Part shown: positions 1 to 64,000 of the stretch, in pieces
Numbering within the stretch: position 1 is the first letter of the stretch
How the letters are laid out: each line of letters begins with the position of its first letter
Virus record (IMG/VR): IMGVR_UViG_3300004369_000005
Location: 28,121 to 92,120 of that record
Source of the DNA: a virus
Reading direction: 5' to 3' (one strand)
DNA length: 64,000 bases
Made by a program: the position numbers and the translations under genes
The notes under the pieces: generated by a model
Seen by the model: only the letters and a program-made list of their open reading frames with translations
Told to the model about the DNA's origin: nothing
The model's database searches: none

Positions 1-3000
1 TCAATTTCTGGAGGAGCAGTTGTGGTTCCCTCATAGACATAAAGTAATCTAAAAGCATCAGAGTATGACAAAATTTCTACTGCATTACTATCATAATCCG
101 TTCCTCTGAAAGGAATTACTCTGTCTCCAGCGGAATCTACAACAATTCTCTTTTTTCTTACAGCAGTCTTGAGTCTTGGTTTTGCATTACTGACTTCAAT
201 AGTTGCAGACAACTTAAGAATAGGAGCTGTATATGTTTGCAACTGTTCTTCTGTTAACGAAGTTGAGTTGAAATAATTTGTTGGTAGATTAAATGAAATG
301 CTACCAGAGGTTAATCCACTAGAGGTATCTGTAGAAGATCTGATTTCTACAAGATCTGGATCAATGTATACGATATCTCCTTCCGAAACTAGGTCTGCAT
401 CATTCTTTTTAAGAACGGTTACAATATAGTTGTTTTCATTGAAAGCAGTAAATCTCTGCGTACCAAATGGTAATTGTGCTGCAAACGTAATTAGACCACC
501 ACCAGCAGAACCAGATGTTACAAAGTCTCTTCTAAAGTTATATACGATCTTTGTATCTTCTGGACTGTTTACAATCTTAGAGATTGATCTACTGCCTGTT
601 GGGAACAATAACGTTCCTCCATTTGGATTTCCTAATTTAGGACGGAATCTTACAACGCTGGTTGCATTAACGTCACGATATAATGTTTCGTCAATATAGA
701 TTCTAGATTTGGCAGATCCTTTTTGCTCTGTAGCATATTGAACGATTGCTCTAATTACATTGTTTTCTGAATCGGAAAATTGAATCAAATCACCTTGCTG
801 TAATACAGAAGATGCATTGGCACTAAAGCTAGTAGATTCTAGGAACTTTGTTCCCATCTTACCAAAGAATGTAAAGGCAGTAACATCATATAACTCACCA
901 TATGCTCTGTCATCAATCAAAACATCTGCGGTGAAAGTATTGACACCACCAGAACCATAAGTTGCACCTAGTGATTTTACATTGTTTGGAGTATAAGTAA
1001 CGACTGTATTTTTGTGTAGTACGGTATCTAAAACACAAGGAGTCGTAATAGTTCCTACTGAAGTTGGAACTACCAAAGGTGGTTTTGTATACACGGTACT
1101 TACTGCTGATCGATCAAGAATATCGATTCTGTAGATAGATTCTCCTACCTGACCGAAAGTAATTTGAGTCTCATCAAATTCAACACCATCGATTTTTAGT
1201 TTAGGATCGGAATAACCAGCACCTCTCTCACTAACAATAAAGTGAGAAATAGTTCCTTCTGTAGCAATCTTTGTTAGAACACCATCCTCATCCTTTAGTG
1301 TTTCTCCTGGTAGGAATCTTCCTGAAATTGTTTTAACGAATAGTCTTCTTCCAAATGAATAGTTACCTGCCGCTGGTCCTTCGATGACGCCATATGCACC
1401 ACTAGTCAATCCAAAAATGTATTTACCAATACCATAAGATCCATCTGCTGGTTCTGTTTCTAATGTAATTTTTGTAAAGAACTGTGGGTCAAAATATGAC
1501 ATTCCAAAGATTGCATTGTATGCCTTGGATCCATTAGCAAGATTTCCCTGTGAGATAACTTTATCTAGATCGCTATTAAATCCAGTTCCTCTGCTTTTAA
1601 GATAAAAGTTACTTGGCTTTACTGTACCAATTACAGGAGTAATAGTATCGCTATAATCAACAACTCTACCATAAGTAACAGAACCACTATCTTCCTTTTC
1701 GTCACCTAGAGCGTCTGCTTGAGTTAGGAATACTTTTCTATACTTTTCACCTGAACTCTCGTCATACTCAAGGAATGTTCTTTCCAAGTCTGCCTTGTTA
1801 CCAACAACAGTAACTTCTAAATATTGAGCTGACAAATCATCAATGTTATCATTTAACGCTGGCTTGAATACCTTTGTAAAAGATACAACATCAACATAGT
1901 CAACAACGTTAGTTCCTGCTCTACTTCTTACATACCACAATTTTGCAAAGTAATTTGCACTCGATGGATTTGTAAGGTCGGATGAAACAACACCAGCAAT
2001 AGGTAAATTGTCGTTGACAGTTTTGATAGTTAGAGTTTTGATCGCTCTATTTGGATCTATAAATTTACCTCTACGTTCTAGAGAAGTTCTGTAATTTCCT
2101 TCTTCTTCATTTCCATTAGTACCAACATATCCATCATTATACATTGATGACAAATAGATTGTAGGATATGCAGTTAGTTCTGATCCTTCTTGGTTTAGTG
2201 GAACACTACCGAAGACATTAGTAATAGTATAAGTTGGGAGACCTTTTGTTTTGAGTGTTACGTTATCTGTAGTAAGACTTTCTCTTGCCTTATTAACTTC
2301 AAGATACTTAGTCTCTTTATTTACAATTTCAAAACCTCTGATGTATGCTTTACCAGGACCAATACTAGCGATCATCTTTCTAGATGCCTCGGTAGATTCT
2401 AGTCCGTTGTAAAGACCAAATTCATCTACAGCGTAAATACCATTGTTTCCATCTTTCTGGATGTAGTCTCTTACATCTACAGTAAAGTTGTCAACAACAT
2501 AATCACCACTTTCATCATATGTTCTTCTTGCAAGTGTCTGCTCGATGACACTATAATCAGCAGATGTTACTTTTCTAAGAATACTACCTTTCTTTACTGT
2601 AATTAGTTGAATAAAGTTTTTATCGGTAATAGCATCTAGAGCAAACTCTTTTAGTTTGAGAGAAATTTTTAGTCTATGAGCTCCAGGTGCTGTATAGTTT
2701 GAACTACCAATAGCATTATCATATAGAGAAGAATCTTCTTCTGGAGTAACAACTTCTTCTACAATAGTAAATCCAACTTTAGCGGATGGTTTGTCGTAAT
2801 ACTCATCAATAACTAGTAAATCTTCATCATTGCGGACAAAAAATCCATTGACAAAATAGATACCTTCTTCTACCTTAACACCAGAAGCAAATCCCATAGC
2901 AGGACTGCTAACATTAACTACATCTTTAGTGTCGGGATCTTTGACTTCGATACTAGTTGGTAGAACACTACCATCTGTTCCCACAACCATTAGTGGTGTA

Positions 3001-3485
3001 TTGACACCATCGATGACTTCCAGAGTTTCACCCTGTCTAAAAGTAGACTCAGCATTAGAGTTTCCACTGTTAATATAGTTAACATAAAGTGTATCAGCGG
3101 AAGTTTCTGTTGCTAAATTTGTTGCTAGTACGTTACCGATAACACCAGATGTTAGTCCGCGAATTTGTAGTCCCTTTAGTTGAGTAATATCATATTTTTT
3201 ATATACGATATCATCACCTTCTGAGACTGCTACCTCAGATACGGAAGATAATTTTACATAATCTAACTTTGTATTAAGACCTACCTCACCAGGAATAACT
3301 AATTCTCCCTGCTTAAATGCGTATCTACCAAAGGACTCAATCTGATTCTGAAGCAGAGATTGAATCTGGGAAAGTTCTCTACCTTGAATAGAGTATCCAG
3401 GACGGAATAGAATTTTATAAAAATTCTTATTTGCGTCGAAGTCCTCGTAATAAGGATTTACATTAAGGTTAGTCTTTTGTGGCAT
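1..3485 (-). CDS. VrlC-like / DUF4815 virion structural protein, truncated at window edge (not in ORF track)
   Basis: ATG at 3485 reads MPQKTNLNVNPYYEDFDANKNFYKILFRPGYSIQGRELSQIQSLLQNQIESFG, the typical N-terminus of cyanomyovirus VrlC-like proteins; follows gp8; appears open to the window edge. Confidence 0.8.
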   Translation of the reverse strand, partial: MPQKTNLNVNPYYEDFDANKNFYKILFRPGYSIQGRELSQIQSLLQNQIESFGRYAFKQGELVIPGEVGLNTKLDYVKLSSVSEVAVSEGDDIVYKKYDITQLKGLQIRGLTSGVIGNVLATNLATETSADTLYVNYINSGNSNAESTFRQGETLEVIDGVNTPLMVVGTDGSVLPTSIEVKDPDTKDVVNVSSPAMGFASGVKVEEGIYFVNGFFVRNDEDLLVIDEYYDKPSAKVGFTIVEEVVTPEEDSSLYDNAIGSSNYTAPGAHRLKISLKLKEFALDAITDKNFIQLITVKKGSILRKVTSADYSVIEQTLARRTYDESGDYVVDNFTVDVRDYIQKDGNNGIYAVDEFGLYNGLESTEASRKMIASIGPGKAYIRGFEIVNKETKYLEVNKARESLTTDNVTLKTKGLPTYTITNVFGSVPLNQEGSELTAYPTIYLSSMYNDGYVGTNGNEEEGNYRTSLERRGKFIDPNRAIKTLTIKTVNDNLPIAGVVSSDLTNPSSANYFAKLWYVRSRAGTNVVDYVDVVSFTKVFKPALNDNIDDLSAQYLEVTVVGNKADLERTFLEYDESSGEKYRKVFLTQADALGDEKEDSGSVTYGRVVDYSDTITPVIGTVKPSNFYLKSRGTGFNSDLDKVISQGNLANGSKAYNAIFGMSYFDPQFFTKITLETEPADGSYGIGKYIFGLTSGAYGVIEGPAAGNYSFGRRLFVKTISGRFLPGETLKDEDGVLTKIATEGTISHFIVSERGAGYSDPKLKIDGVEFDETQITFGQVGESIYRIDILDRSAVSTVYTKPPLVVPTSVGTITTPCVLDTVLHKNTVVTYTPNNVKSLGATYGSGGVNTFTADVLIDDRAYGELYDVTAFTFFGKMGTKFLESTSFSANASSVLQQGDLIQFSDSENNVIRAIVQYATEQKGSAKSRIYIDETLYRDVNATSVVRFRPKLGNPNGGTLLFPTGSRSISKIVNSPEDTKIVYNFRRDFVTSGSAGGGLITFAAQLPFGTQRFTAFNENNYIVTVLKKNDADLVSEGDIVYIDPDLVEIRSSTDTSSGLTSGSISFNLPTNYFNSTSLTEEQLQTYTAPILKLSATIEVSNAKPRLKTAVRKKRIVVDSAGDRVIPFRGTDYDSNAVEILSYSDAFRLLYVYEGTTTAPPEI

Positions 3486-3519
3486 TGTACTCCGCCAAAT
3501 ACTAGCATCTTGTCCCTAG

Positions 3520-3526
3520 TATTTAG
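3520..3526 (-). promoter_or_regulatory. T4-type late promoter (CTAAATA)
   Basis: TATTTAG on the + strand about 35 nt upstream of the VrlC-like ATG. Confidence 0.55.
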
Positions 3527-3533
3527 TAGAGAT

Positions 3534-3561
3534 AAAAAAAATCCCCCGCTTTCGCGAGGGA
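3534..3561 (-). terminator. Rho-independent terminator after gp8
   Basis: Minus strand TCCCTCGC-GAAA-GCGGGGGA followed by T8. Confidence 0.85.
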
Positions 3562-3582
3562 CTTAATAATCTGATTTTTAAA

Positions 3583-5433
3583 TCAGAACTCGATAACGAG
3601 TTTGATGTCTTCAATCTGGTCTGGAGCACGAGTGATTAGACGACGGTTCTCAACGTAGATTACATCACCTGAGTTGTTTTCAATTTCAGGAGTAGCAAGA
3701 CCTGCGTTGAATGTCTTACCTAGAAGTTCGGTTCCGTTAGCAAGTGTGGTCTCAACATCACCTGAAGCAGCAGATGTGTCACCAGTGATTGCGTTAGCAG
3801 AAGATTCGAATGCTCTTACAACACCAGAATCTAGGTGAGCTTCTACAGTTTGGATGTACTTGAGAACACCTTCACCAGCGATGTCATTACCGTTGCCATC
3901 TTTGTCAAGAGTCCAAGAAACAACTGTACCGTATGCAGTACCACCAGTTACAGTCTGCTGAATTCTTTCGTCAACGATGTAGTCAGCATCTGCACCAGTG
4001 ATCTTGACTGCCTTGAGACCTGAAGCGGTGTCTGCAGTTAGGAATGCAGTTGAACCCCACTGGAGAGGATCCTTAAGAATACCGATTCTACGGAAGTCGT
4101 TGTCAACTGGGAAGTCGCCTGAACCCTCATCATAGGTGAGACGGATGTTAGTCATCACGCGCTTACCATTGAGTTCTACTTCGTGGTCTGAACCATGACC
4201 GCCTTGAGGAGGCATAACTGCCTTAAGTGAACCGTAAGCAGTGTTAGGTACGGTAGCAGTAGAAGATAGACCAGAGTTGGTGAATACGAAACCTTGCTTT
4301 AGGAGAATATTACCGTAGGTGTAACCTGAACCACGAGCAAACATTTCAGCAGAGGTGATTGCACCAGCAGCACTAGTGGTGAATCTTACGATAGCACCTG
4401 AACCATCACCCTGAACTTCTGTGTAGAGAGTGGCGCTTGCAGGTAGATCATCGCCAGCATCTTCGATTAGAACTACATCGAGAGCACCATCAACTGCGAG
4501 AGCTTCTACAGCAACTCTAGAAGGATTGGTTGTTTCAACGATTGGCATGAAGTCCGATGAAAGGAACTTGATAACATCATCGGTGGGGATGGTATACATG
4601 TGCTTCCAGAGGTAGTTGCCACTTGGAGCACTCCAGATACCAGTTGAACCATCGTAGTTTGCACCATCAGTAGTTCTGGGTTGCTCTGCCTCTAGAACAT
4701 CAACACCAGTTGGGCTTGAAGGAGTCTCACCATTATAGAGACACTTGAATACTTCATAGTCAGAGTTCATTACATAGAACTTAGCGTCTGCAATCGAAGT
4801 AACAGATGATGAAGATACACCAGAGATACCTGTCTGACCGTTGCCAGATGCAGAGTAGTTAGGCTTCCACATGTCAAATCTTGGGTTGACAGAGGTGCTC
4901 CAGTTGTAGCGACGAATAACTGTTCTTGCGTGCTGAGAATCAATTTTCTTAGCAGCAATAATCTCATCATAGAGAGAAAGCTTCTCAGTCTGGTTATCCA
5001 GAGGAGCAGGAGGATTGTCCTCAGTGCCGTAACGATAAACGCCAGTTTGTGCTCCTACGCTAGTGGAGATAGTTGAACCACCGTCTGCTGTTTCTCTGAT
5101 GTCGGAACCTAAGGCAGGTGCAGAGTTAACTCCGCTTGAACCAAAAATGTCGGTAAGAAGAAGAGCGTTATCATAGATACCTGCAATAGTGGCACGGAAT
5201 GCAGTACCAGTGTAATCACCAGCGGAAGTTCCTACAAAAATTTCTCTGCCAACCGTAAAGTTGTTCTGGAGCTTCGAGTGAATCTCTAAGTATGCATACC
5301 ATCCTTGTGGGCGTCCCACAAAGAAATACATTCGAGAGCCGTCGCCAGCGGGATCGGCATCACTTTCTTGAAGTGATTCTAGGAATTGACTCGCATTAAA
5401 AATGCGAAACTTATCAGAGATAATAGCAGTCAT
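3583..5433 (-). CDS. gp8: baseplate wedge subunit gp8
   Basis: MTAIISDKFRIFNASQFLESL...YFFVGRPQ; FYVMNSDYEVFKCLYNG; YLWKHMYTI; C-terminal YVENRRLITRAPDQIEDIKLVIEF; synteny gp6-gp7-gp8. Confidence 0.9.
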   Translation of the reverse strand: MTAIISDKFRIFNASQFLESLQESDADPAGDGSRMYFFVGRPQGWYAYLEIHSKLQNNFTVGREIFVGTSAGDYTGTAFRATIAGIYDNALLLTDIFGSSGVNSAPALGSDIRETADGGSTISTSVGAQTGVYRYGTEDNPPAPLDNQTEKLSLYDEIIAAKKIDSQHARTVIRRYNWSTSVNPRFDMWKPNYSASGNGQTGISGVSSSSVTSIADAKFYVMNSDYEVFKCLYNGETPSSPTGVDVLEAEQPRTTDGANYDGSTGIWSAPSGNYLWKHMYTIPTDDVIKFLSSDFMPIVETTNPSRVAVEALAVDGALDVVLIEDAGDDLPASATLYTEVQGDGSGAIVRFTTSAAGAITSAEMFARGSGYTYGNILLKQGFVFTNSGLSSTATVPNTAYGSLKAVMPPQGGHGSDHEVELNGKRVMTNIRLTYDEGSGDFPVDNDFRRIGILKDPLQWGSTAFLTADTASGLKAVKITGADADYIVDERIQQTVTGGTAYGTVVSWTLDKDGNGNDIAGEGVLKYIQTVEAHLDSGVVRAFESSANAITGDTSAASGDVETTLANGTELLGKTFNAGLATPEIENNSGDVIYVENRRLITRAPDQIEDIKLVIEF

Positions 5434-5471
5434 GGTTGTTCTTCCGACGTTGTGATTAATTGTGCCAAAGT

Positions 5472-5496
5472 TATTTATATTTATACGATTATTTAG
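5472..5496 (-). promoter_or_regulatory. cluster of T4 late promoters upstream of gp8
   Basis: Two overlapping TATAAATA (5472-5479, 5478-5485) and one CTAAATA (5490-5496) on the minus strand. Confidence 0.7.
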
Positions 5497-8400
5497 TCAA
5501 CCTCAATATTAATCATTTCATCACCTGCGGAGATGGTTGTTGGTCCACTGTAGACGGTACATCCATCGAAGGTTGTTCCAGTCTTACTCGTATATTGGAT
5601 AATGGATCCTCCGCTTGTAAAGAGGTAACCAGAATCCAGGAAGTATTTAGTAGGTTCAGCACCTGGGTCTCCACTGTTATTAACTGAAATTGTTCCGCTG
5701 ATGAGACCATTCTGTGAAGTAATTGCAATTGCATTTTGAATGGATGGATTAGCAAGATTGAAGTAGTCACCGTTGATTGTGTAACTGGAGTTCGGACGAT
5801 CTTCAAAGTCCGCAAGAGTCATTTGTGGGAACAATGCGGAGAATCTTTCAATAGAAACTCCAGATGCATTCGCGGAACCATCGTCATATCCAACATAATT
5901 CCAGTTTCTTAGGGTAGGTCCAGCATTACCTGTGGTATAGTTACCTAGGTAATCTCCAGAACCAGAAGAACCAAATAGTTGGTTGATAACATCAATCAGA
6001 TCTCCGTCTCTTGTTAGGACATCATGATCGTCAGTAATATCTACAAAACCGCCATCTCTGGTTGGAACTGGGTCGCTGAGGAAGATCGATTCGACGAATC
6101 CATCAACAACACCAGATCCAGGATGGATTCTGAGTAGTTCTGTTGGACCATTGTGTACGACTTCATGATGAATGCTAATATGATGTAACTCTTCAACATG
6201 ATTGACTGTTGTTCTGACAACAGAATCAGCGAAGATTCCAGTCTCTTGTGGGCGGGTTGTGATTGCGTTTGCTTCGATAGAAGACGCGGAAACAGAAGAG
6301 ATTGTTGGAGCAAGACTGGAGCGAATCTGCTTATGGGAGACCTTCCAATCTGCCAATCTAACTGCAGATTTCTTGATATCAACTTTGATTTCAATGTTGT
6401 CGCGGGTGAGAGATTCGAACCTTGCTTCAGAGTTGATTGCACCCGCACCTGCGGCACCACCAGACTCAGTAACGATATTTGCCTGTACCGTAGCAATAAC
6501 GGTAGGTCTAACCTGAGACTTGATGATAGTCTTGGCAATCTTCCAGTCAACGATCTGTACGGCATCTTTCTTGATGTCCGCCTTGATTTCAGTTGCACCA
6601 ACACTGAGGGAGTTAAAGGAAGCAATCGAATCCTTAGGAGCAATGCTGAGAGCATCACTAATAATAGAGATATGTGAAGTAGATGTAACAGTAGGAGCGA
6701 CCTGTGCCTTGACGATTGTCTGTGTGACTTTCCAATCAACCAGATTGATATCCGCTTTCTGGATCTCAAGTCTGTCTGGTTGCTTAATAGCATACATCTC
6801 ACCAAAGGAAGCAATAGAATCCTTAGGAGCAATACTAAGTGCCTCACTGATAATATCAATTCTATTGGTGGAGGTGATAGAAGGTCCAACCTGAGACTTG
6901 ATAATAGTCTTAGCAATCTTCCAGTCAACGATCTGTACGGCATCTTTCTTGATGTCTCTCTTAACAAGAGTTTCTTTACGGGCAAGAGTTTCAATAGCAG
7001 AGAACGAATCTCTAGGTGCAATACTGGTTGCGATTGCCTCAGTAACTGATGTACTGGTGAAGACAATAGAAGGTCTGAGAGTTGCCTTGACAATAGTCTG
7101 CTCGACTCTCCAATCATATAGATTGATATTTGCCTTCTGAATCTCAAGTCTATCAGGTTGTGTATAATGTGTAAGACTGTCGATAGAGACAAATGTCTCA
7201 GAAGGACGTGTTGTGATTGCTTCAGTGGAAGCGAGGAATGTTGTATTGGTGGAGACAATGGAAGGTGTAACTTGCTCCTTAATGATTGTTTGAGTAACTT
7301 TCCAGTCAACAATCTGAATTGCTTCCTTCTTGATATCTCTCTTAACAAGAGTTTCTTTCCAGGCAAGAGTTTCGATAGCAGAGAACGAATCTCTAGGAGC
7401 AATACTGATTGCATCACTGATGATGCTAATCTGTGAAGTGGAAGATACAGTAGGTCTGACAGTTGCCTTAGCATAGATCTGAGTGATCTTAACGTCAGGA
7501 ACAACTGCTTCCTTCTTAATATCTTGCTCGATAAGAGTCTCTTTCCATGCAAGACTATCGAGTTTCTCAAATGAAGCGTATGGTTTGACAGTGACAGATT
7601 CGGAGAATACGTTGAGTAGAGTAACCTCTGTCGTGATTGCCTTGTGAGCGGCAGCTGTGACAACTGTCTGAGTTACTACAGGGGCAGGGAAGAAGATGTT
7701 CTGTCTCTGCAGTTCACCGCGAATAATTGTTCTGTCAAAATCAAGCGTTGAGAATAGTCCGATGACTTTTCTAGCGCCAACGTCAGTCTTACGCTGAGTC
7801 TTAGCAGTGACATAAGATAGAGAGTCAATTGCTTGGACTGATTGAATCTGAGCGGTGATAACTCTTTCATTGAGAGTTGCTTTCTGCTCGACACTGACTG
7901 GTCTTGGTTCAAACCACTTAGCAAATTCGTTGTCTTCGTTGAACTTAACTTCAGAATCAACTTGCTTAATCTTAACAGCTGCAACAGACTGAATAGCAGC
8001 AACGCCACCAGAGACAACTTCAACCTTCTTAGGAATCTGCTTGAGGAATGTTCCTGCCAACCATGGTTTAGCTGTGGTGCCATCTACTCCTCTCTGTAGA
8101 TTTAAGAATCTATCAGTGAGTTTACGGTAGTATCTGACGACCTCATCGCCAATCATTAGGTAACCGTTCGTCTCAAACTTGCTAGTATCAGCAATGTATG
8201 CAACAGTATCTGTTGCTGTCATATCTAGATCTAGGTAAGCACCAGTCTCATAGTAGTTGAAGTTTCCTAGAGAATCGTTGAAGATTCTCTTTTGTGACTG
8301 CGTGGTAAGTTTTCTTGATGTCTGAGTGATAGAAACAGACTTGACAAAGGGAGTTCTGGTAGAAGCAATAGAAACATACTCGTTCTGACCCAAGAACATA

Positions 8401-11400
8401 TCAATCAGATATGTCTGAACCTTCTTATTCTTACTATCAGTAAACTTGGTAAGAGGTTGTACTACTCTACAATCCAAGTCTTTCTTTAGATTATCATCAC
8501 CTTCTACCTGAATAATTGCCGTGAGTGACTTGAAAACTGCTCTTGGAGATTCTGCGATAATAGCAGAAGTAGAGAATGCCAGTGGAACTGGTAGACTTGC
8601 AATAGAAATTTCGGATGCAATAGTCTTGATATTTGCATCAAGTTTTGGTTGAATACCAATAGTAACAAGAGATACAGCAATATCTCTTTCAACTAAGATG
8701 TCATATCCTCTAGCAACTACTGTCTTAGGAGCAGAAGTATATCCACTACCAGGGTTGATTAGATCAACACTGAGGATGTGACCGCCAAGAGTTAGAACCT
8801 CTGCCTGTGCTCCACCACCATTGCCATCTTCAGGAATAAACTGAATGATTGGTGGTGTATAGTATTGATATGCTGTAGGTTGTGTATTAGGATTATAGTT
8901 ACGCTGGTTCCACTCTAGTCTTGCAATTCTGCCAGTGAGAACTTGGTTTCCATTTTCGTCCTCTACCGTCTCCATAATAGGAACAACACTGAGACCTGTT
9001 CCTTCGGTAGATCCGTTGTATGCTTCGACACCAACAATACCAAAAATGGAGTTATTAGATGGAATAGAATTGCTGTAATCCTTAGAGGTTACAATGCTAG
9101 GAAGTGCAGAGATCTTTCTGAAAGCAGACTCGCCATCGACTCTAATAGTATCACCACTGTTTAGTGGTAAGAAAGTCTTTCTGTAAGATCTACCTAGTTT
9201 AGTAGCATTCCACTTACCATTTCTATCCGCAAGACGGATTCTTCCTGTCTCGTCTCTAGTAATAGTTCTGTCAATTTGATTAATGATAACGTTTGTGGTA
9301 ATTGAAGCATCAGCAATAGATGCTAGTCGTACAACATATCTGTCTCCAAATGCTTCACTTGTTACGAGTTCGTGGTATTGAGAAACAATAAATCTTGCTT
9401 TAATAGTTACAATATTACCAACTTCACTGAAGATATATGGATCAATAATATCTCCTATAGGAGCATCAAAAGATGAACCATTGGATTTAGATCCAATCGC
9501 TCTATATCCAGCATATCTCTTGTCTCGCATCCAAGAGTCATATGATACATTATCATCATTCCTAGCAAGTCTATTAACTGCTTGAACTGCAAAAGCTGTT
9601 GATTTATCGAGAGTGAATGTAATATCACCTTGGATGTAATAAGTGTTTGGTGAGTAGTCGTAGATATTGAGAATCTGACCGACATCCCTACCATAAAGGA
9701 GTCTCATATCAACATCATTCTGCTCTGTGATTGGAACATTAAAGTAGATGTTAGGACCAGAGATAGTGTAACTATAACCTTCTCTCTGTAAGACACCATC
9801 GACAAAAACGAACAAGAATTCTTTCTCGTCGATCTTCTGGACTGAGCGATCCTCCATATCCAGGATTAGGAATGGACCAGATCTTACACCATCTACCAAG
9901 TTGTAATCAATTGTAAGTCTCTTATAGTTACCAACTCCAAGACCTACAACTCTTTCAACTGCAGTTGGTTCGCCAATACTCTTAGCACCAAAATCTTGAT
10001 CCCAGATAGGAGCAACATCAAATACAATCTTGTTAGGAATTACAGTTCTATCAATATAATATGCATCGCCACCTGGGTAAGTTGCGTTATACTTAGGTTG
10101 CTGTAATACGGCATTGATGGTGATAAAGAAGTCCTCATCTTCCTCAGAGTTGACTTCTGTGCCATCTTCCCAATACAGTTCGAACTCTTTGGTTTCTCCG
10201 TCAACATAATCAGGGAGCGACCTTGAAACTGATTCTTCATTGAGAATGTCAGTAACATTAGCAAATAGAGAATCTACTGAAGAAATGACATCAGCACATT
10301 CACTATCTGGAAGCAGAGGATCTTCGATGATGTTATAATTTGTGTATACTCTCAGTGAAGTCCAGTTACCTTCGCTGTTTAGATTCTGTGGTGTCGCATC
10401 GACATATCCAGTTCCAAAAGCAAGGATGTCCTTAACAATTTGAATGTAAGAACTCAGTGCTGACGCCACATTAGCACATGCTGGGGTGAGAGAATCAATA
10501 GCAACGTCTGGATCTGTAACAGGAGCAATGTTGGTATAAGTTCCTGCACCCAGACTATTTCTCATTGCTAGTGTCATCTTCTCGACTAGCAAATCCCACG
10601 CAGCAATAGCTGCGGCAGTCTCTTCAACACTTCTATTAATAGATGTTAAAACTTCTCCATAAGGATATCCTGCATTGGTGTAATATAGTCTTCCAAATTC
10701 TACAACCTGCTCGGTGCCACCAAACTTAAGGTGATAAACAATTGCGTCGATGAGATATCCTAGATCTCTAGCACATTTTTCGACTGTTGTTTGGAGAGTG
10801 TAGTTATTGTAGATAGTAGCACTAACTTCTTCCTGCAAGTATGCTTTGTTTGCAGCAATTAGATTTGCAGCATCATAGAAAGTACCAGTATTAATACCAC
10901 TGAAGTAGAATGTAGCAGTATCAGATCCAGAGAATGATGGAGGAACACTGAAGGTATCTCCCTCATCAACAGTAAATGTATCGCCTGGTTCTACCGCTGC
11001 TGTGCTAGTTGGGCTAACAGCATTTCCATCAGTAATGCCATCAAAGGTTGTAGTTCCCGCAGGAGCTCCACCTCCTCCAAATCCAGAGTTAGAGAGTGCT
11101 GCTCTAGTCAGTGTAATTTGAGTCTCACTATCAATAGAAGCGATTCTAGTGCCTTCTGGGAAAGAACCACCAGAACTGATAAGCATACCAACAGCAACTT
11201 TGTTGGTGTCTGCCATCGTCAGAACTCTGGATCCTTGAATAAAGTTAACATTATTAATTACAATGTCCCAGTTCCTAATTGCCAGTTTAGAAAGATTGGT
11301 AGCATATCTAATAATATCGAGAGAAGATTCTTTATTGTCAGTAATATAATCGTAAGTATTATCTTCGTTAAAATACGATAGATAATCAACAGTCTTTACA

Positions 11401-14400
11401 TTACCTCCAAACCTTAAATCATGCTCGTATGCCTTGAGGATACTTCTCAGATCTGACTCATAACTAGATCCTTTGGTACTCCAATCTAGTGTTGGGTAGA
11501 TCTCTTTACCGTAACCAACAGATTCCGAGACAATAAAGTCAAGATTTCTTTCGATCTGATTAGCAGAATCTAACCATCTTCCGTTACGCTGGAAAATGTT
11601 TCTGATTTTTCTTAGATACCTGTTATTTGATGCAGTATCTTTGAATGCAAAATATCTGCCATAGAATTGCATTCCTTTGTATGATGTTACATCACCAAGT
11701 CTAGATCCAGTCAGTTTTGTGCTATTACCAAGAGGTGCTTGCGAGAATACAATATCACTTCCATCAATTGTATATGCTACTCCTGGTTCCTGTAAGATTC
11801 CATCTAAAGTAACAAAGATATTATTTACTTTTGCAGGAACAAAAGGATTATCAAAAGAATCTCTTAGTTGGAACCTAGTTGTACCAACGGTTTTGACGTT
11901 TGCTCCAGTATAAGGGGTGTCATTGATGTCAACACCATCGAATGAGTTCTTTGCATACCATGGCTTACCATCGGCAATAACATCATCATAGAATCCAGGA
12001 GTTGGGTTGTATACTCTAATAGTATATGCTCTGAATTCATTGAAATTAAATTCTGAGGATGCAATAGAACCAGGACCTCTTCTGATTCTGTTATTTTCTA
12101 CTTTTTGAATAGACTGAGTGATAACTCTATGTTTGATATCACTAGTAATAGTATTAACTTCTGGATTCCAAAGTTGTATAATAGAAGCCTTGCCAGATCT
12201 AGGCATCTTAGCAGGCATTCTTGTATTAGCATCAGTCTCAATATCAACTTGACCGAACAGTTTGAAACCAGCGGGGTGTGTTGTTGACTTAATTAAGTCT
12301 CTCCACTGATCGATTGGAGTTCTAGACTTGACAACATAGGAATAATCCTGATAGAAGAAACTATCAGTTATTCTCTGTGATCTGTCACTAACTTTACCTC
12401 TAGCAGAAGTATAAAATCCTGCATTGTCGTAAGATGATGTGATATTCTCAGTTAGTGTACTAAAATAGACTGCTTTCACCGCAGCTCTATTAGTTGGATT
12501 GCTAACACTAACAATAGGAAAATTATTTCTTACAATTCCCTGTAGTTGATTGAGTTTTAGTAAATTTGTACCAACTTTAAACTCACCAACTCGTGCTCGG
12601 AAAACTTCTCTTCCTTCTGCATTCGTTTGTGTTACAATCTCTCCTTTTTGGAAGTTACCAATCGGTTCTGTAGGAGATGATCTCTTCAGTGCAATAGTAA
12701 ACTGAGATGTAAAACTAGATGCTACTGTTTTGTCTAAATGGAAGGCACCACCATTGCGAGTAATCTTAATGCTCTGAGGAACACCAATAGTATTACTATC
12801 AACATACAACTCGGCATTAGATTCAATAATCTCTACTGTTGGTTTGTATGTGTATCCTTTTCCTGCATTCTCTACAGCAATAATAGAAATCTTACCATTA
12901 GTTACACTTGGTTTGAATCTAGCACCCTGTCCGTCTCCGTCAGTAATTACAACAACTGGATTTGTGTAATTTGATCCACCTTCTGTTACGGTTATACCAG
13001 TAATAACTTGTACTTTTTCATCAAACTCTACTTCAGCAGTTGCTTTGTATGTTGGAGTGATGTCTACACCAGTAATTACAGGAACTTTCTTATAGTTAAG
13101 ACCAAGATTAGTTACCTTAATAGTATTGATTTCGCCAATAGAGAAAGCACCTTTTGATGTGTACGTAATAACTCCCGATCCATCCCACAGAGGTTTGAAA
13201 GGAACATTGTATACAATTCTTGTAGGTGTTACATAAATTACAGTCTTCTCGCCCTGTAGAGGATCTGTAATAAGTTCTAGATATGCATCATCTGACGTTA
13301 CAACACCATTCTTGTCAAAATAGTAGAATGTTGTAAAATCAGTTCCTACTTTAGTATCATACTGGTTCTCAGCAATCCTAGGACCAAAACCAAATTTAAC
13401 TTCCGTAAACGCTCCTGTATTTCCAGGAAGAATAGTAGATGCAAGTTTTTCTTCTGTAATAAGATTGTATGCTCTACTTGGACTTAAGTCAAAATAAGTT
13501 CCAGTTAGAGATGAGTGTGAAGTATCAAACTTGTAGCGATAAAATTCCTGAATCTGAATATTTGGATTGGGGGTGAATGAAATGTTATCTTCAGAAATTT
13601 CAAACTTGAAGTTAGGAGATTCGACACTAGAAACAGTTACAAGTCTTGCTGGTGTACTACCATCAAAGAACGTGCTGCTATTTTGAATTGAAGTAGCAGT
13701 ATTTCTTTCAATACCATAATTGTAAACCAGGATTACTGATTGAGTGCTTCTATCATAAGTTAATACTTTTCCTGATGTTGATAATCCACCAACTTGGAAG
13801 TTTTCTGGGAAGTTATATTGTGCTTTATATAAAGTTACTATTTGACCGTCATAATGATTCGTATCTACAGAACCTTCAATGCCACGATTGACAGTAATCT
13901 CTGTTGGACTATCAATAGCAGTTACTTCCAGAATCTCGGATCCAATTTTAATCAGATCACCAATTGCGAGACCAGTAGTGCTCTTTAGTACAAGCTTGTT
14001 CTTTCCTTCTGCAAAACCAACGTGATCGACGTAGATGGAAAGTCTGGCAGTGCTTCTAGAAGCAGATGATCTGAAAAGAGATTCATCATCGACAGAAAGA
14101 TAATCACCTTTTCTATATCCAGTTCCTTTATTGGTGATGTCAACAGTAGCGACAGTAGCAGAAACTGTTGCAATAATTTCTAAACCTGTACTAGTTACTA
14201 ATCCAGTCTCATCATCAAACACCTTAATGTAGTCTGGAAGGTCATCATTAGTGATAATAAATGATCCTCCAATATAATTGTATCCAGGTGTTTTTACATA
14301 AACTTTATTGCCTACAATTTGACCGTTATTAATTGTAAAAGATGCAACTAACCCATCACCGTCACCGCCAGAAATTACAACATTATTGTAAACACCATCA

Positions 14401-17400
14401 CGGTATCCAGAGTGAGTTCCTTGGACCTGTAAATCTGATACAACGTTGTTTTTGACAATGATAGTTGCAGTTGCACCAGTTCCAGATCCACCAGTTAGTG
14501 CTACATCAGTATACGTAGCAGGAGCATAATCTGCTCCACCGTTTAGAATTTGGAATGCTCCAATACCAGTATCGGAAATTTCTGATTCATATTCTGGTGT
14601 TTTTAGAACTACATTTTGATATAGTCTCTTTCTAACATAATAGTCCTTTGTCTTGATAGAATCATCTGGTCTAATATCAACCGTGATTTTATCATCAATA
14701 CCAAGACCATGTGGACTTGAAGTCTCAATCAACGCAACACTCTGATTAACCTCAAATGGTTCTAAGTTATCGCTAAGAGAAGTAAGAACTACTGGTTTAG
14801 ATCCAGAAGTGTTAAAGAAGTCAGAAGACTGTAAGAAGTAGTCGCCACCAACTTCTTCTGCAACACCATTACCAGTTGGTTCATTTGCATTAGATGTAAA
14901 TTCTTGTCCTACTTGGAACTGTAATCCAGCACCAATTTGATCCCAATTCGTATCACCAAGTTCTACGATTCTGTATACTTTGTTTGGTAGAATTGAAGTT
15001 GCTGTAATTCTGCCTTGGTTAAGAGGAACCCAGTCACCCTCAGTTACTTTGATTTCTACTGTATTCTGACTGCTAGTTCCATTTAGAATTTCGCCTTTTG
15101 CTACAGCAGGGTTAATACCATCAGTCAAACTGAGGATTGCTCCTTTAGTAAAAGAACTCTTCTGATCGAGTAGAATAAAGAAGGTTTTGATGTCAGCTGA
15201 GAATGTTCCAGTGTTGTCAAATGTACCAATGACATTCTTAAGAACAATTTGATTGTCATTTCTGACTTCACCTACAATAACACCAGATGCATTAGAAGAT
15301 GGTTGTCTTAACGTATCATCTTCAAATAAGTAAGCATTTTGAATTGTAGTTAATTTAACTACTTTATTTTCATAGCTGTCAATATACTCTACAGGTTTTC
15401 CCTTAACAGACTCAACTAGTGCTTCTGCTTGAGATCCATCTGTACCTCTATTATCAAAATATAGTTTTGAATTGACAGAGAATACATCTGCAGATCTTTC
15501 TACAGTGACTCTATCAACTGTGCCTGCTTTTACGCTACCAATCTCTGCAATAACACCTTCGCCATTTCCAGGCATACCCAATTCATTTAATCTTCTAGAT
15601 TTCTTGGGAATGTCATTTTGGTTAATATTTGAATTGTAGTTACTATCTACTGGCAGTGAATAAAAGTTTTGTCCTAGAATGTATGGGAATTGTGGTACTT
15701 GATTGGCATTAATAGTAATGAAATAAGCATAAACTCCTTCTGGGAAATCAGGAGTAACACAAAATCGTCCATTGTTTTCATCTAGCGAACCATTTTTATG
15801 CTTATAGGTATAGTCATTTGTAAATGTACCTAAAGGATATTGATTGATTCCTGGTCCTCCACGTCTGGTGGCGTTAAGAATATAACTAGTTGTCATACGG
15901 GCAATGCCCGAATTATGGTCTAATGGGTCTTGGAAACCATAGGGACCATAGATTGGATTGCCATCATAAGCAAAACCAATAATTGGTGAGTGTCTTAGAG
16001 TTCCAGTTTCTTGGTTATTGGCAGTAATATTGTCATTAAGGGCATATCTAAATGCTTTTGGATTTGCAAATTGACCGTAACCGTATTCATATGAAATATT
16101 GTAATTTTCAAAGACATAACCATTCTGGTCGTCCATTACAGACTTATACTTCTCATATCTGTTGAAATTCCATTCTGTTAATTCAACTTGTGCCTTTGCA
16201 CCTTTTCCAACAGGAAGAATGTCAACTCTTACCGTACTCTGATTATAAAATACACCCTCAGAGTTTTTTTCGAATCCAGTAATTCTTCCATCAACATCAA
16301 TAATAGCAGTAAAGTCTGCAAAACGACCTTTGCCATTTCTATCAGTAATTCTTACAATAGGTGGAGAAGAATAAAACTCACCAGCATTATCAATAATCAA
16401 ACTGGTTACTTTATCGCCAGTTACAACTGCGCGAACAATAGCACCTCTACCAGAAGTTACCTCAATCGTTGGTTCAACAGGAAATACCTTCTGCGAAGTT
16501 ACAGTGTAACTTTCAACAACTGATCCTGATAGATTTGCTTGTACTAAATCAGGAACACCATCAACTAGAACAAATGGTGGTTTGGCATATCCTGAACCTT
16601 GATCTACAACAGATACAGATTCTAAATTTCCATATCTAATACTTTCTTTGTCTTTGTATCCATATAGACGAACACCATTAAGGAGAAGTCCAACTTCTGA
16701 CTTGGGAGTAGCATACTTTTCAGTAGTCTTAATTGCGTTTTTTCTAAGAATACGAAGAAGTTTTTGATCTTTAATTGGTTGGTTATCTAGAATACTTTCC
16801 TTAAAGATTTCATATGATGGAAAGCTAGAAGATGTGATATAATAATATTGTTCGTCTGCAAAAATAGCAGAAACATCAGTTGCAACTGGAGACAGTTGTG
16901 ACTCAATGGTTGGTTTAGTTGGAATCTTGACAGGAAGATTATTATTCAGGATCCATCTATAAATGTTAGATCCAGTCTGAGTGATCTTATTATCGGCAGT
17001 TTGGAAACCAGGAATAGAGATCTGAACCTTATCATTTGGATATGAATAAGGTTGAGCGTCGGTAATCTTGAAATCGTAGACTACACCTAAGGTCAGAAGT
17101 TCTACATCAGCACCTTTGATAATAACTGGTTTGTATACAGATGTACCTACCTCATGGGTATAAGTAACATCACCTCTTTTCTCGATAGTAAATTGAGTTA
17201 CATTTTTGTCATTGAAGGAGATAATTTCTTCTCCAATTAGAATTTTACCTTTTTCCTTCCATCCAACGGTAGAAAATACATTAACTCTTTTTCCAATACC
17301 TGTTGTATTAGAAAGAGTCTTAGTGAGACTAGTTTTTGTGGAAATAGCAAACTCACCAGTTACAGTCTCTGGTGCAAGGACCAGATTGACAATTGCTTCT

Positions 17401-18260
17401 CCATCTGCAGTAATATCGCCAATTACGTTATCTACAGTAGCGGAGACATATCCATACTCTTCTGTCTCTTCTTGTACTACTACTTTACCAATTAGATCGT
17501 TAACGTTGCCACTAACAACCTTTACTTTCAAAGCATAGATATTCGTCCAATCAGACTCAGAAGACTTAAGGGTAAAATCTGTTGGTTTGTATACTTCTGG
17601 TTTTTCCCTGGCATCTTTAGATATGATAGTATTAAAGATGAACTTGATAGAACTATCAGTACCTTTTGCCTTATAGAACTTATCAATGTTCTTGATAAGA
17701 GTTCTTTTATCAACTTCACCTTTTAGATACTTTTCTGGGAAAGAACCTAAGTATTGAGATTCAAAATTCTTGACAAATGCATACAGGAAAAGGTTACTAA
17801 TATTGTAAACCTTTACACCATAGTTATGACTTGCTGCATTTGTGCTTGTAAAAGTAGTAGACTCATACAAGTCACCTAATGATGTATTGCCACTTACTCC
17901 TCTATGGCAATTTTTAAATTCAGTTTCTGTTCTTTTTTCATAGAAAATAATCTCATCATTAATTCTGATGTAACCATTCTTCTCTGGGAATGAAGTTGCA
18001 TCATCAACAACGATGATTGTTTCAGTAGCATTAACTGTTACTGATAGTTCTGTGTACTGCTTTAGAAGACGTTTCTCATAATAATCAATATCAGCATACT
18101 TTTGGATATTGTTAATAATATCCAAGGTGCCGCCTTGCACTTCCTGTGCTTCATAATACTTCTCTACAAACTTACTAAACAGTTCGTATTCTGAAGAAAT
18201 GAATTCAGGAAGCTGCGACTCAATTAGAGTTGAAATTCTCTTAGTCTTTACAGCAGGCAT
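5493..18260 (-). CDS. gp7: giant baseplate wedge initiator gp7 (4255 aa) with phycobiliprotein-like inserts and C-terminal 63-aa repeats
   Basis: N-terminus ISTLIESQLPEFISSEYELFSKFVEKYYE; YHYH-like HSPIIGFAYDGNPIYGPYG segment; ITDSFFYQDYSYVVKS...HPAGFKLFG motif; located between gp6 and gp8. Confidence 0.85.
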   Translation of the reverse strand: MPAVKTKRISTLIESQLPEFISSEYELFSKFVEKYYEAQEVQGGTLDIINNIQKYADIDYYEKRLLKQYTELSVTVNATETIIVVDDATSFPEKNGYIRINDEIIFYEKRTETEFKNCHRGVSGNTSLGDLYESTTFTSTNAASHNYGVKVYNISNLFLYAFVKNFESQYLGSFPEKYLKGEVDKRTLIKNIDKFYKAKGTDSSIKFIFNTIISKDAREKPEVYKPTDFTLKSSESDWTNIYALKVKVVSGNVNDLIGKVVVQEETEEYGYVSATVDNVIGDITADGEAIVNLVLAPETVTGEFAISTKTSLTKTLSNTTGIGKRVNVFSTVGWKEKGKILIGEEIISFNDKNVTQFTIEKRGDVTYTHEVGTSVYKPVIIKGADVELLTLGVVYDFKITDAQPYSYPNDKVQISIPGFQTADNKITQTGSNIYRWILNNNLPVKIPTKPTIESQLSPVATDVSAIFADEQYYYITSSSFPSYEIFKESILDNQPIKDQKLLRILRKNAIKTTEKYATPKSEVGLLLNGVRLYGYKDKESIRYGNLESVSVVDQGSGYAKPPFVLVDGVPDLVQANLSGSVVESYTVTSQKVFPVEPTIEVTSGRGAIVRAVVTGDKVTSLIIDNAGEFYSSPPIVRITDRNGKGRFADFTAIIDVDGRITGFEKNSEGVFYNQSTVRVDILPVGKGAKAQVELTEWNFNRYEKYKSVMDDQNGYVFENYNISYEYGYGQFANPKAFRYALNDNITANNQETGTLRHSPIIGFAYDGNPIYGPYGFQDPLDHNSGIARMTTSYILNATRRGGPGINQYPLGTFTNDYTYKHKNGSLDENNGRFCVTPDFPEGVYAYFITINANQVPQFPYILGQNFYSLPVDSNYNSNINQNDIPKKSRRLNELGMPGNGEGVIAEIGSVKAGTVDRVTVERSADVFSVNSKLYFDNRGTDGSQAEALVESVKGKPVEYIDSYENKVVKLTTIQNAYLFEDDTLRQPSSNASGVIVGEVRNDNQIVLKNVIGTFDNTGTFSADIKTFFILLDQKSSFTKGAILSLTDGINPAVAKGEILNGTSSQNTVEIKVTEGDWVPLNQGRITATSILPNKVYRIVELGDTNWDQIGAGLQFQVGQEFTSNANEPTGNGVAEEVGGDYFLQSSDFFNTSGSKPVVLTSLSDNLEPFEVNQSVALIETSSPHGLGIDDKITVDIRPDDSIKTKDYYVRKRLYQNVVLKTPEYESEISDTGIGAFQILNGGADYAPATYTDVALTGGSGTGATATIIVKNNVVSDLQVQGTHSGYRDGVYNNVVISGGDGDGLVASFTINNGQIVGNKVYVKTPGYNYIGGSFIITNDDLPDYIKVFDDETGLVTSTGLEIIATVSATVATVDITNKGTGYRKGDYLSVDDESLFRSSASRSTARLSIYVDHVGFAEGKNKLVLKSTTGLAIGDLIKIGSEILEVTAIDSPTEITVNRGIEGSVDTNHYDGQIVTLYKAQYNFPENFQVGGLSTSGKVLTYDRSTQSVILVYNYGIERNTATSIQNSSTFFDGSTPARLVTVSSVESPNFKFEISEDNISFTPNPNIQIQEFYRYKFDTSHSSLTGTYFDLSPSRAYNLITEEKLASTILPGNTGAFTEVKFGFGPRIAENQYDTKVGTDFTTFYYFDKNGVVTSDDAYLELITDPLQGEKTVIYVTPTRIVYNVPFKPLWDGSGVITYTSKGAFSIGEINTIKVTNLGLNYKKVPVITGVDITPTYKATAEVEFDEKVQVITGITVTEGGSNYTNPVVVITDGDGQGARFKPSVTNGKISIIAVENAGKGYTYKPTVEIIESNAELYVDSNTIGVPQSIKITRNGGAFHLDKTVASSFTSQFTIALKRSSPTEPIGNFQKGEIVTQTNAEGREVFRARVGEFKVGTNLLKLNQLQGIVRNNFPIVSVSNPTNRAAVKAVYFSTLTENITSSYDNAGFYTSARGKVSDRSQRITDSFFYQDYSYVVKSRTPIDQWRDLIKSTTHPAGFKLFGQVDIETDANTRMPAKMPRSGKASIIQLWNPEVNTITSDIKHRVITQSIQKVENNRIRRGPGSIASSEFNFNEFRAYTIRVYNPTPGFYDDVIADGKPWYAKNSFDGVDINDTPYTGANVKTVGTTRFQLRDSFDNPFVPAKVNNIFVTLDGILQEPGVAYTIDGSDIVFSQAPLGNSTKLTGSRLGDVTSYKGMQFYGRYFAFKDTASNNRYLRKIRNIFQRNGRWLDSANQIERNLDFIVSESVGYGKEIYPTLDWSTKGSSYESDLRSILKAYEHDLRFGGNVKTVDYLSYFNEDNTYDYITDNKESSLDIIRYATNLSKLAIRNWDIVINNVNFIQGSRVLTMADTNKVAVGMLISSGGSFPEGTRIASIDSETQITLTRAALSNSGFGGGGAPAGTTTFDGITDGNAVSPTSTAAVEPGDTFTVDEGDTFSVPPSFSGSDTATFYFSGINTGTFYDAANLIAANKAYLQEEVSATIYNNYTLQTTVEKCARDLGYLIDAIVYHLKFGGTEQVVEFGRLYYTNAGYPYGEVLTSINRSVEETAAAIAAWDLLVEKMTLAMRNSLGAGTYTNIAPVTDPDVAIDSLTPACANVASALSSYIQIVKDILAFGTGYVDATPQNLNSEGNWTSLRVYTNYNIIEDPLLPDSECADVISSVDSLFANVTDILNEESVSRSLPDYVDGETKEFELYWEDGTEVNSEEDEDFFITINAVLQQPKYNATYPGGDAYYIDRTVIPNKIVFDVAPIWDQDFGAKSIGEPTAVERVVGLGVGNYKRLTIDYNLVDGVRSGPFLILDMEDRSVQKIDEKEFLFVFVDGVLQREGYSYTISGPNIYFNVPITEQNDVDMRLLYGRDVGQILNIYDYSPNTYYIQGDITFTLDKSTAFAVQAVNRLARNDDNVSYDSWMRDKRYAGYRAIGSKSNGSSFDAPIGDIIDPYIFSEVGNIVTIKARFIVSQYHELVTSEAFGDRYVVRLASIADASITTNVIINQIDRTITRDETGRIRLADRNGKWNATKLGRSYRKTFLPLNSGDTIRVDGESAFRKISALPSIVTSKDYSNSIPSNNSIFGIVGVEAYNGSTEGTGLSVVPIMETVEDENGNQVLTGRIARLEWNQRNYNPNTQPTAYQYYTPPIIQFIPEDGNGGGAQAEVLTLGGHILSVDLINPGSGYTSAPKTVVARGYDILVERDIAVSLVTIGIQPKLDANIKTIASEISIASLPVPLAFSTSAIIAESPRAVFKSLTAIIQVEGDDNLKKDLDCRVVQPLTKFTDSKNKKVQTYLIDMFLGQNEYVSIASTRTPFVKSVSITQTSRKLTTQSQKRIFNDSLGNFNYYETGAYLDLDMTATDTVAYIADTSKFETNGYLMIGDEVVRYYRKLTDRFLNLQRGVDGTTAKPWLAGTFLKQIPKKVEVVSGGVAAIQSVAAVKIKQVDSEVKFNEDNEFAKWFEPRPVSVEQKATLNERVITAQIQSVQAIDSLSYVTAKTQRKTDVGARKVIGLFSTLDFDRTIIRGELQRQNIFFPAPVVTQTVVTAAAHKAITTEVTLLNVFSESVTVKPYASFEKLDSLAWKETLIEQDIKKEAVVPDVKITQIYAKATVRPTVSSTSQISIISDAISIAPRDSFSAIETLAWKETLVKRDIKKEAIQIVDWKVTQTIIKEQVTPSIVSTNTTFLASTEAITTRPSETFVSIDSLTHYTQPDRLEIQKANINLYDWRVEQTIVKATLRPSIVFTSTSVTEAIATSIAPRDSFSAIETLARKETLVKRDIKKDAVQIVDWKIAKTIIKSQVGPSITSTNRIDIISEALSIAPKDSIASFGEMYAIKQPDRLEIQKADINLVDWKVTQTIVKAQVAPTVTSTSHISIISDALSIAPKDSIASFNSLSVGATEIKADIKKDAVQIVDWKIAKTIIKSQVRPTVIATVQANIVTESGGAAGAGAINSEARFESLTRDNIEIKVDIKKSAVRLADWKVSHKQIRSSLAPTISSVSASSIEANAITTRPQETGIFADSVVRTTVNHVEELHHISIHHEVVHNGPTELLRIHPGSGVVDGFVESIFLSDPVPTRDGGFVDITDDHDVLTRDGDLIDVINQLFGSSGSGDYLGNYTTGNAGPTLRNWNYVGYDDGSANASGVSIERFSALFPQMTLADFEDRPNSSYTINGDYFNLANPSIQNAIAITSQNGLISGTISVNNSGDPGAEPTKYFLDSGYLFTSGGSIIQYTSKTGTTFDGCTVYSGPTTISAGDEMINIEVD
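6250..7560 (-). repeat. about 7 tandem ~63-aa (~189 bp) repeats in the gp7 C-terminal region
   Basis: Recurring DIKKxAxQIVDWKxxxTIIKxQVxPxxxST...SIAPxDS; identical DNA blocks at 6535-6578 and 6913-6956. Confidence 0.9.
10240..11590 (-). other. two nested phycobiliprotein-like domains within gp7
   Basis: FYDAANLIAANK...EKCARDLGYLIDAIVYHLKFGGT...PACANVASAL, nested inside WLDSANQIERN...YESDLRSILKAYEHDLRFGGN...SECADVISSVD. Confidence 0.65.
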
Positions 18261-18264
18261 TTAC

Positions 18265-20061
18265 TTACTCTTTGTATGCAGTGAATGAGGAATTGGCAAC
18301 GTCAACATCCAAGTAAACCTCACGGAGTGCCTGAATATCATTAGAAAGTGGTTTTACACGAACAGAGATTCTATTATCAAAGAAACTACCTTTGATGATA
18401 GTCAAATTATAAAGTTTGAGTTCACCTTTATCATAATCAATATCACCGACTTCCTTGTCTAGAAGGACTTTTTCACCTGTTGCGGTATCTAGTCTATATA
18501 GGACAATTTTGCCATCCCTATCTTCAAGATAGACATCAAACAAAGGATATTCTGTGACTCTAAATCCAGTAGTAGAAAGGGTTGCGCCATCACAATCTTT
18601 ATCAAAAGGATTCTGGTAACAGATTTCGTAATAGAACGTAGAATTTAACTGTGGATAGAAATCCTTCCTCATTGTGACTGTTGTCAAATTAGAGTTAATT
18701 GCTCGGTCTGCATCATCAATTACACCAGTAAATTTACTGTGTCTAAACTTACCGTTAAACTTCTCTGTATTTGATGTATTGATATAATCCTGCACTGTTC
18801 CAATAACTTTGTCGCGAATTTGTGCTGGTGATTGATCTGTTTTATCACCACTGTAATAAATCTTACTTTGTATCTCGACATATAGTACAGATGGGTCTAC
18901 AATCACTGGAGTAACAGAAGCAACCGAATACTTCTTCAACTCATCAATAATTTGCTTTTTAGTAACACTTGTTACATAAGTAGCATCCTTTGGTTTTAGT
19001 ACAATGAATACTTTTCCATACTGAGGAGGATCTGCATCTTCTCCGCCGTAAATAATGATGTCACTAGTAGCAGGATAAATTTTTCTAATAATAGATGAGT
19101 AATCATTTGATGTTACTGCTCTATCCTGTGATCCATATGCCTTAGGAGCATTGAACTTAATCTTGCTAATAGACTCCAGTCCTTCGCCTCCAGAAGCAGC
19201 AATCGTTGAATCAACAGTTACCTCGAAAGCGTTAGGAGAGACCCCTTGTGGGTTCTCCAGGACGCCAGAGAAGACGAATGTGCGTACACCATTGCTCTCT
19301 GGTCCAGAAGTGGTTAGATAGGAAACTTCTATTCTTGATCCATTTTCAAGTTTCTTACCTAGTACACCATCGCCAAAAACTAATTCGTATCTTTCATCCT
19401 CGATCTCGTCTAGAAAGAATACTTTAGAATCTTGATCTACATCTAAAATATTGTCTGCTACTAGATATGGTTCGCTAAACGATCCACCTGTAGGAAATAC
19501 GTTTACTCTTACTGTATTAGTATCAATGTTCTGGTTGTCAAGAATAAATTTCTGTGACTTAAGTGATGTATTAACAGTGTAAGTATTTTTTAAAAGAGTT
19601 CCTTCATACACAGGAACTTCTGTAAAAATTGCTTTTTGATTCGATACTTGTGCCTTTACATCATTAAGAACAACGTATTGATATGTCGTGTTGTCGTATG
19701 ATGCAACAAATCCTGTTCCTTTCTTAAGTAGGAGTTCAGTATCAGTTGTTGGGTTATTGTAATCGACTGTAAAACTAATATAAGCAACAGGAGATGTGAT
19801 GCTCTTAGGTCTGTAACCTAATTGCTTTGCCAGAGCAACCACATTGTCCCTGAGGGTGGCAGAATCAATGAATAGTTCATTGACTACCATGTTGGTGTTA
19901 AATGCCGTATAATACGTGTTATAGGCAAGTGTGTCGATTAGCGTTGATAACGCAGATCCTTCGAAGTCATAATCAGTAAAGTCCGACTGCGCTCTAAGGT
20001 ATTCCTTCAGAGCAGACTTGATATCTTCAAAGTCTAAATTAGCAACTTGAGTATATGGCAT
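18265..20061 (-). CDS. gp6: baseplate wedge subunit gp6
   Basis: NLDFEDIKSALKEYLRAQSDFTDYDFEGSALSTLIDTLAYNTYY; QDRAVTSNDY; GGEDADPPQYGKVFI. Confidence 0.95.
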   Translation of the reverse strand: MPYTQVANLDFEDIKSALKEYLRAQSDFTDYDFEGSALSTLIDTLAYNTYYTAFNTNMVVNELFIDSATLRDNVVALAKQLGYRPKSITSPVAYISFTVDYNNPTTDTELLLKKGTGFVASYDNTTYQYVVLNDVKAQVSNQKAIFTEVPVYEGTLLKNTYTVNTSLKSQKFILDNQNIDTNTVRVNVFPTGGSFSEPYLVADNILDVDQDSKVFFLDEIEDERYELVFGDGVLGKKLENGSRIEVSYLTTSGPESNGVRTFVFSGVLENPQGVSPNAFEVTVDSTIAASGGEGLESISKIKFNAPKAYGSQDRAVTSNDYSSIIRKIYPATSDIIIYGGEDADPPQYGKVFIVLKPKDATYVTSVTKKQIIDELKKYSVASVTPVIVDPSVLYVEIQSKIYYSGDKTDQSPAQIRDKVIGTVQDYINTSNTEKFNGKFRHSKFTGVIDDADRAINSNLTTVTMRKDFYPQLNSTFYYEICYQNPFDKDCDGATLSTTGFRVTEYPLFDVYLEDRDGKIVLYRLDTATGEKVLLDKEVGDIDYDKGELKLYNLTIIKGSFFDNRISVRVKPLSNDIQALREVYLDVDVANSSFTAYKE

Positions 20062-20453
20062 TATCGAGTACGCTCTAGGAAGAATTCTACATTTACGGGT
20101 GCATCATCCCTGCCTACGATATAATAACTTAACTCAATATCATATCCGTTATCCTCATCGTTTGGAATACAACGGATAGTGTCAACGGTAATCCTAGGTT
20201 CATACTTAGCAAGACAATTGGAAATCTCACCTCTGATGAGACCAGCACTACCATAGTCTAGTGGTTCGAACAACATTCTAGAAATGTTCGATCCTAGATC
20301 AGGACGAAATGGACGTTCTCCCTTCACAGTAAGAAGCAAAGCAGTGATCGATTGAGCGATAGCTGCTTTATCCTTCACTGTTACCAAATCATCGGAAACA
20401 GGATGCTTCTTAAATGTAACACTCAAATCTTTGAATGTCTGAAAGGAAGGCAT
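20061..20453 (-). CDS. gp25: baseplate wedge subunit gp25
   Basis: FKDLSVTFKKHP; LLLTVKGERPFRPDLGS; KYEPRI. Confidence 0.95.
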   Translation of the reverse strand: MPSFQTFKDLSVTFKKHPVSDDLVTVKDKAAIAQSITALLLTVKGERPFRPDLGSNISRMLFEPLDYGSAGLIRGEISNCLAKYEPRITVDTIRCIPNDEDNGYDIELSYYIVGRDDAPVNVEFFLERTR

Positions 20454-20476
20454 TTAGACACAGCACGGGATGTCTT

Positions 20477-20483
20477 TATTTAT
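20477..20483 (-). promoter_or_regulatory. late promoter (ATAAATA) upstream of gp25
   Basis: TATTTAT on the + strand about 24 nt upstream of the gp25 ATG. Confidence 0.6.
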
Positions 20484-20699
20484 TCACTCGTGCCAACGCT
20501 CTACAAAATCATCAAAACCACCCGCTCCTCCACAAGGACGCTCAAGGCGGTCTTCGGGAAGTGGATATAGTTCTTCCTTCATCTTTGATCTACGACGCTT
20601 TGCAGCGGCATCTAGAAGGCGATCACTGTCAGTTTCAGTGATGAGTGTCATACCTTCCTCAATAAATTCTTCGCTTTTGTCTACAGGAAATAATCCCAT
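20484..20699 (-). CDS. hypothetical cyanophage protein
   Basis: ORF track 20484..20735; probable start MGLFPVDKSEEF at 20699, just after the upstream stop. Confidence 0.65.
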   Translation of the reverse strand: MGLFPVDKSEEFIEEGMTLITETDSDRLLDAAAKRRRSKMKEELYPLPEDRLERPCGGAGGFDDFVERWHE

Positions 20700-20701
20700 G
20701 T

Positions 20702-21205
20702 TTAACTCCAGTGATTGTTTGGTCTTTCCCACCAAAAATGTAAATCTTTGATAGTATCATCATAATAAAGTGAAACTAAGTCACTCTTATATTTACTATG
20801 GATATTTTCACATAATGATAAAGTGTAGTAATTCTTGTCTACAAACTTTTCCATTACCTTAGTAATCCAAGTATAATTGCCACCTCTGATTACACCTGCC
20901 TCACATAAAACAAAATTATCCCAGTCTAGAACCCAGTCAGCAAAATTAATTTCAAAATCAAGTTTATACTTATTTACATTTTCGTCTGGAAATGGCACAT
21001 TGACTGCTTCAATATGAAAAATCTCTCGATCCATAGATAATGAATGCGAGAGATGCTGAGTTACAATACCAGAGTAATCAGGAGACACGCACAAGAAACA
21101 AGTCTTTGAGGGATGAATATTCCAATCAGACATCTTGATCTTATACGACATCTCCTGAATGAGTGCCATCTCTTTGTCTTGTGAGATAAACAAAAGTTCT
21201 TTCAT
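20702..21205 (-). CDS. phosphoribosyltransferase-like protein
   Basis: FVLCEAGVIRGGNY resembles a degenerate PRPP-binding loop; ATGA-coupled to the upstream gene. Confidence 0.5.
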   Translation of the reverse strand: MKELLFISQDKEMALIQEMSYKIKMSDWNIHPSKTCFLCVSPDYSGIVTQHLSHSLSMDREIFHIEAVNVPFPDENVNKYKLDFEINFADWVLDWDNFVLCEAGVIRGGNYTWITKVMEKFVDKNYYTLSLCENIHSKYKSDLVSLYYDDTIKDLHFWWERPNNHWS

Positions 21206-21768
21206 CGTTCGATAATCATGTTGAAGGACAAGATAATTCTTTCCTTATCGCTCTGATTCACTTCAGTATAGTGATTACAGGCAGCAGGGAAAATAATTAG
21301 AGAACCTTCAGTAATCTCATCGGGTTGATGTGTCATTGTCAATCCTTTCATGAAATCTCCAAAGGGAGAGACAAATGTTGTTGGGGTATGAACTTCTGGA
21401 TCATACTCAATAAACAAAACAGCATTATACCCAATAGAACCATGGTTATGTACTGTATGGTTCATGCCATAGATTGACTTTTCAAACCACCACCACTGAG
21501 GAATAATACTAGTACATCCAACAGCATCACCAAAACGATTGATATCGCTTTCGATAATATCAACGACTGGTTGGAAACTCTCTTTTTCTTCTTTGTTGTA
21601 GTTTGTAAGCACGTTATCTTTTAAGGATAACTCTTTCTGCTTATACAGTTCAAGGAGTTTTGGTTTTTTAATTTCCCAGTCCTGAATCTGCAACTTGAAG
21701 ATTGGAACTGAGAACATTGGATATGCTTTGACATCCTCCTCGACTGCTGGAGTCGAGACCTCACTCAT
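21202..21768 (-). CDS. 2OG-Fe(II) oxygenase (TIGR02466-like)
   Basis: HTVHNHG...EGSLIIFPAACNHYTEVNQSDKERIILSFN. Confidence 0.8.
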   Translation of the reverse strand: MSEVSTPAVEEDVKAYPMFSVPIFKLQIQDWEIKKPKLLELYKQKELSLKDNVLTNYNKEEKESFQPVVDIIESDINRFGDAVGCTSIIPQWWWFEKSIYGMNHTVHNHGSIGYNAVLFIEYDPEVHTPTTFVSPFGDFMKGLTMTHQPDEITEGSLIIFPAACNHYTEVNQSDKERIILSFNMIIER

Positions 21769-21911
21769 CGTCCTTGACCTCTGTAACGCTTCTTAGCGCC
21801 ATTACGACTGGTAGCAGAATATTTTGTGTTCTTGCTGCTTCCTTGACGTGTGGTTTTGGGTTGCGACTCAATAATCTTCTTACCGCTAAGACCAACTTTT
21901 GCTCGTGCCAT
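21765..21911 (-). CDS. small very basic protein (48 aa; not in ORF track)
   Basis: MARAKVGLSGKKIIESQPKTTRQGSSKNTKYSATSRNGAKKRYRGQGR; its stop overlaps the next ATG (ATGA). Confidence 0.75.
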   Translation of the reverse strand: MARAKVGLSGKKIIESQPKTTRQGSSKNTKYSATSRNGAKKRYRGQGR

Positions 21912-21941
21912 AATTAATTTTTAATTGACTTACTTATTTTA

Positions 21942-22280
21942 CTAGATAGGTCCTTGACTGTCAACTGTTACAGTTAATGCACCAGCAGACGCTACAATTC
22001 CTGCAGGACCAACAGGAGAGGTTAGAAGACTTCCAATGACTGCCATCGGTGTTCCATTCACCATAACGGTTGGAGAACCCGTGGAGATCACGTCACTATG
22101 CAAGTCTGGTGGTATAGGAAGTGCCGCAAAATGTGGTAAAGTAGTATCACCTACCTTATGAACGTTCCTGCCGTTAATAATAACATTAGGAGATGCACTA
22201 ATATATCCAACAGGAGACCAAGGACCATGACCTGTAGTCATATCCCATGGAGTATATAACGCGGGAGTATTAGATAACAT
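21942..22280 (-). CDS. PAAR-repeat spike tip protein (gp5.4-like)
   Basis: DMTTGHG...SPNVIINGRNVHKVGD...H...STGSPTVMVNGTPMAVIG. Confidence 0.8.
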   Translation of the reverse strand: MLSNTPALYTPWDMTTGHGPWSPVGYISASPNVIINGRNVHKVGDTTLPHFAALPIPPDLHSDVISTGSPTVMVNGTPMAVIGSLLTSPVGPAGIVASAGALTVTVDSQGPI

Positions 22281-23136
22281 TGAGTGGTACAGGAACCTTT
22301 GGAGTATTTATTCCGTACTCTAACCTCTTAATCGCCGTGTCCTGATCGTTCTGTACGGTCATATGCGCTGTAGAAAGAAAAGTGCCCGCGCTACTAACAA
22401 TCGTAATGTCAAAGAACACTCTTAACTTCATAATGTCACTAGGTTTGTAACTAATAATGTCGGAGCAACGCTTTAACCACCCCTCCATAACTGGAGCATC
22501 ATACATCTTCGCATCTGCAAACGTTAAAGGATAAAAACTCTCGGCGCTTATGCTGCTAGGATACTTCCTCTTTAACATCGAAGGATCAAACAATTCCCCC
22601 TCTGCCTCTAACTTCTCAATCTTTTCTAAAGTCTCATAATACACCCCATCCCCAGAAATCTTGACAATGGCATTCGGTAACCTCAGTAACCATTCCCTAT
22701 CATGAAAGTTACGTTCACTGAAATACCCCGAAATCGTCACCAGAGGCGCTGCACCAGTCGCAAACTCACTGTTGAATACAAAGGGTTCATTATACAGTGG
22801 AGCGACCCACAGGGGACTCACAGGCACCTCAAATTCAGTGTCAAAACTTCTGGTGGTGTCGAATGAAGGACGAGGTTCCTCCAAAATGCAGTAAGATGGA
22901 CCAGTCACTGACATACTGGTGATGACCTCGTTAGGCAGTGTTGGATATGCTTCTATCGTTAGTGAAAAACTTTGATAGGGTTTCACATACGTCGGTTCTG
23001 CGTCTGGAATGATATCTACGGTCGGTTTGAACTCATAGTCCCCTGCAGGTAGTCCAAGCAACTTTAAGGACCTTGGAGCGGTTGCTGGGAGGGGATAAAA
23101 CCCTACCTCGATCTCATCCGTGAATATCTCTGCCAT
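22270..23136 (-). CDS. hypothetical protein (probably structural)
   Basis: 288-aa ORF overlapping or abutting its neighbours in a late operon. Confidence 0.7.
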   Translation of the reverse strand: MAEIFTDEIEVGFYPLPATAPRSLKLLGLPAGDYEFKPTVDIIPDAEPTYVKPYQSFSLTIEAYPTLPNEVITSMSVTGPSYCILEEPRPSFDTTRSFDTEFEVPVSPLWVAPLYNEPFVFNSEFATGAAPLVTISGYFSERNFHDREWLLRLPNAIVKISGDGVYYETLEKIEKLEAEGELFDPSMLKRKYPSSISAESFYPLTFADAKMYDAPVMEGWLKRCSDIISYKPSDIMKLRVFFDITIVSSAGTFLSTAHMTVQNDQDTAIKRLEYGINTPKVPVPLNVI

Positions 23137-23366
23137 TAGACTGACTGCGCGACTCTTAGCAAATCTTTCTTAATCCCTTCAACATTATTGTGAAGATAAT
23201 CTAAAGTATCTGACAGTGTTTCGTACTCACTCGCCTCAGGGCGGCGGTACGCTAATGTCGGTCTCTCCAAGTTCGATACTCGCACTTCCAGACTCTCCAA
23301 TCTCTGCAACAGCACTAGGAGTTTTTCCTCCAAGCTTGTCTGTTGCTGCTCTGACGACGTTTCCAT
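23136..23366 (-). CDS. hypothetical coiled-coil protein
   Basis: LQRLESLEVRVSNLERP...YETLSDTLDYLHNNVEGIK; stop coupled to the next ATG. Confidence 0.65.
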   Translation of the reverse strand: METSSEQQQTSLEEKLLVLLQRLESLEVRVSNLERPTLAYRRPEASEYETLSDTLDYLHNNVEGIKKDLLRVAQSV

Positions 23367-23481
23367 TATTTGAATCTCCTCTCATGAATGATTCCGCTGC
23401 CTTCGTCTCGAACTCGTCGCAAAATGCATCAAAGTTACTCAGAATGGCATCGAAGTTTTCAAAATCAACTTTCTGGGGCAT
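23236..23481 (-). CDS. hypothetical acidic protein
   Basis: NFDAILSNFDAFCDEFETKAAE; first ORF downstream of the late promoter at 23524. Confidence 0.6.
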   Translation of the reverse strand: MPQKVDFENFDAILSNFDAFCDEFETKAAESFMRGDSNNGNVVRAATDKLGGKTPSAVAEIGESGSASIELGETDISVPPP

Positions 23482-23523
23482 TTTTTTTCTGGCGGAATTT
23501 TTTATAACGGGACTTTACCAAAA

Positions 23524-23530
23524 TATTTAT
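23524..23530 (-). promoter_or_regulatory. late promoter (ATAAATA)
   Basis: TATTTAT on the + strand between the terminator and the ORF starting at 23481. Confidence 0.55.
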
Positions 23531-23602
23531 CGGTCGTCTGGATACTTTTGTAGGTTAGGGGAGTCATGCGTTTTTGGAATCGCTTGGCGACCCGACTAGT
23601 AC

Positions 23603-23631
23603 AAAAAAACCCCCTAACAACTGCCAGGGGG
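23603..23631 (-). terminator. Rho-independent terminator closing the early region
   Basis: Minus strand CCCCCTGGCA-GT-TGTTAGGGGG followed by T7. Confidence 0.8.
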
Positions 23632-23642
23632 CGGGGTCTGTG

Positions 23643-23843
23643 CTAGGATGCTGTGGCGACTAGTCGTCGGCACTGCCTCTCAATCTGTCGCAATGCGTTC
23701 ACGTCGCTAGGACTGCTGCTGCATGTGCTGATGATGCCTAGGCGTTCGTGCTTGTATTTGCGGTGCTTTCGATCACTGGTGAGGATGAACCCATAGCGAG
23801 CGTGGATGGCGTCCGCTTCTCTGGTGAAGGACTTCTTAGACAT
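23643..23843 (-). CDS. HicA-like small basic protein
   Basis: YGF...RKHRKYKH...STCSSSPSDVNALRQIERQCRR pattern, similar to HicA-fold proteins. Confidence 0.5.
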   Translation of the reverse strand: MSKKSFTREADAIHARYGFILTSDRKHRKYKHERLGIISTCSSSPSDVNALRQIERQCRRLVATAS

Positions 23844-23846
23844 GGG

Positions 23847-24023
23847 TCAGGCGAAGGTGGGGAGACGGTCGATCGCTTCTTGCGCGTGATGCTCTGCAAA
23901 GACCCCAGCGATGAGGGCGGCGCTGTGTGCTGTGCCCTGTAGGGTGTTGCTGCTGACCCATCCTGTCTGGCGGGTGCTGATGTCAGAGGCGAGGCGGAAG
24001 CAGGTGGGGTTGCGCTTTGTCAT
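23847..24023 (-). CDS. hypothetical early protein (58 aa; not in ORF track)
   Basis: MTKRNPTCFRLASDISTRQTGWVSSN...; lies directly after the promoter motif at 24046. Confidence 0.6.
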   Translation of the reverse strand: MTKRNPTCFRLASDISTRQTGWVSSNTLQGTAHSAALIAGVFAEHHAQEAIDRLPTFA

Positions 24024-24045
24024 GCTGTGCTGTGTTGATGTGGTT

Positions 24046-24104
24046 AGTCTACAGGCAAGGGGGGCAGCAGAGACCCCCCTAGTGTACGGTTCAGAGATCG
24101 ACCA
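24046..24104 (-). promoter_or_regulatory. early promoter (degenerate palindrome + TAGACT -10)
   Basis: GTGTACGGTT-CAGA-GATCG located 41 nt from the -10 box. Confidence 0.5.
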
Positions 24105-24363
24105 TCATGGCATTCATCTCATCGGCATCGATGGCGCACGAATCCCAACGCACCCCATCCTTGGTTTGCACGAGGTGGCGACCGATCATGCCGTCAGTCA
24201 TGGCACGAACGAACTTATCCCAAGGGGTCTCATCGTTGCCGCAGAACTCAACACACGCCTTAGCGGTGTTGTAGAGGAATTCATCGTTGCCAATCCAGAG
24301 GGCAGCGTTCCAGGTTTCGTAGGTCGCCCAACCGTTGTAGGTGCTGAGGGTGGAAGCGGTCAT
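24091..24363 (-). CDS. conserved phage early protein (YNGWxxYETW family)
   Basis: MTASTLSTYNGWATYETWNAALWIGNDEFLY; start placed after the promoter at 24386. Confidence 0.75.
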   Translation of the reverse strand: MTASTLSTYNGWATYETWNAALWIGNDEFLYNTAKACVEFCGNDETPWDKFVRAMTDGMIGRHLVQTKDGVRWDSCAIDADEMNAMMVDL

Positions 24364-24385
24364 GTCGTTTGTTTGAACTGAAGTC

Positions 24386-24444
24386 ATTATAGGGGCAGGG
24401 GGTTGCCCTTGTGGGGCAATGGTGGACGGTTCAGTAACCGTAAC
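24386..24444 (-). promoter_or_regulatory. early promoter (palindrome + TATAAT)
   Basis: ATTATA at 24386-24391; GGACGGTT-CAGT-AACCG upstream. Confidence 0.7.
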
Positions 24445-24613
24445 GCTGGCGGCGCATCTCGGTTTGGTAGCGGCGCTCATCGATGTCGTCAGCGGTGAAG
24501 TAATCATCGAAGTCGCCGTCGCCCATGTCGTAGGCATAGTTGGCGGGTTGCTGCCCTGCCTTGCCAGTGAGGGAGGCGAAGGAGAAGCGGTCGAAGTTGG
24601 TTTCGTTTGTCAT
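24431..24613 (-). CDS. hypothetical early protein, probably leaderless
   Basis: MTNETNFDRF...; ATG lies 6 nt after the TATACT -10 box. Confidence 0.65.
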   Translation of the reverse strand: MTNETNFDRFSFASLTGKAGQQPANYAYDMGDGDFDDYFTADDIDERRYQTEMRRQRYGY

Positions 24614-24619
24614 GTGCTT

Positions 24620-24678
24620 AGTATAAGGGGTCAGGGGCGCAGTCTGGGGGTGATAGTGTGCCAGTTCCTCAATCGAAC
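24620..24678 (-). promoter_or_regulatory. early promoter
   Basis: AGTATA at 24620-24625; GTGTGCCAGTT-CCTC-AATCG upstream. Confidence 0.7.
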
Positions 24679-24884
24679 AACAGGGCGGCGATTGCCTCAA
24701 TCCCTGCCTCGTCTGCCTTGACGGTGACCCATGCCATAGGGTTGCCCTTAGCGGGGCACTTCCAGATCACCACATCCTCATCGTAGGTTGCTGCCAGTTG
24801 GTAGGCATGGGTCATGTCAGTCGCCCACATGCAACCGTGAGGGTCGAACGTACCGAACGATTTGGGTTGAACTGCGATTGCCAT
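24669..24884 (-). CDS. hypothetical early protein
   Basis: 71-aa ORF directly downstream of the promoter at 24908. Confidence 0.7.
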   Translation of the reverse strand: MAIAVQPKSFGTFDPHGCMWATDMTHAYQLAATYDEDVVIWKCPAKGNPMAWVTVKADEAGIEAIAALLFD

Positions 24885-24907
24885 GTGTGCTTTGCTTTGT
24901 TCCCCTT

Positions 24908-24966
24908 ATTATAAGGGCGAGGATGCCGCGGCCAAGGGCAGCGAGTGCCAGATCTCCAACTGTCTG
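24908..24966 (-). promoter_or_regulatory. early promoter
   Basis: ATTATA at 24908-24913; GTGCCAGAT-CTCC-AACTGTC upstream. Confidence 0.7.
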
Positions 24967-25056
24967 CTGTGTCTTAACAACAGGCAGGGATGGCATACAA
25001 TAGTGTGCCAATTGCAGCGGTAGTATGGGTGAACTAGTTTGAGCCGCGAGTTTGTG

Positions 25057-25263
25057 TTACTTAGCGTCTGGAATTAGGGAGATCAAAGTATCCTCATCAT
25101 AGAGATCTACGATCTCTTCAGTTACTTCATCCCATGTCAATTTGTCGTACTCTCGTTCTAACAAATCAACGCACATATGCACGAGGGAATCTGTATCCAT
25201 GCCATCTACAATATGCCAGACATAGTTCTCAACGAGTTGGCGACGATCCTGTTCGGTAGGCAT
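25057..25263 (-). CDS. hypothetical acidic protein
   Basis: MPTEQDRRQLVENYVWHIVDGMD...; ATG at 25263. Confidence 0.65.
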   Translation of the reverse strand: MPTEQDRRQLVENYVWHIVDGMDTDSLVHMCVDLLEREYDKLTWDEVTEEIVDLYDEDTLISLIPDAK

Positions 25264-25299
25264 AATCAAATGGTGAAGAATGTGTGGACTAAGTTATAC

Positions 25300-25653
25300 T
25301 CAGACCAGCAGGTCATTGATAGCAAGGGCACCAAGTCTCATGCCAGAGCGAAACTCAGTGACAAAGAATTCAGTGCCATTGTAGAGGCGAATGAACCACT
25401 CAAAGTTCTTCTGAAACACACCCTCACCAGCGATTCCATGCTCGGTCATGATAGCATTCAGGCGAGACTTGGTGGTGTTAGATTGCCAACCACCATCAAA
25501 CAATTTGATGCCGTTGTCATCAACTTCGGCAATCAGATTGCCATGCAGGTAGACATAAGAAATGCCGTCAACATTCAGCACCTCAGTGTTATCGAGTTTC
25601 CAATCAGTGCCGTTGGTGATAGCGGCATTCATGAGTCGTTCGATCTTACGCAT
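25300..25653 (-). CDS. conserved phage early protein
   Basis: MRKIERLMN...YLHGNLIA...FDGGWQSNTTKSRLNAI; start placed after the promoter at 25690. Confidence 0.75.
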   Translation of the reverse strand: MRKIERLMNAAITNGTDWKLDNTEVLNVDGISYVYLHGNLIAEVDDNGIKLFDGGWQSNTTKSRLNAIMTEHGIAGEGVFQKNFEWFIRLYNGTEFFVTEFRSGMRLGALAINDLLV

Positions 25654-25689
25654 GAGAGAAAAGTGAAGTGGTTTGTTTGAACTGAAGTC

Positions 25690-25748
25690 ATTATAGACAC
25701 AGGGTCGGCAGGAATGCGACCGATGCTGTGCCACTTAATCAACTGTCC
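25690..25748 (-). promoter_or_regulatory. early promoter
   Basis: ATTATA at 25690-25695; TGTGCCACTT-AATC-AACTGTCC upstream. Confidence 0.75.
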
Positions 25749-25870
25749 TCTCGCCAGGTCAGAGGATCTTCCTGTTCGATATCCTCTTGCATGTCGAAAG
25801 GCATCATCTCACGATCATCAATGTCGAGATCGAAGATCTCACCAGGCATGTCTTGAATTTCATCCCACAT
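25739..25870 (-). CDS. small acidic protein (43 aa; not in ORF track)
   Basis: MWDEIQDMPGEIFDLDIDDRE... Confidence 0.55.
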   Translation of the reverse strand: MWDEIQDMPGEIFDLDIDDREMMPFDMQEDIEQEDPLTWREDS

Positions 25871-25901
25871 TGTTAGTTAAGCGAAGAACAGTTAGTGTTA
25901 A

Positions 25902-26093
25902 TCAGAGACCGTTGAGGTAATCAGCGAGTGCCTCATCATACTCTGCTTTGGTGTTAAAAACACGACCGTGAATCATGCGAGGATAGGTAGCATCAACACC
26001 AGCATGTGCTACCATCTGGCAGTCTGCCTCATCGTATCCCATCTCAATGAGAGTGGCGACGTAGGGGTTGTTCGTTTGGGTTTCGTTTGTCAT
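25902..26093 (-). CDS. hypothetical early protein, probably leaderless
   Basis: MTNETQTNNPYVATLIEMGY; ATG lies 6 nt after TATAAT. Confidence 0.65.
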   Translation of the reverse strand: MTNETQTNNPYVATLIEMGYDEADCQMVAHAGVDATYPRMIHGRVFNTKAEYDEALADYLNGL

Positions 26094-26099
26094 GTAGAC

Positions 26100-26158
26100 A
26101 TTATAGACACAGGGTCGAGCGGTTTGGGGGTCACAGTGTGCCACTTCTCCAACTGGTT
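26100..26158 (-). promoter_or_regulatory. early promoter
   Basis: ATTATA at 26100-26105; GTGTGCCACTT-CTCC-AACTGG upstream. Confidence 0.75.
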
Positions 26159-26420
26159 AGTCTTGAGTGGTGTAATCTATCTCAAATGCACCCTCACATT
26201 CAGGCACTTCATAATCATCTAAAATCACACGATAATCAATCGATTTGATACACCAACCTGTGGCACATGTGATCTCTTCTACGAGATCATCACCATCATC
26301 TGCCTCCCAAACTGTACCAAATACACCTTCACGGAGTTCTTCTTTATATTCATATGTGATGGGTTCATCATAAACATCATCACTAAAATCAAAGGCGATG
26401 TCAGTAACTTGGAATTGCAT
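26157..26420 (-). CDS. hypothetical acidic protein
   Basis: WEADDGDDLVEEITCATGWCIKSIDY. Confidence 0.7.
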   Translation of the reverse strand: MQFQVTDIAFDFSDDVYDEPITYEYKEELREGVFGTVWEADDGDDLVEEITCATGWCIKSIDYRVILDDYEVPECEGAFEIDYTTQD

Positions 26421-26433
26421 GATTGTGATTGAA

Positions 26434-26643
26434 TTAGTTTACTTCAGCGAGCAACAGTTTGTGACAACGATCTGCCTCTACGAGTTCTTCATCATCAAGT
26501 TCATCCCATTCAACATACTCATAGGCACCACGGTTAGACTCAACGCTGCCATCAGATAGCAAGGGGTGATACATAAGAACTCGCTGGTGATTACCATCCA
26601 AAGTGTATACTAACTGGTTTGCTTTAGAGTGAATGAAAACCAT
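26434..26643 (-). CDS. hypothetical protein
   Basis: ORF track 26434..26661; probable start MVFIHSK at 26643. Confidence 0.6.
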   Translation of the reverse strand: MVFIHSKANQLVYTLDGNHQRVLMYHPLLSDGSVESNRGAYEYVEWDELDDEELVEADRCHKLLLAEVN

Positions 26644-26665
26644 GAAAAATCCCGTCAACATGTAT

Positions 26666-26724
26666 ACAATACACGATAACGGGACCTTTGCAATATTCAG
26701 TGTGCCAGTTTAGAAAGTGTCATA
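26666..26724 (-). promoter_or_regulatory. early promoter
   Basis: TATTGT -10 at 26666-26671; GTGTGCCAGTT-TAGA-AAGTGTCA upstream. Confidence 0.65.
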
Positions 26725-26868
26725 GTATTCATCCACTTCTCTCTTGAATTTGGTAACTTTCTTCTTAGTCTGTCTGCGAATATTCTTCACTTCGTAACCA
26801 AAATCTTCAAAATCTTCATCGAATTGTTGATACTTTTGGTTGTCGGACTGATTGTAACGCTTACCCAT
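26710..26868 (-). CDS. small hypothetical protein (52 aa; not in ORF track)
   Basis: MGKRYNQSDNQKYQQFDEDFEDFGYEVKNIRRQTKKK... Confidence 0.6.
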   Translation of the reverse strand: MGKRYNQSDNQKYQQFDEDFEDFGYEVKNIRRQTKKKVTKFKREVDEYYDTF

Positions 26869-26902
26869 TGTAATTGTAAAGTATTAGTAATACAAAGCAA
26901 TA

Positions 26903-27148
26903 TTATTTAGATTCAATCAAGATATTATTCTTGATTGAAGTATGAAGAAACTTACCCAGACTACCTCCAGTCTTCAATTCAATGCTAATGAGTTCTTTAC
27001 ACAAATCTTCTTGGAATTGCTCTACATTTTCACAGTTAAACGTATATTCTTTGTCTTTATTGCTATTATACACGATTTTAACAGTGTTATCAACAATTTC
27101 GATGCTATCTACAGCTGTAGAGATCAAATTGTCGTACTTTTTAGACAT
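26903..27148 (-). CDS. KTSC-like small protein
   Basis: STAVDSI...VKIVYNS...EYTF...SLGKFLHTSIK resembles the KTSC domain pattern. Confidence 0.5.
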   Translation of the reverse strand: MSKKYDNLISTAVDSIEIVDNTVKIVYNSNKDKEYTFNCENVEQFQEDLCKELISIELKTGGSLGKFLHTSIKNNILIESK

Positions 27149-27149
27149 T

Positions 27150-27530
27150 TTAAGTGGTTTGTTAATGTTTAAAGGTTAAAAACTCAAAAAATTAAGAAAT
27201 CTTAAAAATTAAGATTCTCAATAAACTCAAAATATTAAAAAACTCAATATTTTGACTTTTTGAGTTTTTGAGAAAAGCGGCAGGAGCACCCCTTTGCCTC
27301 ATGACAGTATTATAGGGTATCTGGGAGTGCTTTGGAGGTGTTGTGGACGGTTTCAGAGGTGTCACAGAGGCACTTGACGTTCGTTAGGTTGCGTGCTAAG
27401 CCAACATCGACTCCGCACCTTACCCCTATTTTATTAAGCATTTATTATTATTGATTCTCAACTAGACTATCTTATTGAGAACCATTGGTATGACTAGCGC
27501 GGAAGCACCTTGAAAACCTTATTGATTCTC
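27150..27530. repeat. AT-rich intergenic region with direct and inverted (A/T)CTCAA repeats; candidate replication origin
   Basis: AAAAACTCAAAAA (27178) and TTTTTGAGTTTTT (27257) form an inverted pair; repeated AAAAATTAAGA and TTCTCAA/TTGAGAA; largest non-coding gap in the window. Confidence 0.5.
27309..27367 (-). promoter_or_regulatory. early promoter
   Basis: ATTATA at 27309-27314; GTGGACGGTT-TCAG-AGGTGTCAC upstream. Confidence 0.6.
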
Positions 27531-27680
27531 ATTAGCACGGTGTCTTGTCACTGCTAGTATATTTTGTCCTGGGTTGAGATCTTTCACAACTTGTGCTGCA
27601 TCTTCATAGTCTATTGCATCTACTACAGTATGGTATCTTACCATATGATATTCTTCATCCCATGTCTGTACTGTATACAT
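27519..27680 (-). CDS. hypothetical protein
   Basis: MYTVQTWDEEYH...; probable ATG at 27680. Confidence 0.55.
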   Translation of the reverse strand: MYTVQTWDEEYHMVRYHTVVDAIDYEDAAQVVKDLNPGQNILAVTRHRANENQ

Positions 27681-27852
27681 TATCCTCTCCATCAGATGCA
27701 TTCAATTTGTCTGTCTCTTTCTGAATGAAATCAGTTAACAAGTCAATGAAGTCTTGTTCGGTCCAATCATTGAATACAGACTCATAAGGATCATTCTCAT
27801 CCCATGAGATTGTGAATGTGTTATCATCTTCCTGTTCTACATTGATTGTCAT
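27655..27852 (-). CDS. hypothetical acidic protein
   Basis: TFTISWDENDPYESVFNDWTEQDF. Confidence 0.65.
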   Translation of the reverse strand: MTINVEQEDDNTFTISWDENDPYESVFNDWTEQDFIDLLTDFIQKETDKLNASDGEDNVYSTDMG

Positions 27853-28028
27853 TGTGGTTCACATACGATGTACTGATAATAGTTGCCGTAAGTATCTTGT
27901 GCTTGACGACAGAAATACATTGGGTTCTTTGGTTGTAGTGATACAATCTCATTAAGAGTGATTAGTGCAATAGCAAATTGTATGAATGGTAGGACCTTTA
28001 CTATTGTCTCACGATAGTTGTTCTTCAT
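27849..28028 (-). CDS. small hypothetical protein with hydrophobic segment (59 aa; not in ORF track)
   Basis: MKNNYRETIVKVLPFIQFAIALITL...; ATGA-coupled on both sides. Confidence 0.6.
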   Translation of the reverse strand: MKNNYRETIVKVLPFIQFAIALITLNEIVSLQPKNPMYFCRQAQDTYGNYYQYIVCEPQ

Positions 28029-28249
28029 TCAAATACTGGTATTACTGGTGGATTCCATTCATCTCTTACTGCTTTCATAATATGTTTGGGAGTACCATAG
28101 TAACCCATATGCATCCATACACAATCAATGTATTGTAGATCTTCTCTATCTACTGTTGGATTGAATGAATCACAATATTTGACAATATCATAGGGAACTT
28201 TAACTTGTTTCCAGGTGATAGGTTCTTCAACATAGTATGGGACAGTCAT
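28025..28249 (-). CDS. hypothetical protein
   Basis: 74-aa ORF coupled to its neighbours. Confidence 0.7.
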   Translation of the reverse strand: MTVPYYVEEPITWKQVKVPYDIVKYCDSFNPTVDREDLQYIDCVWMHMGYYGTPKHIMKAVRDEWNPPVIPVFE

Positions 28250-28326
28250 TTCTTTACTGGTGCTGTTAGTTCAAGAGTGAGTGTTAGTAGTAGTATGAAT
28301 GAGAAGATAAAGAGTGTACTAATCAT
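28246..28326 (-). CDS. 26-aa membrane peptide (not in ORF track)
   Basis: MISTLFIFSFILLLTLTLELTAPVKK fills the gap between two ORFs and overlaps both. Confidence 0.5.
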   Translation of the reverse strand: MISTLFIFSFILLLTLTLELTAPVKK

Positions 28327-28879
28327 GATTGTAATTTTCCTCTTTAAATTGACACCATCCTGTTGCAATAAACTTAGTTGATGTTGTTGGTGTTACACCT
28401 TTATGTGGGTGAGTCCAGTATGCAGGCCATATTGCCATCATACCTTGTCTTGCACGTAGTTTCATGTTTTGGTATGGAAACTCTGTCCCTTCATTACAAG
28501 TATTAAGATAGATCATCCATGCAATATGTCTACGTGGATGATAGGATGAGTATTCACAATGAGGGGAGAAATAACCTTCACCTTCATTATAACGTTGAAT
28601 ATTATAATAGGGGCAGATTTCCCATGGTTCAATCTGTTCTAGGAAGTGATACTTATTAACATAGTTTTGTATCCCTTTCACAACAGCAGGATAGATGAAT
28701 GAGTTGTACTGAATGAATTCAGTTTGGAAGAAGTTAGCATGAAGATCAGTAGAGAGTTTATACTCTGGGTTGACTTCATCATGATTAATTGCACCAGGAA
28801 CTGTACGCTTATCCTTTTGGAATAGCGCACAGCAGGTAGCAGCATCATAGTCTTCCATTACCTTGTAGAGTTCAATCAT
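28319..28879 (-). CDS. 2OG-Fe(II) oxygenase
   Basis: YNIQRY...HCE...AWMIYLN...GTEF...IWPAYWTHPHKG...KFIATGW. Confidence 0.85.
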   Translation of the reverse strand: MIELYKVMEDYDAATCCALFQKDKRTVPGAINHDEVNPEYKLSTDLHANFFQTEFIQYNSFIYPAVVKGIQNYVNKYHFLEQIEPWEICPYYNIQRYNEGEGYFSPHCEYSSYHPRRHIAWMIYLNTCNEGTEFPYQNMKLRARQGMMAIWPAYWTHPHKGVTPTTSTKFIATGWCQFKEENYNHD

Positions 28880-29252
28880 CAGTCAAATGATCGACACATG
28901 CTAATTTCTCAAGAACTTCTTGATTATGTTTTTCGAGAGCACATGGCATTGCTTCTTTGAGTGCTTCTGTTACATTCTCTTTAAATGAACGATACGGAAT
29001 GAAGATATCATCATCCTCAGTCTTATAGTCTGGATGATTCTCTTTAAACTGACGCTCTACCTCATACACAAGATTAGACACAATGTCATTAATGACTTCC
29101 ATTGTGTGTGGTTGAAGTTGATCCCAGAGGTATCCAGGGAGCAGATCATCCTTGACACGATCTAGCATTGCTTTTTTACATTGCCATTGATCGTCAAAGA
29201 TGTTGAGAAACTCTTGCCAATCGTCTTGAGATTTAAAGTTGGGAATACTCAT
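28872..29252 (-). CDS. hypothetical protein
   Basis: 126-aa ORF in a coupled run. Confidence 0.7.
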   Translation of the reverse strand: MSIPNFKSQDDWQEFLNIFDDQWQCKKAMLDRVKDDLLPGYLWDQLQPHTMEVINDIVSNLVYEVERQFKENHPDYKTEDDDIFIPYRSFKENVTEALKEAMPCALEKHNQEVLEKLACVDHLTDD

Positions 29253-29407
29253 TTGTTTTTAGGGCAATTGTGTTGTAAATTGTGTTGAATCATTGTGAGT
29301 GCTGAATTAATATCAAGGGCATAATCTTCATAGATCCAATCTCCTACCGTGATAGTGTAATACACCAAACATTTAGGATTTGATTGGCGAATTGTAATAT
29401 CAATCAT
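29249..29407 (-). CDS. small hypothetical protein (52 aa; not in ORF track)
   Basis: MIDITIRQSNPKCLVYYTI...; ATGA overlaps on both sides. Confidence 0.55.
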   Translation of the reverse strand: MIDITIRQSNPKCLVYYTITVGDWIYEDYALDINSALTMIQHNLQHNCPKNK

Positions 29408-29637
29408 TTGTTCTTCTCACAATAAAGGAAATACTTGTATTCTGCGACTTGATGTGGTGCGTATCTAATTATATCACATTCTTTGTACTTGTCAACCACC
29501 TCAAATGATGATTCATTGATTGGTGTGTCATTCATTGATAAGACTGCAATGATTAACATAACAGTACCTAGAACACCAAGAGTAAGTGCTACACCATTAC
29601 GAAACTCTTTGAAAGCATACTTGTCATCTTCAGTCAT
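29404..29637 (-). CDS. hypothetical membrane protein
   Basis: TM segment GVALTLGVLGTVMLIIAVL; FEVVDKYKECDIIRY. Confidence 0.7.
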   Translation of the reverse strand: MTEDDKYAFKEFRNGVALTLGVLGTVMLIIAVLSMNDTPINESSFEVVDKYKECDIIRYAPHQVAEYKYFLYCEKNK

Positions 29638-29812
29638 AAGGTTGCTGGGGGTCTTTCTTCCAGGTATCAGTATAGCACAACCATGGTTCTAGTTTGGGTG
29701 ACATTTCAGCAGTCCAATGATAACCATTTACATCAATGGCATCTAGGTAATGAATACGAGTCTTTGGGTCAATGACTCGTGAGATTGTCACAAATTTGGT
29801 TCTTTCCATCAT
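29630..29812 (-). CDS. hypothetical protein
   Basis: 60-aa ORF coupled to neighbours. Confidence 0.65.
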   Translation of the reverse strand: MMERTKFVTISRVIDPKTRIHYLDAIDVNGYHWTAEMSPKLEPWLCYTDTWKKDPQQPYD

Positions 29813-29997
29813 TCAAACCCCTCTACTGGATATTGTTGTGGTTTATCTTTCCATTCAGTGATAGCCATGACGAGATCAATGAGTGAAGCATCTTTACCTT
29901 TGTAGGATGCGGCACAGAATACATCATCCCACCAATCTGCTACAATATCATACAATTCTTGTTGTTCTTCAGTCATGATCGTCCTCGTAAATTCCAT
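29809..29997 (-). CDS. hypothetical protein
   Basis: 62-aa ORF. Confidence 0.6.
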   Translation of the reverse strand: MEFTRTIMTEEQQELYDIVADWWDDVFCAASYKGKDASLIDLVMAITEWKDKPQQYPVEGFE

Positions 29998-30176
29998 GGG
30001 TCAACACCTTCTGGGATTGGGGAATTCCATAATCCTTCATCAGCATACATCTCATACCAACCATAGTTTAGTTCTCCAAAAAATGCAAGTCGGTCAATGT
30101 CATCATTATACTCACTGAATCTGAAGTAAAACACATTACGCCAGTGCCAATAGGCATCACTAAACCATTCAGTCAT
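29973..30176 (-). CDS. hypothetical aromatic-rich protein
   Basis: MTEWFSDAYWHWRNVFYF; ATG at 30176. Confidence 0.6.
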   Translation of the reverse strand: MTEWFSDAYWHWRNVFYFRFSEYNDDIDRLAFFGELNYGWYEMYADEGLWNSPIPEGVDPWNLRGRS

Positions 30177-30555
30177 CTTCAGCAAGTCTCGTCATCGCAT
30201 CACCATTCTCTTCATAGAGTTTATCAAGTGCTTCCAATGCTTTTCTTTCTTGTTCGGACATTGACATGATTTTGTCAGCTCTATAATCGCCAGACTTCCA
30301 GCGACGATACCTTGCTAGATTGCGTCTATCAAAGTCTAGAACATCAAAGCGAAGTTCGAATCGTCTCCATCTAAAACAGAATCCAATGTCACGAGGACCA
30401 ATACCAATAATCAGGAAGGGAAACCATTCAAGAGGAGCAAAATCATCCCATTGAATACACATATCAATGAGAGCAAACTTACTAGAGATTGGAAGCAGTT
30501 GGAAATACCACTCACTCCCATAGTCTTCGTAATAGAGGTAATCAAAGAGTTTCAT
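30169..30555 (-). CDS. hypothetical protein
   Basis: MKLFDYLYYEDYGSEWYFQL; ATG at 30555. Confidence 0.65.
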   Translation of the reverse strand: MKLFDYLYYEDYGSEWYFQLLPISSKFALIDMCIQWDDFAPLEWFPFLIIGIGPRDIGFCFRWRRFELRFDVLDFDRRNLARYRRWKSGDYRADKIMSMSEQERKALEALDKLYEENGDAMTRLAEDD

Positions 30556-30724
30556 TGGAATAATATACTTTAAGGTTGTCTCCACCAATATTCAGATGGT
30601 AAATTGTACCATCATTACCGTAGATGCCAATCCATACATGGCGTCCCTCTTCCATAGTTTCGTAGTGAAACATTCTAACATCTTCGAGCACAATTTCGTC
30701 TGGGTTTGTAGTAAATCTACTCAT
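30542..30724 (-). CDS. hypothetical protein
   Basis: NPDEIVLEDVRMFHYETMEEGRHVWIGIY. Confidence 0.65.
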   Translation of the reverse strand: MSRFTTNPDEIVLEDVRMFHYETMEEGRHVWIGIYGNDGTIYHLNIGGDNLKVYYSNETL

Positions 30725-31188
30725 GCTACTCCATTAGCACTATCAGCTAATGCTTCCATGTCAGAATGTCCCCATGGTGGCATATGATCGCCTTTGATCT
30801 TGGGTTCACTACCAAAGTTCTTCTCATAATGAGCGTTCATCTTAGCCCATTCTGCATCACGCTTCATAAACTCCTGGTATTTCTTCTCCAGGTCCTCATC
30901 CATGGTGAGTTCATACTCTTTACAGACCTTACGCTGATCTTCCTCACGCACACAGTCATTGAATACCAATGACATAGCACCAGAGCGAATAGATTGTGGG
31001 TCCATGCCTACACATAGCATGAACTTCTCAAATAACTTGAAATACTGCTTGCAGTTGAGGTCTGCTGCTGGTGCAGTGATAAGATAATGCTCTTCAGGGA
31101 TAAAATCATCATCAGTCCAGGATGATGTACCATACGTGGGAGTGAACGTAGCATCAAACTTAAATTGTACTTCTGCTTCGTAGGTCAT
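30721..31188 (-). CDS. hypothetical protein
   Basis: 155-aa ORF coupled to neighbours. Confidence 0.7.
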   Translation of the reverse strand: MTYEAEVQFKFDATFTPTYGTSSWTDDDFIPEEHYLITAPAADLNCKQYFKLFEKFMLCVGMDPQSIRSGAMSLVFNDCVREEDQRKVCKEYELTMDEDLEKKYQEFMKRDAEWAKMNAHYEKNFGSEPKIKGDHMPPWGHSDMEALADSANGVA

Positions 31189-31352
31189 TGGTCGTTCTCG
31201 TCAGGATTCTTAGGGTTTGCGAATGTACCGTAGTTGTAAGTATAGTAGAGAAAGTTGTTGATGCTACGCTCGATGCCTAGCGATTCTTTTACATCCAACC
31301 ATGACTGATATTCTAGTTGGAGATCTTCACCCAATTCAATTGTGACTTCCAT
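31185..31352 (-). CDS. small hypothetical protein (55 aa; not in ORF track)
   Basis: MEVTIELGEDLQLEYQSWLDVKESLGIERSINNFLYY. Confidence 0.6.
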   Translation of the reverse strand: MEVTIELGEDLQLEYQSWLDVKESLGIERSINNFLYYTYNYGTFANPKNPDENDQ

Positions 31353-31355
31353 AGT

Positions 31356-31739
31356 TTATTTGCCAGTATACTGATAGCACTTGTAGTTTGGATGATAACG
31401 ATCAATATATTTCTGTGCGTGTTCGATACAGGTAAACCAACACTTTTTCTTCTCAGTAAGATCCTCAAGGAAAATGGGGAAAGTTGTCAGGTGGGGAAAC
31501 TGTTCGATCTTTCTGCTGTTCGTTACCTTGATCTCTTGTTTGGAGGAACTTTTCCGCGTTGTTGATGTCTTGCTGGATTTCTTCTGCGGACTGGTCGATG
31601 ATATACTCTTTGATTGCGTCTTCTTTGACGCTGTACCAGTCGTGAGTTTGCTCGTGTTCTTCTTCAGTGCTGCTGCTGTCTTCGACTCTACGGATGATGA
31701 TCGTGTTGTTGTCTTGGATGTCCCACTCGATGATGTCAT
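31356..31739 (-). CDS. hypothetical protein with K/S/T-rich N-terminus, overlapping the AbrB-like gene
   Basis: C-terminal FPHLTTFPIFLEDLTEKKKCWFTCIEHAQKYIDRY looks coding; nearest in-frame ATG is 31739. Confidence 0.5.
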   Translation of the reverse strand: MTSSSGTSKTTTRSSSVESKTAAALKKNTSKLTTGTASKKTQSKSISSTSPQKKSSKTSTTRKSSSKQEIKVTNSRKIEQFPHLTTFPIFLEDLTEKKKCWFTCIEHAQKYIDRYHPNYKCYQYTGK

Positions 31740-31854
31740 CTTCTTCCCAACCGAGTTCTTGCATGAGTTCTTCTGGGAATTCGACGAAGAGGTCTTCTGA
31801 GTCTTCATACTGTTGCACTTCAAGGGTAAACTTATTTGATGTATCCATTTTCAC
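31465..31854 (-). CDS. AbrB/MazE/SpoVT-like DNA-binding protein
   Basis: DLFVEFPEELMQELGWEEDDIIEWDIQDNNTIIIRRV. Confidence 0.65.
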   Translation of the reverse strand: MKMDTSNKFTLEVQQYEDSEDLFVEFPEELMQELGWEEDDIIEWDIQDNNTIIIRRVEDSSSTEEEHEQTHDWYSVKEDAIKEYIIDQSAEEIQQDINNAEKFLQTRDQGNEQQKDRTVSPPDNFPHFP

Positions 31855-32512
31855 GTAGCCACTCTCCTGTCAATGGTGTTGGTTTGTAAGTAGTCCACAT
31901 TGTACCAGCAGCACATGCTTCTAGTGCTTTTTGTGTCATTCCCTCTGTTCTACCAGCCCAGGATGCCTCTGCCTCCCAAGGCACAGCAGATGCAGGATAT
32001 GTACGCTCTGCCAGTGTACGCCATAGAATAGGCACAGATTCTTCAGGCATAATGATAGCAATCATGCTATTGTCGATGCTACCTGCCATACAGTCTTGTG
32101 CTGCGTGCCATCCTTCATGACGCATTACTGCCATCAGTGTGCCAGGATGATCCATGTACTTCTTATTGAGATAGAAGTTGTTTGACACTGTGTGGTAGAC
32201 TCCACGATGTCCGACTGGGAAATAACGCTCATCAGCAAGATATACTTTCACACCAATGTCATTCAGTGTGGAGAGCATGTTGTTGAACTCTTGTGCTACT
32301 ATCGTAAACTCTTCCATGTTATCATAATTGGAAGAGATGTCTAGCATAGAATAGACTTCCTTAACATCTTTGGTACACTCACGGAGCAACATACACCCCA
32401 TTGCGTCCATGCTGTAGAATCCTTTGGTAATCTTGTCCTCATTAGCAAGGGCAACATGTGCTGTGCCTAGACTAACAGCAGTGAGGAGCGCAAGGAGTGT
32501 TTGTTTCATCAT
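31832..32512 (-). CDS. secreted zincin-like metallopeptidase
   Basis: Signal peptide MKQTLLALLTAVSLGTAHVALA; HExxH motif RHEGWHAAQ; downstream WEAEA. Confidence 0.6.
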   Translation of the reverse strand: MMKQTLLALLTAVSLGTAHVALANEDKITKGFYSMDAMGCMLLRECTKDVKEVYSMLDISSNYDNMEEFTIVAQEFNNMLSTLNDIGVKVYLADERYFPVGHRGVYHTVSNNFYLNKKYMDHPGTLMAVMRHEGWHAAQDCMAGSIDNSMIAIIMPEESVPILWRTLAERTYPASAVPWEAEASWAGRTEGMTQKALEACAAGTMWTTYKPTPLTGEWLRENGYIK

Positions 32513-32625
32513 GATTGGAGTGGTTCAGTCTTACGTTTTTCTTGGATAGCAGCAAATAGTTCTGCTTGACGTGCGTCGTCTTGATCTACAACTGCTTGCA
32601 TAAAGTCAGCTACTAGTTGACGCAT
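32509..32625 (-). CDS. small hypothetical protein (38 aa; not in ORF track)
   Basis: MRQLVADFMQAVVDQDDARQAELFAAIQEK...; fills the gap and is ATGA-coupled. Confidence 0.5.
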   Translation of the reverse strand: MRQLVADFMQAVVDQDDARQAELFAAIQEKRKTEPLQS

Positions 32626-32629
32626 CTCT

Positions 32630-32845
32630 TCAGAGATCGAAGGTTGTTCTGAGTTCATCGTAATCTGTGTAAAGGGTTTCTTCTGACTCGTGATTCTCAG
32701 GATCTAACCACTCAAACCACTCATCTGCAAAGGCAATAGCATCATCATTACGATCTTCTGCAATCAACTCACGGAAACGTTCTACTACCCAACCACAAAT
32801 ATCGTCACGTTGTTCGGAAATGCGAAGTGCATCAAGGTTATTCAT
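32630..32845 (-). CDS. hypothetical protein
   Basis: 71-aa ORF. Confidence 0.65.
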   Translation of the reverse strand: MNNLDALRISEQRDDICGWVVERFRELIAEDRNDDAIAFADEWFEWLDPENHESEETLYTDYDELRTTFDL

Positions 32846-33090
32846 AGTTTGTTAGCGAAGAGAACGTTGTTGAGGTGGTCGTACTGGATGAATTCTACAT
32901 CATCAGGGAGCATAGAGACAGCAGCAGCGGCAAAATCGTTAGGAAACTTCTTGAATAAGCGCCAGAACTTTTGAATGCCGTCGTAGTCTAGATCTTCATG
33001 TGGAAGGACACGAATCTCCCATGAACCACGAGTGTATCGGTTAGGATACGGGTTAATGTACTCGCGGATGTGCTCTTGTAGCAAATTCAT
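32842..33090 (-). CDS. hypothetical protein
   Basis: 82-aa ORF coupled to neighbours. Confidence 0.65.
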   Translation of the reverse strand: MNLLQEHIREYINPYPNRYTRGSWEIRVLPHEDLDYDGIQKFWRLFKKFPNDFAAAAVSMLPDDVEFIQYDHLNNVLFANKL

Positions 33091-33314
33091 TTGACAAATA
33101 CCTCAGAGGAGTGTTCCTGGTGCAGTTGTGCTGCCTGCTTCAAATAATAGCACATATGCGCTACATATTCAACGTCTTCGTCACAAGGTTCGAAATCGTA
33201 AGCACAATTCCAATCGACAGTGCCGTCAGCATTAACTGGCGCACCGTAGAAATCATCACCATCGAGGGCAAAAGCATGATCGTCAGCAACAAGATAGAAC
33301 TGAGGAGCAGACAT
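33087..33314 (-). CDS. hypothetical protein
   Basis: 75-aa ORF following a sigma70-like promoter. Confidence 0.65.
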   Translation of the reverse strand: MSAPQFYLVADDHAFALDGDDFYGAPVNADGTVDWNCAYDFEPCDEDVEYVAHMCYYLKQAAQLHQEHSSEVFVK

Positions 33315-33337
33315 TGGAGGAGAAGCGAAGGAACTAC

Positions 33338-33366
33338 AGTGTACTATGTATGTTAGAGAGTGTCAA
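33338..33366 (-). promoter_or_regulatory. sigma70-like promoter
   Basis: TTGACA (33361-33366), 17-nt spacer, TACACT (33338-33343). Confidence 0.7.
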
Positions 33367-33370
33367 GGGG

Positions 33371-33751
33371 TCACTTCATGTAAAGATAACCGCCCGCCCA
33401 GTCTGCATTCTCAAGCAACCACTCGCGGTCCTTAATCAGGCAGAGGTTAAAGCGAACATGCTTAGCAGGTGCTTTAAATGATGCTGGTTTGTATACTTCA
33501 CCAGTCTTCTTGTCAACAAAAGCATGAACGGAGCGAGAACCGTTAGCATCCATGATGATCTTGTGATACTTGCGACCAGATTCAATGTAGAACTTGTAGT
33601 CGCTGCTGGTGTGGCGGGACTTGTAGTTATCCAGCAGAGCATCACACAGCATCAGAGTCCACTTGCGGATGTTAAGTTCGATGGTGTTGCGAGCATCAGC
33701 GGTGGCGCAGAACTCAGCGAAGGTTTCGGACTTGGTGATGGTGGCAGTCAT
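33371..33751 (-). CDS. conserved phage early protein
   Basis: GRKYHKII...SVHAFVDKKTGEVYKPASFKAPAKHVRFNL; start MTATITK after the promoter at 33773. Confidence 0.75.
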   Translation of the reverse strand: MTATITKSETFAEFCATADARNTIELNIRKWTLMLCDALLDNYKSRHTSSDYKFYIESGRKYHKIIMDANGSRSVHAFVDKKTGEVYKPASFKAPAKHVRFNLCLIKDREWLLENADWAGGYLYMK

Positions 33752-33772
33752 GTCGTTGTCTGAACTGATGTC

Positions 33773-33833
33773 AGTATAGATGGTCTTGGTGGGGTTTGGG
33801 AGAGAGATCATGCCACTTCCGCAGCTGGCACAC
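33773..33833 (-). promoter_or_regulatory. early promoter
   Basis: AGTATA at 33773-33778; TGCCACTT-CCGC-AGCTGGCACAC upstream. Confidence 0.7.
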
Positions 33834-34014
33834 GGGACACGGTGAGACGCTTGAAGTTATACTCGCGCCAGGCATCACATGCCTCGTTCACCATGCGATT
33901 GTGCTGACGATCCATGCCCTTTGCCGTCTTGCAACGCTTGACCTTACGGAAATACACGATGGGGATCTCGGTCTCGGGCATGTCGATCTCGATCTTGTAG
34001 TGAGAGTAGGTCAT
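33808..34014 (-). CDS. hypothetical early protein
   Basis: 68-aa ORF following the promoter at 34040. Confidence 0.7.
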   Translation of the reverse strand: MTYSHYKIEIDMPETEIPIVYFRKVKRCKTAKGMDRQHNRMVNEACDAWREYNFKRLTVSRVPAAEVA

Positions 34015-34039
34015 GGGTGGTTCCCTTGTCGATGTCCTT

Positions 34040-34098
34040 AGTATAGGGCTCAGGAGAGCAGTTCGAGCACCTCGTGGGACAGTTCCTCAACTGGCATA
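34040..34098 (-). promoter_or_regulatory. early promoter
   Basis: AGTATA at 34040-34045; GGGACAGTT-CCTC-AACTGGCA upstream. Confidence 0.75.
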
Positions 34099-34167
34099 TC
34101 GCGTTCGATCTCGATCACATCGTATTCTTCATCGAGTTGATCCAGGAGCCAGCGGTCGAGCATAACT

Positions 34168-34413
34168 TCATTCATCATTGTCTTGTTTGATAATTTTGTC
34201 GTAGTTGAGATTAGCATGGTATACGTCATTGAATCTGACGCATACTTCCTTGAGAGCGGGATCTTGTTTAGGCACAGGTTTGTGCCCGACAGAGCGTAAT
34301 TGTCGCCACGTCATGACAGTATCATGAGGACGTTGTGCTTTGTAAAATGGTTCTAGCGCAGCATACTCACGAACTGTGAGTGTATGACGTGGCGGTAAAG
34401 AACCTTGTGTCAT
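34168..34413 (-). CDS. hypothetical protein
   Basis: 81-aa ORF. Confidence 0.65.
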   Translation of the reverse strand: MTQGSLPPRHTLTVREYAALEPFYKAQRPHDTVMTWRQLRSVGHKPVPKQDPALKEVCVRFNDVYHANLNYDKIIKQDNDE

Positions 34414-34547
34414 ACTTCTAAAAGCGAAAATTCAATGTGGTCGCAGCATGAATCATCATCATGCAAGTCAATCATGTCAGTGTCAGTGAGACAGGTGAGT
34501 TTACCGAAGAGAAAGTCGATGAATTCGTGATCTTCTTTAGAAAACAT
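34410..34547 (-). CDS. small acidic protein (45 aa; not in ORF track)
   Basis: MFSKEDHEFIDFLFGKLTCLTDTDMIDLHDDDSCCDH. Confidence 0.55.
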   Translation of the reverse strand: MFSKEDHEFIDFLFGKLTCLTDTDMIDLHDDDSCCDHIEFSLLEV

Positions 34548-34704
34548 TGGTCCAGCGAGTGTGGTTTGCTTTAGTGATACGTCCTTCTGTCAACATGTTA
34601 TCACACACATTACAGAAGACTTGAAACTTCTCTTCTCTTGTGAGTGTGTCAACACCATCACAAGTTTTCATAACCTTGAGAATGTATGCTTTGGTAGTAA
34701 TCAT
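34537..34704 (-). CDS. small hypothetical protein (55 aa; not in ORF track)
   Basis: MITTKAYILKVM...EEKFQVFCNVCDNMLTEGRITKANHTRWTNVF. Confidence 0.6.
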   Translation of the reverse strand: MITTKAYILKVMKTCDGVDTLTREEKFQVFCNVCDNMLTEGRITKANHTRWTNVF

Positions 34705-34856
34705 CAGAAGTTCAGGAGATAGGTGTTGTCAGGATAGATACCGAACTCTTCACAACGGCACTCGTAAGCAATACGCTTAAGCATCTCAATATCCATCTCT
34801 TCAATGGACTTGAGAATAGTGCGGCGCATCTGAGCGGTGATGGTGTCGTCTTTCAT
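34704..34856 (-). CDS. small hypothetical early protein (50 aa; not in ORF track)
   Basis: MKDDTITAQMRRTILKSIEEMDIEMLKRIAYECRCEE; follows the promoter at 34882. Confidence 0.6.
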   Translation of the reverse strand: MKDDTITAQMRRTILKSIEEMDIEMLKRIAYECRCEEFGIYPDNTYLLNF

Positions 34857-34881
34857 GGGTCGTTCCCTTGACTACCTTTGT

Positions 34882-34940
34882 AGTATAGAGTCAATCCATC
34901 TCACAGGCGAGGTATCCTAGACACTTTACCAAGTGTCCCT
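34882..34940 (-). promoter_or_regulatory. early promoter
   Basis: AGTATA at 34882-34887; GACACTT-TACC-AAGTGTC upstream. Confidence 0.75.
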
Positions 34941-35067
34941 CAACCTCAGTATCGGACAGACCATGGCGCAATGCTGTATCACGCACCATGGCAATGGGAG
35001 CACCCCACAGCAGGTCGATCAGGAACTTCAGTTCAGAGGCGGTCAGAGGGACTTCAGCGGTCTTCAT
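34891..35067 (-). CDS. small hypothetical protein (58 aa; not in ORF track)
   Basis: MKTAEVPLTASELKFLIDLLWGAP... Confidence 0.55.
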   Translation of the reverse strand: MKTAEVPLTASELKFLIDLLWGAPIAMVRDTALRHGLSDTEVEGHLVKCLGYLACEMD

Positions 35068-35111
35068 AGGTCACAGGGGTCAGAGGGGCATTACAGGCGC
35101 TTCTAGGTGCC

Positions 35112-35393
35112 TCAGACGAACGATAGGACACTAGGGCGCATGGGTTTTAGGATCTGCATGGCACTGTAGGGTGTGGTATCATGAATGTCAACCACATCTC
35201 CTATTTTCTTTGAGTTGATAGGTGCGTAGTATTTTTTTGTGCTGGGTTTGTAGAATCCCCAGATGGATTTAACTTGCTCGGAAGTGTAACTAAATTGATA
35301 GTGGTTAACAATCCAAATACGAACAATACCACGACTGGGAGTGTCATATTCGTAAGAATATCCTTTAGGCGGGACATGAGGGAACTCTAGCAT
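35112..35393 (-). CDS. conserved cyanophage hypothetical protein
   Basis: EFPHVPPKGYSYE...SIWGFY...YYAPINSKKIG. Confidence 0.7.
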   Translation of the reverse strand: MLEFPHVPPKGYSYEYDTPSRGIVRIWIVNHYQFSYTSEQVKSIWGFYKPSTKKYYAPINSKKIGDVVDIHDTTPYSAMQILKPMRPSVLSFV

Positions 35394-35635
35394 CAGCAGT
35401 AAACAGGAGAGTAATCTTTGCCAGTGTATGCTTCAGTGTTGAAATCAGTAACCTCAGCACCGTTGGCAAGATAGTTGCGGATGTCGTAGAGAGCGTCAGA
35501 CTTGACACGAGTGGTGAAAGAAGTCATCTGCTGAGAGAGTTCTTCAGTGGGGTGCCAGATCACACGCTTGACGAAACGCTTGCCACCAGCGACGGGGAAG
35601 AAGTCAACCTGGGTGGCAGAGGTTTGGAGTTGCAT
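35393..35635 (-). CDS. hypothetical early protein
   Basis: 80-aa ORF following the promoter at 35659. Confidence 0.7.
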   Translation of the reverse strand: MQLQTSATQVDFFPVAGGKRFVKRVIWHPTEELSQQMTSFTTRVKSDALYDIRNYLANGAEVTDFNTEAYTGKDYSPVYC

Positions 35636-35658
35636 GGGTGTCTCTCGATTACCTTGTA

Positions 35659-35717
35659 ATTATAGGGTGTGCTCCGCGCTTGCGGAGCGTGGCGCGGACA
35701 GTTTGCGAACTGTCACA
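35659..35717 (-). promoter_or_regulatory. early promoter with internal GC hairpin
   Basis: ATTATA at 35659-35664; hairpin GCTCCGC-GCTT-GCGGAGC at 35671-35688; GGACAGTT-TGCG-AACTGTCAC upstream. Confidence 0.75.
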
Positions 35718-36363
35718 CCAGTTTGTCGATGAGGAACTCTGAAAGAGCGGTCCAATCAGGACAGGTAACATCATGGCAGTAAGTCATACCAGCAGCATTA
35801 CCACGTTTTTGCTGAAGAATACGGAAGTCCCACTTATATTTGTCTTTGCGTGACTTGCTAGTAGAATTATCACGGAGAGTTGGTTTAGTACCAAAAACAG
35901 GATGCTGAGATTCAAAGAAAAGATCTTTCTTCTGGTCGAAAATAGTGATCCACACTGTATTATACTGAAAATCAATGAAAACCAGTTTATCACACGGATC
36001 ACCCTTACTGATAAGATTCTCGTGTTGCCAACTCTCACTCTTACCATAACGTGACGCTTTCACTTCAATACGAATTTTCTTACCTTTATGCGTAAACCAC
36101 AAATCGTATGTACCATCGCCTGCGTTGGTGTTTTTATCACCGTCCCACTGAATATCAAAGTAAGTAAGAGCACCGATAAGGTTATACAAATACATCTCAC
36201 CCCACTTACCAGTGTCATCTGCACCGCCACGAGTAGCAAGAAACTCAAAAGGAGAACCTACCCAATAGGTACGAGAAAGAATCTCCTCCTCCATAGTCTG
36301 CAAGGTGCTACTCAAAGCAGAATTTGCCTTATCAATATTTAATTGAAATTGTGTGGCGGTCAT
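35713..36363 (-). CDS. PD-(D/E)xK restriction-endonuclease-like protein
   Basis: TGKWGE...GTYDLWF...RIEVKAS; start MTATQF at 36363 after the promoter. Confidence 0.6.
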   Translation of the reverse strand: MTATQFQLNIDKANSALSSTLQTMEEEILSRTYWVGSPFEFLATRGGADDTGKWGEMYLYNLIGALTYFDIQWDGDKNTNAGDGTYDLWFTHKGKKIRIEVKASRYGKSESWQHENLISKGDPCDKLVFIDFQYNTVWITIFDQKKDLFFESQHPVFGTKPTLRDNSTSKSRKDKYKWDFRILQQKRGNAAGMTYCHDVTCPDWTALSEFLIDKLV

Positions 36364-36386
36364 GGGTGAATTGCTTTGATACAGAT

Positions 36387-36445
36387 AGTATGGCATGAAA
36401 AAGGGGTGCCGTCAAGCACCCCGAACCAGTTCCTCAACTGTCACC
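36387..36445 (-). promoter_or_regulatory. early promoter with -35 box in a stem-loop (PeSL-like)
   Basis: CATACT, 17-nt spacer, TTGACG located in the loop of GGGGTGC/GCACCCC; followed upstream by CAGTT-CCTC-AACTGTCAC. Confidence 0.75.
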
Positions 36446-36592
36446 CCAGATCGGGTGGAGTTCTGTTTTAGCATGTTCTGTCATGTTAACATGCTGCTCC
36501 CACATAATCGCATCCTCTAGATTGTAGAAAATAGCTTGTTGTTTCGCTTGTCCCTTCTTCTTGTTCTTCATCCACACAACTGCGTACTTCAT
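36434..36592 (-). CDS. small hypothetical protein (52 aa; not in ORF track)
   Basis: MKYAVVWMKNKKKGQAKQQAIFYNLEDAIMWEQHV; overlaps the upstream ORF. Confidence 0.55.
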   Translation of the reverse strand: MKYAVVWMKNKKKGQAKQQAIFYNLEDAIMWEQHVNMTEHAKTELHPIWGDS

Positions 36593-36755
36593 GCCAATAA
36601 TCACGATAAACTACAAGATTTGCTTGGTATCTACCATTACGCTTTTGCTTATCTGGTAGATCAATAAAACAGATTGTGATATAATCATCACAAATGAAGT
36701 TCACCCACCCTTTAGTGTGGTGATACTGGACCATCATACCATACTCAAACTTCAT
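36486..36755 (-). CDS. hypothetical protein
   Basis: 89-aa ORF. Confidence 0.6.
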   Translation of the reverse strand: MKFEYGMMVQYHHTKGWVNFICDDYITICFIDLPDKQKRNGRYQANLVVYRDYWHEVRSCVDEEQEEGTSETTSYFLQSRGCDYVGAAC

Positions 36756-36958
36756 CAGTCAATTTCTTCGAATGCCTTACGGTTAGCATTCTTTGGATCA
36801 GGGAGTCTAAACATAGTTTTCAAATCATTGAGATCATTAATTTGTTCTTGCAATTTATCTAATTGATTTTGTAGAATCTGAAAGTTATGATCGTTGTTAT
36901 TTTGTAACATCAACAAGTTTTTTACTGCTGTTTTAAAATCTTCTTCAGTCATTGTCAT
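36755..36958 (-). CDS. hypothetical coiled-coil protein
   Basis: LLMLQNNNDHNFQILQNQLDKLQEQINDL. Confidence 0.65.
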   Translation of the reverse strand: MTMTEEDFKTAVKNLLMLQNNNDHNFQILQNQLDKLQEQINDLNDLKTMFRLPDPKNANRKAFEEID

Positions 36959-36961
36959 TAA

Positions 36962-37264
36962 TTAGGATCTATTAGGTAATTTATCATATTGCCATTTTTC
37001 AGCAAGTTCATCTGCAAAGTCAACCTCACGATTACCCATCATCAAAGATTTTAGCACAGTTGCCTTCTCCATGCCTTTTCTGTGATAATCTATCACATCT
37101 TGGATGCAAGATAGCATCTCTTCATATGCTCGTCTGCTTGATACTTTCTCATCTTGGAGGTAATCATCGATGCAATCTTGCATACGATCTTTGCGCTGCG
37201 TTTCATACTCTTTCTGCCAATAGTTATCGGAAACTTGAATGTCAGGGCGTCCTTCAATAGTCAT
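36962..37264 (-). CDS. hypothetical protein
   Basis: 100-aa ORF. Confidence 0.65.
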   Translation of the reverse strand: MTIEGRPDIQVSDNYWQKEYETQRKDRMQDCIDDYLQDEKVSSRRAYEEMLSCIQDVIDYHRKGMEKATVLKSLMMGNREVDFADELAEKWQYDKLPNRS

Positions 37265-37452
37265 TAGTTGAATTCCTCGTTGCGACGTTTGTCAAGATAA
37301 GCAATAATTTCACCACGCCATTCCATCAACTCATGGTAACATTTCTGCTCGTGAGCGTCCTGACGTAATTGATGATCTGGTTTCAATACACTCTCATAAA
37401 AAATATGAAATGCATCGCGACGTTTTTCGTGCTTTGGTAGATCCCAGTTCAT
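37264..37452 (-). CDS. hypothetical protein
   Basis: 62-aa ORF. Confidence 0.65.
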   Translation of the reverse strand: MNWDLPKHEKRRDAFHIFYESVLKPDHQLRQDAHEQKCYHELMEWRGEIIAYLDKRRNEEFN

Positions 37453-37520
37453 AGTAGTTTAGCGTGGTTCAATGTATTTTAGATGATTGTGTGAGGATAT
37501 CTGTATATACTCACACTTTC

Positions 37521-38648
37521 TTAACTATTGACCCCATCATGCCATTGCTTGAACGACATGCGAGGCCAGATTCCATACTCAACTCCTGCGAGATTCTTAG
37601 AGTTTAACACTTCATATGGGTGAGCGACTGCCTGGGTGTGATACTTTACAAACTGGTAGTCTGGGTTGAATGGCAGTGTCTTAGCATAGTTCCAAAATGG
37701 TGTCTCAAATTGAGACCCATACTGATAATGCCACAAGATGAATGTTTCAAGTTGTTTCATTATAGCGCGGATGCTAGCATCTTGTGCTTCCTTTGACTTT
37801 CCATTAACAATGTGATCCCATGCATGTCCTGCAACATTACGATAAAACGTTGTAGATGTTGCCTCCAATGGTTCTAAGAATGCAAAGCGATTACCATTGA
37901 GAATAGTCCTCTCACCAGAGAACATAGACTTACAAATGTAATTGCGAAACCGCAATACATCATCAATATCACTCTCTATGATATTGAATCTATCAAGAAA
38001 ATCTTCTCTTGCTTCCTCATCAGTTGTGATAGTATTATTATACAGATAACCATATGAAATACTATCATCATTAGGGATGACAAACGTCCACCCATGTGGT
38101 GTGGCAACACATTTTGTGTCACGCAGATCAGGATCAGCACCATCAGCAAATGCAATGATAGCAGAGTTATGTGGATTGATTAATGTATCATAATCATCCC
38201 AGTTGTTGTAGTGTTTACCACGACAATCAAAAATGTAATCAGCATCTATTTCTGATTCAGGATCTTCAATTGCTTTCTCTACCACATTCACATACTGTGA
38301 GTTTCTTACTTTTTCAGATAATTTGTAAGTTTGGAAATGACATGCAATACTATCCATGAAGAACTTGTGATAGATATGCTTTTGCTTCTTTCCCCAGTTT
38401 TCATAAAGAATACCAAGTTTCAAAGTAGCACCAATGTCATTATTCCACCAGTCCATGTTAAGTGACGATGAAATCAATTGTAATACATCTGGTGTGGTGC
38501 TCTGCCCTACCTTTTCAATAGGACAGTTAGGATCATGATACATATCAATCTCAAATTGATTAGTACCATACTTGCCACCATAATAACCAAAGTTCAATGC
38601 TGTAATAGATCCAGCATTACCACTACCAACAATAGCAATCTTCTTCAT
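37521..38648 (-). CDS. flavin-dependent (tryptophan-halogenase-like) halogenase
   Basis: Rossmann IAIVGSGNAG; candidate catalytic K in ATLKLGILYENW; GWTFVIP (WxWxIP-like); FLEPLEATS. Confidence 0.8.
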   Translation of the reverse strand: MKKIAIVGSGNAGSITALNFGYYGGKYGTNQFEIDMYHDPNCPIEKVGQSTTPDVLQLISSSLNMDWWNNDIGATLKLGILYENWGKKQKHIYHKFFMDSIACHFQTYKLSEKVRNSQYVNVVEKAIEDPESEIDADYIFDCRGKHYNNWDDYDTLINPHNSAIIAFADGADPDLRDTKCVATPHGWTFVIPNDDSISYGYLYNNTITTDEEAREDFLDRFNIIESDIDDVLRFRNYICKSMFSGERTILNGNRFAFLEPLEATSTTFYRNVAGHAWDHIVNGKSKEAQDASIRAIMKQLETFILWHYQYGSQFETPFWNYAKTLPFNPDYQFVKYHTQAVAHPYEVLNSKNLAGVEYGIWPRMSFKQWHDGVNS

Positions 38649-39319
38649 TTATATGCTGGTCCCCACGCCCACGCTACAAGTGTACGTCTCTTACCAGATA
38701 GAACATGATCTACCTTGTGATTCATCATCGATGGGAATACAAGAATATCTCCCTTGTTTAATCTAACAGTTTGGTAATCAATCTCCCCTTTACGTAGACA
38801 AGCAAACTGAAAATCTCCTCCTTCGAAGTCTTCACCCTGTTGATCTAACATAATAGTCATCGACAGTTTTCTGCACGTTCTAGGATCTCCTGGTGCCATT
38901 AGATGATCGTTGTGCCAATCATAGTGACCCCCAAAAGTTTCTTCATATACATCAGAAGTAAGATTCTCTGGTTCTTCATACTCACTGTATTGAACTTCTT
39001 CAACACCAGACAGTGCGAATTGCCAATCTGGATCAGACTCATTAGCACTAGCAAACTGCAACTCAACTAATGACAAAAAGAAAGGATCACCCAACCATGA
39101 GATCTTTGACTTTCTGATCTTTTCGTCTATTGATTTGTCATCATTAACTGCTCCTGGTTGCATTACAAGATCCATACCCTTCAGGCGTTCTTCGATCAAT
39201 TCGATAGCATCATCAGGTAATGTAGCAACTTTATATTTTTCAAACTGTTGAAACTGAAAGTCAATTATGTTTTCTCCTTCAGCATCATATAGAACGCTAC
39301 CTTTAGAAGCAACTTCCAT
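38645..39319 (-). CDS. 2OG-Fe(II) oxygenase (prolyl-hydroxylase-like)
   Basis: IRKSKISWL; YDWHND; RKLSMTIML; FEGGDFQF; FPSMMNHKV...GKRRTLVAW. Confidence 0.9.
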   Translation of the reverse strand: MEVASKGSVLYDAEGENIIDFQFQQFEKYKVATLPDDAIELIEERLKGMDLVMQPGAVNDDKSIDEKIRKSKISWLGDPFFLSLVELQFASANESDPDWQFALSGVEEVQYSEYEEPENLTSDVYEETFGGHYDWHNDHLMAPGDPRTCRKLSMTIMLDQQGEDFEGGDFQFACLRKGEIDYQTVRLNKGDILVFPSMMNHKVDHVLSGKRRTLVAWAWGPAYK

Positions 39320-39561
39320 TATTCATCTCCTCCATCATCATCTACTCGATCAACTGATGCAATATCACATACAGGAACTTCATGTTCCCCTCCAATAAGA
39401 TACCATGGCATGATCTGACCGTGGTATTCTGGGTGTGCTTGGTAATCTTCAGGATATACACGATCACCAAGATACTTCACTTCAGTATCTGGAATGTTAT
39501 GCTCTCGCAGCATTGCTTGCAACTGCAAGTGAATTAACTCTGGTGCTGATGGTACTTTCAT
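39319..39561 (-). CDS. hypothetical protein
   Basis: 80-aa ORF coupled to the oxygenase. Confidence 0.7.
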   Translation of the reverse strand: MKVPSAPELIHLQLQAMLREHNIPDTEVKYLGDRVYPEDYQAHPEYHGQIMPWYLIGGEHEVPVCDIASVDRVDDDGGDE

Positions 39562-39593
39562 TTAGATCACATTTCAACATTCGCAGCATAACA

Positions 39594-39968
39594 TCAATTA
39601 GGTGGTGCTGTCAACCCCGTGGTATTTGCGTTCCACCATGTGAAGTCACCGTTTTCATCCATGACATAACAGCGCCAGTAATAGTCTGGATCAGGACAAT
39701 TTTCTTCTGATGGGAACCATGCTGCTGCTTCTTCTGCTGCTAGATCAGATGATGCTACCTCAATAATATCCCATTGACCTGTTGCTTTCATCATGTCAAG
39801 GACATTATCATCAGTAAACTCTTCATACCAAGCAAAGATATCTGCCTTCTTATCTTCAGGAATTGGAGTCAGTCTGTAAAAATAAATCAACGATGTCTTT
39901 TTAGTTTTACAATAGAACTCCATTAAGTCGGCATAGTTAATCCAATCATTCATTTGTATCAGCCTCAA
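39594..39968 (-). CDS. hypothetical protein
   Basis: 124-aa ORF overlapping the end of the chaperone gene. Confidence 0.7.
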   Translation of the reverse strand: MRLIQMNDWINYADLMEFYCKTKKTSLIYFYRLTPIPEDKKADIFAWYEEFTDDNVLDMMKATGQWDIIEVASSDLAAEEAAAWFPSEENCPDPDYYWRCYVMDENGDFTWWNANTTGLTAPPN

Positions 39969-40818
39969 TCATTTGCAATAGATTTCTCAAATATGCTTCT
40001 GCCTCTTGCTTGCTGGCAGTAGCAATTGGTGTGACTTCATCCCAAACTGCACCAGATTCTTTAAGTGCATCCATAAAAGTATTAATATATACACCTTCAC
40101 TGAGATTTCTAACAATCAAATAAGATGAGAACTTCTCAGTAAATGTAGCAAGATAATGACTTGCTAATGGCACAAATTGATCTGCTGAGTCTAGGTATCC
40201 AATGTTTGGATCTTTCTCCAACCAGATTTTCTTATAGTAATTGGGACTAATTGGAAACTTAACATCACCCGCCTCACCAGTTGGTACAGACACAGGGATG
40301 TCTCTTAGTTTCTGTCTGTATAATCTATACAATGCTTTCTCCTCATCACTAACAGGAGAATCTTCAATGAAAACATAATCTGTTTCAGCAAGAAGGAAAT
40401 TACGTGCAAGTCTAACTGTCAACCAGTTGACTTGTGTAGTCATTGCTCTGATCTTAGCAAACTCATTATCATACTGAATATTTTCTAATGACTCAATTAG
40501 AAAAAACGTTTCTTTTAACTTTTGATAGACCGCTTTGCCTTCAGCAATACGATCTACCTCCAACATAGTAAATTCATAATCTTTCCAGAAGTATTCTCCT
40601 GTCTTATGATCCTTTCTATACTTACGTCTTTGGCACATGTAAGTATCATTAGAATACCAGACAAAGTATACTAACTTGTCTCTATCAGAATCCCATGTAG
40701 GATATAGCATAGGTGCAATTTCATCATTATAATATCCATCGGGGACAACCTTAGTCACATTGTTATATGTGATTGTCCTTGCGACAGCATCTAATTGCAA
40801 AATAGTTTGTTGAGCCAT
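39946..40818 (-). CDS. tail fibre assembly chaperone
   Basis: VRLARNFLLAETDY...YRLYRQKLRDIP...FP, the motif of phage tail assembly chaperones; follows fibre genes. Confidence 0.75.
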   Translation of the reverse strand: MAQQTILQLDAVARTITYNNVTKVVPDGYYNDEIAPMLYPTWDSDRDKLVYFVWYSNDTYMCQRRKYRKDHKTGEYFWKDYEFTMLEVDRIAEGKAVYQKLKETFFLIESLENIQYDNEFAKIRAMTTQVNWLTVRLARNFLLAETDYVFIEDSPVSDEEKALYRLYRQKLRDIPVSVPTGEAGDVKFPISPNYYKKIWLEKDPNIGYLDSADQFVPLASHYLATFTEKFSSYLIVRNLSEGVYINTFMDALKESGAVWDEVTPIATASKQEAEAYLRNLLQMIEADTNE

Positions 40819-40845
40819 GTCCTCACAGAGTTATTTCCTCAAGTA

Positions 40846-40852
40846 TATTTAG
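40846..40852 (-). promoter_or_regulatory. late promoter (CTAAATA)
   Basis: TATTTAG on the + strand overlapping the fibre gene stop, 28 nt before the chaperone ATG. Confidence 0.55.
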
Positions 40853-43800
40853 AATGCTTTGATAAGATACTTGACAGCATGATATGGTTCAATTACAGGA
40901 ACAGGCCAATCAGGATCTAGTGATGCCTCAGGTAGAATAGGATTAGTTGACTGCAATGTGAATCTTGCATCCAATCCAAGCAATCCAGCAGGATAAATTG
41001 ATCGTGGATCCCCTTTGACAACATATGTCAGTTCATCAGCAGATGTAGGAATTGCACCAGATGCAGCTTTAAATTTCAATTCAGTAACTTCTTGGTATTC
41101 ATAGATGAAATCACAGATACCGTAATGATCTGCGTCAGTGCTACTCTCTGCTAGGTTGGGGTTTCTGTCTTGTGATAGTTTAATTCTCACATTAGGAACT
41201 CTAGCACCCTCAGGTAGATTTACTTCATACCAATACCATTGAGTATCACCACTACCACCATCAATTTCTTGGCTAATATCATTAAAAGGAACGATAACAT
41301 CAATAGCAGTCCATGCACTCAGCGACAAATCAGTATTGTAATATACTTTCAGTTCATCGCCACCATTCTCTGGTTGTTCTCCACCATTAACACCGTTACC
41401 TCTACATGCTTTGACAATAAACTTGGTAACGTTAGTGCAATCCATCTCTGATAGGACAACAAATCTTTCAGTATTGTTTCCTTTAAATTTCACATAATGA
41501 GTATATGCTGCTGGTGTAATTAATGTAGACAAATTAAGTCCATCAACTTCTCCAGCAGCGTTAACAGTTGCTGTTGCATATGCTTTAGTACCTGCACCAT
41601 GTTTAATCCTGACTCTTGGTGCATCACCATATCCAGCACCACCATTTGTCAATGTAATACCATTTACTTTACCATTAGCAAGACTGACAGTTGCTGCAGC
41701 ACCATCACCGCCACCACCACCAGCGACAAATTCTACTTCAGGAACTTGTGTTGTTGGTAACTTAAATCCACCTGCTGTACCAATACCAGTTCCACTAGTA
41801 TATACATCAACATCTTCAGAACCAGCAATGAGTAGAGGATCCTCAATCAAAGTAGTTTCTCCACCAACCCAACCAACAACTTCACCAAAACCAACAGTAA
41901 CAAAACCACCACCACCATCACTAGTTCCACTGACACCAGATCCTTTACTGCCAACTTCAATAGCAATAGAAGTTGCAGATGTAATTTGATCTCTATCAAC
42001 TAGAACTGTTGCAAATCCACCAGCACCACCACCGCCGCCACCACCAGTCCAGTAGCTACGATCTTCTCCCCAAGTCCATGAAATATATCCATCCCCAGTA
42101 TTGCTATCAGTGTGTCCGTTATTAGTAAATACGCTAGTTTTATATGAGGTCATTCCACGACCACCACCATATCCACCACCGTGACCTGCAGCTCCACCGC
42201 CTCCGCCGCCATATCCACCACCAGAGATAGTATAAGATGACGTAGCGATACCACCACCGCCGCCACCGCCACCGCCGCCGTTACATCCAGCGTTACCACC
42301 TCTTCTACCAGCGCCAGCAAATAGGTTTCCAGTTGTTGCTAGAGGAGTGTTAGAAGACCATCCAGGTGTGTTGTTTGGTTGACCTGGGTCACCACAATCA
42401 AGATATCCAGGGTCATATCCACCAGCACCACCGCCTCCACCAGCACCAGCAATAATAGATCCAGCACTATTTTTAATAGCAGAGGCACCACCACCTCCAC
42501 CACCCCACGTTCCGCCACCATTGGGACTACCAGACTGTGCTCCATTTGCTGAATATCCACCAGCACCACCATTAACGTTTACACCTTTAACTCCACATGC
42601 ATAACTTCCAGTGAATCCATTGGTAGGAGAGTTAACTCCAAGAACAAGAACAGATCCAGCGCCACCTTGTGTGCCACAAGGAGAAGAGTTTCCTCCTCTA
42701 GCACCAGCAATGGTAATTTCAATGTATGTAATAGTGTAAGAACTAGTAATATTGATATTTCCAGATCCAGTTTGCGTTCCGCTGCTAAAGTTATAACCAG
42801 TATCACTTACATAATTATTCTTACCATCAGATCCATCGTTAGTTGCAGTTGTTCCTGTATTATCTCCACCTTCTCCACCTGTTTGTGGATCATTTGGTTG
42901 ATCTTTGATATATTTTATACTACCACTTCCAGATCCACCAGCAGTAGATTTATTAGCTAGAACTGATACCAATGTAGAAGCACTACCAGTAATACTTACA
43001 GTTCCACCAGCACCGCCAGCTTGAGTTCCACTTCCAGAATAACCTCTTTCCCCACCACCACATGTAATTACAAGTTCAGATCCAACGCTTACAGAACTAC
43101 CAGTTCCAGAGTTACCATTTGTAGTACCATTAGCACCAGATCCACCACCACCAGCAACGGTCACAATCATTTTTTCCCAAGTTGCTGGAAGTGCTAGATT
43201 AGTAGTCTGTGGTGACGTATACGAATACAATAGATTGTATTCAATCAGTGGTTCTCCACCAATGAATCCTGTTCTACCACCAATCTTGGAATTCTCATCC
43301 ATGGTTTTGAATGTAGTAACAGGAATAGACGTTATCAATTCATATGTTCCTGCAGCAGAAGATCCAGAAGCATAATAATACTCTTGTCCGTCAGCTTCAT
43401 ATTTGATACTACCACTAGTTAAGTTTGCACCAGGAACATAGTCGAAGATATCAAATGTAGCAACTGTATTGTCTGGCAATGGCTGCTTTAATAAGCAGTG
43501 ACTGTGTTCGAAAGAAACTCCACCAACAGGGAAGAACTGAGATAGTGCTCCCGTCGCTGCCTTATATTCAGCAAGGTATCTATCACCACTATATGATGCC
43601 ATAGCTTCAATCACGTTTCCAGGAACAGTGTGATAAGCAAAGTGAGAGTGTTCTGGTACGCCAGGTATACGCTTTTCTTTAAGACTAACTTTAATCTCTT
43701 GCTGTCCCGAAACAGTTGTACTCGTAGTGTCTGTTACGTTTGTATATCCAACCGTAGTCAAACTACCAAGAGAGAACAATCCTTTCTGAACGTCTTTAGT

Positions 43801-44670
43801 AAGTAACCACACACCACCAAGTGAATCATATCCTAACGATTCACTAATTAATCCAATAGTAGGAGTGTTAGCACCATAAACAGGACCATATCCAACAATT
43901 TTTCTTGCCTTTAAATCAGGAACAGCAAATGTACCTAGATTGCCAGCACCCATCAACTGAAAGACATTATCAGGTGTGACATCAGCTAGTGATCCATTAC
44001 TATCAAACAACATAGAAATGCTTAATGTACCAGATGCGATACTAATCTGAGTTCCTTGAGCGTCAGTAAGATAGTAATTTGGTTGAGCTAATGGATTATA
44101 ACCAGATCCTGGGTTGATGATCTTAATATCAATAATAGAAAATGTGCCATCACCATTGTCCTGTGTTACTGGATTAATGGAGATTGGTGTACCACCATCT
44201 AATGGATTTGCTGGATCATAATTTGGTGGATTATCAATGTATAATAGTGTATTATCACCAGTTCCATTATATGTTGGACTAGAAATTAACTGAGCGCCTT
44301 GTCTAGCAATACCACCATATTCATTACCGATTGCTTGGAAAAGCAATGGATAATCTTCAATGTAATATAATCCTCCATCACAATAAAGATATCCTTTATA
44401 CTGATACTCTGGATGAGTATCAATTTTTGCAGCACTCTCATTGTAGATATCTCTATATGGTGCTAGACTACCACCGTCAGGTGAAGTTGCAGCGGGATTT
44501 GGTTGATATTTCAAGTCATAAGAAGATTGATAGTTAGGATCGTTATCCTGAACTTTCAATGTAGTGATAATCGATCCAATCTCTGTGGTATCATAGAACT
44601 TATCAGAGTAATAATTTGCTCTGGGATTTCTATATTCAGGATTTAAGTTGATGGTATTTTGTGCTGGCAT
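40849..44670 (-). CDS. tail fibre protein with tail-collar domain, glycine-rich region and reelin-like domain
   Basis: Collar GYLYCDG...YPLLFQAIGNEYGG...FAVPDL; many GGGG motifs; C-terminal PYHAVKYLIKAF. Confidence 0.8.
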   Translation of the reverse strand: MPAQNTINLNPEYRNPRANYYSDKFYDTTEIGSIITTLKVQDNDPNYQSSYDLKYQPNPAATSPDGGSLAPYRDIYNESAAKIDTHPEYQYKGYLYCDGGLYYIEDYPLLFQAIGNEYGGIARQGAQLISSPTYNGTGDNTLLYIDNPPNYDPANPLDGGTPISINPVTQDNGDGTFSIIDIKIINPGSGYNPLAQPNYYLTDAQGTQISIASGTLSISMLFDSNGSLADVTPDNVFQLMGAGNLGTFAVPDLKARKIVGYGPVYGANTPTIGLISESLGYDSLGGVWLLTKDVQKGLFSLGSLTTVGYTNVTDTTSTTVSGQQEIKVSLKEKRIPGVPEHSHFAYHTVPGNVIEAMASYSGDRYLAEYKAATGALSQFFPVGGVSFEHSHCLLKQPLPDNTVATFDIFDYVPGANLTSGSIKYEADGQEYYYASGSSAAGTYELITSIPVTTFKTMDENSKIGGRTGFIGGEPLIEYNLLYSYTSPQTTNLALPATWEKMIVTVAGGGGSGANGTTNGNSGTGSSVSVGSELVITCGGGERGYSGSGTQAGGAGGTVSITGSASTLVSVLANKSTAGGSGSGSIKYIKDQPNDPQTGGEGGDNTGTTATNDGSDGKNNYVSDTGYNFSSGTQTGSGNINITSSYTITYIEITIAGARGGNSSPCGTQGGAGSVLVLGVNSPTNGFTGSYACGVKGVNVNGGAGGYSANGAQSGSPNGGGTWGGGGGGASAIKNSAGSIIAGAGGGGGAGGYDPGYLDCGDPGQPNNTPGWSSNTPLATTGNLFAGAGRRGGNAGCNGGGGGGGGGGIATSSYTISGGGYGGGGGGAAGHGGGYGGGRGMTSYKTSVFTNNGHTDSNTGDGYISWTWGEDRSYWTGGGGGGGAGGFATVLVDRDQITSATSIAIEVGSKGSGVSGTSDGGGGFVTVGFGEVVGWVGGETTLIEDPLLIAGSEDVDVYTSGTGIGTAGGFKLPTTQVPEVEFVAGGGGGDGAAATVSLANGKVNGITLTNGGAGYGDAPRVRIKHGAGTKAYATATVNAAGEVDGLNLSTLITPAAYTHYVKFKGNNTERFVVLSEMDCTNVTKFIVKACRGNGVNGGEQPENGGDELKVYYNTDLSLSAWTAIDVIVPFNDISQEIDGGSGDTQWYWYEVNLPEGARVPNVRIKLSQDRNPNLAESSTDADHYGICDFIYEYQEVTELKFKAASGAIPTSADELTYVVKGDPRSIYPAGLLGLDARFTLQSTNPILPEASLDPDWPVPVIEPYHAVKYLIKAF

Positions 44671-44674
44671 GACT

Positions 44675-46090
44675 TTAAATCTTAATGAGATATTCCATTA
44701 CAATAAATGGCATCGTAATTTGATCTAACGATGCTGCATCATCTACACTCAATCTAAGTGTAGTTTCTAAATTTTCTGGAGATAGTTCCAGTGCATCGGT
44801 AACCAAAGTAAAATTATGAGTACCTGCTTCAAAATTAATTTTATGAAAGTGACTGGTTGATCCCTTATTAAGAGCTGTAGTTTCAGTCAATTCATTAAAC
44901 AGTGAAGCATTGATTGTACTATCAGATACATTAAAGTTACTATTTAATGGAAGAACATCATGCAAATATGAATTCTTCCAGTCTAGTGGAACACCACTAG
45001 TACCTTCTTTATAGTATCCAGTAACATCCTCATTAGAATTAATATCACCACTCTGATCTGGAATACAAGTGCTGCCGCCAGCAACACCACCAAGAGGGTT
45101 TGTACCTGATTGGAATGAAGGTTGAATGCTACCATTCAATCTACATCCTCCCGAGGAAACTGGGAAATTATTCCAGTCTTGATTCAATAGACAATAATAC
45201 TTCCATGTTTCTTCCAACGTGTCACCATCGTTGTAACATGCTCCACTATATGCTGTTGGGTCAAAACTACCAGAGAAAGCACCAATTAGATATTGATATC
45301 CTCTTGCTAACTTATTGGATGCCATTGCAACGCAAGGTGGTTGATTACTACCAGGATAGTTACAACCAGATGCTTTAGTATTATCCATCCACGTCTGAAT
45401 GGGAACTGTACTTGCATTCCAATATGCGACTAGTCCAATAGGAAATGGTGCCAAGTAACCATCTGGATCAGCTGGTTCAACCTCAGTTCCAATAGATTTT
45501 AGTCTAGATCTTCTCCAAGTACCAAAATGCATGTGACCGTGGATACCTTGAGCGTCCACTTCTTCACTATCAGTAATTTTTGAATTGTCTGTTGCAACAG
45601 ACCATCCAGGTTTTCCCTTCATCAAAATTTCCTGTGATGGCACAAGAAATGAACCACTGTATGTTAATAGAATTTCAGTACCTAGTGTTGCTGACGCCTC
45701 AACACCAACACCACTCTTTGAAATTTCATCACCATTTTGAGTAATAACTCTAATACCACGATATACACCAGCATCAGCACCAGGGGTAGGTCGTGGATAC
45801 TTAGATCCAAGATCAGGAACAACGAACTGTTCGTCCGTTAAAAACTGCATTGGATCGCCTTGTGTATCTCTCCTAACAAATTTACCAGTTAATCCTCTAC
45901 CACAAACTGATGCTAAAGCAGGAAAATCAGAGGCATTATAAACTGTGCCATCACAACGAAGATATCCTGAGGGGAGCATTTCTTTGTTGGAAGCGGCATT
46001 GAGATCATTGTTAATCTCCATGGGCCAAATAATTATTTGACCCGTTAGATTACCATATTTTGCTTTTTCTTTTGAATATACAGCAGGCAT
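44675..46090 (-). CDS. tail-collar (short tail fibre-like) protein
   Basis: LPSGYLRCDGTVYNASDFPALASV...FVVPDLGSK; HGHMH; C-terminal PFIVMEYLIKI. Confidence 0.8.
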   Translation of the reverse strand: MPAVYSKEKAKYGNLTGQIIIWPMEINNDLNAASNKEMLPSGYLRCDGTVYNASDFPALASVCGRGLTGKFVRRDTQGDPMQFLTDEQFVVPDLGSKYPRPTPGADAGVYRGIRVITQNGDEISKSGVGVEASATLGTEILLTYSGSFLVPSQEILMKGKPGWSVATDNSKITDSEEVDAQGIHGHMHFGTWRRSRLKSIGTEVEPADPDGYLAPFPIGLVAYWNASTVPIQTWMDNTKASGCNYPGSNQPPCVAMASNKLARGYQYLIGAFSGSFDPTAYSGACYNDGDTLEETWKYYCLLNQDWNNFPVSSGGCRLNGSIQPSFQSGTNPLGGVAGGSTCIPDQSGDINSNEDVTGYYKEGTSGVPLDWKNSYLHDVLPLNSNFNVSDSTINASLFNELTETTALNKGSTSHFHKINFEAGTHNFTLVTDALELSPENLETTLRLSVDDAASLDQITMPFIVMEYLIKI

Positions 46091-47724
46091 TAGTAAGCTC
46101 GGATGATGTATACGATCGTGAGGGAGGGTTGATTAGTAGTAACAGTAATATTTAGAGCGTCATTGAGATTATCTGGACTCACAGAACCAATACTCAATTC
46201 ATTTATAGTAAAGGTTTCTTGAGGTTTTAGAGTTGCTTGACTCATCTGAATATCAAATGTTCCATGGTTATGACTTAGGAACAACGTAGAATCTGGTTCA
46301 TTTTCACCAATATTACTCATAGAAGTAGGCCATGATCCTTCTAAGAAAGTAATATCAAATGTACCAGACGTTTCAATAGGTCTACTCAGTTTAACTAGGT
46401 AACTATAGTTAGAATCATCCGTGCCTTCTCTTTCAATCTCAGTAATATATGTGCCTTTGGCGATTGGTTCTCCATCAACCATTTGCCATGGGTGAATCTT
46501 ATCGTATGCGTAGTAAGTAATACCCGCATCCTCATCGACCTTCGTAGTTCTAATATCAGTTCCTGGTGGAAGTGTAAACTCAGTATCTTGTGCGTTACAG
46601 GGAACACTTGCTACAGTGAACCAGAGTGAAGGATCTTCTGGGTTGTCAATTAATCCATTATAAGTAGAACTGGTGTCTTTACCAAAGAAATTTCTTCTTT
46701 CACCAAAAATCATTGGTTTTGGCATTAATCCAGTCCACGCTGGAATAGAGTGAGATTTTTCAGGTACAGTAGGAAATACATCAGTAAAACCTTTTACATC
46801 AACAAAATTATATTCCTGAGATCCTGCTTGTGGACTTTCTCTAGTAGGAGTTCCATCATTCCATTCAGGTGCAGGAACTTTAGACCAATAGTCTTTACCA
46901 TCCGCATTATTAAATTGCCAAAATCTATCAACTGTTGGTAGAGTATGTTCGTATTGTTCGTCGCCATAGAATGCCAAAAGAGTTCTACCTTGCTGCCAAG
47001 ATCTTGCTTCAGCATCACTTGGAAGTAAAGCACACTGGAATTGAGTTGATGCAATAGGACTACAGTTTGGGTGTGCTGCGTTACCACTAATTTGAACCTG
47101 AGTAGAACTAAATGTCATAGGTCCAATAAAACCAGCAGTAGAACTTTCGATTTTATCTGCGTGTCCGTGCGATGGGAAGTGGTTAATACCTAGTTTTCTA
47201 TTTAATGTAGTAACTGATGTTTGGAAATCTCCACCAGTTACTGCCAATTCAGTAAACTTACCAACCAGAGTTTGATTTGCTGGCAGCTGGAAATCAATAT
47301 CACAATTAGCAGACCAGGATGTTTTAATAGAAACCTCTGTTCCCATCTCTGATAAAAGATCACGAAATCTAGTGCCATCTGCATCAATAAAGGTATTCAG
47401 TACATCTCCCTGTCCCATTTGATAGTCGGGATTGGCAAGATAACTTTCATCAAGATCAATTAGAACTCTGGATGTAAGGTTAGGAGTAAAAAATTCACCT
47501 TCAATGTTAGGAAATTCTCCACTCAAACTTCCACCATATGTTTCACCAATCATAGATGCTAGCATTTGAAAATCGCTAGCATCTCTTCTTTTTCCATCAC
47601 AAACAATCCATCCTTTGGGGATATTTTCCAATGTAAATCCATCGTTACCATTGCCAGCCCATGGCATGATCGCGCCAATTTTGGCGGTCTTCATGGTTTT
47701 TAGTGAATTGTAGTATTGTGCCAT
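46090..47724 (-). CDS. tail-collar (short tail fibre-like) protein
   Basis: IGAIMPWAG...IPKGWIVCDG...FFTPNL; HFPSHGH; C-terminal QPSLTIVYIIRAY; ATG at 47724. Confidence 0.8.
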   Translation of the reverse strand: MAQYYNSLKTMKTAKIGAIMPWAGNGNDGFTLENIPKGWIVCDGKRRDASDFQMLASMIGETYGGSLSGEFPNIEGEFFTPNLTSRVLIDLDESYLANPDYQMGQGDVLNTFIDADGTRFRDLLSEMGTEVSIKTSWSANCDIDFQLPANQTLVGKFTELAVTGGDFQTSVTTLNRKLGINHFPSHGHADKIESSTAGFIGPMTFSSTQVQISGNAAHPNCSPIASTQFQCALLPSDAEARSWQQGRTLLAFYGDEQYEHTLPTVDRFWQFNNADGKDYWSKVPAPEWNDGTPTRESPQAGSQEYNFVDVKGFTDVFPTVPEKSHSIPAWTGLMPKPMIFGERRNFFGKDTSSTYNGLIDNPEDPSLWFTVASVPCNAQDTEFTLPPGTDIRTTKVDEDAGITYYAYDKIHPWQMVDGEPIAKGTYITEIEREGTDDSNYSYLVKLSRPIETSGTFDITFLEGSWPTSMSNIGENEPDSTLFLSHNHGTFDIQMSQATLKPQETFTINELSIGSVSPDNLNDALNITVTTNQPSLTIVYIIRAY

Positions 47725-47729
47725 TTGTA

Positions 47730-50700
47730 TCAGAGTTCCGTGAGCCACCAACCGCGTAGGTTAGATGGGATAGATCTTTCATCTTCTGCACCAGGAGCAT
47801 CAGTTGGACCGACATAAATCAATCCGAAGGATGCGTTTCTGGTCTGTACGATTAGTTCTCCACTATCCCAAGCAACAGAATTGAATCCGCTACCTTCTTT
47901 AATGGTAGAACCTGTGATGTCACCCTGAACTGCAACTGACAAACCACCAACCTTGAGTGCTCTAATGACTAACTGAGAGTCATAAGATAGGTTTCCACTG
48001 CATTCAATGAATCTAATCATATCACCAGTTTCAGCATAATCTGGTAGATACAGAACCATATTGGTGCCTGCAGGATTATTTAGAATGTAGTTGTTATTAG
48101 GTTGTAATGGGGATCCTTGTGTCTGACCGATACCTGTAGCAGATTGTTCTACGTAAGTATATCTACGACCACCATTTCTAGTGAAGTAACGCTGAATACC
48201 GAAGGTATCGATAGAACCATCTTGATAGATCTTAAAGTCTCTTGGACCTTCAGTTCCACCAGTTCCAGCATTACCAATGTTATCGATATGGAAGATTGGT
48301 GTAGTTGCATCACCAAACGCATCGCCATCATTAGCAATTAATTTGCCTCTGACATAGAGTTGTTCTCCAACATCAACAGATCCCGTGTCACCATATACTT
48401 TAAACTTAAGTTCTTCAGTGCAGTTACCCCATGCTTCACAATTATCTTCGAAGACGTTGATGTCACCATGAATGAAGGCATGACCCTTGAGGAACATACC
48501 ACCCTTCCTAGTCTTGGCGTCTAGAATTGCACCATCAGCGGGGTGATCGTCATCGTTAGCAACGTTGAAGATTAGAGTCTCTCCATCGCAACCATACATT
48601 CTCAATTCACCACTGTATAGTTCTAAAGCATCATGAATAATAGTTGTACCACCACCAAATGTTGCGGTATAGAAATCGCGAGGATGATCTCCAATAAAAT
48701 CAGGATCAAGAACATTAAGTGCTTGCTGAACTGATTGTGTTGCTTTAGATAGTCTTACAGAATATGCAGAATCTTGACCGTCAATACTATCTGGATAGAA
48801 CCATTCAGTAGTTACAGCAGATGTAATAGGATCAGTAGTGCTAATTCTAAAGAAGTGTGGGGAGTCTAGTTTGTTACCAACTATTCTAGAATCTGCTAGT
48901 TTAACCTGAATTAGGGAAGCAAGGTATGATGGGTTAGCAGGTGTTCTATTAGTTGCAGGGATGTCCTCAATTAGTTTGCTGCTTAACTTATACTTGTAGA
49001 TCTTAACAACTGTTGCTCCACCACCAGTGAAGTTAAGTTTACTAGTTCCTTCAAGTCCTCTACCACCATTTGGATAAGAAGAAGCAGGATAATCAGCATT
49101 GTAGATTGTAGGCAGATAACCCTGACCGCCAGAAGTATAAGGATTATCGGTGATAATCATGATCTCACCGCGACCTGATGATACTCCAGCACCTTCATAA
49201 ACTGCGATCATGTCGCCCTTCTGGAAGACGCTGATGTCATTAACAGGAATGTTGACATCATCTACTGTAAATCCTACAGAAGTTGTAGTAATTGGACCAC
49301 CAATGTTAAGGGTGAACTTACTAAATCTGTAACCATAAGCAATACTATTCTCAATAGTATGGTTGACTGGAGTAGAACTCCACCATCCACCATGTGCGAA
49401 TACTGCACCTTGTGTAGTACCAATAACAGTGTCACCATTACAGACATTAACGTCAAATGTGGTGCCATACTTGTTATTGATATAGAGGTGGTTATCAAGT
49501 GATGGATCGGGACTTGGATATGTAAAGTCTCTATCGCAGAGACCATTCAAGTTCAGTGTTCCGTTAACATTGAGTAGTGATGTGCTTGTACCATCACCAA
49601 TGGTTACATCACCAGTAGTAGAATCAACAACGAATACATCATTTGCAGTTCCACCAGAACAGTCAGAAGAAATTCTGAACTTAATTTTCTCTTGACTTAG
49701 AGGACTTTGAATCTGTAGAACTTCACCAACGTCATATGTCGTTGGATCTGGTGCTTGTGGTGTGCTGTCACGACCCAAGATAATATAATCATTGAGTTTT
49801 AGACTGCTACCAATTCTGGAGAGATATACATTAGTGATAGACTGCTGGTCGAATGGAATATCCTGAGTAGTCCAAGTAGCATCAAACTGTACGTTACACT
49901 TGTAAACAGAAGTTCTATCTGGGTGATCGTTTCTTACGCCAGTAAATGTACCAAATGGTTGTCTTTCAACAACAATGTAGTATGGTCTGACATTAATTCT
50001 AGGTGTAGAAACAACCTTAACAAATTCAACATGAGTTGAAATTGATGTCGCAGAACCTGTAACATATGTGATTCCAACAACACCGTAGTTATCAATATTA
50101 GCACCAGTGTTTGATCGCTGGAACAACTGGAACTTAACACCTGCCTGCTGTGCTGCAACAGGAATGTTAACTTCCATCTTAACGAACTGTCTGTTCGTAT
50201 CAGCATCCATAAACTGAACGAACTGTGGTGTTGTTACCAGATCTCTAACACCAGCTGGGACAATATCACCAATAGTAACCCATGTATTGCCATCATCAAG
50301 AGAGTATCTTAGTTGTAGTGCTTCATTTGCCAATGCAGGAGAAACGATATCTGGGAATTCTCCACCATTGCTATCAGTTCCGACGTGAACGTCGAATTCC
50401 ATCTTGGAAATAGCACCAGTAGATAGGAATGATCCATCAACTGCATCAAGTGTTACGTAACGAGCTCCACTGCCTTTGAAGTGGATGTATGTCTGACCTG
50501 TGTTAAATCCGCCACTGGATCCTATACCAGGACCAGAGTTATCAAAGAGAACACCCTGATAATCATTAACAAATGATGCTGTTGGATCTGCTTGGTCGAT
50601 ATCAGCAGTGTCTAGAGCAACACGGGACTCGCCAACACCTTCAGGAGAATCAATCAATAGAATGTCATTCTCACGGAAGTATGACTCACCATCAACTAGT

Positions 50701-53700
50701 GGAGCATTCAATAGTGGTAGGTAATACTGATTACCAGTTAGTTCAGGTAGCTCCTGAGGTTCAACCTGTGGGTTGCCACCAATTTCAGTGATTTCATTCT
50801 GATATTGAATACCACCCCAGTTTGAACTACCAACAGTATCAATCTCGTTATATCCTGCTTCTCCAGTCGTCAAACGTGCTACTGTAATAATATCAACGTT
50901 GTTGTTGAATAGACCGTCACCAAGTTCACCAGATAGGTGCTCCATATTGGAAGAACCAGATCTGTTTCTGAATGCAGAGAATGTGAATGCATCCAGACCA
51001 CCACAGAGAACGAGGTTGGAGTTAACTTCAGCAGTTGCATTGACAACCAAGTTGTTTCTAATAGTGGTTGTACCACCCTGACCTGCCATAGTCAGGTTAG
51101 AAACGTTAGTAGCGAAGTTGAGGATGTTGGTTACAGAGTTACCACCAAAGAAGTCAACTGTACCAGCAGTAGATGTTAGTGTTAGACTATCAGTAAGTCC
51201 TCTTCTGGTGATAGGACCACCATTAACATCAGCACCAACACCAAGGATAATATCACCAGCAACCTTAAATGACTTGGTGTCAATCGTTGTTGTTGATAGA
51301 GTCTCAGAAGGTTGTGCGTATGCACCACCAATGACTACCTTAGAAATATTAGCGTTGTTGTCATCAGGAGTATGACCGATGTAGATGTTACTGTGTAGTG
51401 ACTTATTACCAAGGAAGAAGAACTGATCTCCTTCTACATCATCACCAAGGAAGAATCTAGACTGTACCTTGTTGGCGTTACCAATGTAAATGTCTTGAGA
51501 TGACGTAGTGGTGTTACCAATTGTGATTAGTTCAGCACCATTTGCAAGTGCAAGGGTGTTAGTGTTATCAACGATTGTCGCTGCAGTTACATTGTTAGCA
51601 ATGTTAACTGTACCAACGAATGTAGCATCATCAATCACATTGAAGATACCAGTTGTAATACCAGTTCTGATCTCAGCAGTATCAGTTCCATCTACACCAG
51701 GATGGTTGTAGACTTCAATGTCTCTGTGGAATCTTACATCTTCAGTGAAACGAGCATCACCTTGAACTACCAGTGCTCTGTCTAGTTCTGCATTGGTGAT
51801 GTTAACACCAACCTTACCATAGTTATCTGGTCTGCCATTTTCAGAAGAAGCAGTAGTTAGTGTAGAAACACGGAATACTGCTTGCTTAGCATCAATAAAG
51901 GAGACGATAGTAGAACGCTGTGCGTTGTTGAGGAGATCATCAGAATAACCAACAACAAATGCATCAGATACTTTATCTACAGTACGTGTAGCGAATGAAG
52001 CGTTGTTGATCCAACTATCCTGAGTCGTCTTACGACCAGTGATGAATGTTGTACCAATAACTTCAAGGTTTGCACGAGGATCAGTGTTCTTAGGTTGTAC
52101 CCAAGCAGTATCATATGCCTCATGATCGACTCTGTTAAGAGTGTTAATACCAAGTTTGAAGTCACCCCAGGTATCACTATCAGTTCTCATTACTTCAGAA
52201 CCGATTACACCATATTCCTTCCACTTGTTCTCCGCATAGAACATTCTTCCATTTGGAGATGGAGCAGCATTGAAATTAATGATGTCTGTATCCCAGTCGT
52301 AACTACCAACAGGGATGCTTACCTGACTGTTAACAGGAACAATCTCGATAAAGAGTTGATTACTCTGACCGTTGAATGCATACTCCGCATTGTTGATGAT
52401 CTTCCAGTTTCCGATGAAAGATGCATATCTAACAATGTTCTCAAGCTTAATAGTTGAGGTAGGAGTAATTGGTGGGGTAAAGTCGTCAAGTTTAATTGGG
52501 TTGTTTGCTGGATCGATAAAGGTGATCGTAGCAATGTAGGTGGAACCAGATTGCTCGATTTCAATAGCATCAATGTTAGCATTATCAATTTCAGTGAAGA
52601 TGTTTGCATAGATCCAACCAAGAGAACCAGTCTTATTAACTGCATCTCCCTTGAGAAGCATATCTCCTGGTTCTGGTAGAACACCACCAGAGATAGTAAC
52701 GATAGTTTCACCACCTTGCTGCGTTTCTTGTGGTACACCACCATATACAACATACTGCATGATGTTAATGGAAGTTCCACCATTAGCAATGGTGAGTCCC
52801 TGGTTTGGTGCTACATTACCATTTGAAACTGCACTACCTGCAGGTGCATGAATTAGAGACTTGTAACCAAGTCCTTTACCGCGTCTATTATATTCAAATA
52901 CAGCAGAAGAAACTGTGTTCTGACCGATGCGAATATGTCCGCCTTCACCAATACCATCAATCTGATCGAAGTTGAGGTATTGATCTTGTGGTTGACCGTT
53001 AGCACCAGTTGAATTTACTAGAGAGTAAATTAGTAGTGGAGTTCCTTGCTGAACGAGTTGATTGTCAGGAACGTTGATTTCAACAGGGGAGAGGAATCTG
53101 CTGACTAGCTGACCGTTGTCATCACCAACAACTGTGATGTTCTTATTGAACGTTACAGGTGTATCAAAGGTAGTAACGAGTTGTCCGATTACGTCATCCT
53201 CGTCTCCATCATCGGCAAGAACTGCTCTATCGATGAAGGTTTCTTCACCAGTGATAGCATTGATTCTTCTGTTACCGATGTAGAGGTCACCCTGGGAGTT
53301 AATACCCGTGTAGAAGACGATACCAGCATCTTGCTTCTTCGACTGTGCGTAGAAGTCCTCTTCGGGTTCTAGGACGATCTCCTGACGGGCAGGAAGACCT
53401 GTTGAGTAGTTACCAGGACCGAAACCAAGGTATTCAAACGTGTGGTTACCAGCACGAGCGATAGATGGTCTACGGAGTTCAACATAGTAACGCTGATCTG
53501 AGAGAACTGTGCTATCACCAGCAATAGGAATCAAGCGATCTTCCGAACCTGAAGTTGCATTACCTTCCTGTGCCTGAATTCTGTTATCAATTACATTACC
53601 ATCAAAATCACTAGTAGTATTAGTATACTTGTTACTGATGAATGCTGGTTGATGTAGTAGATCCGTAACGAGTTCTCTAGTTACAGAGTGCTTGGTATCA

Positions 53701-56700
53701 TTAACAGTAACCTTACCATGAATATAGTTGTCAGCAGCAGAGAATGCCTGAGGTGGATCAATTAGAGCACTGTAGTATGCTTTTTCTGCCTCACTTGTAC
53801 CAGAACTCTTAAACCAGAGAGGATCGTTTCTGTAGTTTAGAGGATACAGTTTACCAACTGGTTGTGAGAACTTAAACTTCTGGAAGTTACCACCAGCACC
53901 AGCACCTTGTGGGAATGGTGAGATGTTACCGCGCAAGCAAGTTAGATAGTAGATACCATCTTGCTGACCTGGGATTCTCTTCTGAAGTTCTTTACTATCA
54001 AAGATGTAGAAGGTGTCTTCAATGATACCTGCATCTTCGACAGATGCAACATAGTATTCAATACCAGTGTCATCTTGGATTGTATCACCAGGAGTAATGG
54101 TATAAACGTTAGCGCCGTTTTGCTTGTAATAATACTCTGGGAAATTTTTTCGGATATGTGTCTTCAGAGGTAGCGATTTACCCATATCCTGGTCTTCCAG
54201 CATATCAGCAAACACAGTTGTGTCGCCTTGTGTCTGAGAGAATCTAGTGTTGTAATACTCACTATACTCTAGGGAAGCAGTGCCCTTAGCACCACTGATA
54301 CCCTTGATGATGAGATAGTGATCTCCACCAACACTATAGTATCCATGGATAAATGCACTACCTGAAGAGTTACCAGCAAATGTTACCCTGTTTGCACTAG
54401 GACCACTGGATAGACTTTGAGTTTTATTAGTGTTGAAAGCACCACCCTGAGGAGAAGAAATCTTGACAGTTGTAAAGATTTCATTTCTCAAACCACTGAA
54501 GTTGACAGTATCAACACCATGATCGAATACCGTAATTTCTAGATACTTAATTTCTGGATCTAGTGGATCTTCAACATAACGACCAGACTGGATGCTAGCA
54601 GCAATACCAGAAGAGAATCTGGCGACACTGGTATAGTTTGTATCCTGTGGTTCACCTGTTAAAGGTCTTCTAAATGGATCATATCTTTCCTCTTCTTTGA
54701 GGGTATCATCTAGATCAAAGTCACGCTGAGTGAAACCAATGTATTCAGCAGGTTGCTGTGGGTTGATGAAACGTGCTCCATATACGTTACCAGATACAGG
54801 CTTGAGGAGTAGTTTCTGTGGTACTAACTTACGAGTATCGTCAGTTCTTGTCTTAATAACAAATCCGTTGATAGGATCTCTAGCGTTCTCAAGGTACTTA
54901 GGAATGACATAACGTAGTTTATAAGTTCTCTCGTCCGCTTCACGAGTATCACTAATACGCTCATACCATGTATCAGTAGTGCTTTGCTTACCAGCAAAGT
55001 CACCTTGGTGAATTCTATAGAAGATCTCCTGCTGAACGATATCAGTGTCGCCAGATAGAGCACCAGTAATCTTATCCTTAACGTTAAGATACCACTTACC
55101 ACCCTCAGCATCAGAGCTAGAGAATGTTGGATCGAAGCGCATTGGACTGAGCTTCTTGTTAGCAAATACTCTGAATGGTTTTCTGCTACCACCAATAGGA
55201 ATATCAAATTGAATTGGATTGACACCACCTTCAGTGTAAGTGCTGACCTGCGCTCTTGCTTCTGCTTCAGTTTTGTGAACTGTGAAGATCTTAGAAGTCT
55301 GATACCTTACATAGAATTCCTTATAAGGATTGATTCTACCATAATTAGGATCGTTGGAGTTAGTTACAGCAACATCAGGATCGTTAATAAACTGAGATGC
55401 AACTGCAGGTAATTCACTACCTTCTACTTCTCTAAAGAATACTTTCTGAATAGTAGTAGCAGAGTTTGGTTTATCGAAGATATGTGCGATGTCAGACTCA
55501 ATACCACCCAAAACAGTATCAGTTAGAGTACACTGATAGTTGTGTAGATCATATTTGTCATCGATGATGAACTGATAGAGATCGATCTCTACATCTGGAT
55601 CAATAGATTCTGTCTCAGATGCATAGATGTAGATACCTGCTGCTGCATTCTCCTTAGACGATGCAAGCATCAACTTGGTTGCATCACTACCGTTGAAGTA
55701 TGTTGTTCCAGAATAGTCAACAGGTTGTGTTGCTCTACCAGGAGCAATTACATAGTATACTTCATTAGTATCAAAACCATTTGGTAGTCTAACCAGACGC
55801 TTGTCAACATCTACATACTCGTTACGATCTGGATCAAAGCGAGGACGTGGTACAAGTCTGACAGGAGTTCCAGTCTCGAAGTTGTGTGCTTCAGGAGATC
55901 CAGTACCTGTCTTATCAATAGTAAATACAGTCGCTCTAGATGCTAGTAGTGAGGTATTGAAGGTTGCTTCCTGTCTGGGAATAGTAGGAACTTCATTACC
56001 ATTAGCATCAGTGTAGGTTAGACCAGTGTTGATGATAGTAGTGATGTTCTGAATAAGAACTTCAATAGCATCTGCAACAGCAGCACACTCGCGTTGTGTA
56101 GGTGATGTAGTGGTGTCCTGAATAACATCAGGATTTTCTCCTTCTGGTCCAACAACTACAGTCTCAGGGAGAGTGTCAGCCCATGCAGGAGTCTCGAACT
56201 TAAAGTGTAGATTAACAGTACCAGTTGCACCTACAGGAGTTGCATTCTGTGTCTTACCAAAATCTAGTCTAGATCCTCTTACACCCAGTTCAATAAACTG
56301 ATCGTCAATAATATTCTTAACGAAAGTATTTTCTGGAATATTAGTATAGGTAGGTACAGCAGTTGATTGTAGAAGACCGTTGACATATGGAGTAGGAGAT
56401 GACTGATATTCAGTAACACTCATGCCAATGACAATACCTCTAGTGTCACCAACGTTGACTCGTGCTGCTGTTGCTGGTGCAGAAGTAATTTCACAGTTAT
56501 AAGCAACAAAGTCAAAATTACGCATTGCTGCAGTTGCCAACTGACCGACATAGTTCCATGCATCGGTTGTTTCTACTGCTTCTCCATCGATGTAATCTAG
56601 TTGAGCTCCAACAAAGTATGCTTCACCTGCCTGAATGCTGTTGATGTTACCACCATAACGTAGGTCATTGACGACTGCATCAACGATATAAGAAACGTCT

Positions 56701-59700
56701 CTAAAGCACTTAGATGCCTCTGCATTGGTGATAAAGTCTCCGCTATTAACAGGAGGTAGATCATCAATTGAACCCTCTGCAATGGCATCCATGAAGATGT
56801 CAAAGAGAGTTTCAATAGTAGAACGAACGTTAGCACAATCCCACTCACCAGTGCTGAGATCAGGAAGATCTTGGATGTTACCAGCGTAGAGAGCATCACA
56901 AACAATACCAGTTAGAGTATCGATTGTCTGTAGAACGTCAGAACAATTGCCTAATCTATACTCTTTAGGTTGTGTGATTGCTGCGGCAGCAGGATATGAA
57001 TGACGCTGCTTATAACCATCACGAGCACAAGTAAAGGTCAGAGCATTAGGTTGTACTCTAATACTTGTTCCAGTGCTAATGCTATGTGCTCCAATTGTTA
57101 CTATAACATCACCTGTTTCAGGATCATATGTAGCATTAGTTGGTGTATATGTTGTGTTGACAGATGCGGGTGCTTGAACTTCAACAGTCTTAGGAGTTAC
57201 AGCAGTGATAATCATCTGCTGACCTGAGTTAGAATCAGATGTTCTAGGATAGGTATGCTCGGTAGCATAGTTATCCATAGCACATCTAAAGGTAAAGCTG
57301 TTATCAACAAACCTTACAGTGTTTGATGTAGTTAGACCATGTGGAGCACCAAAGTATAGTGTTACCTTACCAGTAGATGTGTTATAAACAGCATTGCCTG
57401 GCGTATATGTTACACCGTTATTATCTACAACAGCATCATTAGCGACACTAACAAAGCGATGATCGTAATCACCACCAACAACAATACTATCTGCAAGTGC
57501 AGTAACAAAACTATGTTCGTAAACTAGATTGTTAGATGCACCAACGTTGAAAGTAATAGTGTTTGCAGTTGTTGCAGTGATACTAGTTGCAGTCTCATAT
57601 GTTGGATCTGGAGTTGCTCCTGGGAAGGATGCCTCAGCAGTTACAGTACCAACACCAGTGCTGGTTGTACCGATTGCATCATCAAGGATGCCAAACAGGT
57701 TGTAGATAGCAATAGCAACAGACTGACACTTAGGTAGGAGACTTGTCTCGCCATTGCTGATGTCAGAGTCCCAATCAGTTACGATAGTATAATCGATGAA
57801 CTGCTCTTGTGCTGGGGTTGGAGACCAGTTAGTAGGAGTTATAACCTCGTTACGCATTACTGCAATAGCAAGATCTCTTACTTCTTGGAATACTTTCTTC
57901 GCTTCATCACGCTCAGCATCAATGAATGTCTCAACTTTCCATGCAGTTCCATCCCACGCCCATCTGATTCCCTCTTCAGTATAGAATCCAGAAGTAGGAC
58001 CAGTTTGTGTATTACCAACAACTGGTGCTGTTGGGAAGTCTAAACGGAAGTCTGCTGGATAGAACTCATTAGAGATATAGATGTTAGCAGCTCTTAGAGT
58101 CTTGATGTTTCCACCAAACTTAACGTCCCACATTACTTGTTCTAGGACGCTATACACATCATCCAGACAATCCTGCTTAGTGTTACCCTCGGAAGGAGTG
58201 TACTGGTTGTATGTAACAAGCATACGCTGATATGCTTCTTCTGCAATAAATTCCTTGTTAGCAAGTACAAGGTTATATGCATCAGCGTGAATGTCTGAGA
58301 AGACGGCAGGATCACCCTTCTGGTCTAGAGTTAGAGCAGGAAGACCAGCAATTTCTCTGACATAGTATTGATTGTTGACTGCACGGTTCATCAAATCAGC
58401 AGCACGTTTGAATGCTGTGATAGAAGGACCGACTTCGAAGTCAACACCATTTGCTAGCAAAGTGTTTGCATTTGCAAAGTATTCTTTAGTTGCAGCGATG
58501 GTATACTCGTTACCACCGAACCAGAGATCCTGTGCGATAGCATCAACAACATGACCGATGTCTCTACGGCACTTAGCGTTACCAGTAGTTCCAAACTCAG
58601 TGTTGTATAGTCCAGTGTTGACTACAGGAAGATCATTTAGGTTCTGATCGTTGATTGCATCTACAACGTAGCTTACTAGGTTATCAATGTAAGAAACAAC
58701 ATCTTGACATGCATTAGGAGAAGTTACAGGAACGTCATTACCAGAACCAACCTCATAGTTAGGAGCACCAGGAGTTACACCTAGATCCTTATAATATAGT
58801 TCATTGCGAATTGCCTTCGCCATGTACTCTTCTGCTTCTTGGAAAGCAAGAATTGCTTCATCTTTCTCAGGAGTTACAATGCCATTAGTAATAGGTACGC
58901 CTGATCCATCGAAGTATTGTTCGATGAACTTAACTGTGTGACTGTTACCTTTGTGGAACATGTCAACAGAGATAGCATCGATAAAGTAACCGATGTCACG
59001 AGCACACTTGGCAGCGCCTGCAGGATATGATCCTTTGTTGAGAGGTGTGGGTCCAATGTTCTCCCAGTCTACCTCATCATCTGGACCACGTAGAAGAGAA
59101 CCTAGATTGTTGTTGCCGAAGATTCCATCAACAATACTCCAGAGGTTATCAATGGTAGACTGAACGTCGCTGCAAAGATACTCATTAAGGTGATTGTCAG
59201 TATTAGCACCAAAAGTAATGCAGTTGTTTATTGCACTAACAAAACTATGTGGGTATACATCAGCAGGATCGCTAGCACCTACGTTTACTGTGATCGTGTC
59301 AGCAGTAACAGCATCAACACGAATATACTTACCAGCAGCAGGGTCAGTAGCACGAGGATAAGCAGTTACTTGAGTGTTGCCATCCATGGTGCAGGTGAAT
59401 GATAGTCCACCAGTTGCAATCTGAATATGATCGCCAACCTTTAGATCGTGGTTAGCAATAGTAAGTACAGAATTGCCAGTAGCTCCATCATAAGTTGCAT
59501 TATGTGGTGTGAAAGATCTTACAATCTGACCGTAATCAGAACCAGGAGCATTGTCAGGGGTTACCTGTAGATTCTTAAAGTACAGTTGATTGGAAACTGC
59601 CTTCATCATCATATCTCTTGCCTTCTGGAAGATGGCACGACTCTCTAGTAGTTCACCATTCAAACCAGCGGTGATCTGAGTGTTCTCATCTTGGAAGTAT

Positions 59701-62700
59701 TCTGCAGCAAATCTATAAGAATACTCATTACCAGACATAAACATGTCTAGTGAAATTGCTTCGATGAAATAGTTAATATCTCTTAGACACTTATTCTCAC
59801 CAGCACCAGAATTAGCATTGTCTAGAGGGAAGTTTGCTAGTTCACCTAGACCAAACTCTAGAATCTGAGTAACAGTGAAAGTTAAAGTATCGATAGCAGA
59901 CTGTACGTTAGCACAGGATGCTGGGTTATCATTGTTACCTAGGTTGCTACCAGGAGATCCAACACCACCAGGGTTCTGACCTGGGGTTGGGTCGCCAGTT
60001 ACACTATTATCTTCATATACAGCACCAGGAAGATTGTTGGTGATAGCAAGCTTCATGGTGTCTCTTGCTCTGTTAAATGCTACCTTAGCAGCAGCAATCT
60101 CACCAGGATCGTTGATACCATCAGCAATGTACTGACCTGTGCCCTCATCAAAATACTCAGCACCAAATAGTCTAGAATACTTGTTAAATCCTCTGAATAG
60201 GTCAAGAGAAACAGCATCGATGAAGTGACCGATGTCACGCTTACACTTAAACTCAGTAGAATCAGATGCTGGTGTAGCAGACTGCTGCATGATATTCCAT
60301 GCATCATCAATGATGACCTGTCTGTTGTTCTGAATCAAGCGATATGCATCAGCAAATCTAGACTGCGAATCAGTCTGAGTATCACCAGGGAAGTAGAAGT
60401 CTGGGTTCTGAATTGCAACCTGTGCTAGAGCACGATCAGCAATCTCTTCCTTGTTCTTAACAATTAGACGGTATGCATCTGCAAGTCTAGATCTGGAATT
60501 TGTTTGAGCGTCACCAGGGAAGTAGAAATCTGTACGCTCTGCAGCAATCTTAGCGAGTGCTCTATCAGTAATTTCTTTACTGTTACGACGAATAAGTCTG
60601 AATGCATCAGCATAACGTGACTCAGCAGTCTCGTTTAGTTCACCAGGAATATAGAAGTCTGGATGATAAACAGAAATTTCTGCTAGTGCTGCGTCAAGGA
60701 TAAACTGACGGTTAGCAACAATACGGTTGCGAGCATCCTTATAACGACCAGCAGGATCTTCTTTATTGCTGCTATCAACGGTAACATTCTTACTATCAAA
60801 GATCTGATTACCATCAGCATCTAGTGATTGAGAAGAACCATTGCTTCCTGGGTTAATACCATATGGAGCCAGAATGCTGTTAGGATCAGTATCCCAGATA
60901 TCTGCTTTAACATCTAACAGGTTAGCAATTGCTTTCTTACACAGATCTCTTGCTCTTCTGTATGCAAACAGTGCTGCTTCTTCTTCTCCTACTAAACCAT
61001 TCTCTAGTGGAACCTGTTGTCCGAAGGTAGGTGAGTTTGGATCTTCATCTAGAACAAAGTAGAACTTAGTAGCATCAATGATGTTTCTGTTACCACCATC
61101 TCTAAGGTCTTCTGCGATAGCATCAACAATGAAACCAATGTCACGCTTGCACTTAGCTCCGTTAGTATTACCACCGTTTCCATCATAGTTAGGATATGCA
61201 ATCAGCATCGATGCATATGCTTCCTCAACAATCTGGGAACGGTTGTCAAGAATCAGGTTACGTGCGTCGAAGTAACGGTTAGCAGCAGGATTTAGACCAG
61301 GGTTAACATAAGGAATGTTCTGGAGTCTAGGATACTTCTCAAAGATATAACCAAAGACTTCCTCCTGGATCATGCGACGGTTGCTTTCGATTAGGTTAGC
61401 AGCGTCGATGTTAGTGGAGTTAAGATTAAACTCCTGATCTCCAGTTGGATTGAGTACAGATCCTTTAGCAATATACTTAACAAAACCAGTTGGTTCTAGT
61501 GTTGCTTGATACTCACTGATGTTATTGAGACTATCAAGTTTGACATATAGTTTATCTTCTGTCTTACCACCAATTCTATAACCACCAATGGTAGCAGCAG
61601 GACGATTGAGTGGATTGTCTAGATCAGTACCACCAAGGTATAATCTAGTGCGGTTCTCTTGTCCGTTAAGTTGCTCTCTGCTACCTTGAACGTCAATGGT
61701 GTAGTAAAGGACTTTCTCGGTATTTGTCTCACTTGCTTTAACCTGCTGAGGAGGAATAATGTCAGTGATATAACCTGCCTTATCTTGGTTAAAGGAGAAT
61801 CCTTTGAAACCAATAGCATGAAGTGATGTATTACCGAAGTTGGAGTTAGAGTTGGTGATCGACATGTCACCGCCACTTTCCATCAGGAAGTGATCTGCGA
61901 AACCAACAGCGAAGATCGAAACGTTCTGGATGAATGCATCTTCCGAAGCACGAACGTGGAAGTTTCTCCAGTCATCCTTCCAGTAAGAATCACCCTTCGC
62001 GTGATAAGGAACTGTAGCAAATGCGTCTACTAGTGATGCTTGGTTCCAAGTGTTAGCATACTCATCATAGCGGATGAATGCTCTGTCGTCTCTCTGGAGC
62101 GAAACACCCGTGTACTGAGCGATAACCATGGATTTAAATCCAGTGGCTTTTAGACCATTCGCCCAGATACCACAAATACCCCAAACAGAACGGATTGAAA
62201 CGTTGAAGACATATGGAGATGCAGACTCAACAGAATCAACTTCCGCGAGAACCTGTGCGTTCTGACCTAGTGCAGGAGAAGAATCTACGTTAACAATCTT
62301 CTCTGAGAAAATTCCGTTACCGATACCAGATGCAACGAAAGGAACACGATAGGTGAACTTACGAGGATCATTCTCATCAATATCATAGATGTCCCAGAAA
62401 CCTTCAATCTCGTCATCAATCTCAGTATTAGAGATAGCAACAAACTGACCTGCAAAGTATCCGTGGTCTACCTTAGTAGTAACCTCAATCTGTGTTGTAG
62501 ATGCAGGGATTGTGTTATCTGAAGTTGCATCAACGAACTTCAAAGATTCAATAACACGAGAGTCAGATAGAGGTCCAACGATTCTGTTCTCTTGAACGTT
62601 GAAATCGAATTCGCCAGGTTGGTTGATCTCTGGTTGATATCTCTCAAATGCTTTAGCAATCTTTCTGTAAAAGAGTTGCAGTTCTTCTTTATCTGCGTAC

Positions 62701-63368
62701 TCGAATACAGTTAGTTTGTGGTGAGAGAAGTTAGGTGGAGTTAGTCTACTAAAGTCAGTAGGGTCAAAGTAGACTTGACCTCCCTTATTTGGATCATAGA
62801 GAGGAGATTCTGCAGTAGTCTGACCGTCCTTAATAGTAAACTGCCAGAAGTAGCAACCACCAGTTACGTTAAAGATAGCAGAACGAGGAACAGTTACCGA
62901 CGCAGGGTCAGGAACATAGAGAGGACGAATTGTGGTACGACGAAGGTCATAACCTACAAGTGATGAACCCCTAGGGATAATAGCACCACCCTCAGTGTTG
63001 TTGAACTTCCAAAGGATGTTATTTACATCACTAATGTCTAGGTTAGGGTCAGCACCCCAAGCATTAGTACCCTGATCGAATAGGAATTGTTCGATTTCAC
63101 TGGTGTCTTCTACACCAGGACGGTTGTCAATATAGTGAATACCAGGCATCAGCATAATGCTGAACTGGTCGAACCTATCGTTCGAAGGACCAGGAGTATA
63201 AGAATACCTAGCAACTTCCAAGAAAGCACGCTGAATACTCTTAAATGGAGTTACAGGTGAGTTACCTCTGTTAGATAACGAATCTGTTGCGTTAAAATCG
63301 TCTGGTGAAACATAAAGATACTTACCAGTTTTTGAGCTGATAAGGTTATCTAAACGTGTTAAAGGCAT
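47730..63368 (-). CDS. giant virion structural / long tail fibre protein (5212 aa) with seven nested phycobiliprotein-like domains
   Basis: N-terminus [29 protein letters not shown]...[11 protein letters not shown], typical of cyanomyovirus giant fibre proteins; late promoter upstream; followed by tail-collar genes. Confidence 0.8.
   Translation of the reverse strand: [5212 protein letters not shown]
56030..61420 (-). repeat. array of seven phycobiliprotein-like helical domains (split and nested)
   Basis: 7 x DAxxLIxxN, 7 x (K)CxRD-like...G(G)N and 7 x CxxV segments. Confidence 0.75.
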
Positions 63369-63403
63369 GACTACTCTGACCCTGCAAACTTTTGTCCTCG
63401 GTT

Positions 63404-63411
63404 TATTTATA
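63404..63411 (-). promoter_or_regulatory. T4 late promoter TATAAATA
   Basis: TATTTATA on the + strand 36 nt upstream of the giant ORF start. Confidence 0.75.
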
Positions 63412-63470
63412 CCAGATTATCATTGAAAATACTGTTAGGTTCTAAGATTTCATTATAAAGAGATTTGAAC

Positions 63471-63821
63471 CTATCTGATAATAATAAGTTGCGGTAGATC
63501 TACCATACCATGTTCTAATAATCGATTGCAATTAGCACATATTGCAGCACATTTGTCTATTTCTTCTTGCAGTGTTTTGTAACTTGCAGATTGCAACAAC
63601 TTGGATACACTATGCTTTTTAGGGGTTGGATCTACATGAATTAAATCCATTACGACGTGCGGAAATTCTTTATTGCAGATAATGCAAGGATGACTCTTTG
63701 CTTCATCTACTATCTGCTTTCTCCTCGCATAACTAATCTGATTTTCTTTACGAGTCTTAGAATTTCTTCTAGCCCACTCACGCTGATACTTACGATTTTC
63801 TTCTTTATCTTTATAAGGCAT
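63471..63821 (-). CDS. HNH-endonuclease-like protein
   Basis: CIIC...MDLIHVDP...EEIDKCAAICANCNR; lies next to a tRNA. Confidence 0.7.
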   Translation of the reverse strand: MPYKDKEENRKYQREWARRNSKTRKENQISYARRKQIVDEAKSHPCIICNKEFPHVVMDLIHVDPTPKKHSVSKLLQSASYKTLQEEIDKCAAICANCNRLLEHGMVDLPQLIIIR

Positions 63822-63906
63822 AGTCTGAATACTTCCTTAAAACAGATGTAGATGTAGTAGAACTGTTCGCCCCATGTTACATCCCCACGCAATTTATTTA
63901 ACATAA

Positions 63907-63979
63907 CTCCTCCACCTGGGCTCGAACCAGGGACATAGTGATTAACAGTCACTCGCTCTACCGACTGAGCTATAGAGGA
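63907..63979 (-). tRNA. tRNA-Asn (GTT)
   Basis: TCCTCTATAGCTCAGTCGGTAGAGCGAGTGACTGTTAATCACTATGTCCCTGGTTCGAGCCCAGGTGGAGGAG; cloverleaf with GTT anticodon; no encoded CCA. Confidence 0.95.
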
Positions 63980-64000
63980 ATGTATTCGCTATTCGGAAAT

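Follow-up and report, generated by a model that had tools for sequence, protein, structure and literature searches.

Phycobiliprotein subunits (PF00502: CpcA/B, CpeA/B, ApcA/B and ApcE) have a globin-type fold with helices A to H, a K-C-x-R-D-I/L-G ... G-G motif at helix E and, in beta subunits, a cysteine opening helix H (beta-153/155/165); an X-Y hairpin pairs the alpha with the beta subunits. In ApcE, the phycobiliprotein domain lies within a much larger protein and bears a loop insertion. T-type lyases serve the beta-153/155 cysteine, and cpeT is the gene of a beta-155-type bilin lyase. The CpeT of the cyanophage P-HM1 was reportedly found by Gasper et al. in 2017 to bind PEB tightly without transferring it to the host CpeB. 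Phage cpeT, the distribution of which has been described (PMC10452541), is widespread, also in Prochlorococcus phages, and has no demonstrated substrate. Cyanophages furthermore differ in their need for light: P-HM1/P-HM2 and S-PM2 fail to adsorb without light, P-SSM2 and P-SSP7 adsorb in darkness as well, and light-dependent adsorption is independent of host photosynthesis (PMC6628666).

We analysed a stretch of 64,000 nucleotides (the window) from the viral record IMGVR_UViG_3300004369_000005. A single ORF on its minus strand encodes a giant protein that we liken to gp7 of T4 and cyanomyoviruses by gene position and family assignment: it is flanked by gp6-like and gp8-like baseplate genes, with wedge genes on both sides (18265-20061, phrog_219; 3583-5433, phrog_438), and it matches PHROG 4406 ('virion structural protein', E 0) as well as the baseplate wedge subunit families 2885 (2e-215), 708 and 438. 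Its orthologues are annotated as gp7, as is a module-bearing protein of P-HM2, or as virion structural protein. In contrast to T4 gp7, the protein contains YHYH, phycobiliprotein-type and repeat domains, and it is about four times as large. Six peptides quoted in a first-pass annotation for a phycobiliprotein-like module all occur in the translation of this one ORF, and the positions given there are the codons of their key residues. The features are laid out as follows:

5493..18260, minus strand: gp7-like giant baseplate wedge protein, 4,255 aa, a single ORF
11271..11588, minus strand: predicted N-terminal part of the outer domain of phycobiliprotein fold, aa 2225-2330, comprising helices A, B, E, F, F' and G
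10905..11267, minus strand: predicted beta-rich insert domain and Gly-rich linker, aa 2332-2452, strands at model residues 133-253
10392..10904, minus strand: predicted inner, complete phycobiliprotein-fold domain, aa about 2451/2453-2623, from AF2 model, HMM and hhalign
10308..10391, minus strand: linker back to the outer domain, aa 2624-2651, low-confidence coil (model pLDDT 43-71)
10236..10307, minus strand: predicted C-terminal helix H of the outer domain, aa 2652-2675, with Cys2655 at its N-terminus
47730..63368, minus strand: fibre protein, 5,212 aa, with many module copies (14 HMM stretches, eight at E<1e-4)

The initial similarity, 12 identities over 22 ungapped positions of alpha-phycocyanin, was reproduced against CpcA in PDB chain 4f0t_A. 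A phmmer search of the 507-aa segment against 177,635 PDB sequences gave 23 matches at E<10, all of them phycobiliproteins (best E 0.0037), and in three PDB sequence searches every match except one belonged to this family. PF00502 was the sole Pfam family matched by the gp7 segment, with an E-value of 1.7e-4 and a score of 22.0 bits, 0.2 bits below the cut-off of 22.2; the N-terminal part of the outer domain matches profile positions 16-60. Among 50 gp7 orthologues, 27 matched PF00502 at E<=0.01 (best 1.8e-6), and other families were found as ESM4 in 5/50, taken to be low-complexity matches, and as two single matches. For profile comparison, phycobiliprotein sequences were drawn from cyanobacterial plasmids. 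The module profile is closest to the alpha subunits: hhalign against CpcA/CpeA yielded a probability of 91.8% (E 7.5e-7) for the inner domain and of 96.6-97.2% (E 5e-10 to 9e-11) for a diverse module profile, compared with 62% (E 7.5e-5) for the diverse and 2.3% for the orthologue-only profile against beta subunits.

The structural comparison, a test that had been set beforehand, likewise returned phycobiliproteins as the best matches, with Z-scores of 14.6-17. For the AF2 model of the inner domain (pLDDT 76), an unfiltered search of 48,161 chains placed PE beta (5aqd_M) first (Z 14.6, rmsd 2.9, 149 aa), with further phycobiliprotein matches in APC (12.7) and ApcE (12.6). Below these were non-haem globin sensors and photocobilins (Z 9-11) and haem globins (6-8). 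The non-haem globin sensors (RsbR N-domain, pXO2-61, globin-coupled sensors) share the general fold and are input modules in larger assemblies, but they score lower than phycobiliproteins, show no detected sequence similarity and lack Cys-x-Arg-Asp. The AlphaFold model of the outer domain matched phycobiliprotein beta chains at Z 16-17: the helices at model residues 29-129 align, model residues 21..475 fall on chain residues 25..177 (rmsd 2.1 Å, 138 residues) and the model helix 453-474 closes the domain. VIA-align was needed for a clear view of this match; Foldseek against the PDB gave nothing at E<=1e-3 (best 0.019), with nearly all top matches being phycobiliproteins, and the ESM Atlas gave no usable match.

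The inner copy had also been described as nested in a second, degenerate domain. An HMM of the inner domain recovers the outer one in two colinear pieces, one on each side of the inner copy (aa 2225-2330 at positions 7-121, E 9e-14; aa 2628-2675 at positions 123-168, E 0.0035), and the AlphaFold model agrees. According to both sequence and model, the G-H loop of the outer domain holds a beta-rich domain, as the first part of the insertion, and a complete second phycobiliprotein-type domain. Profiles and models together indicate that aa 2225-2675 are almost certainly two nested globin-type domains homologous to phycobiliprotein subunits, in homology, fold and nesting alike. The N-terminal X-Y hairpin is absent in both: the inner domain begins immediately behind the beta insert and its alignment starts at chain residue 23, and low-rmsd alignments of the outer domain begin at chain residue 25 at the earliest. 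Because the hairpin is missing and the context is a virion, assembly into (alpha-beta)3 phycobilisome discs is not expected. Unlike phycobiliprotein subunits, the phage module thus has no classic alpha-beta protomer; it is located in the virion baseplate, outside the cell and not on thylakoids, and the G-H loop of one domain accommodates a second such domain and a beta domain. As with ApcE, the phycobiliprotein-type domain forms part of a far larger protein and has an inserted loop.

Similarity extends to the bilin attachment sites. The inner domain bears K-C2496-A-R-D (a Cys84/Arg86/Asp87-type motif), FGGT and, at the N-terminus of helix H, Cys2595. Its Cys-x-Arg-Asp at the start of helix E corresponds to the alpha84/beta82 thioether site with the propionate-binding Arg and the pyrrole-binding Asp, and the register Cys84-Arg86-Asp87 at the motif was the same in every method. 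In the outer domain, the residue at the Cys84-type position is Tyr2267, with HDLRFGGN after it. Both gp7 domains have a cysteine at the start of helix H, as at the beta-153/155/165 site; global hhalign aligned the second cysteine of the module to beta-Cys153, and the structural ranges would place both helix-H cysteines on beta-Cys165, assuming an ungapped helix H. The respective codons are 10773-10775 (Cys2496), 10476-10478 (Cys2595), 10296-10298 (Cys2655), 11460-11462 (Tyr2267), 10872-10874 (Asp of FYDAAN) and 11568-11570 (Asp of WLDSAN).

These cysteines, the subject of the second test set beforehand, are conserved among gp7 orthologues: Cys2496 in 49/50, Cys2595 and Cys2655 each in 50/50. 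The proposed loss of the Cys84-type site from one copy was confirmed, as Tyr occupies the outer position in all 50 orthologues, with Asp/Asn at +3 retained in most. Across 24 divergent module copies from 16 phages, the first cysteine and the Asp at +3 are each present in 23 and the second cysteine is present in 22; the copies share only ~25% identity, and few residues are as well conserved as the two cysteines and the Asp. The Arg of C-x-R-D, corresponding to Arg86, is variable and was present in only about half of these copies, which, like the lost outer Cys84-type site, speaks against a covalent bilin.

The first-pass annotation placed the module in a second virion protein ~45 kb away. This is the 5,212-aa fibre, detected by HMM, in which PF00502 matches at 5.4e-16 over the N-terminal 2,123 aa and one stretch on its own exceeds the cut-off (4.3e-7). 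With a 3,479-aa protein encoded upstream of the window, the genome has three giant virion proteins that bear the module, which may point to a virion-wide function. In a collection of 50,697 phage records the module was found in 382, all of them Synechococcus or Prochlorococcus phages, cyanophages or marine viruses; within this collection it is confined to cyanophages. Metagenomic proteins carry up to 36 module stretches (31-36-copy proteins), and the module is represented by 1,206 cluster representatives.

We surveyed 24 complete genomes for the module and for bilin-related genes, which the annotation had suggested to compare with cysteine conservation in gp7 orthologues. The cpeT gene is present in 17/24 genomes, all 17 with the module (in ACG-2014f the gene falls short of the Pfam cut-off and was recognised by tblastn and annotation), and the four genomes without the module all lack cpeT. 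S-SKS1, B23 and DSL-LC03, the remaining three, have modules with both cysteines and no cpeT. A link to pebS/pcyA/ho1 was rejected, as the presence of bilin reductase and haem oxygenase genes showed no correlation with that of the module: P-SSM2 and S-SSM7 have such genes without it. In S-RSM4 and S-PM2, cpeT and a module-bearing giant gene share a strand, with cpeT ~1-2 kb upstream. The 92-kb record yielded no gene for CpeT, a ferredoxin-dependent bilin reductase or a haem oxygenase; this is uninformative, since the record is ~48% complete and the contig terminates in the tRNA cluster after which cpeT is found in S-RSM4. Among the myoviruses, the module is missing from a single clade, and so is cpeT. 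The three myoviruses concerned group together in the gp6 tree (support 92/93), so that the co-occurrence represents a single evolutionary event. An earlier count over 15 genomes (11/0/0/4) was therefore not retained as strong statistics, a second batch having added the three genomes with module and without cpeT. As a putative substrate of phage CpeT, the module offers a beta-153/155-type cysteine and is present in every surveyed cpeT phage, but three module-bearing phages lack the gene.

The module is also distributed like the light requirement of adsorption: it is present in P-HM1/P-HM2 and S-PM2 and absent in P-SSM2 and P-SSP7. As the likeliest mechanism, we propose that the gp7 and fibre modules may be holo-domains. 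Late in infection, phycoerythrobilin (PEB) or phycocyanobilin, supplied by the infected cell, which makes bilins, would be attached by thioether linkage to the conserved cysteines. CpeT, the T-type lyase of the phage, would act on the cysteine of helix H, host lyases taking its place in phages that lack one, and the virion would leave the cell with a few covalent bilins on baseplate and fibres. We rate a covalent bilin on these cysteines at just under an even chance. Still more speculatively, light absorbed by the bilins might alter the conformation of baseplate or fibres and so gate adsorption; light-gated adsorption of this kind appears rather unlikely. The complete picture, in which cyanomyovirus particles are biliproteins and bilins attached by CpeT or host lyases to gp7 and fibres act as the light sensor of adsorption in P-HM1/P-HM2, S-PM2 and others, is doubtful to a similar degree. 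If true, the sensor would also explain cpeT in Prochlorococcus phages, whose hosts lack a beta-155-type substrate. The module is a concrete candidate both for light-dependent adsorption and for the substrate of phage cpeT, and both questions can now be tested. The missing X-Y hairpin, the three module-bearing phages without cpeT, the origin of the co-occurrence in one event, the lack of correlation with bilin reductase and haem oxygenase genes and the Pfam score just short of the cut-off count against a covalent bilin, as does the absence of pigmented cyanophage virions from the literature searched.

A resemblance by chance or convergence of helical bundles is very improbable. Single-sequence scores are marginal, both against the PDB and in Pfam, and helical models can reach Z ~14 without kinship; yet hhalign gives ~97% (E ~1e-10), sister copies exceed the Pfam cut-off, the PDB sequence matches are phycobiliproteins with one exception, the structural alignments span the full chain at rmsd 2.1 Å and the motif register never shifts between methods. 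The globin-type pocket might hold a different ligand (another tetrapyrrole, haem or a host surface molecule), so that the domain would be a sensor or adhesin with no relation to bilins, as its next structural neighbours, the globin sensors and photocobilins, and its position in receptor-contacting parts of the virion would allow. We consider this improbable: the sequence similarity is specifically to phycobiliprotein alpha subunits including the bilin-site motif, no proximal-His-type pattern was noted, and no other family recurs among the orthologues.

A substantial possibility, if somewhat below an even chance, is that a host phycobiliprotein fold was captured long ago as a rigid, nestable helical block without a chromophore. 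Outside the cell, conserved cysteines might be kept for disulfides or metal ions and not for a bilin, and inter-chain disulfides, metal binding or helix capping would then account for their conservation. The module indeed recurs in many copies, as structural repeats do, and has no X-Y hairpin; Arg86 is missing from many copies and Cys84 from one of the two gp7 domains; three module-bearing phages have no cpeT; and the literature searched contains no report of phycobiliprotein-like domains or bilins in cyanophage virions, or of pigmented ones. Against such an apo module stands the conservation of two cysteines and an Asp in otherwise divergent copies, with the cysteines at exactly the two canonical thioether sites and the second alone retained in the outer domain. 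In the phycobiliprotein fold these sites are too far apart for a disulfide within the domain, and an apo-phycobiliprotein pocket with free cysteines would be expected to take up bilin in a bilin-rich cell. Even if apo, the module would represent the reuse of a host light-harvesting fold as a nestable virion part, a use absent from the literature searched.

The beta-rich insert between the two gp7 domains gave a weak Foldseek match to chain 8eci_1 of Arthrobacter phage Bridgette (62 columns, E 0.036), its placement on the insert being assumed.

The phycobiliprotein (PBP)-like module lies in gp7, a gp7-like baseplate protein:

5493-18260, minus strand: gp7, a single ORF of 12,768 nt encoding 4,255 aa

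The protein matches the PHROG families "virion structural protein" and "baseplate wedge subunit", two baseplate wedge genes flank the ORF, and in P-HM2 a protein with the module is annotated gp7. All six peptides quoted by the first-pass annotation were found in the gp7 translation and its coordinates are those of key codons: Cys2496, the Cys84-type site of the inner domain (10773-10775), the helix-H cysteines Cys2595 of the inner (10476-10478) and Cys2655 of the outer domain (10296-10298), and Tyr2267 at the outer Cys84 position (11460-11462). The 12 identities over 22 positions to alpha-phycocyanin were reproduced against CpcA 4f0t_A.

Single-sequence searches of the gp7 segment were marginal yet one-sided. 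Using phmmer with 507 aa against all PDB sequences we obtained 23 matches at E<10, every one a phycobiliprotein; the best was CpcA 4f0t_A (E 0.0037), with KCARDLGY over KCARDIGY. The Pfam phycobiliprotein family PF00502 was the sole family in the segment, at 22.0 bits, just under the cut-off of 22.2, and reached E<=0.01 in 27 of 50 gp7 orthologues, profiles of which matched almost only phycocyanin alpha chains among PDB sequences. At the sequence level it is the profile-profile comparison that settles that the resemblance is more than chance, and we regard a chance likeness as highly improbable: hhalign scored the inner-domain orthologue profile against CpcA/CpeA (five sequences from cyanobacterial plasmids) at 91.8% (E 7.5e-7), and, once the profile had been broadened by 24 divergent copies (16 phages), at 96.6–97.2% (E 5e-10 to 9e-11). 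The register was constant, with the cysteine on Cys84 and Arg-Asp on Arg86-Asp87.

Sequence and structure comparisons demonstrate homology, fold and nesting of the gp7 PBP-type domains. The AlphaFold2 model of aa 2200-2700 (pLDDT 77.6, pTM 0.69) runs from seven helices (10-129) through a strand-rich region (133-253) and a further six helices (261-416) to coil and a final helix (453-474). In VIA-align, PBP beta chains cover model 21..475 with chain residues 25..177 (rmsd 2.1 Å, 138 residues, Z 16-17). One complete PBP-type domain is therefore built from the first helices plus the last, and all that lies between them is inserted into its G-H loop. The inner domain, modelled alone (pLDDT 76), was searched against 48,161 representative chains without the Foldseek prefilter: phycoerythrin beta ranked first (Z 14.6, 149 residues), followed by allophycocyanin (12.7) and ApcE (12.6), then by non-haem globin sensors (9-11) and haem globins (6-8). 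The structural similarity to phycobiliproteins on which the first-pass annotation had staked its reading is thus found in both domains. Its proposal that the module sits inside a second, degenerate domain was borne out by the model and by the inner-domain HMM, which hits the outer domain twice: HMM positions 7-121 fall on aa 2225-2330 (E 9e-14) and positions 123-168 on aa 2628-2675 (E 0.0035), bracketing the inner copy in agreement with the modelled nesting. True PBP subunits have an X-Y hairpin, whereas both gp7 domains lack it. A further element accompanies the inner domain:

10905-11267, minus strand: beta-rich domain and Gly-rich linker, gp7 aa 2332-2452, part of the same insertion as the inner PBP domain

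Foldseek weakly matched a chain of Arthrobacter phage Bridgette (8eci_1; E 0.036 over 62 columns), and we assume that this match falls on the beta-rich insert.

Conservation of the cysteine among orthologues, likewise named beforehand as decisive, was assessed in 50 non-identical gp7 segments of 51-98% identity. The Cys84-type cysteine is kept in 49 and both helix-H cysteines in all 50; the outer copy has Tyr at the equivalent position in 50/50, in line with the claimed loss of this site. Among 24 divergent module copies (16 phages; gp7 as well as fibre proteins), the first Cys is present in 23, Asp at +3 in 23 and the second Cys in 22, and Arg at +2 only in about half. Global hhalign places the module's second Cys on beta-Cys153; if helix H is ungapped, Cys2595 and Cys2655 would both fall on beta-Cys165, as judged from alignment end points rather than at residue level.

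The first-pass annotation had the module in two separate virion proteins. In the 92-kb record (G000) we found it in three giant minus-strand proteins only, namely gp7, the 5,212-aa fibre and a protein in which the HMM picks out two strong stretches (E 4e-9 and 6e-16) along with a split one:

G000 7432-17877, upstream of the window, minus strand: 3,479-aa protein with the module (HMM)

Of 50,697 phage records, tblastn with the gp7 module matched 94 and with a multi-copy fibre query 382, all of them Synechococcus/Prochlorococcus phage, "cyanophage" or "marine virus". A search of 1.84 billion cluster representatives gave 1,206 module matches at E<=1e-3, and three metagenomic giants (P0122, P0123 and P0124; 4,799-6,382 aa) carry 31-36 module stretches each.

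Neither cpeT, the gene of a beta-155-type (T-type) bilin lyase, nor bilin reductase or haem oxygenase genes were found in the 92-kb record, itself about half a genome. It ends close to a tRNA gene:

63906-63980, minus strand: tRNA-Asn, 20 nt from the contig end

Among complete genomes S-RSM4 is the closest relative; it has in order the module-bearing fibre, HNH, tRNA Tyr/Asn/Ala/Thr/Asp and cpeT, so that cpeT is probably situated just past the end of the IMG/VR fragment. In both S-PM2 and S-RSM4, cpeT is found upstream of a giant structural gene that carries the module and shares its strand:

S-RSM4, NC_013085 162121-177047: cpeT ~1 kb from the start of the giant gene
S-PM2, NC_006820 163961-170376: cpeT ~2 kb from the first module of the giant gene

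The module profile and Pfam models were run on 24 complete genomes, nine of them a second batch picked for module or cpeT presence. The module is present in all 17 genomes with cpeT; of their cpeT copies, two pass on summed scores only, and the ACG-2014f call, below cut-off, rests on tblastn and annotation. The four module-less genomes (P-SSM2, S-SM2, S-SSM7 and podovirus P-SSP7) all lack cpeT, and S-SKS1, B23 and DSL-LC03 have the module with both cysteines without cpeT. In the gp6 tree the three module-less myoviruses form one clade (support 92/93), so their co-absence of module and cpeT counts as one event. The association of cpeT with the module is suggestive, not established. Bilin reductase and haem oxygenase genes bear no relation to the module across the 24 genomes.

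Bilin could be attached to the conserved cysteines of the gp7 and fibre modules, a reading we put slightly short of even, because both canonical thioether cysteines are kept, as is the Asp, across very divergent copies, because the module is restricted to viruses assembling inside bilin-producing cells, and because of the cpeT pattern. That the module is an apo structural domain is a substantial possibility, somewhat below that; binding of another ligand seems improbable. In the literature searched, no account of cyanophage virions with PBP-type domains or bilins came up.

Gating of adsorption by light would be a further step, and a rather unlikely one. According to Liu et al. 2019 (PMC6628666), adsorption in the dark is absent in P-HM1 and P-HM2, occurs in P-SSM2 at a lower level than in light, and also occurs in P-SSP7 and P-GSP1; light-dependent adsorption of S-PM2, independent of host photosynthesis, is cited there with the mechanism left open. 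Our survey finds the module in P-HM2 and S-PM2 and not in P-SSM2 and P-SSP7: the direction fits, as four data points and not as a test.

Other features in and near gp7 are:

15693-16175, minus strand: YHYH domain (PF14240), gp7 aa 696-856, E 2e-28
~6770-8180, minus strand: ~75-aa tandem repeats (WKETL.KRDIKK...DWKV.QTI.K), gp7 aa ~3360-3830
21202-21768, minus strand: 2OG-Fe(II) oxygenase auxiliary gene (phrog_81, E 3e-33), near the baseplate block

The YHYH domain occurs in almost all orthologues. The repeats are overlapped by an ORF of 540 aa in another frame (6041-7663), which is probably spurious, and G+C is raised to 0.43-0.45 across the repeat stretch.

Follow-up and report, generated by a model that had tools for sequence, protein, structure and literature searches.

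The tail-fibre-type protein of 5,212 aa encoded in the window (the whole stretch of DNA analysed, 64,000 nucleotides from a marine cyanobacterial virus) contains seven domains that, judging from profile comparisons and a predicted structure, are true relatives of the light-harvesting pigment proteins of the host, the phycobiliproteins (PBPs). The explanation that best accounts for all the data is that the fibre carries nested globin domains of PBP lineage, which most likely bind bilins, a reading that we place at a probability of about 45%. PBP-fold domains had already been proposed in an earlier note on this DNA, and were borne out by Pfam, a PDB profile search, hhalign and the predicted structure. 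The nesting of the domains, a second Cys aligned with beta-153 and the presence of cpeT beside the gene in relatives go beyond that note.

The fibre protein and its cores

The giant protein matched phrog_4527 ('short tail fiber protein') and phrog_529 ('tail fiber protein') in PHROGs, and the 'tail protein' of S-WAM2 showed 55% identity to it across the repeat region. The seven motif Cys codons listed in the earlier note, together with the 22-residue motifs quoted for them, were all found in place (61149-51, 60243-45, 59787-89, 59004-06, 58569-71, 58167-69 and 56706-08; Table 1). Six of the seven copies read C-x-R-D and the other reads DCLDD. C.RD occurs eight times in the entire protein, compared to 0.11 occurrences expected from its composition or from 2,000 shuffles. 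The alpha-phycocyanin bilin motif quoted in the note proved identical, letter for letter, to that in the CpcA of a Synechocystis genome, and the beta-phycocyanin helices A to E that it quoted were correct except for one residue (IDSVN, not IDAVN).

Table 1. Coordinates of the fibre gene, its domain pieces and related features in the window
Feature	Coordinates	Strand	Description	Evidence or remark
Giant ORF	47730..63368	-	5,212 aa (P0001), tail-fibre-type virion protein	ORF list and translation
HNH-type endonuclease ORF	63471..63821	-	immediately upstream of giant ORF	PHROGs
Nest of seven PBP-fold domains	56004..61418	-	aa 651-2455, nest string ((x((((x)x)x)x(x)))x)	HMM parse (helix I, core, helix II)
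Helix-I elements, six of seven	60261..61418	-	PBP helices A/B; R-[YF]-x-D-A-x-x-L-I-x-x-N; aa starts 654, 699, 876, 919, 962, 1005	
Seventh helix-I element	58191-58295	-	aa 1694	
Helix-II elements, span of all seven	56013..59921	-	PBP helix H; C-x-x-V-x-S-A-I-D-T-L	
Core 1 (helices E-F-G)	60924..61157	-	Cys740, KCKRD	alone: PF00502 26.8 bits, E 5.9e-6
Core 2	60024..60251	-	Cys1042, KCKRD	within innermost contiguous domain 59832-60368 (copy that was folded)
Core 3	59574..59795	-	Cys1194, KCLRD	
Core 4	58785..59012	-	Cys1455, KCARDIGY (8 residues same as CpcA)	
Core 5	58359..58577	-	Cys1600, KCRRD	
Core 6	57819..58175	-	Cys1734, variant DCLDD (Asp for Arg); long insert between helices F and G	within contiguous domain 57645-58301; PF00502 12.8 bits
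Core 7	56499..56714	-	Cys2221, KCFRD	
Second giant ORF	5493..18260	-	4,255 aa, gp7 baseplate slot	neighbours gp6-, gp25-, gp8-like genes
Inner contiguous copy, 4,255-aa protein	10395-10892	-	EKCARDLGY...GGT	
Outer core, 4,255-aa protein	11184-11579	-	degenerate, without Cys	

Homology and predicted fold

The N-terminal half of the protein scored 61.7 bits (E 1.1e-16) against the PBP family profile PF00502, whose gathering cut-off is 22.2 bits. When the copies were searched singly, only copies 1 and 6 gave a score (Table 1), and the other five scored nothing. In PDB profile searches, the matches listed were PBPs only, the best being C-phycocyanin alpha (E 4e-6, covering its residues 38-104), and hhalign against 28 real PBPs rendered probabilities of 93.9% in local mode and 96% in global mode (E 2.4e-9). 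The likeness in sequence is limited to helices A/B to E, and helices F to H match by fold only.

The contiguous domain containing core 2, one of the seven copies, was modelled with AF2. The model (pLDDT 89.2, pTM 0.88) contains helices A, B, E, F, G and H. All the Foldseek matches listed for it were PBPs, with a probability of 1.00 and TM values of up to 0.66. With VIA-align, the eight best of 48,161 chains belonged to the PBP family (Z of 15.4 to 12.7), the first of them superimposing with an rmsd of 2.3 A over 140 residues; lower in the ranking came sensor globins (Z of about 10-11) and haemoglobins (6-7). A chance or convergent motif arising in a helical repeat, with no PBP ancestry, would be compatible with the identity to PBPs of just 14-20% and with the failure of most single copies in Pfam on their own, but it is contradicted by the PF00502 score above the cut-off, the PBP-only PDB matches listed, the hhalign values of 94-96% and the fold ranking, and we consider it hardly credible.

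The phage domains share with PBP subunits (PF00502: CpcA/B, CpeA/B and ApcA/B) the globin-type helices A, B, E, F, G and H, a C-x-R-D that opens helix E and stands at an equal distance from GG[NT], an Asn within helix B, a Pro that closes helix B, and a helix-H N-cap Cys where beta subunits have Cys153/155. However, whereas PBP subunits are antenna proteins of 160-180 aa, the phage domains belong to a virion protein of 5,212 aa, are interrupted by other domains and have helices F to H that are unrecognisable by sequence. They also lack the X/Y helices, as the earlier note had suspected: structural and profile alignments begin at PBP residue 31-38, and nothing precedes helix I. Hence neither an alpha-beta monomer nor an (alpha-beta)3 ring is to be expected and, given the covalent nesting in a fibre protein as well, the phage domains are unlikely to build (alpha-beta)3 discs and phycobilisome rods. 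In a tree, 66 phage domains and the 28 PBPs formed separate clades, so the phage domains do not derive from a cpc, cpe or apc gene captured recently.

The second-best structural match to the model was the PBP-like domain of ApcE (PDB 4xxi; Z of 14.3), a PBP fold within a large multidomain protein, with a B-E loop that takes a large insertion. This is the same loop that receives nested insertions in the phage domains. In ApcE, however, there is a single PBP domain, the Cys of which occupies a different position; the protein binds its bilin by autocatalysis and belongs to the phycobilisome, not to a virion.

Nested architecture

The earlier note had described seven copies with matching N-terminal segments. 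Both of the segments that it quoted are present, but the copies are not simple repeats, since their pieces are interleaved. The HMM parse found seven N-terminal helices (helix I), seven cores and seven C-terminal helices (helix II), one of each per domain, and the 21 pieces form a perfect nest instead of a tandem array. In terms of the PBP fold, helix I corresponds to helices A/B, the core (C-x-R-D ... G-G-N) to helices E-F-G, and helix II to helix H; the helix-I elements align with alpha-phycocyanin residues 38-64.

The nest follows a simple grammar (D -> I D* core D* II), in which the pieces of one domain enclose complete domains only. By chance, seven pieces of each kind would yield a valid nest with a probability of 1.9e-5. 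The grammar was also valid in complete relatives with 2, 3, 4, 5, 6, 7 and 9 copies, and the relatives that failed it did so mostly at contig ends; the nest string was identical in S-WAM2 and S-RSM4. Once the domain boundaries derived from the nest were adopted, the pLDDT of the AF2 model rose from 70.9 to 89.2. The seven-deep nest is thus established by parsing the sequence, and we infer that the protein also folds as one. Such a nest would have originated by repeated insertion of whole domains into the B-E or G-H loop of an older copy. Seven-deep (up to nine-deep) self-nesting of one fold is an extreme case of domain insertion, pigment aside, and illustrates a route by which giant phage fibre proteins grow.

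Conservation of the bilin-site residues

The helix-E Cys of the seven copies aligns with the Cys-x-Arg-Asp of CpcA and CpcB (beta-82/alpha-84). The family is large: clustering at 50% identity gives 1,368 clusters, and a single protein can hold as many as 36 matched stretches. Over 1,404 cores (150 cluster representatives), the Cys was conserved in 99%, the Arg in 95% and the Asp in 100%, and C-x-R-D was present in 1,323 cores, compared to about 25-35% identity outside the bilin-site residues. These three bilin-site residues rank as the best conserved in the family. Some families have no Cys in the domain other than that of C-x-R-D, so a disulfide does not explain the conservation of the latter. 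Strong conservation was also observed for the Asn of GGN (99%), Tyr77 (98%), Glu92 (96%) and Asn113 (99%).

All seven helix-II elements start with a Cys (aa 1152, 1399, 1554, 1881, 2142, 2178 and 2428), which is invariant in A3. This Cys aligns with CpcB Cys153 both in the global hhalign alignment and in a separate MAFFT alignment, and it is probably the beta-153 counterpart, a match that rests on alignment and fold, the sequence signal of the region being weak.

It is quite possible, if somewhat short of even odds, that the domains descend from a bilin-binding globin but have lost the pigment and serve in the fibre as compact helical modules that space or stiffen it; folding, packing of the nest or contacts between fibre subunits would then account for the conservation of Cys, Arg, Asp, GGN, Tyr, Glu and Asn. 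The phage domains have neither X/Y helices nor the partner subunit by which the bilin pocket is closed in PBPs, which counts against bilin binding and would fit an apo scaffold, as would the divergence of helices F to H past sequence recognition. The Arg, which binds the propionate in PBPs, is replaced in copy 6 and in many gp7-slot copies (DCLDD, CEDD, CKTD), and the Cys is lost from one copy in the second giant ORF, which also counts against bilin binding. The Asn of GGN, Tyr77, Glu92 and Asn113 have no obvious PBP counterpart, which suggests constraints of the domain's own. On the other hand, the residues most conserved of all are precisely the three that contact the bilin, for which we know of no structural role in PBPs besides the chromophore; the second Cys falls exactly at the other PBP attachment site, and where an invariant Cys stands alone in an exported protein of the virion, packing hardly accounts for it.

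The cysteines might instead serve another chemistry, such as disulfides between fibre subunits or nested domains, or binding of a metal or a different cofactor, in which case the likeness to the bilin site would be historical. The domain family of the window has two conserved Cys per domain (helix E and helix II), cross-linking is frequent among virion proteins, and helix E bears several acidic residues that are conserved (Asp at core positions 6, 12 and 17). The chromophore centres of beta-82 and beta-153 in phycocyanin are roughly 34 A apart and, with the model at 2.3 A rmsd, this distance makes an intradomain disulfide implausible. Moreover, the helix-E Cys is kept in families without the helix-II Cys, and the helix-II Cys in copies from which the helix-E Cys has disappeared; the two thus lack the covariation expected of a pair. 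We regard this alternative as distinctly improbable.

Distribution and proximity to cpeT

The domain was present in 379 of 50,697 phage records, all of them cyanophages. Its occurrence in phages of hosts that make no bilins, which the earlier note had named as an argument against bilin binding, was not found at BLAST sensitivity among these records.

T-type bilin lyases serve Cys of the beta-153 type, which the phage domains keep, and cpeT is viewed as an auxiliary metabolic gene whose product acts on antenna proteins of the host. The orthologous gene has cpeT 0.7-1.5 kb upstream, on the same strand, in five relatives (S-WAM2, S-PM2, S-RSM4 and two metagenomic ones). In S-WAM2, the same 116-aa ORF that is HNH-type in the window stands between cpeT and the tail protein gene; since the contig ends 179 bases past this ORF, cpeT may lie just beyond its end. 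The 92-kb record, which is 48% complete, contains no cpeT, bilin reductase (PF05996) or haem oxygenase (PF01126) gene. The adjacency is weak evidence because gene order is generally conserved in T4-like phages. In addition, CpeT was detectable in 66 phage records, versus 379 with the domain, and its absence from most domain-bearing phages would suit an apo scaffold. Phage CpeT and the bilin genes ho1, pebS and pcyA occur only in cyanomyoviruses (PMC10452541). No description linking cpeT to a virion protein, and no paper on PBP-fold domains in a cyanophage fibre, was found in the searchable literature.

Possible function in the virion

For bilin-binding domains, the following sequence of events may be proposed. 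While the virion is being assembled in the cyanobacterial cytoplasm, the helix-E Cys would receive a bilin through a thioether bond, and the adjacent Arg and Asp would hold the propionate and the pyrrole nitrogens of this bilin, as they do in PBPs; a second bilin would be placed on the helix-H N-cap Cys, the site of T-type lyases. Attachment would be carried out by phage CpeT where present, and otherwise by host lyases or autocatalysis, and would give rise to a pigmented virion appendage. We know of no report of coloured cyanophage preparations. In view of the homology and the residue conservation, the domains may carry a covalently bound chromophore and the virion may be pigmented, with light sensing, photoprotection or mimicry as conceivable roles, as the earlier note had put forward; a purely stabilising role of the cofactor is equally compatible with the data.

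A precedent outside the antenna is provided by BBAG-1 and BBAG-3, distant PBP relatives that keep C-X-R-D and attach bilin without a lyase (Rockwell, Martin and Lagarias 2023, PMC10151467), and thus a lone C-X-R-D globin can be a biliprotein. By description, these bilin biosynthesis-associated globins resemble the phage domains in the C-X-R-D; unlike them, they occur in bacteria as small separate proteins, with bilin reductase and haem oxygenase genes next to their own.

S-PM2, P-HM2 and other phages need light to adsorb, a requirement that does not depend on host photosynthesis; for S-PM2 and P-HM2 it is unexplained, and tail fibres are one suspect (PMC6628666). Speculatively, light could change the conformation of the fibre or baseplate, which would explain the requirement for cyanomyoviruses. 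In the broadest form of the proposal, which we consider rather unlikely, cyanomyovirus fibres and baseplates would be biliproteins, with bilins derived from phage ho1/pebS/pcyA products and partly attached by phage CpeT, acting as a virion photoreceptor that gates adsorption or baseplate triggering. If so, the phage bilin genes would gain a phage-encoded substrate and light-dependent adsorption an explanation, and this would be the first case of a virus particle that incorporates a pigment protein of the photoreceptor type. The matter thus bears on the light requirement and also on the puzzle of cyanomyoviruses, including those of phycobilisome-free Prochlorococcus hosts, that carry cpeT and bilin synthesis genes. 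Both puzzles, as well as virion pigment and light sensing, are now directly testable on purified virions of cultured phages.

Further copies in a second giant protein

Two further copies of the domain were found in the 4,255-aa protein of the window (aa 2228-2680), nested as (x(x)), the inner one contiguous and with the motif Cys and the outer one with a degenerate core (Table 1).

Phycobiliprotein homology of the giant protein

The earlier note had placed potentially bilin-binding, phycobiliprotein (PBP)-like domains in a cyanophage tail protein, and the seven cysteine motifs that it listed were all found, at their Cys codons, in the translated giant ORF (Table). Six of the seven read K-C-x-R-D-[IV] and the other D-C-L-D-D, and the C.RD pattern occurred 8 times in the whole protein versus the 0.11 expected from its composition. 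The alpha-phycocyanin motif quoted in that note matched CpcA of a Synechocystis genome exactly, and the string KCARDIGY is common to copy 4 and this CpcA.

Comparison of the giant protein with PF00502 yielded 61.7 bits (E 1.1e-16), above the cut-off of 22.2, and copy 1 by itself scored 26.8 bits. When a profile of the seven window copies only was compared with all PDB sequences, the top 36 matches were PBP alpha subunits. Deeper profiles, built from 41 and 34 sequences, rendered 108 and 114 matches, respectively, at E up to 1, with only PBPs among the matches listed; the best was C-phycocyanin alpha (E 4e-6), covered over its residues 38-104, which correspond to helices A/B through E. When the domains were compared by hhalign with 28 authentic PBPs, taken from the genomes of four cyanobacteria, the probability was 93.9% for the local alignment (E 1.6e-7) and 96% for the global one (E 2.4e-9, 127 columns). 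Only the first half of the domain carried a PBP sequence signal. The PF00502 match already sits unremarked in databases, as precomputed Pfam labels on two fragments show, and no report of a phage structural protein containing a PBP-like domain turned up in the full-text literature, an absence that is no proof given that most subscription journals lay outside the search.

The giant protein is presumably located in the virion, judging from annotations and synteny. PHROGs assigned it to short-tail-fibre and tail-fibre families, short-tail-fibre-like, tail-collar-like and fibre-assembly genes lie downstream of its gene, and its closest isolate relative, 55% identical across the repeat region, is a 'tail protein' of the Synechococcus phage S-WAM2. 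The region equivalent to its N-terminal domain in P0109, a metagenomic relative, comprises 275 amino acids that share 36% identity with a structural protein from PA5oct-like jumbo phages of Pseudomonas and match a Vibrio phage as well; thus, the fibre attachment end is common to phages far beyond the cyanophages. These matches were rejected as instances of the PBP-like domain itself, since they covered only the N-terminal residues 3-275 and not the repeats.

Coordinates of the features in the window
Feature	Position	Strand	Size or residues	Remarks
Giant ORF	47730-63368	minus	5,212 residues	Tail-fibre-type protein
N-terminal domain of giant protein	61449-63368		aa 1-640	Assigned to PHROGs 529 and 4527 (tail fibre)
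Innermost contiguous domain (folded)	59832-60368		179 aa	
Beta-rich module, after core 3	~59180-59500	minus	aa ~1290-1395	In giant ORF; one copy
Beta-rich modules, between helices II-4 and II-5	~56950-57650	minus	aa ~1905-2140	In giant ORF; about three copies
Pfam Reelin_subrepeat-B match	50085-50495		aa ~4292-4428	33.6 bits (cut-off 27); C-terminal half of giant protein
HNH-type endonuclease ORF	63471-63821	minus	116 aa	Upstream of giant gene
Second giant ORF	5493-18260	minus	4,255 aa	gp7 baseplate-wedge slot, between gp6/gp25 and gp8
2OG-Fe(II) oxygenase gene	21202-21768			
2OG-Fe(II) oxygenase gene	28319-28879			
2OG-Fe(II) oxygenase gene	38645-39319			
Tryptophan-halogenase-like gene	37521-38648			

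Nested arrangement of the domains

The giant ORF contains seven helix-I pieces (R-[YF]-x-D-A-x-x-L-I-x-x-N), seven cores and seven helix-II pieces (C-x-x-V-x-S-A-I-D-T-L). Written with '(' for helix I, 'x' for the core and ')' for helix II, the order of the 21 pieces is ((x((((x)x)x)x(x)))x). This order conforms to the grammar D -> I D* core D* II, as do only 7,752 of the 399,072,960 orders in all, so that the chance of a valid nest is 1.9e-5. Parsed in this way, the four helix-I copies that follow one another at aa 874-1036 each open one of four nested domains. The piece string was identical in S-WAM2 and S-RSM4, and among 66 related IMG/VR loci the complete genes, with 2, 3, 4, 5, 6, 7 or 9 copies, formed valid nests throughout, the failures being mostly genes truncated at contig ends. 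The validity of the nests across relatives thus indicates that whole domains were inserted into the B-E or G-H loop of older copies. A complex prediction on the three split pieces of one nested domain (helix I-e, core 3 and helix II-2) gave no answer (score 0.01), which speaks neither for nor against the nesting.

The G-H loops of nested domains also hold beta-rich modules of about 100 aa, with motifs such as LSFTCTMDG...YPR and Y-x-H-S-F-V. A similar module is present in an unrelated metagenomic family, P0057.

Predicted fold of one copy

Taking a preceding helix plus the core of copy 5 as one contiguous unit resulted in a middling model (pLDDT 70.9, no Foldseek match, VIA Z at most 4.4), because these boundaries were wrong and the preceding helix is part of another domain. 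Only the innermost contiguous domain was folded as a complete copy, together with 66 contiguous homologues, and it reached a pLDDT of 89.2 and a pTM of 0.88. Its helices (residues 3-14, 16-30, 36-59, 63-70, 88-109 and 153-172) match, in order, helices A, B, E, F, G and H. For this one copy, the structural comparison suggested in the earlier note bore out the proposed fold, with only PBPs among the Foldseek matches listed (probability 1.00, TM 0.55-0.66). In a search independent of Foldseek, over 48,161 chains, PBP-family chains occupied the first eight places, with Z scores of 15.4 for phycoerythrin beta (rmsd 2.3 A over 140 residues), 14.3 for the PBP domain of ApcE and 13.7 for allophycocyanin. 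Lower values were obtained for photocobilin globins (11.3), globin-coupled sensors (approximately 10-11), RsbR (8.2) and haemoglobins (6-7). The structural alignments start at PBP residue 31-33, and the domain thus lacks the X/Y helices, in agreement with the first reading of the sequence.

Conservation of two cysteines

Both bilin attachment sites of PBPs have a counterpart in the phage domains. The helix-E Cys aligned with alpha-84/beta-82. The Cys of helix II, located at the helix-H N-cap, was placed opposite CpcB Cys153 both by the global hhalign alignment and by an independent one made with MAFFT, a match with which the ends of the structural alignments are consistent. The core residues were strongly conserved. 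In 323 unique copies from close relatives, the values were 97% for Cys, 81% for Arg (with Asp in 17%) and 98% for Asp; in 1,404 cores from 150 cluster representatives, whose copies are otherwise about 25-35% identical, they were 99% for Cys, 95% for Arg and 100% for Asp. The HMM detection is somewhat biased toward motif-bearing copies, but it nonetheless recovered one Cys-less copy.

Either cysteine can occur without the other. The second is retained in copies devoid of the first, and in some families (P0109 and P0057), with tandem, un-nested domains, helix II has no Cys and that of C-x-R-D is the sole Cys of the domain. An intradomain disulfide between them was considered and rejected: the two sites are far apart in the PBP fold and each Cys persists without the other, and a disulfide pair is therefore no explanation for the conservation. 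Some other cysteine chemistry seems improbable.

We narrowly favor bilin binding by the domains, with a probability of about 0.45. The bilin would be bound covalently during assembly in the host cytoplasm and would come from host or phage enzymes; a role of the pigment in light-gated adsorption is speculative.

Association with cpeT

In five relatives, two of them metagenomic and the others S-WAM2, S-PM2 and S-RSM4 (three isolates from three genera), cpeT, which encodes a T-type bilin lyase, is on the same strand as the orthologous giant gene and 0.7-1.5 kb upstream of it, separated from it by nothing other than tRNA genes, small ORFs or homing endonucleases. The beta-153-type Cys is the site served by T-type lyases (PMC10452541). 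The link between cpeT and the domain is not general: CpeT was detectable in 66 phage records versus 379 with the domain, and Syn9, S-RIM2, ACG-2014b and ACG-2014d lack cpeT yet have 3-4 copies with both Cys, the Arg often being missing. Bilin attachment without a lyase is known in the bilin biosynthesis-associated globins (BBAGs), which are related C-X-R-D globins (PMC10151467).

The main rival to bilin binding is an apo scaffold that has retained these residues for structural reasons of its own; we regard it as a serious possibility, short of an even chance.

No cpeT, bilin reductase, haem oxygenase or psbA was found in the 92,120-bp IMG/VR viral contig (48% complete), of which the window is the final 64 kb. 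For cpeT this is uninformative, because the contig stops 630 bases upstream of the giant gene, at an endonuclease ORF matching the one that S-WAM2 has there. In S-WAM2 and S-RSM4, the same HNH ORF and tRNA genes stand between cpeT and the tail protein gene, and mobile elements seem to insert preferentially at this place. In S-PM2, a 2OG-Fe(II) oxygenase gene lies directly between cpeT and the giant gene. The same contig carries, outside the window, petE (plastocyanin, 107 aa; G000:C1:751-1074, L080), for which an exact-word scan of the genome collection found no close relative. The three oxygenase genes and the tryptophan-halogenase-like gene of the window (Table) lie among structural genes.

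Distribution and relationships of the domain

By tblastn, the repeat region is restricted to cyanophages: of 50,697 phage records, 379 were matched, and each of these was either a phage of Synechococcus or Prochlorococcus or a marine single-virus record. When 1.84 billion representatives were searched with a profile, 1,368 clusters were recovered; in the best 150, the proteins measured 329-7,903 aa and had as many as 36 matched stretches. Other metagenomic families (P0109, and P0057 at L074:7646-8113) have as many as 36 PBP-fold domains, which for the most part stand in tandem and are not nested; a related-locus search in IMG/VR found none for P0109.

In a FastTree phylogeny of 66 phage domains and 28 PBPs, midpoint-rooted, without BBAGs and built on low identity, the two groups formed separate clades (support of 1.0 for the PBP clade). 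Because of this separation, the idea that a cpc, cpe or apc gene was recently taken up from the host was rejected, and the phage domains appear to be an old branch of the PBP family.

The second giant ORF contains two further PBP-fold copies, nested as (x(x)). Its inner copy (10395-10892; EKCARDLGY...GGT), a contiguous domain, is the most phycocyanin-alpha-like of all, and its outer core has lost Cys and Arg. P0004, a 256-aa fragment of this cyanophage protein family, comes from a 770-bp contig and is filed with NCBI under the name 'hypothetical protein, partial [Acinetobacter baumannii]', probably due to contamination of that assembly.

What the first reader, a model, noticed from the sequence alone, without database searches (positions are those of the whole stretch)
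56085..61406. Perfectly nested 'Russian-doll' domain architecture
Seen: each domain has three parts, N (DAxxLIxxN), E (CxRD-like) and H (CxxV), and there are exactly seven of each. Order along the protein: N1 61404, N2 61266, E 61149, N3 60735, N4 60606, N5 60477, N6 60348, E 60243, H 59913, E 59787, H 59172, E 59004, H 58707, E 58569, N7 58281, E 58167, H 57726, H 56943, H 56835, E 56706, H 56085. This parses like balanced brackets: N1[N2 E2[N3[N4[N5[N6 E6 H6]E5 H5]E4 H4]E3[N7 E7 H7]H3]H2]E1 H1. N3 to N6 are spaced exactly 129 bp (43 aa) apart. Inference: whole domains were repeatedly inserted into the N-E and E-H loops of one another, so the chain runs out and back as a branched stalk. Such splitting would tend to hide the domains from standard HMM annotation.
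Basis: partly seen in the sequence, partly recalled or inferred. Interest (0 to 1): 0.85.

Follow-up and report, generated by a model that had tools for sequence, protein, structure and literature searches.

The report
Nested phycobiliprotein-fold domains in cyanophage fibre
A 5,212-residue tail-fibre protein of a marine T4-like cyanophage contains seven copies of its host's light-harvesting (phycobiliprotein) fold inserted one inside another up to six deep, so the chain most likely runs out along a forked stalk and back; I found no paper describing this.

Summary
All 21 motifs lie in frame in one ORF (window 47730-63368, minus strand). Profile HMMs find exactly seven N, seven E and seven H in it, and no others.

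N, E and H correspond to helices A/B, E (Cys-x-Arg-Asp) and H of the phycobiliprotein beta fold (AF2 models against PDB: Z 14-17.6, rmsd 2.0-2.4 Å over about 131 residues).

Evidence for nesting:
- **Census.** The grammar S→N S E S H S fits 11 architectures of 1 to 12 domains, up to 10 deep. The 13- and 15-domain relatives fit once sub-threshold H helices are allowed. Shuffled strings almost never parse.
- **Covariation.** In 42 orthologs the nested pairing ranks 1st to 3rd of 5,040 mappings. The sequence-neighbour (linear) pairings show no consistent signal.
- **Fragment complementation.** With residues 831-2167 left out, the two flanks are predicted to bind: ipSAE 0.88, best control 0.00. 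N1 contacts G1 and H2 contacts E2.
- **Clean insertion.** A relative without the nest aligns across it, so the nest is one insertion.

No coordinates were available, so pairing in D3-D5 rests on covariation, the census and AF2 confidence. Pairing within one chain cannot be told from pairing between chains.

This scan found the same architecture earlier on other cyanophage DNA. The closest precedent is the nested SI3 insertion of cyanobacterial RNA polymerase.

The parts
47730..63368 (-). Giant ORF, 5,212 aa, tail-fibre type (phrog_4527 'short tail fiber', phrog_529 'tail fiber'); host protein of the nest
   Evidence: orthologs annotated tail protein / short tail fibre in S-WAM2 and S-RSM4
56019..61418 (-). 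Whole nest, aa 651-2450: seven phycobiliprotein-fold domains D1-D7 plus beta-rich inserts; a single insertion relative to nest-less homologs
   Evidence: P0186 aligns to aa 1-629 and aa 2460-3436
61326..61418 (-). N1 (aa 651-681), helix A/B piece of the outermost domain D1
   Evidence: contacts G1, E1, H1; top covarying partners are aa 2222, 2238, 2436-2440
61185..61283 (-). N2 (aa 696-728) of D2
   Evidence: PF00502, 27.2 bits, together with E2
60915..61154 (-). E2-F2-G2 (aa 739-818) of D2
60654..60752 (-). N3 (aa 873-905) of D3
60528..60620 (-). N4 (aa 917-947) of D4
   Evidence: (pLDDT 91-93)
60396..60494 (-). N5 (aa 959-991) of D5
   Evidence: pLDDT 88-94; top partners lie in E5 and G5
59850..60365 (-). 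D6 (aa 1002-1173), innermost and contiguous: N6-E6-G6-H6, the tip of the main branch
   Evidence: phycobiliprotein beta fold, Z 14.4-16.2, rmsd 2.0-2.3 A over 131 aa
59583..59792 (-). E5-G5 (aa 1193-1262) of D5
59199..59501 (-). Beta-rich insert in the G-H loop of D5 (about aa 1290-1390)
   Evidence: strands at model 373-475
59103..59174 (-). H5 (aa 1399-1422) of D5
58638..59009 (-). E4-G4-H4 (aa 1454-1577) of D4
58365..58574 (-). E3-G3 (aa 1599-1668) of D3
   Evidence: G3 1657/1661 covary with H3 2154/2150
57660..58295 (-). D7 (aa 1692-1903), contiguous side-branch domain inserted in the E-H interval of D3; E7 reads C-L-D-D instead of C-x-R-D
56964..57656 (-). About three beta-rich repeats (aa 1905-2135) between H7 and H3
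   Evidence: read from the sequence; internal blastp repeats
56877..56948 (-). H3 (aa 2141-2164) of D3
56769..56840 (-). H2 (aa 2177-2200) of D2
   Evidence: aa 2192 touches aa 767; aa 2193 covaries with aa 800, 804 and 722
56511..56711 (-). E1-F1-G1 (aa 2220-2286) of D1
56109..56501 (-). Beta-rich insert in the G-H loop of D1 (about aa 2290-2420)
   Evidence: homologous part of the L051 model; touches N1
56019..56090 (-). H1 (aa 2427-2450) of D1, closing the nest

Best explanation
Residues about 651-2450 of the fibre protein are seven phycobiliprotein-fold (globin-like) domains joined by recursive domain insertion. Each domain has three sequence pieces: N (helices A/B), E-F-G, and H. Other whole domains sit in its B-E loop (the N-E interval) or in its E-H interval, mostly the G-H loop. 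The parse is D1[D2[D3[D4[D5[D6]]] and D7 in D3]]. N1-N5 therefore leave the base one after another, D6 folds as a normal contiguous domain at the tip, and the returning chain supplies E-G-H to D5, D4 and D3. It then forms the side branch D7 plus beta repeats, and closes H3, H2 and finally E1-H1.

Both ends of the 1,800-residue excursion meet at one point of the host protein. The whole nest is thus itself one insert between the conserved N-terminal domain and the C-terminal fibre body.

Status of each step:
- Shown: motif positions, the grammar and its conservation, the fold of the contiguous domains, and the clean insertion.
- Supported by prediction and covariation: pairing of the distant pieces.
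- Inferred: a rigid, forked stalk whose length changes by adding or removing whole N-E-H units without disturbing the flanks.
- Inferred: folding that must proceed from tip to base. N1 waits for about 1,540 further residues before its partner helices are made, which may need a chaperone.
For: (1) HMM census. At the HMM threshold, 93 of 121 homologs have N=E=H and all 93 parse. The apparent 5-5-4 and 4-4-3 classes carry a degenerate H helix that the HMM misses. The parseable architectures number 11, with 1, 2, 3 (two kinds), 4 (two kinds), 5, 6, 7, 9 and 12 domains and depth up to 10. Two complete proteins that fall short at the HMM threshold also fit: P0143 becomes 1-1-1 and P0160 becomes 5-5-5 once degenerate H helices read by eye are counted. 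The 13- and 15-domain proteins need exactly their H deficit of inserted H symbols; 0 of 3,000 shuffles do.
(2) Nulls: 5 of 200,000 and 3 of 3,432.
(3) Covariation, using 61 orthologs of which 42 were kept. For N_i against core_j the nested map ranks 1st to 3rd of 5,040. For the split domains D1, D3, D4 and D5 alone it is the best of 24. For H_j against (E+G)_i it is 1st of 5,040. The linear cells H6-E5, H4-E3 and H2-E1 are at or below 0. The top pairs are long-range and helix-like, for example 2150-1661 and 2154-1657, 2193-804, and 654-2238.
(4) Predicted complex of aa 2168-2468 with aa 645-830: ipSAE 0.88, 0.88 and 0.83; best of 3 controls 0.00. That mark was reached by 58 of 80 solved complexes and 2 of 110 mismatched pairs. 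The runs agree in at least 79% of contacts and the partner's pLDDT is at least 74. The least-error pairs join the G1 helix (aa 2273-2282) to N1 (aa 659-674), and aa 2192 (H2) to aa 767 (E2/F2).
(5) AF2 model of aa 912-1590: pTM 0.74 over 679 residues, with the 'orphan' N4 and N5 helices at pLDDT 88-94. AF2 model of the minimal 3-domain homolog L051: N1 at pLDDT 87-89.
(6) The fold of the contiguous domains matches phycobiliprotein beta chains at Z 14-17.6.
(7) The nest-less homolog P0186 aligns to aa 1-629 and aa 2460-3436.
(8) Other nests lie at residue ~95 of the N-terminal domain (P0149, P0173) and in the gp7-like ORF of this same window.
Against: No model coordinates or PAE could be read. 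Every fold search row took the contiguous domain, so no 3-D alignment spans a split domain. For N3 and N4 their own core is only the second-best covariation partner, and N4's strongest pairs are with E5. The covariation alignment is shallow (42 sequences), and MI with APC does not fully remove phylogeny. The complex predictor knows the phycobiliprotein fold, so its pass may reflect likeness to solved structures rather than independent evidence. My own alignments were used, so the tool's calibration counts hold only roughly. Several H helices had to be found by eye below the HMM threshold.
Confidence: 0.75

Rival explanations
1. The same N-E-H pairing forms between chains. In an oligomeric (probably trimeric) fibre, the N helices of one chain complete the E-G-H cores of a neighbouring chain as a domain-swapped zipper, instead of the chain folding back on itself.
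For: Tail fibres are usually trimers (general knowledge). Covariation and the two-chain complex prediction cannot tell intra-chain from inter-chain contacts. The count balance N=E=H holds equally under this reading.
Against: The short linkers favour in-chain closure at the tip: 10-13 aa from N6 to E6, about 10 aa from each N to the next, and 20-32 aa from each H to the next E. The monomer AF2 model of aa 912-1590 is confident as a single chain (pTM 0.74). The nest behaves as one clean insertion whose ends meet.
Confidence: 0.13
2. Linear beads on a string. Each E-F-G core uses the helix about 40 aa upstream (N or H, whichever is there) as its first helix. The extra N helices form a separate helical linker, and the 7/7/7 balance is a coincidence.
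For: Each of the seven E motifs has an N or an H starting 33-56 aa upstream, and N7 sits after E3 where the neighbouring units have an H. This was my first rival before testing.
Against: The balance N=E=H recurs in architectures of 1 to 15 domains. H aligns to phycobiliprotein helix H and N to helices A+B, so they are not equivalent elements. H2, H4 and H6 do not covary with the E that follows them. In the predicted complex, H2 leaves its neighbour E1 and packs on the distant E2/G2.
Confidence: 0.05
3. History only. Whole domains were indeed inserted into one another, which by itself gives a parseable string, but the interrupted host domains no longer fold. Their pieces survive as spacers.
For: The grammar is closed under insertion of intact N-E-H units anywhere, so parseability alone records history and not structure (my analysis of the grammar, context).
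Against: The split pieces are among the most conserved columns; for example the N1 residues are nearly invariant in alignments A1 and A2. They covary with their distant partners. They are predicted to reassemble. Arrays of N and of E-H stay balanced in every architecture seen, from 1 to 15 domains.
Confidence: 0.05

Closest known systems
Phycobiliprotein beta subunits (phycocyanin, phycoerythrin and cryptophyte beta chains; Pfam PF00502)
   Same: The globin-like helices A, B, E, F, G and H match. Contiguous domains superpose at Z 14-17.6, rmsd 2.0-2.4 A over about 131 residues. PF00502 is above its cut-off for N2-E2. A profile of the contiguous domain hits only phycocyanins in the PDB (E = 0.001-0.01). 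The Cys-x-Arg-Asp motif of the Cys-82/84 bilin site is kept in 6 of 7 copies, and the model-to-chain ranges put a second Cys at the start of helix H near beta-153/155.
   Different: These are domains of a virion fibre protein, not free 160-180-aa antenna subunits. They have no X-Y hairpin of their own. Sequence identity to phycobiliproteins is 11-20%. Most copies are split by inserted domains. Bilin binding and alpha-beta/trimer assembly are untested.
SI3 insertion of cyanobacterial RNA polymerase beta' (RpoC2): recursively nested sandwich-barrel hybrid motif domains
   Same: Like-in-like recursive domain insertion (A1-B1-C-B2-A2...), including forks. It is described as a six-level nest of eight domains (PMC13114784; see also PMC11515920).
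   Different: The fold differs (beta sandwich-barrel against all-helical globin-like), and so does the setting (polymerase against virion fibre). Here each domain offers two insertion intervals. Depth is 6 in this protein and reaches 10 in relatives. Copy number varies from 1 to 15 among close relatives.
ApcE (core-membrane linker) PB domain with its PB-loop
   Same: A phycobiliprotein-fold domain interrupted by an inserted segment. This is recalled from memory as a lead and was not tested here.
   Different: It is a single, non-homologous loop insert in a cellular phycobilisome protein, with no recursion.

Membership tests
Phycobiliprotein fold (PF00502) | Sequence match to the family profile above the curated cut-off | tested here: met
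   aa 696-748 scores 27.2 bits against a cut-off of 22.2, covering profile positions 28-84 of 155. The 2,600-aa N-terminal piece (aa 1-2600) scores 61.7 bits. The other six copies fall below the cut-off. The profile of contiguous domains hits only phycocyanins in the PDB, weakly (E = 0.001-0.01).
Phycobiliprotein fold (PF00502) | Globin-like A-B-E-F-G-H helical core superposable on solved phycobiliproteins | tested here: met
   AF2 models: D6 of the window gives Z 14.4-16.2, rmsd 2.0-2.3 A over 131 aa, chain residues 31-172. The inner domain of L051 gives Z 16-17.6. These are predicted models, not experimental structures.
Phycobiliprotein fold (PF00502) | Bilin-attachment Cys with following Arg-Asp on helix E | tested here: met
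   C-x-R-D is present in E1-E6; E7 reads C-L-D-D. C, R and D are invariant in alignment A5.
Phycobiliprotein fold (PF00502) | N-terminal X-Y helical hairpin belonging to each subunit | tested here: not met
   The best-rmsd alignments start at chain residue 31-33. Rows that extend to chain residues 1-7 use helices of the neighbouring domain: N5 in the window model, and the end of G2 plus the linker in the L051 model.
Phycobiliprotein fold (PF00502) | Covalently bound bilin chromophore | not testable with these tools
   This needs spectroscopy, zinc-blot or mass spectrometry of the virion or recombinant protein.
Recursive (nested) domain insertion, as in RNAP SI3 | Discontinuous domains whose pieces on both sides of an insert pack together | tested here: met
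   Predicted only. The flank complex scores ipSAE 0.88 against 0.00 for the best control, with N1-G1 and H2-E2 contacts. Covariation picks the nested map. No experimental structure or readable coordinates were available.
Recursive (nested) domain insertion, as in RNAP SI3 | Insert and host belong to the same domain family | tested here: met
   One HMM each for N, E and H detects all seven copies.
Recursive (nested) domain insertion, as in RNAP SI3 | More than two levels of nesting | tested here: met
   The parse depth is 6 in the window protein (7 counting the host fibre) and 10 in the 12-domain relatives.
Tandem repeat array of contiguous domains | Each unit is contiguous, giving (N-E-H)n in order | tested here: not met
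   Only D6 and D7 are contiguous. Four N lie in a row, followed by E-H units.

The most novel reading that the evidence does not exclude
The nested stalk is a pigmented rod. Each reconstituted domain keeps the Cys-x-Arg-Asp bilin site and a second Cys that aligns near the beta-153/155 site. The phage's own bilin enzymes and its CpeT-type lyase would attach bilins to it; the lyase gene lies about 1.3 kb upstream of the S-WAM2 ortholog. The out-and-back nesting would then hold 7 to 15 chromophore domains in fixed register, giving a light-absorbing or light-sensing virion appendage, or a decoy or adhesin for phycobilisome-related host components.
Probability: 0.15. Interest if true: 0.95.

Novelty: new variant of a known kind. 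Interest (0 to 1): 0.8.

Why it matters
It shows a second, independent way in which nature builds an elongated protein by recursive like-in-like domain insertion, here with an all-helical pigment-protein fold. In relatives the nest is 10 levels deep, more than the six-level record I found in the literature.

The stalk length appears to be adjustable in whole-domain steps, from 1 to 15 copies among related phages, without touching the flanking fibre. That is relevant to host-range evolution of abundant marine cyanophages and to protein design.

It also explains why standard HMM annotation misses six of the seven domains. Pairing a helix with partners more than 1,500 residues away poses a sharp folding problem. 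Finally, the conserved bilin-site residues make it directly testable whether virions carry pigment.

Tried and rejected
Homolog DNA came from the search for related loci instead.
- **Model files.** Structure prediction leaves no coordinate file in /data, so contacts of the single-chain models could not be read.
- **Fold search pdb_via** on both models returned only alignments to the contiguous inner domain. No row spans a split domain, so this route could neither support nor contradict split pairing.
- **Paralog 'mirror-tree' test.** It supported the nested map in P0040 (7 of 5,000 and 18 of 5,000). In the window protein it did so only for N-H (15 of 5,000); N-E was not significant. It was ambiguous in the 12-domain P0054. 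I treat it as weak support only.
- **DP with free insertions.** My first version looped and was replaced by an H-only version.
- **Tandem Repeats Finder** found no DNA repeat in 55900-61500.
- **Literature.** Searches for phycobiliprotein-like domains in phage fibres found nothing.
- **Linear reading.** The reading in which N or H serves as the first helix of the following E was considered first and rejected.
- **Disulfide idea.** I considered a disulfide between the E-Cys and the H-Cys. I think it unlikely, because the homologous beta-82 and beta-153 sites are far apart in phycobiliproteins (from memory; not measured here).


Full report
**The object.** The finding lies inside one minus-strand ORF, window 47730-63368, of 5,212 aa. 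tblastn against phage records finds relatives in 379 records. Almost all are Synechococcus or Prochlorococcus T4-like cyanophages, and the genes are annotated tail protein, short tail fibre or virion structural protein. The best match is S-WAM2, at 55% identity over 99% of the region. PHROGs assign the protein to phrog_4527 (short tail fiber) and phrog_529 (tail fiber).

**Observation.**
N3-N6 are exactly 43 aa apart.
- I built HMMs for N, E and H from the seven copies each and iterated them on 121 homologs. Scanning the whole 5,212-aa protein returns exactly these 21 sites and nothing else.
- A fourth helix, G (A-F-x-x-A-R-D...A-x-x-N), follows each E.
- Trial strings in the language S -> N S E S H S are rare. 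Among random permutations 5 of 200,000 parse. With the E skeleton kept and the N/H labels shuffled, 3 of 3,432 parse.

**What the pieces are.**
- Pfam gives PF00502 (Phycobilisome protein) at aa 696-748, profile positions 28-84 of 155. The score is 27.2 bits for the isolated piece against a cut-off of 22.2.
- I made two AF2 models. One is the minimal three-domain homolog L051 (630 aa, pLDDT 77.8, pTM 0.53). The other is window aa 912-1590 (679 aa, pLDDT 77.7, pTM 0.74).
- In both, the contiguous inner domain superposes on phycobiliprotein beta chains. L051 gives Z 16-17.6 with rmsd 2.2-2.4 A over about 131 residues, and D6 of the window gives Z 14.4-16.2 with rmsd 2.0-2.3 A over about 131 residues. 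The match covers chain residues about 31-172.
- So N is helices A+B, E is helix E with the Cys-x-Arg-Asp of the Cys-82/84 bilin site, and H is helix H. By the model-to-chain ranges, the Cys at the start of helix H falls near beta-153/155.
- A profile of the contiguous domains hits only phycocyanins among PDB sequences, weakly (E = 0.001-0.01).
- N and H are therefore different elements of one fold. This already weakens a reading in which they are interchangeable.

**Comparative test.**
- Of 121 long homologs, 93 have N=E=H at the HMM threshold and all 93 parse.
- The rest are truncated ORFs or lack one or two H. In those classes a degenerate H helix is visible where the grammar requires it, for example a Cys-led helix ending ...IIQAIGTD.
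- With 77 IMG/VR loci and 120 shorter homologs, the parseable architectures number 11. They are NEH, NNEHEH, NNENEHHEH, NNNEHEHEH, two four-domain forms, and five-, six-, seven-, nine- and twelve-domain forms. Depth reaches 10.
- Two complete proteins that fall short at the HMM threshold also fit once degenerate H helices read by eye are counted. P0143 becomes one domain (NEH) and P0160 becomes five.
- The twelve-domain form is ten N, seven E-H, two N, then five E-H.
- The 13- and 15-domain proteins P0092 and P0088 become parseable with exactly as many added H as their count deficit (2 and 4). None of 3,000 shuffles of either string does so.
- Architectures differ from one another by whole contiguous N-E-H units.

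**What the grammar does and does not prove.** The language is exactly the set of strings obtainable by inserting intact N-E-H units anywhere. Parsing therefore demonstrates a history of whole-domain insertion. Physical pairing of the separated pieces needs separate evidence.

**Pairing evidence 1: covariation.**
- I aligned the nest of 61 orthologs with the seven-domain architecture and kept 42 at under 93% identity. I then computed APC-corrected mutual information between motif blocks.
- For N_i against core_j (E+G+H), the nested map ranks 3rd, 2nd and 1st of 5,040 permutations, using the top 5, 10 and 20 pairs. For the split domains D1, D3, D4 and D5 alone it is the best of 24.
- For H_j against (E+G)_i it is the best of 5,040. 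The cells expected under a linear reading score -0.013 (H6-E5), +0.077 (H5-E4), -0.040 (H4-E3) and -0.007 (H2-E1). All seven nested cells are positive, from 0.03 to 0.19.
- Individual top pairs are long-range and helix-like. H3 2150/2154 pairs with G3 1661/1657. H2 2193 pairs with G2 800/804 and N2 722. N1 653/654 pairs with E1 2238 and H1 2436-2440. N5 pairs with E5 1212/1224 and G5 1238-1246.
- N3 and N4 also covary with the next-inner domain (N4 with E5 1211/1215). So the N helices probably touch two neighbouring domains.

**Pairing evidence 2: fragment complementation in silico.**
- I gave complex prediction the two flanks of the nest, each with its own alignment. Chain 1 was aa 2168-2468 (H2, E1, F1, G1, beta insert, H1). 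The partner was aa 645-830 (N1, N2, E2, F2, G2). The 1,337 residues between them were omitted.
- The score was ipSAE 0.88, 0.88 and 0.83, with the best of three controls at 0.00.
- That mark was reached by 58 of 80 solved complexes and 2 of 110 mismatched pairs. These counts hold only roughly here, because my own alignments were used.
- The runs agree in at least 79% of contacts and the partner's pLDDT is at least 74.
- The least-error contacts join chain-1 residues 106-115 (G1, aa 2273-2282) to partner residues 15-30 (N1, aa 659-674). They also join residue 25 (aa 2192, H2) to partner residue 123 (aa 767, E2/F2).
- The interface covers H2, the start of E1, G1 and H1 on one side, and N1, E2/F2 and G2 on the other.
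- H2, although tethered 20 residues from E1, is thus placed on the distant D2. N1 is placed on D1.
- Caveat: the phycobiliprotein fold is solved many times over. The pass may show likeness to that fold rather than independent evidence of binding.

**Pairing evidence 3: model confidence.** In the single-chain model of aa 912-1590, the N4 and N5 helices have no adjacent core in sequence, yet their pLDDT is 88-94. The pTM is 0.74 for 679 residues. That is not expected for loose beads with dangling helices. Coordinates and PAE were not available. Fold search always chose the contiguous domain, so it could not show the split pairing directly.

**The nest as a whole is an insert.**
- P0186 is a complete 2,169-aa relative with no N, E or H motif. 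It aligns to aa 1-629 (51% identity) and then directly to aa 2460-3436.
- The two ends of the 1,830-residue excursion therefore meet at one point of the host protein, as expected if N1 and H1 belong to one folded unit.
- Other lineages carry two- and three-domain nests at a different site, near residue 95 of the N-terminal domain (P0149, P0141, P0173).
- The second giant ORF of this window (gp7-like, 5496-18260 minus) contains N E [N E H] H.

**Mechanism proposed.**
- The parse tree gives a trunk D1-D2-D3. D3 carries two inserts: the branch D4-D5-D6 in its B-E loop, and D7 plus about three beta repeats in its E-H interval.
- The chain runs out through the N helices with a 43-aa period, turns at D6, and returns through the E-G-H cores.
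- Linkers are short: about 10 aa from one N to the next, and 20-32 aa from each H to the next E.
- I infer a rigid forked stalk projecting from the fibre, adjustable in length by whole-domain steps. I also infer folding that closes from tip to base. These two points are inference.
- Whether pairing is within one chain or between chains of an oligomer is open.

**Known relatives and novelty.**
- Recursive like-in-like insertion is documented for the SI3 region of cyanobacterial RNA polymerase beta', at six levels (PMC13114784; PMC11515920).
- I found no paper on phycobiliprotein-fold domains in phage fibres, or on their nesting.
- This scan has met the same architecture in at least 13 other cyanophage genomes, and other first-reader notes cover this genome. 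Those notes agree with what I tested here independently.
- I class the finding as a new variant of a known kind.

Noticed in passing
window 10239-11585 (-), inside ORF 5496-18260: The second giant ORF (gp7-like, 4,255 aa stop-to-stop) holds an independent nest N E [N E H] H. The outer E has Tyr in place of the Cys. The inner H (a Cys-led helix near aa 2595) falls below the HMM threshold.
   Followed up: partly
P0186 versus window ORF aa 1-629 and aa 2460-3436; P0149, P0141 and P0173 at residue ~95: Nest-less relatives exist, in families of about 2,160, 1,850-1,900 and 1,190 aa. In other lineages, nests of 2-3 domains are inserted at a different site, near residue 95 of the N-terminal domain. 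The nest therefore behaves as a movable module.
   Followed up: partly
L078 (S-WAM2 KU686211) 8261-8785 and 10072-24351: In S-WAM2, a CpeT-like chromophore lyase gene lies about 1.3 kb upstream of the orthologous tail protein gene, separated by tRNA genes and two endonuclease genes. The window ends before the equivalent position, so this could not be checked here.
   Followed up: no
window 59199-59501, 56964-57656 and 56109-56501 (-): A beta-rich module of about 80-100 aa, with a conserved F-T-C..D...Y-P-R signature, sits at least four times in E-H intervals: in D5 and about three times between H7 and H3. A further beta-rich insert fills the G-H loop of D1. The module is repeated many more times in relatives such as P0149. 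Its fold was not searched.
   Followed up: no
window 50085-50495 (-), aa 4292-4428: Pfam Reelin_subrepeat-B (PF21471) matches at E = 3.7e-8 in the C-terminal part of the fibre protein.
   Followed up: no
window aa 917-947 versus aa 1211-1215; model m36326a19651b residues 62-76: N helices also covary with the E helix of the next-inner domain. In the model, the second helix of N5 lies where the X/Y helices of a phycobiliprotein lie relative to D6. Neighbouring domains may therefore pack like an alpha-beta phycobiliprotein pair.
   Followed up: partly
P0160 aa 1405-1425: In one relative the inserted domains sit between F and G of the host domain rather than in the G-H loop. The second insertion interval is therefore not a single fixed loop.
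   Followed up: no
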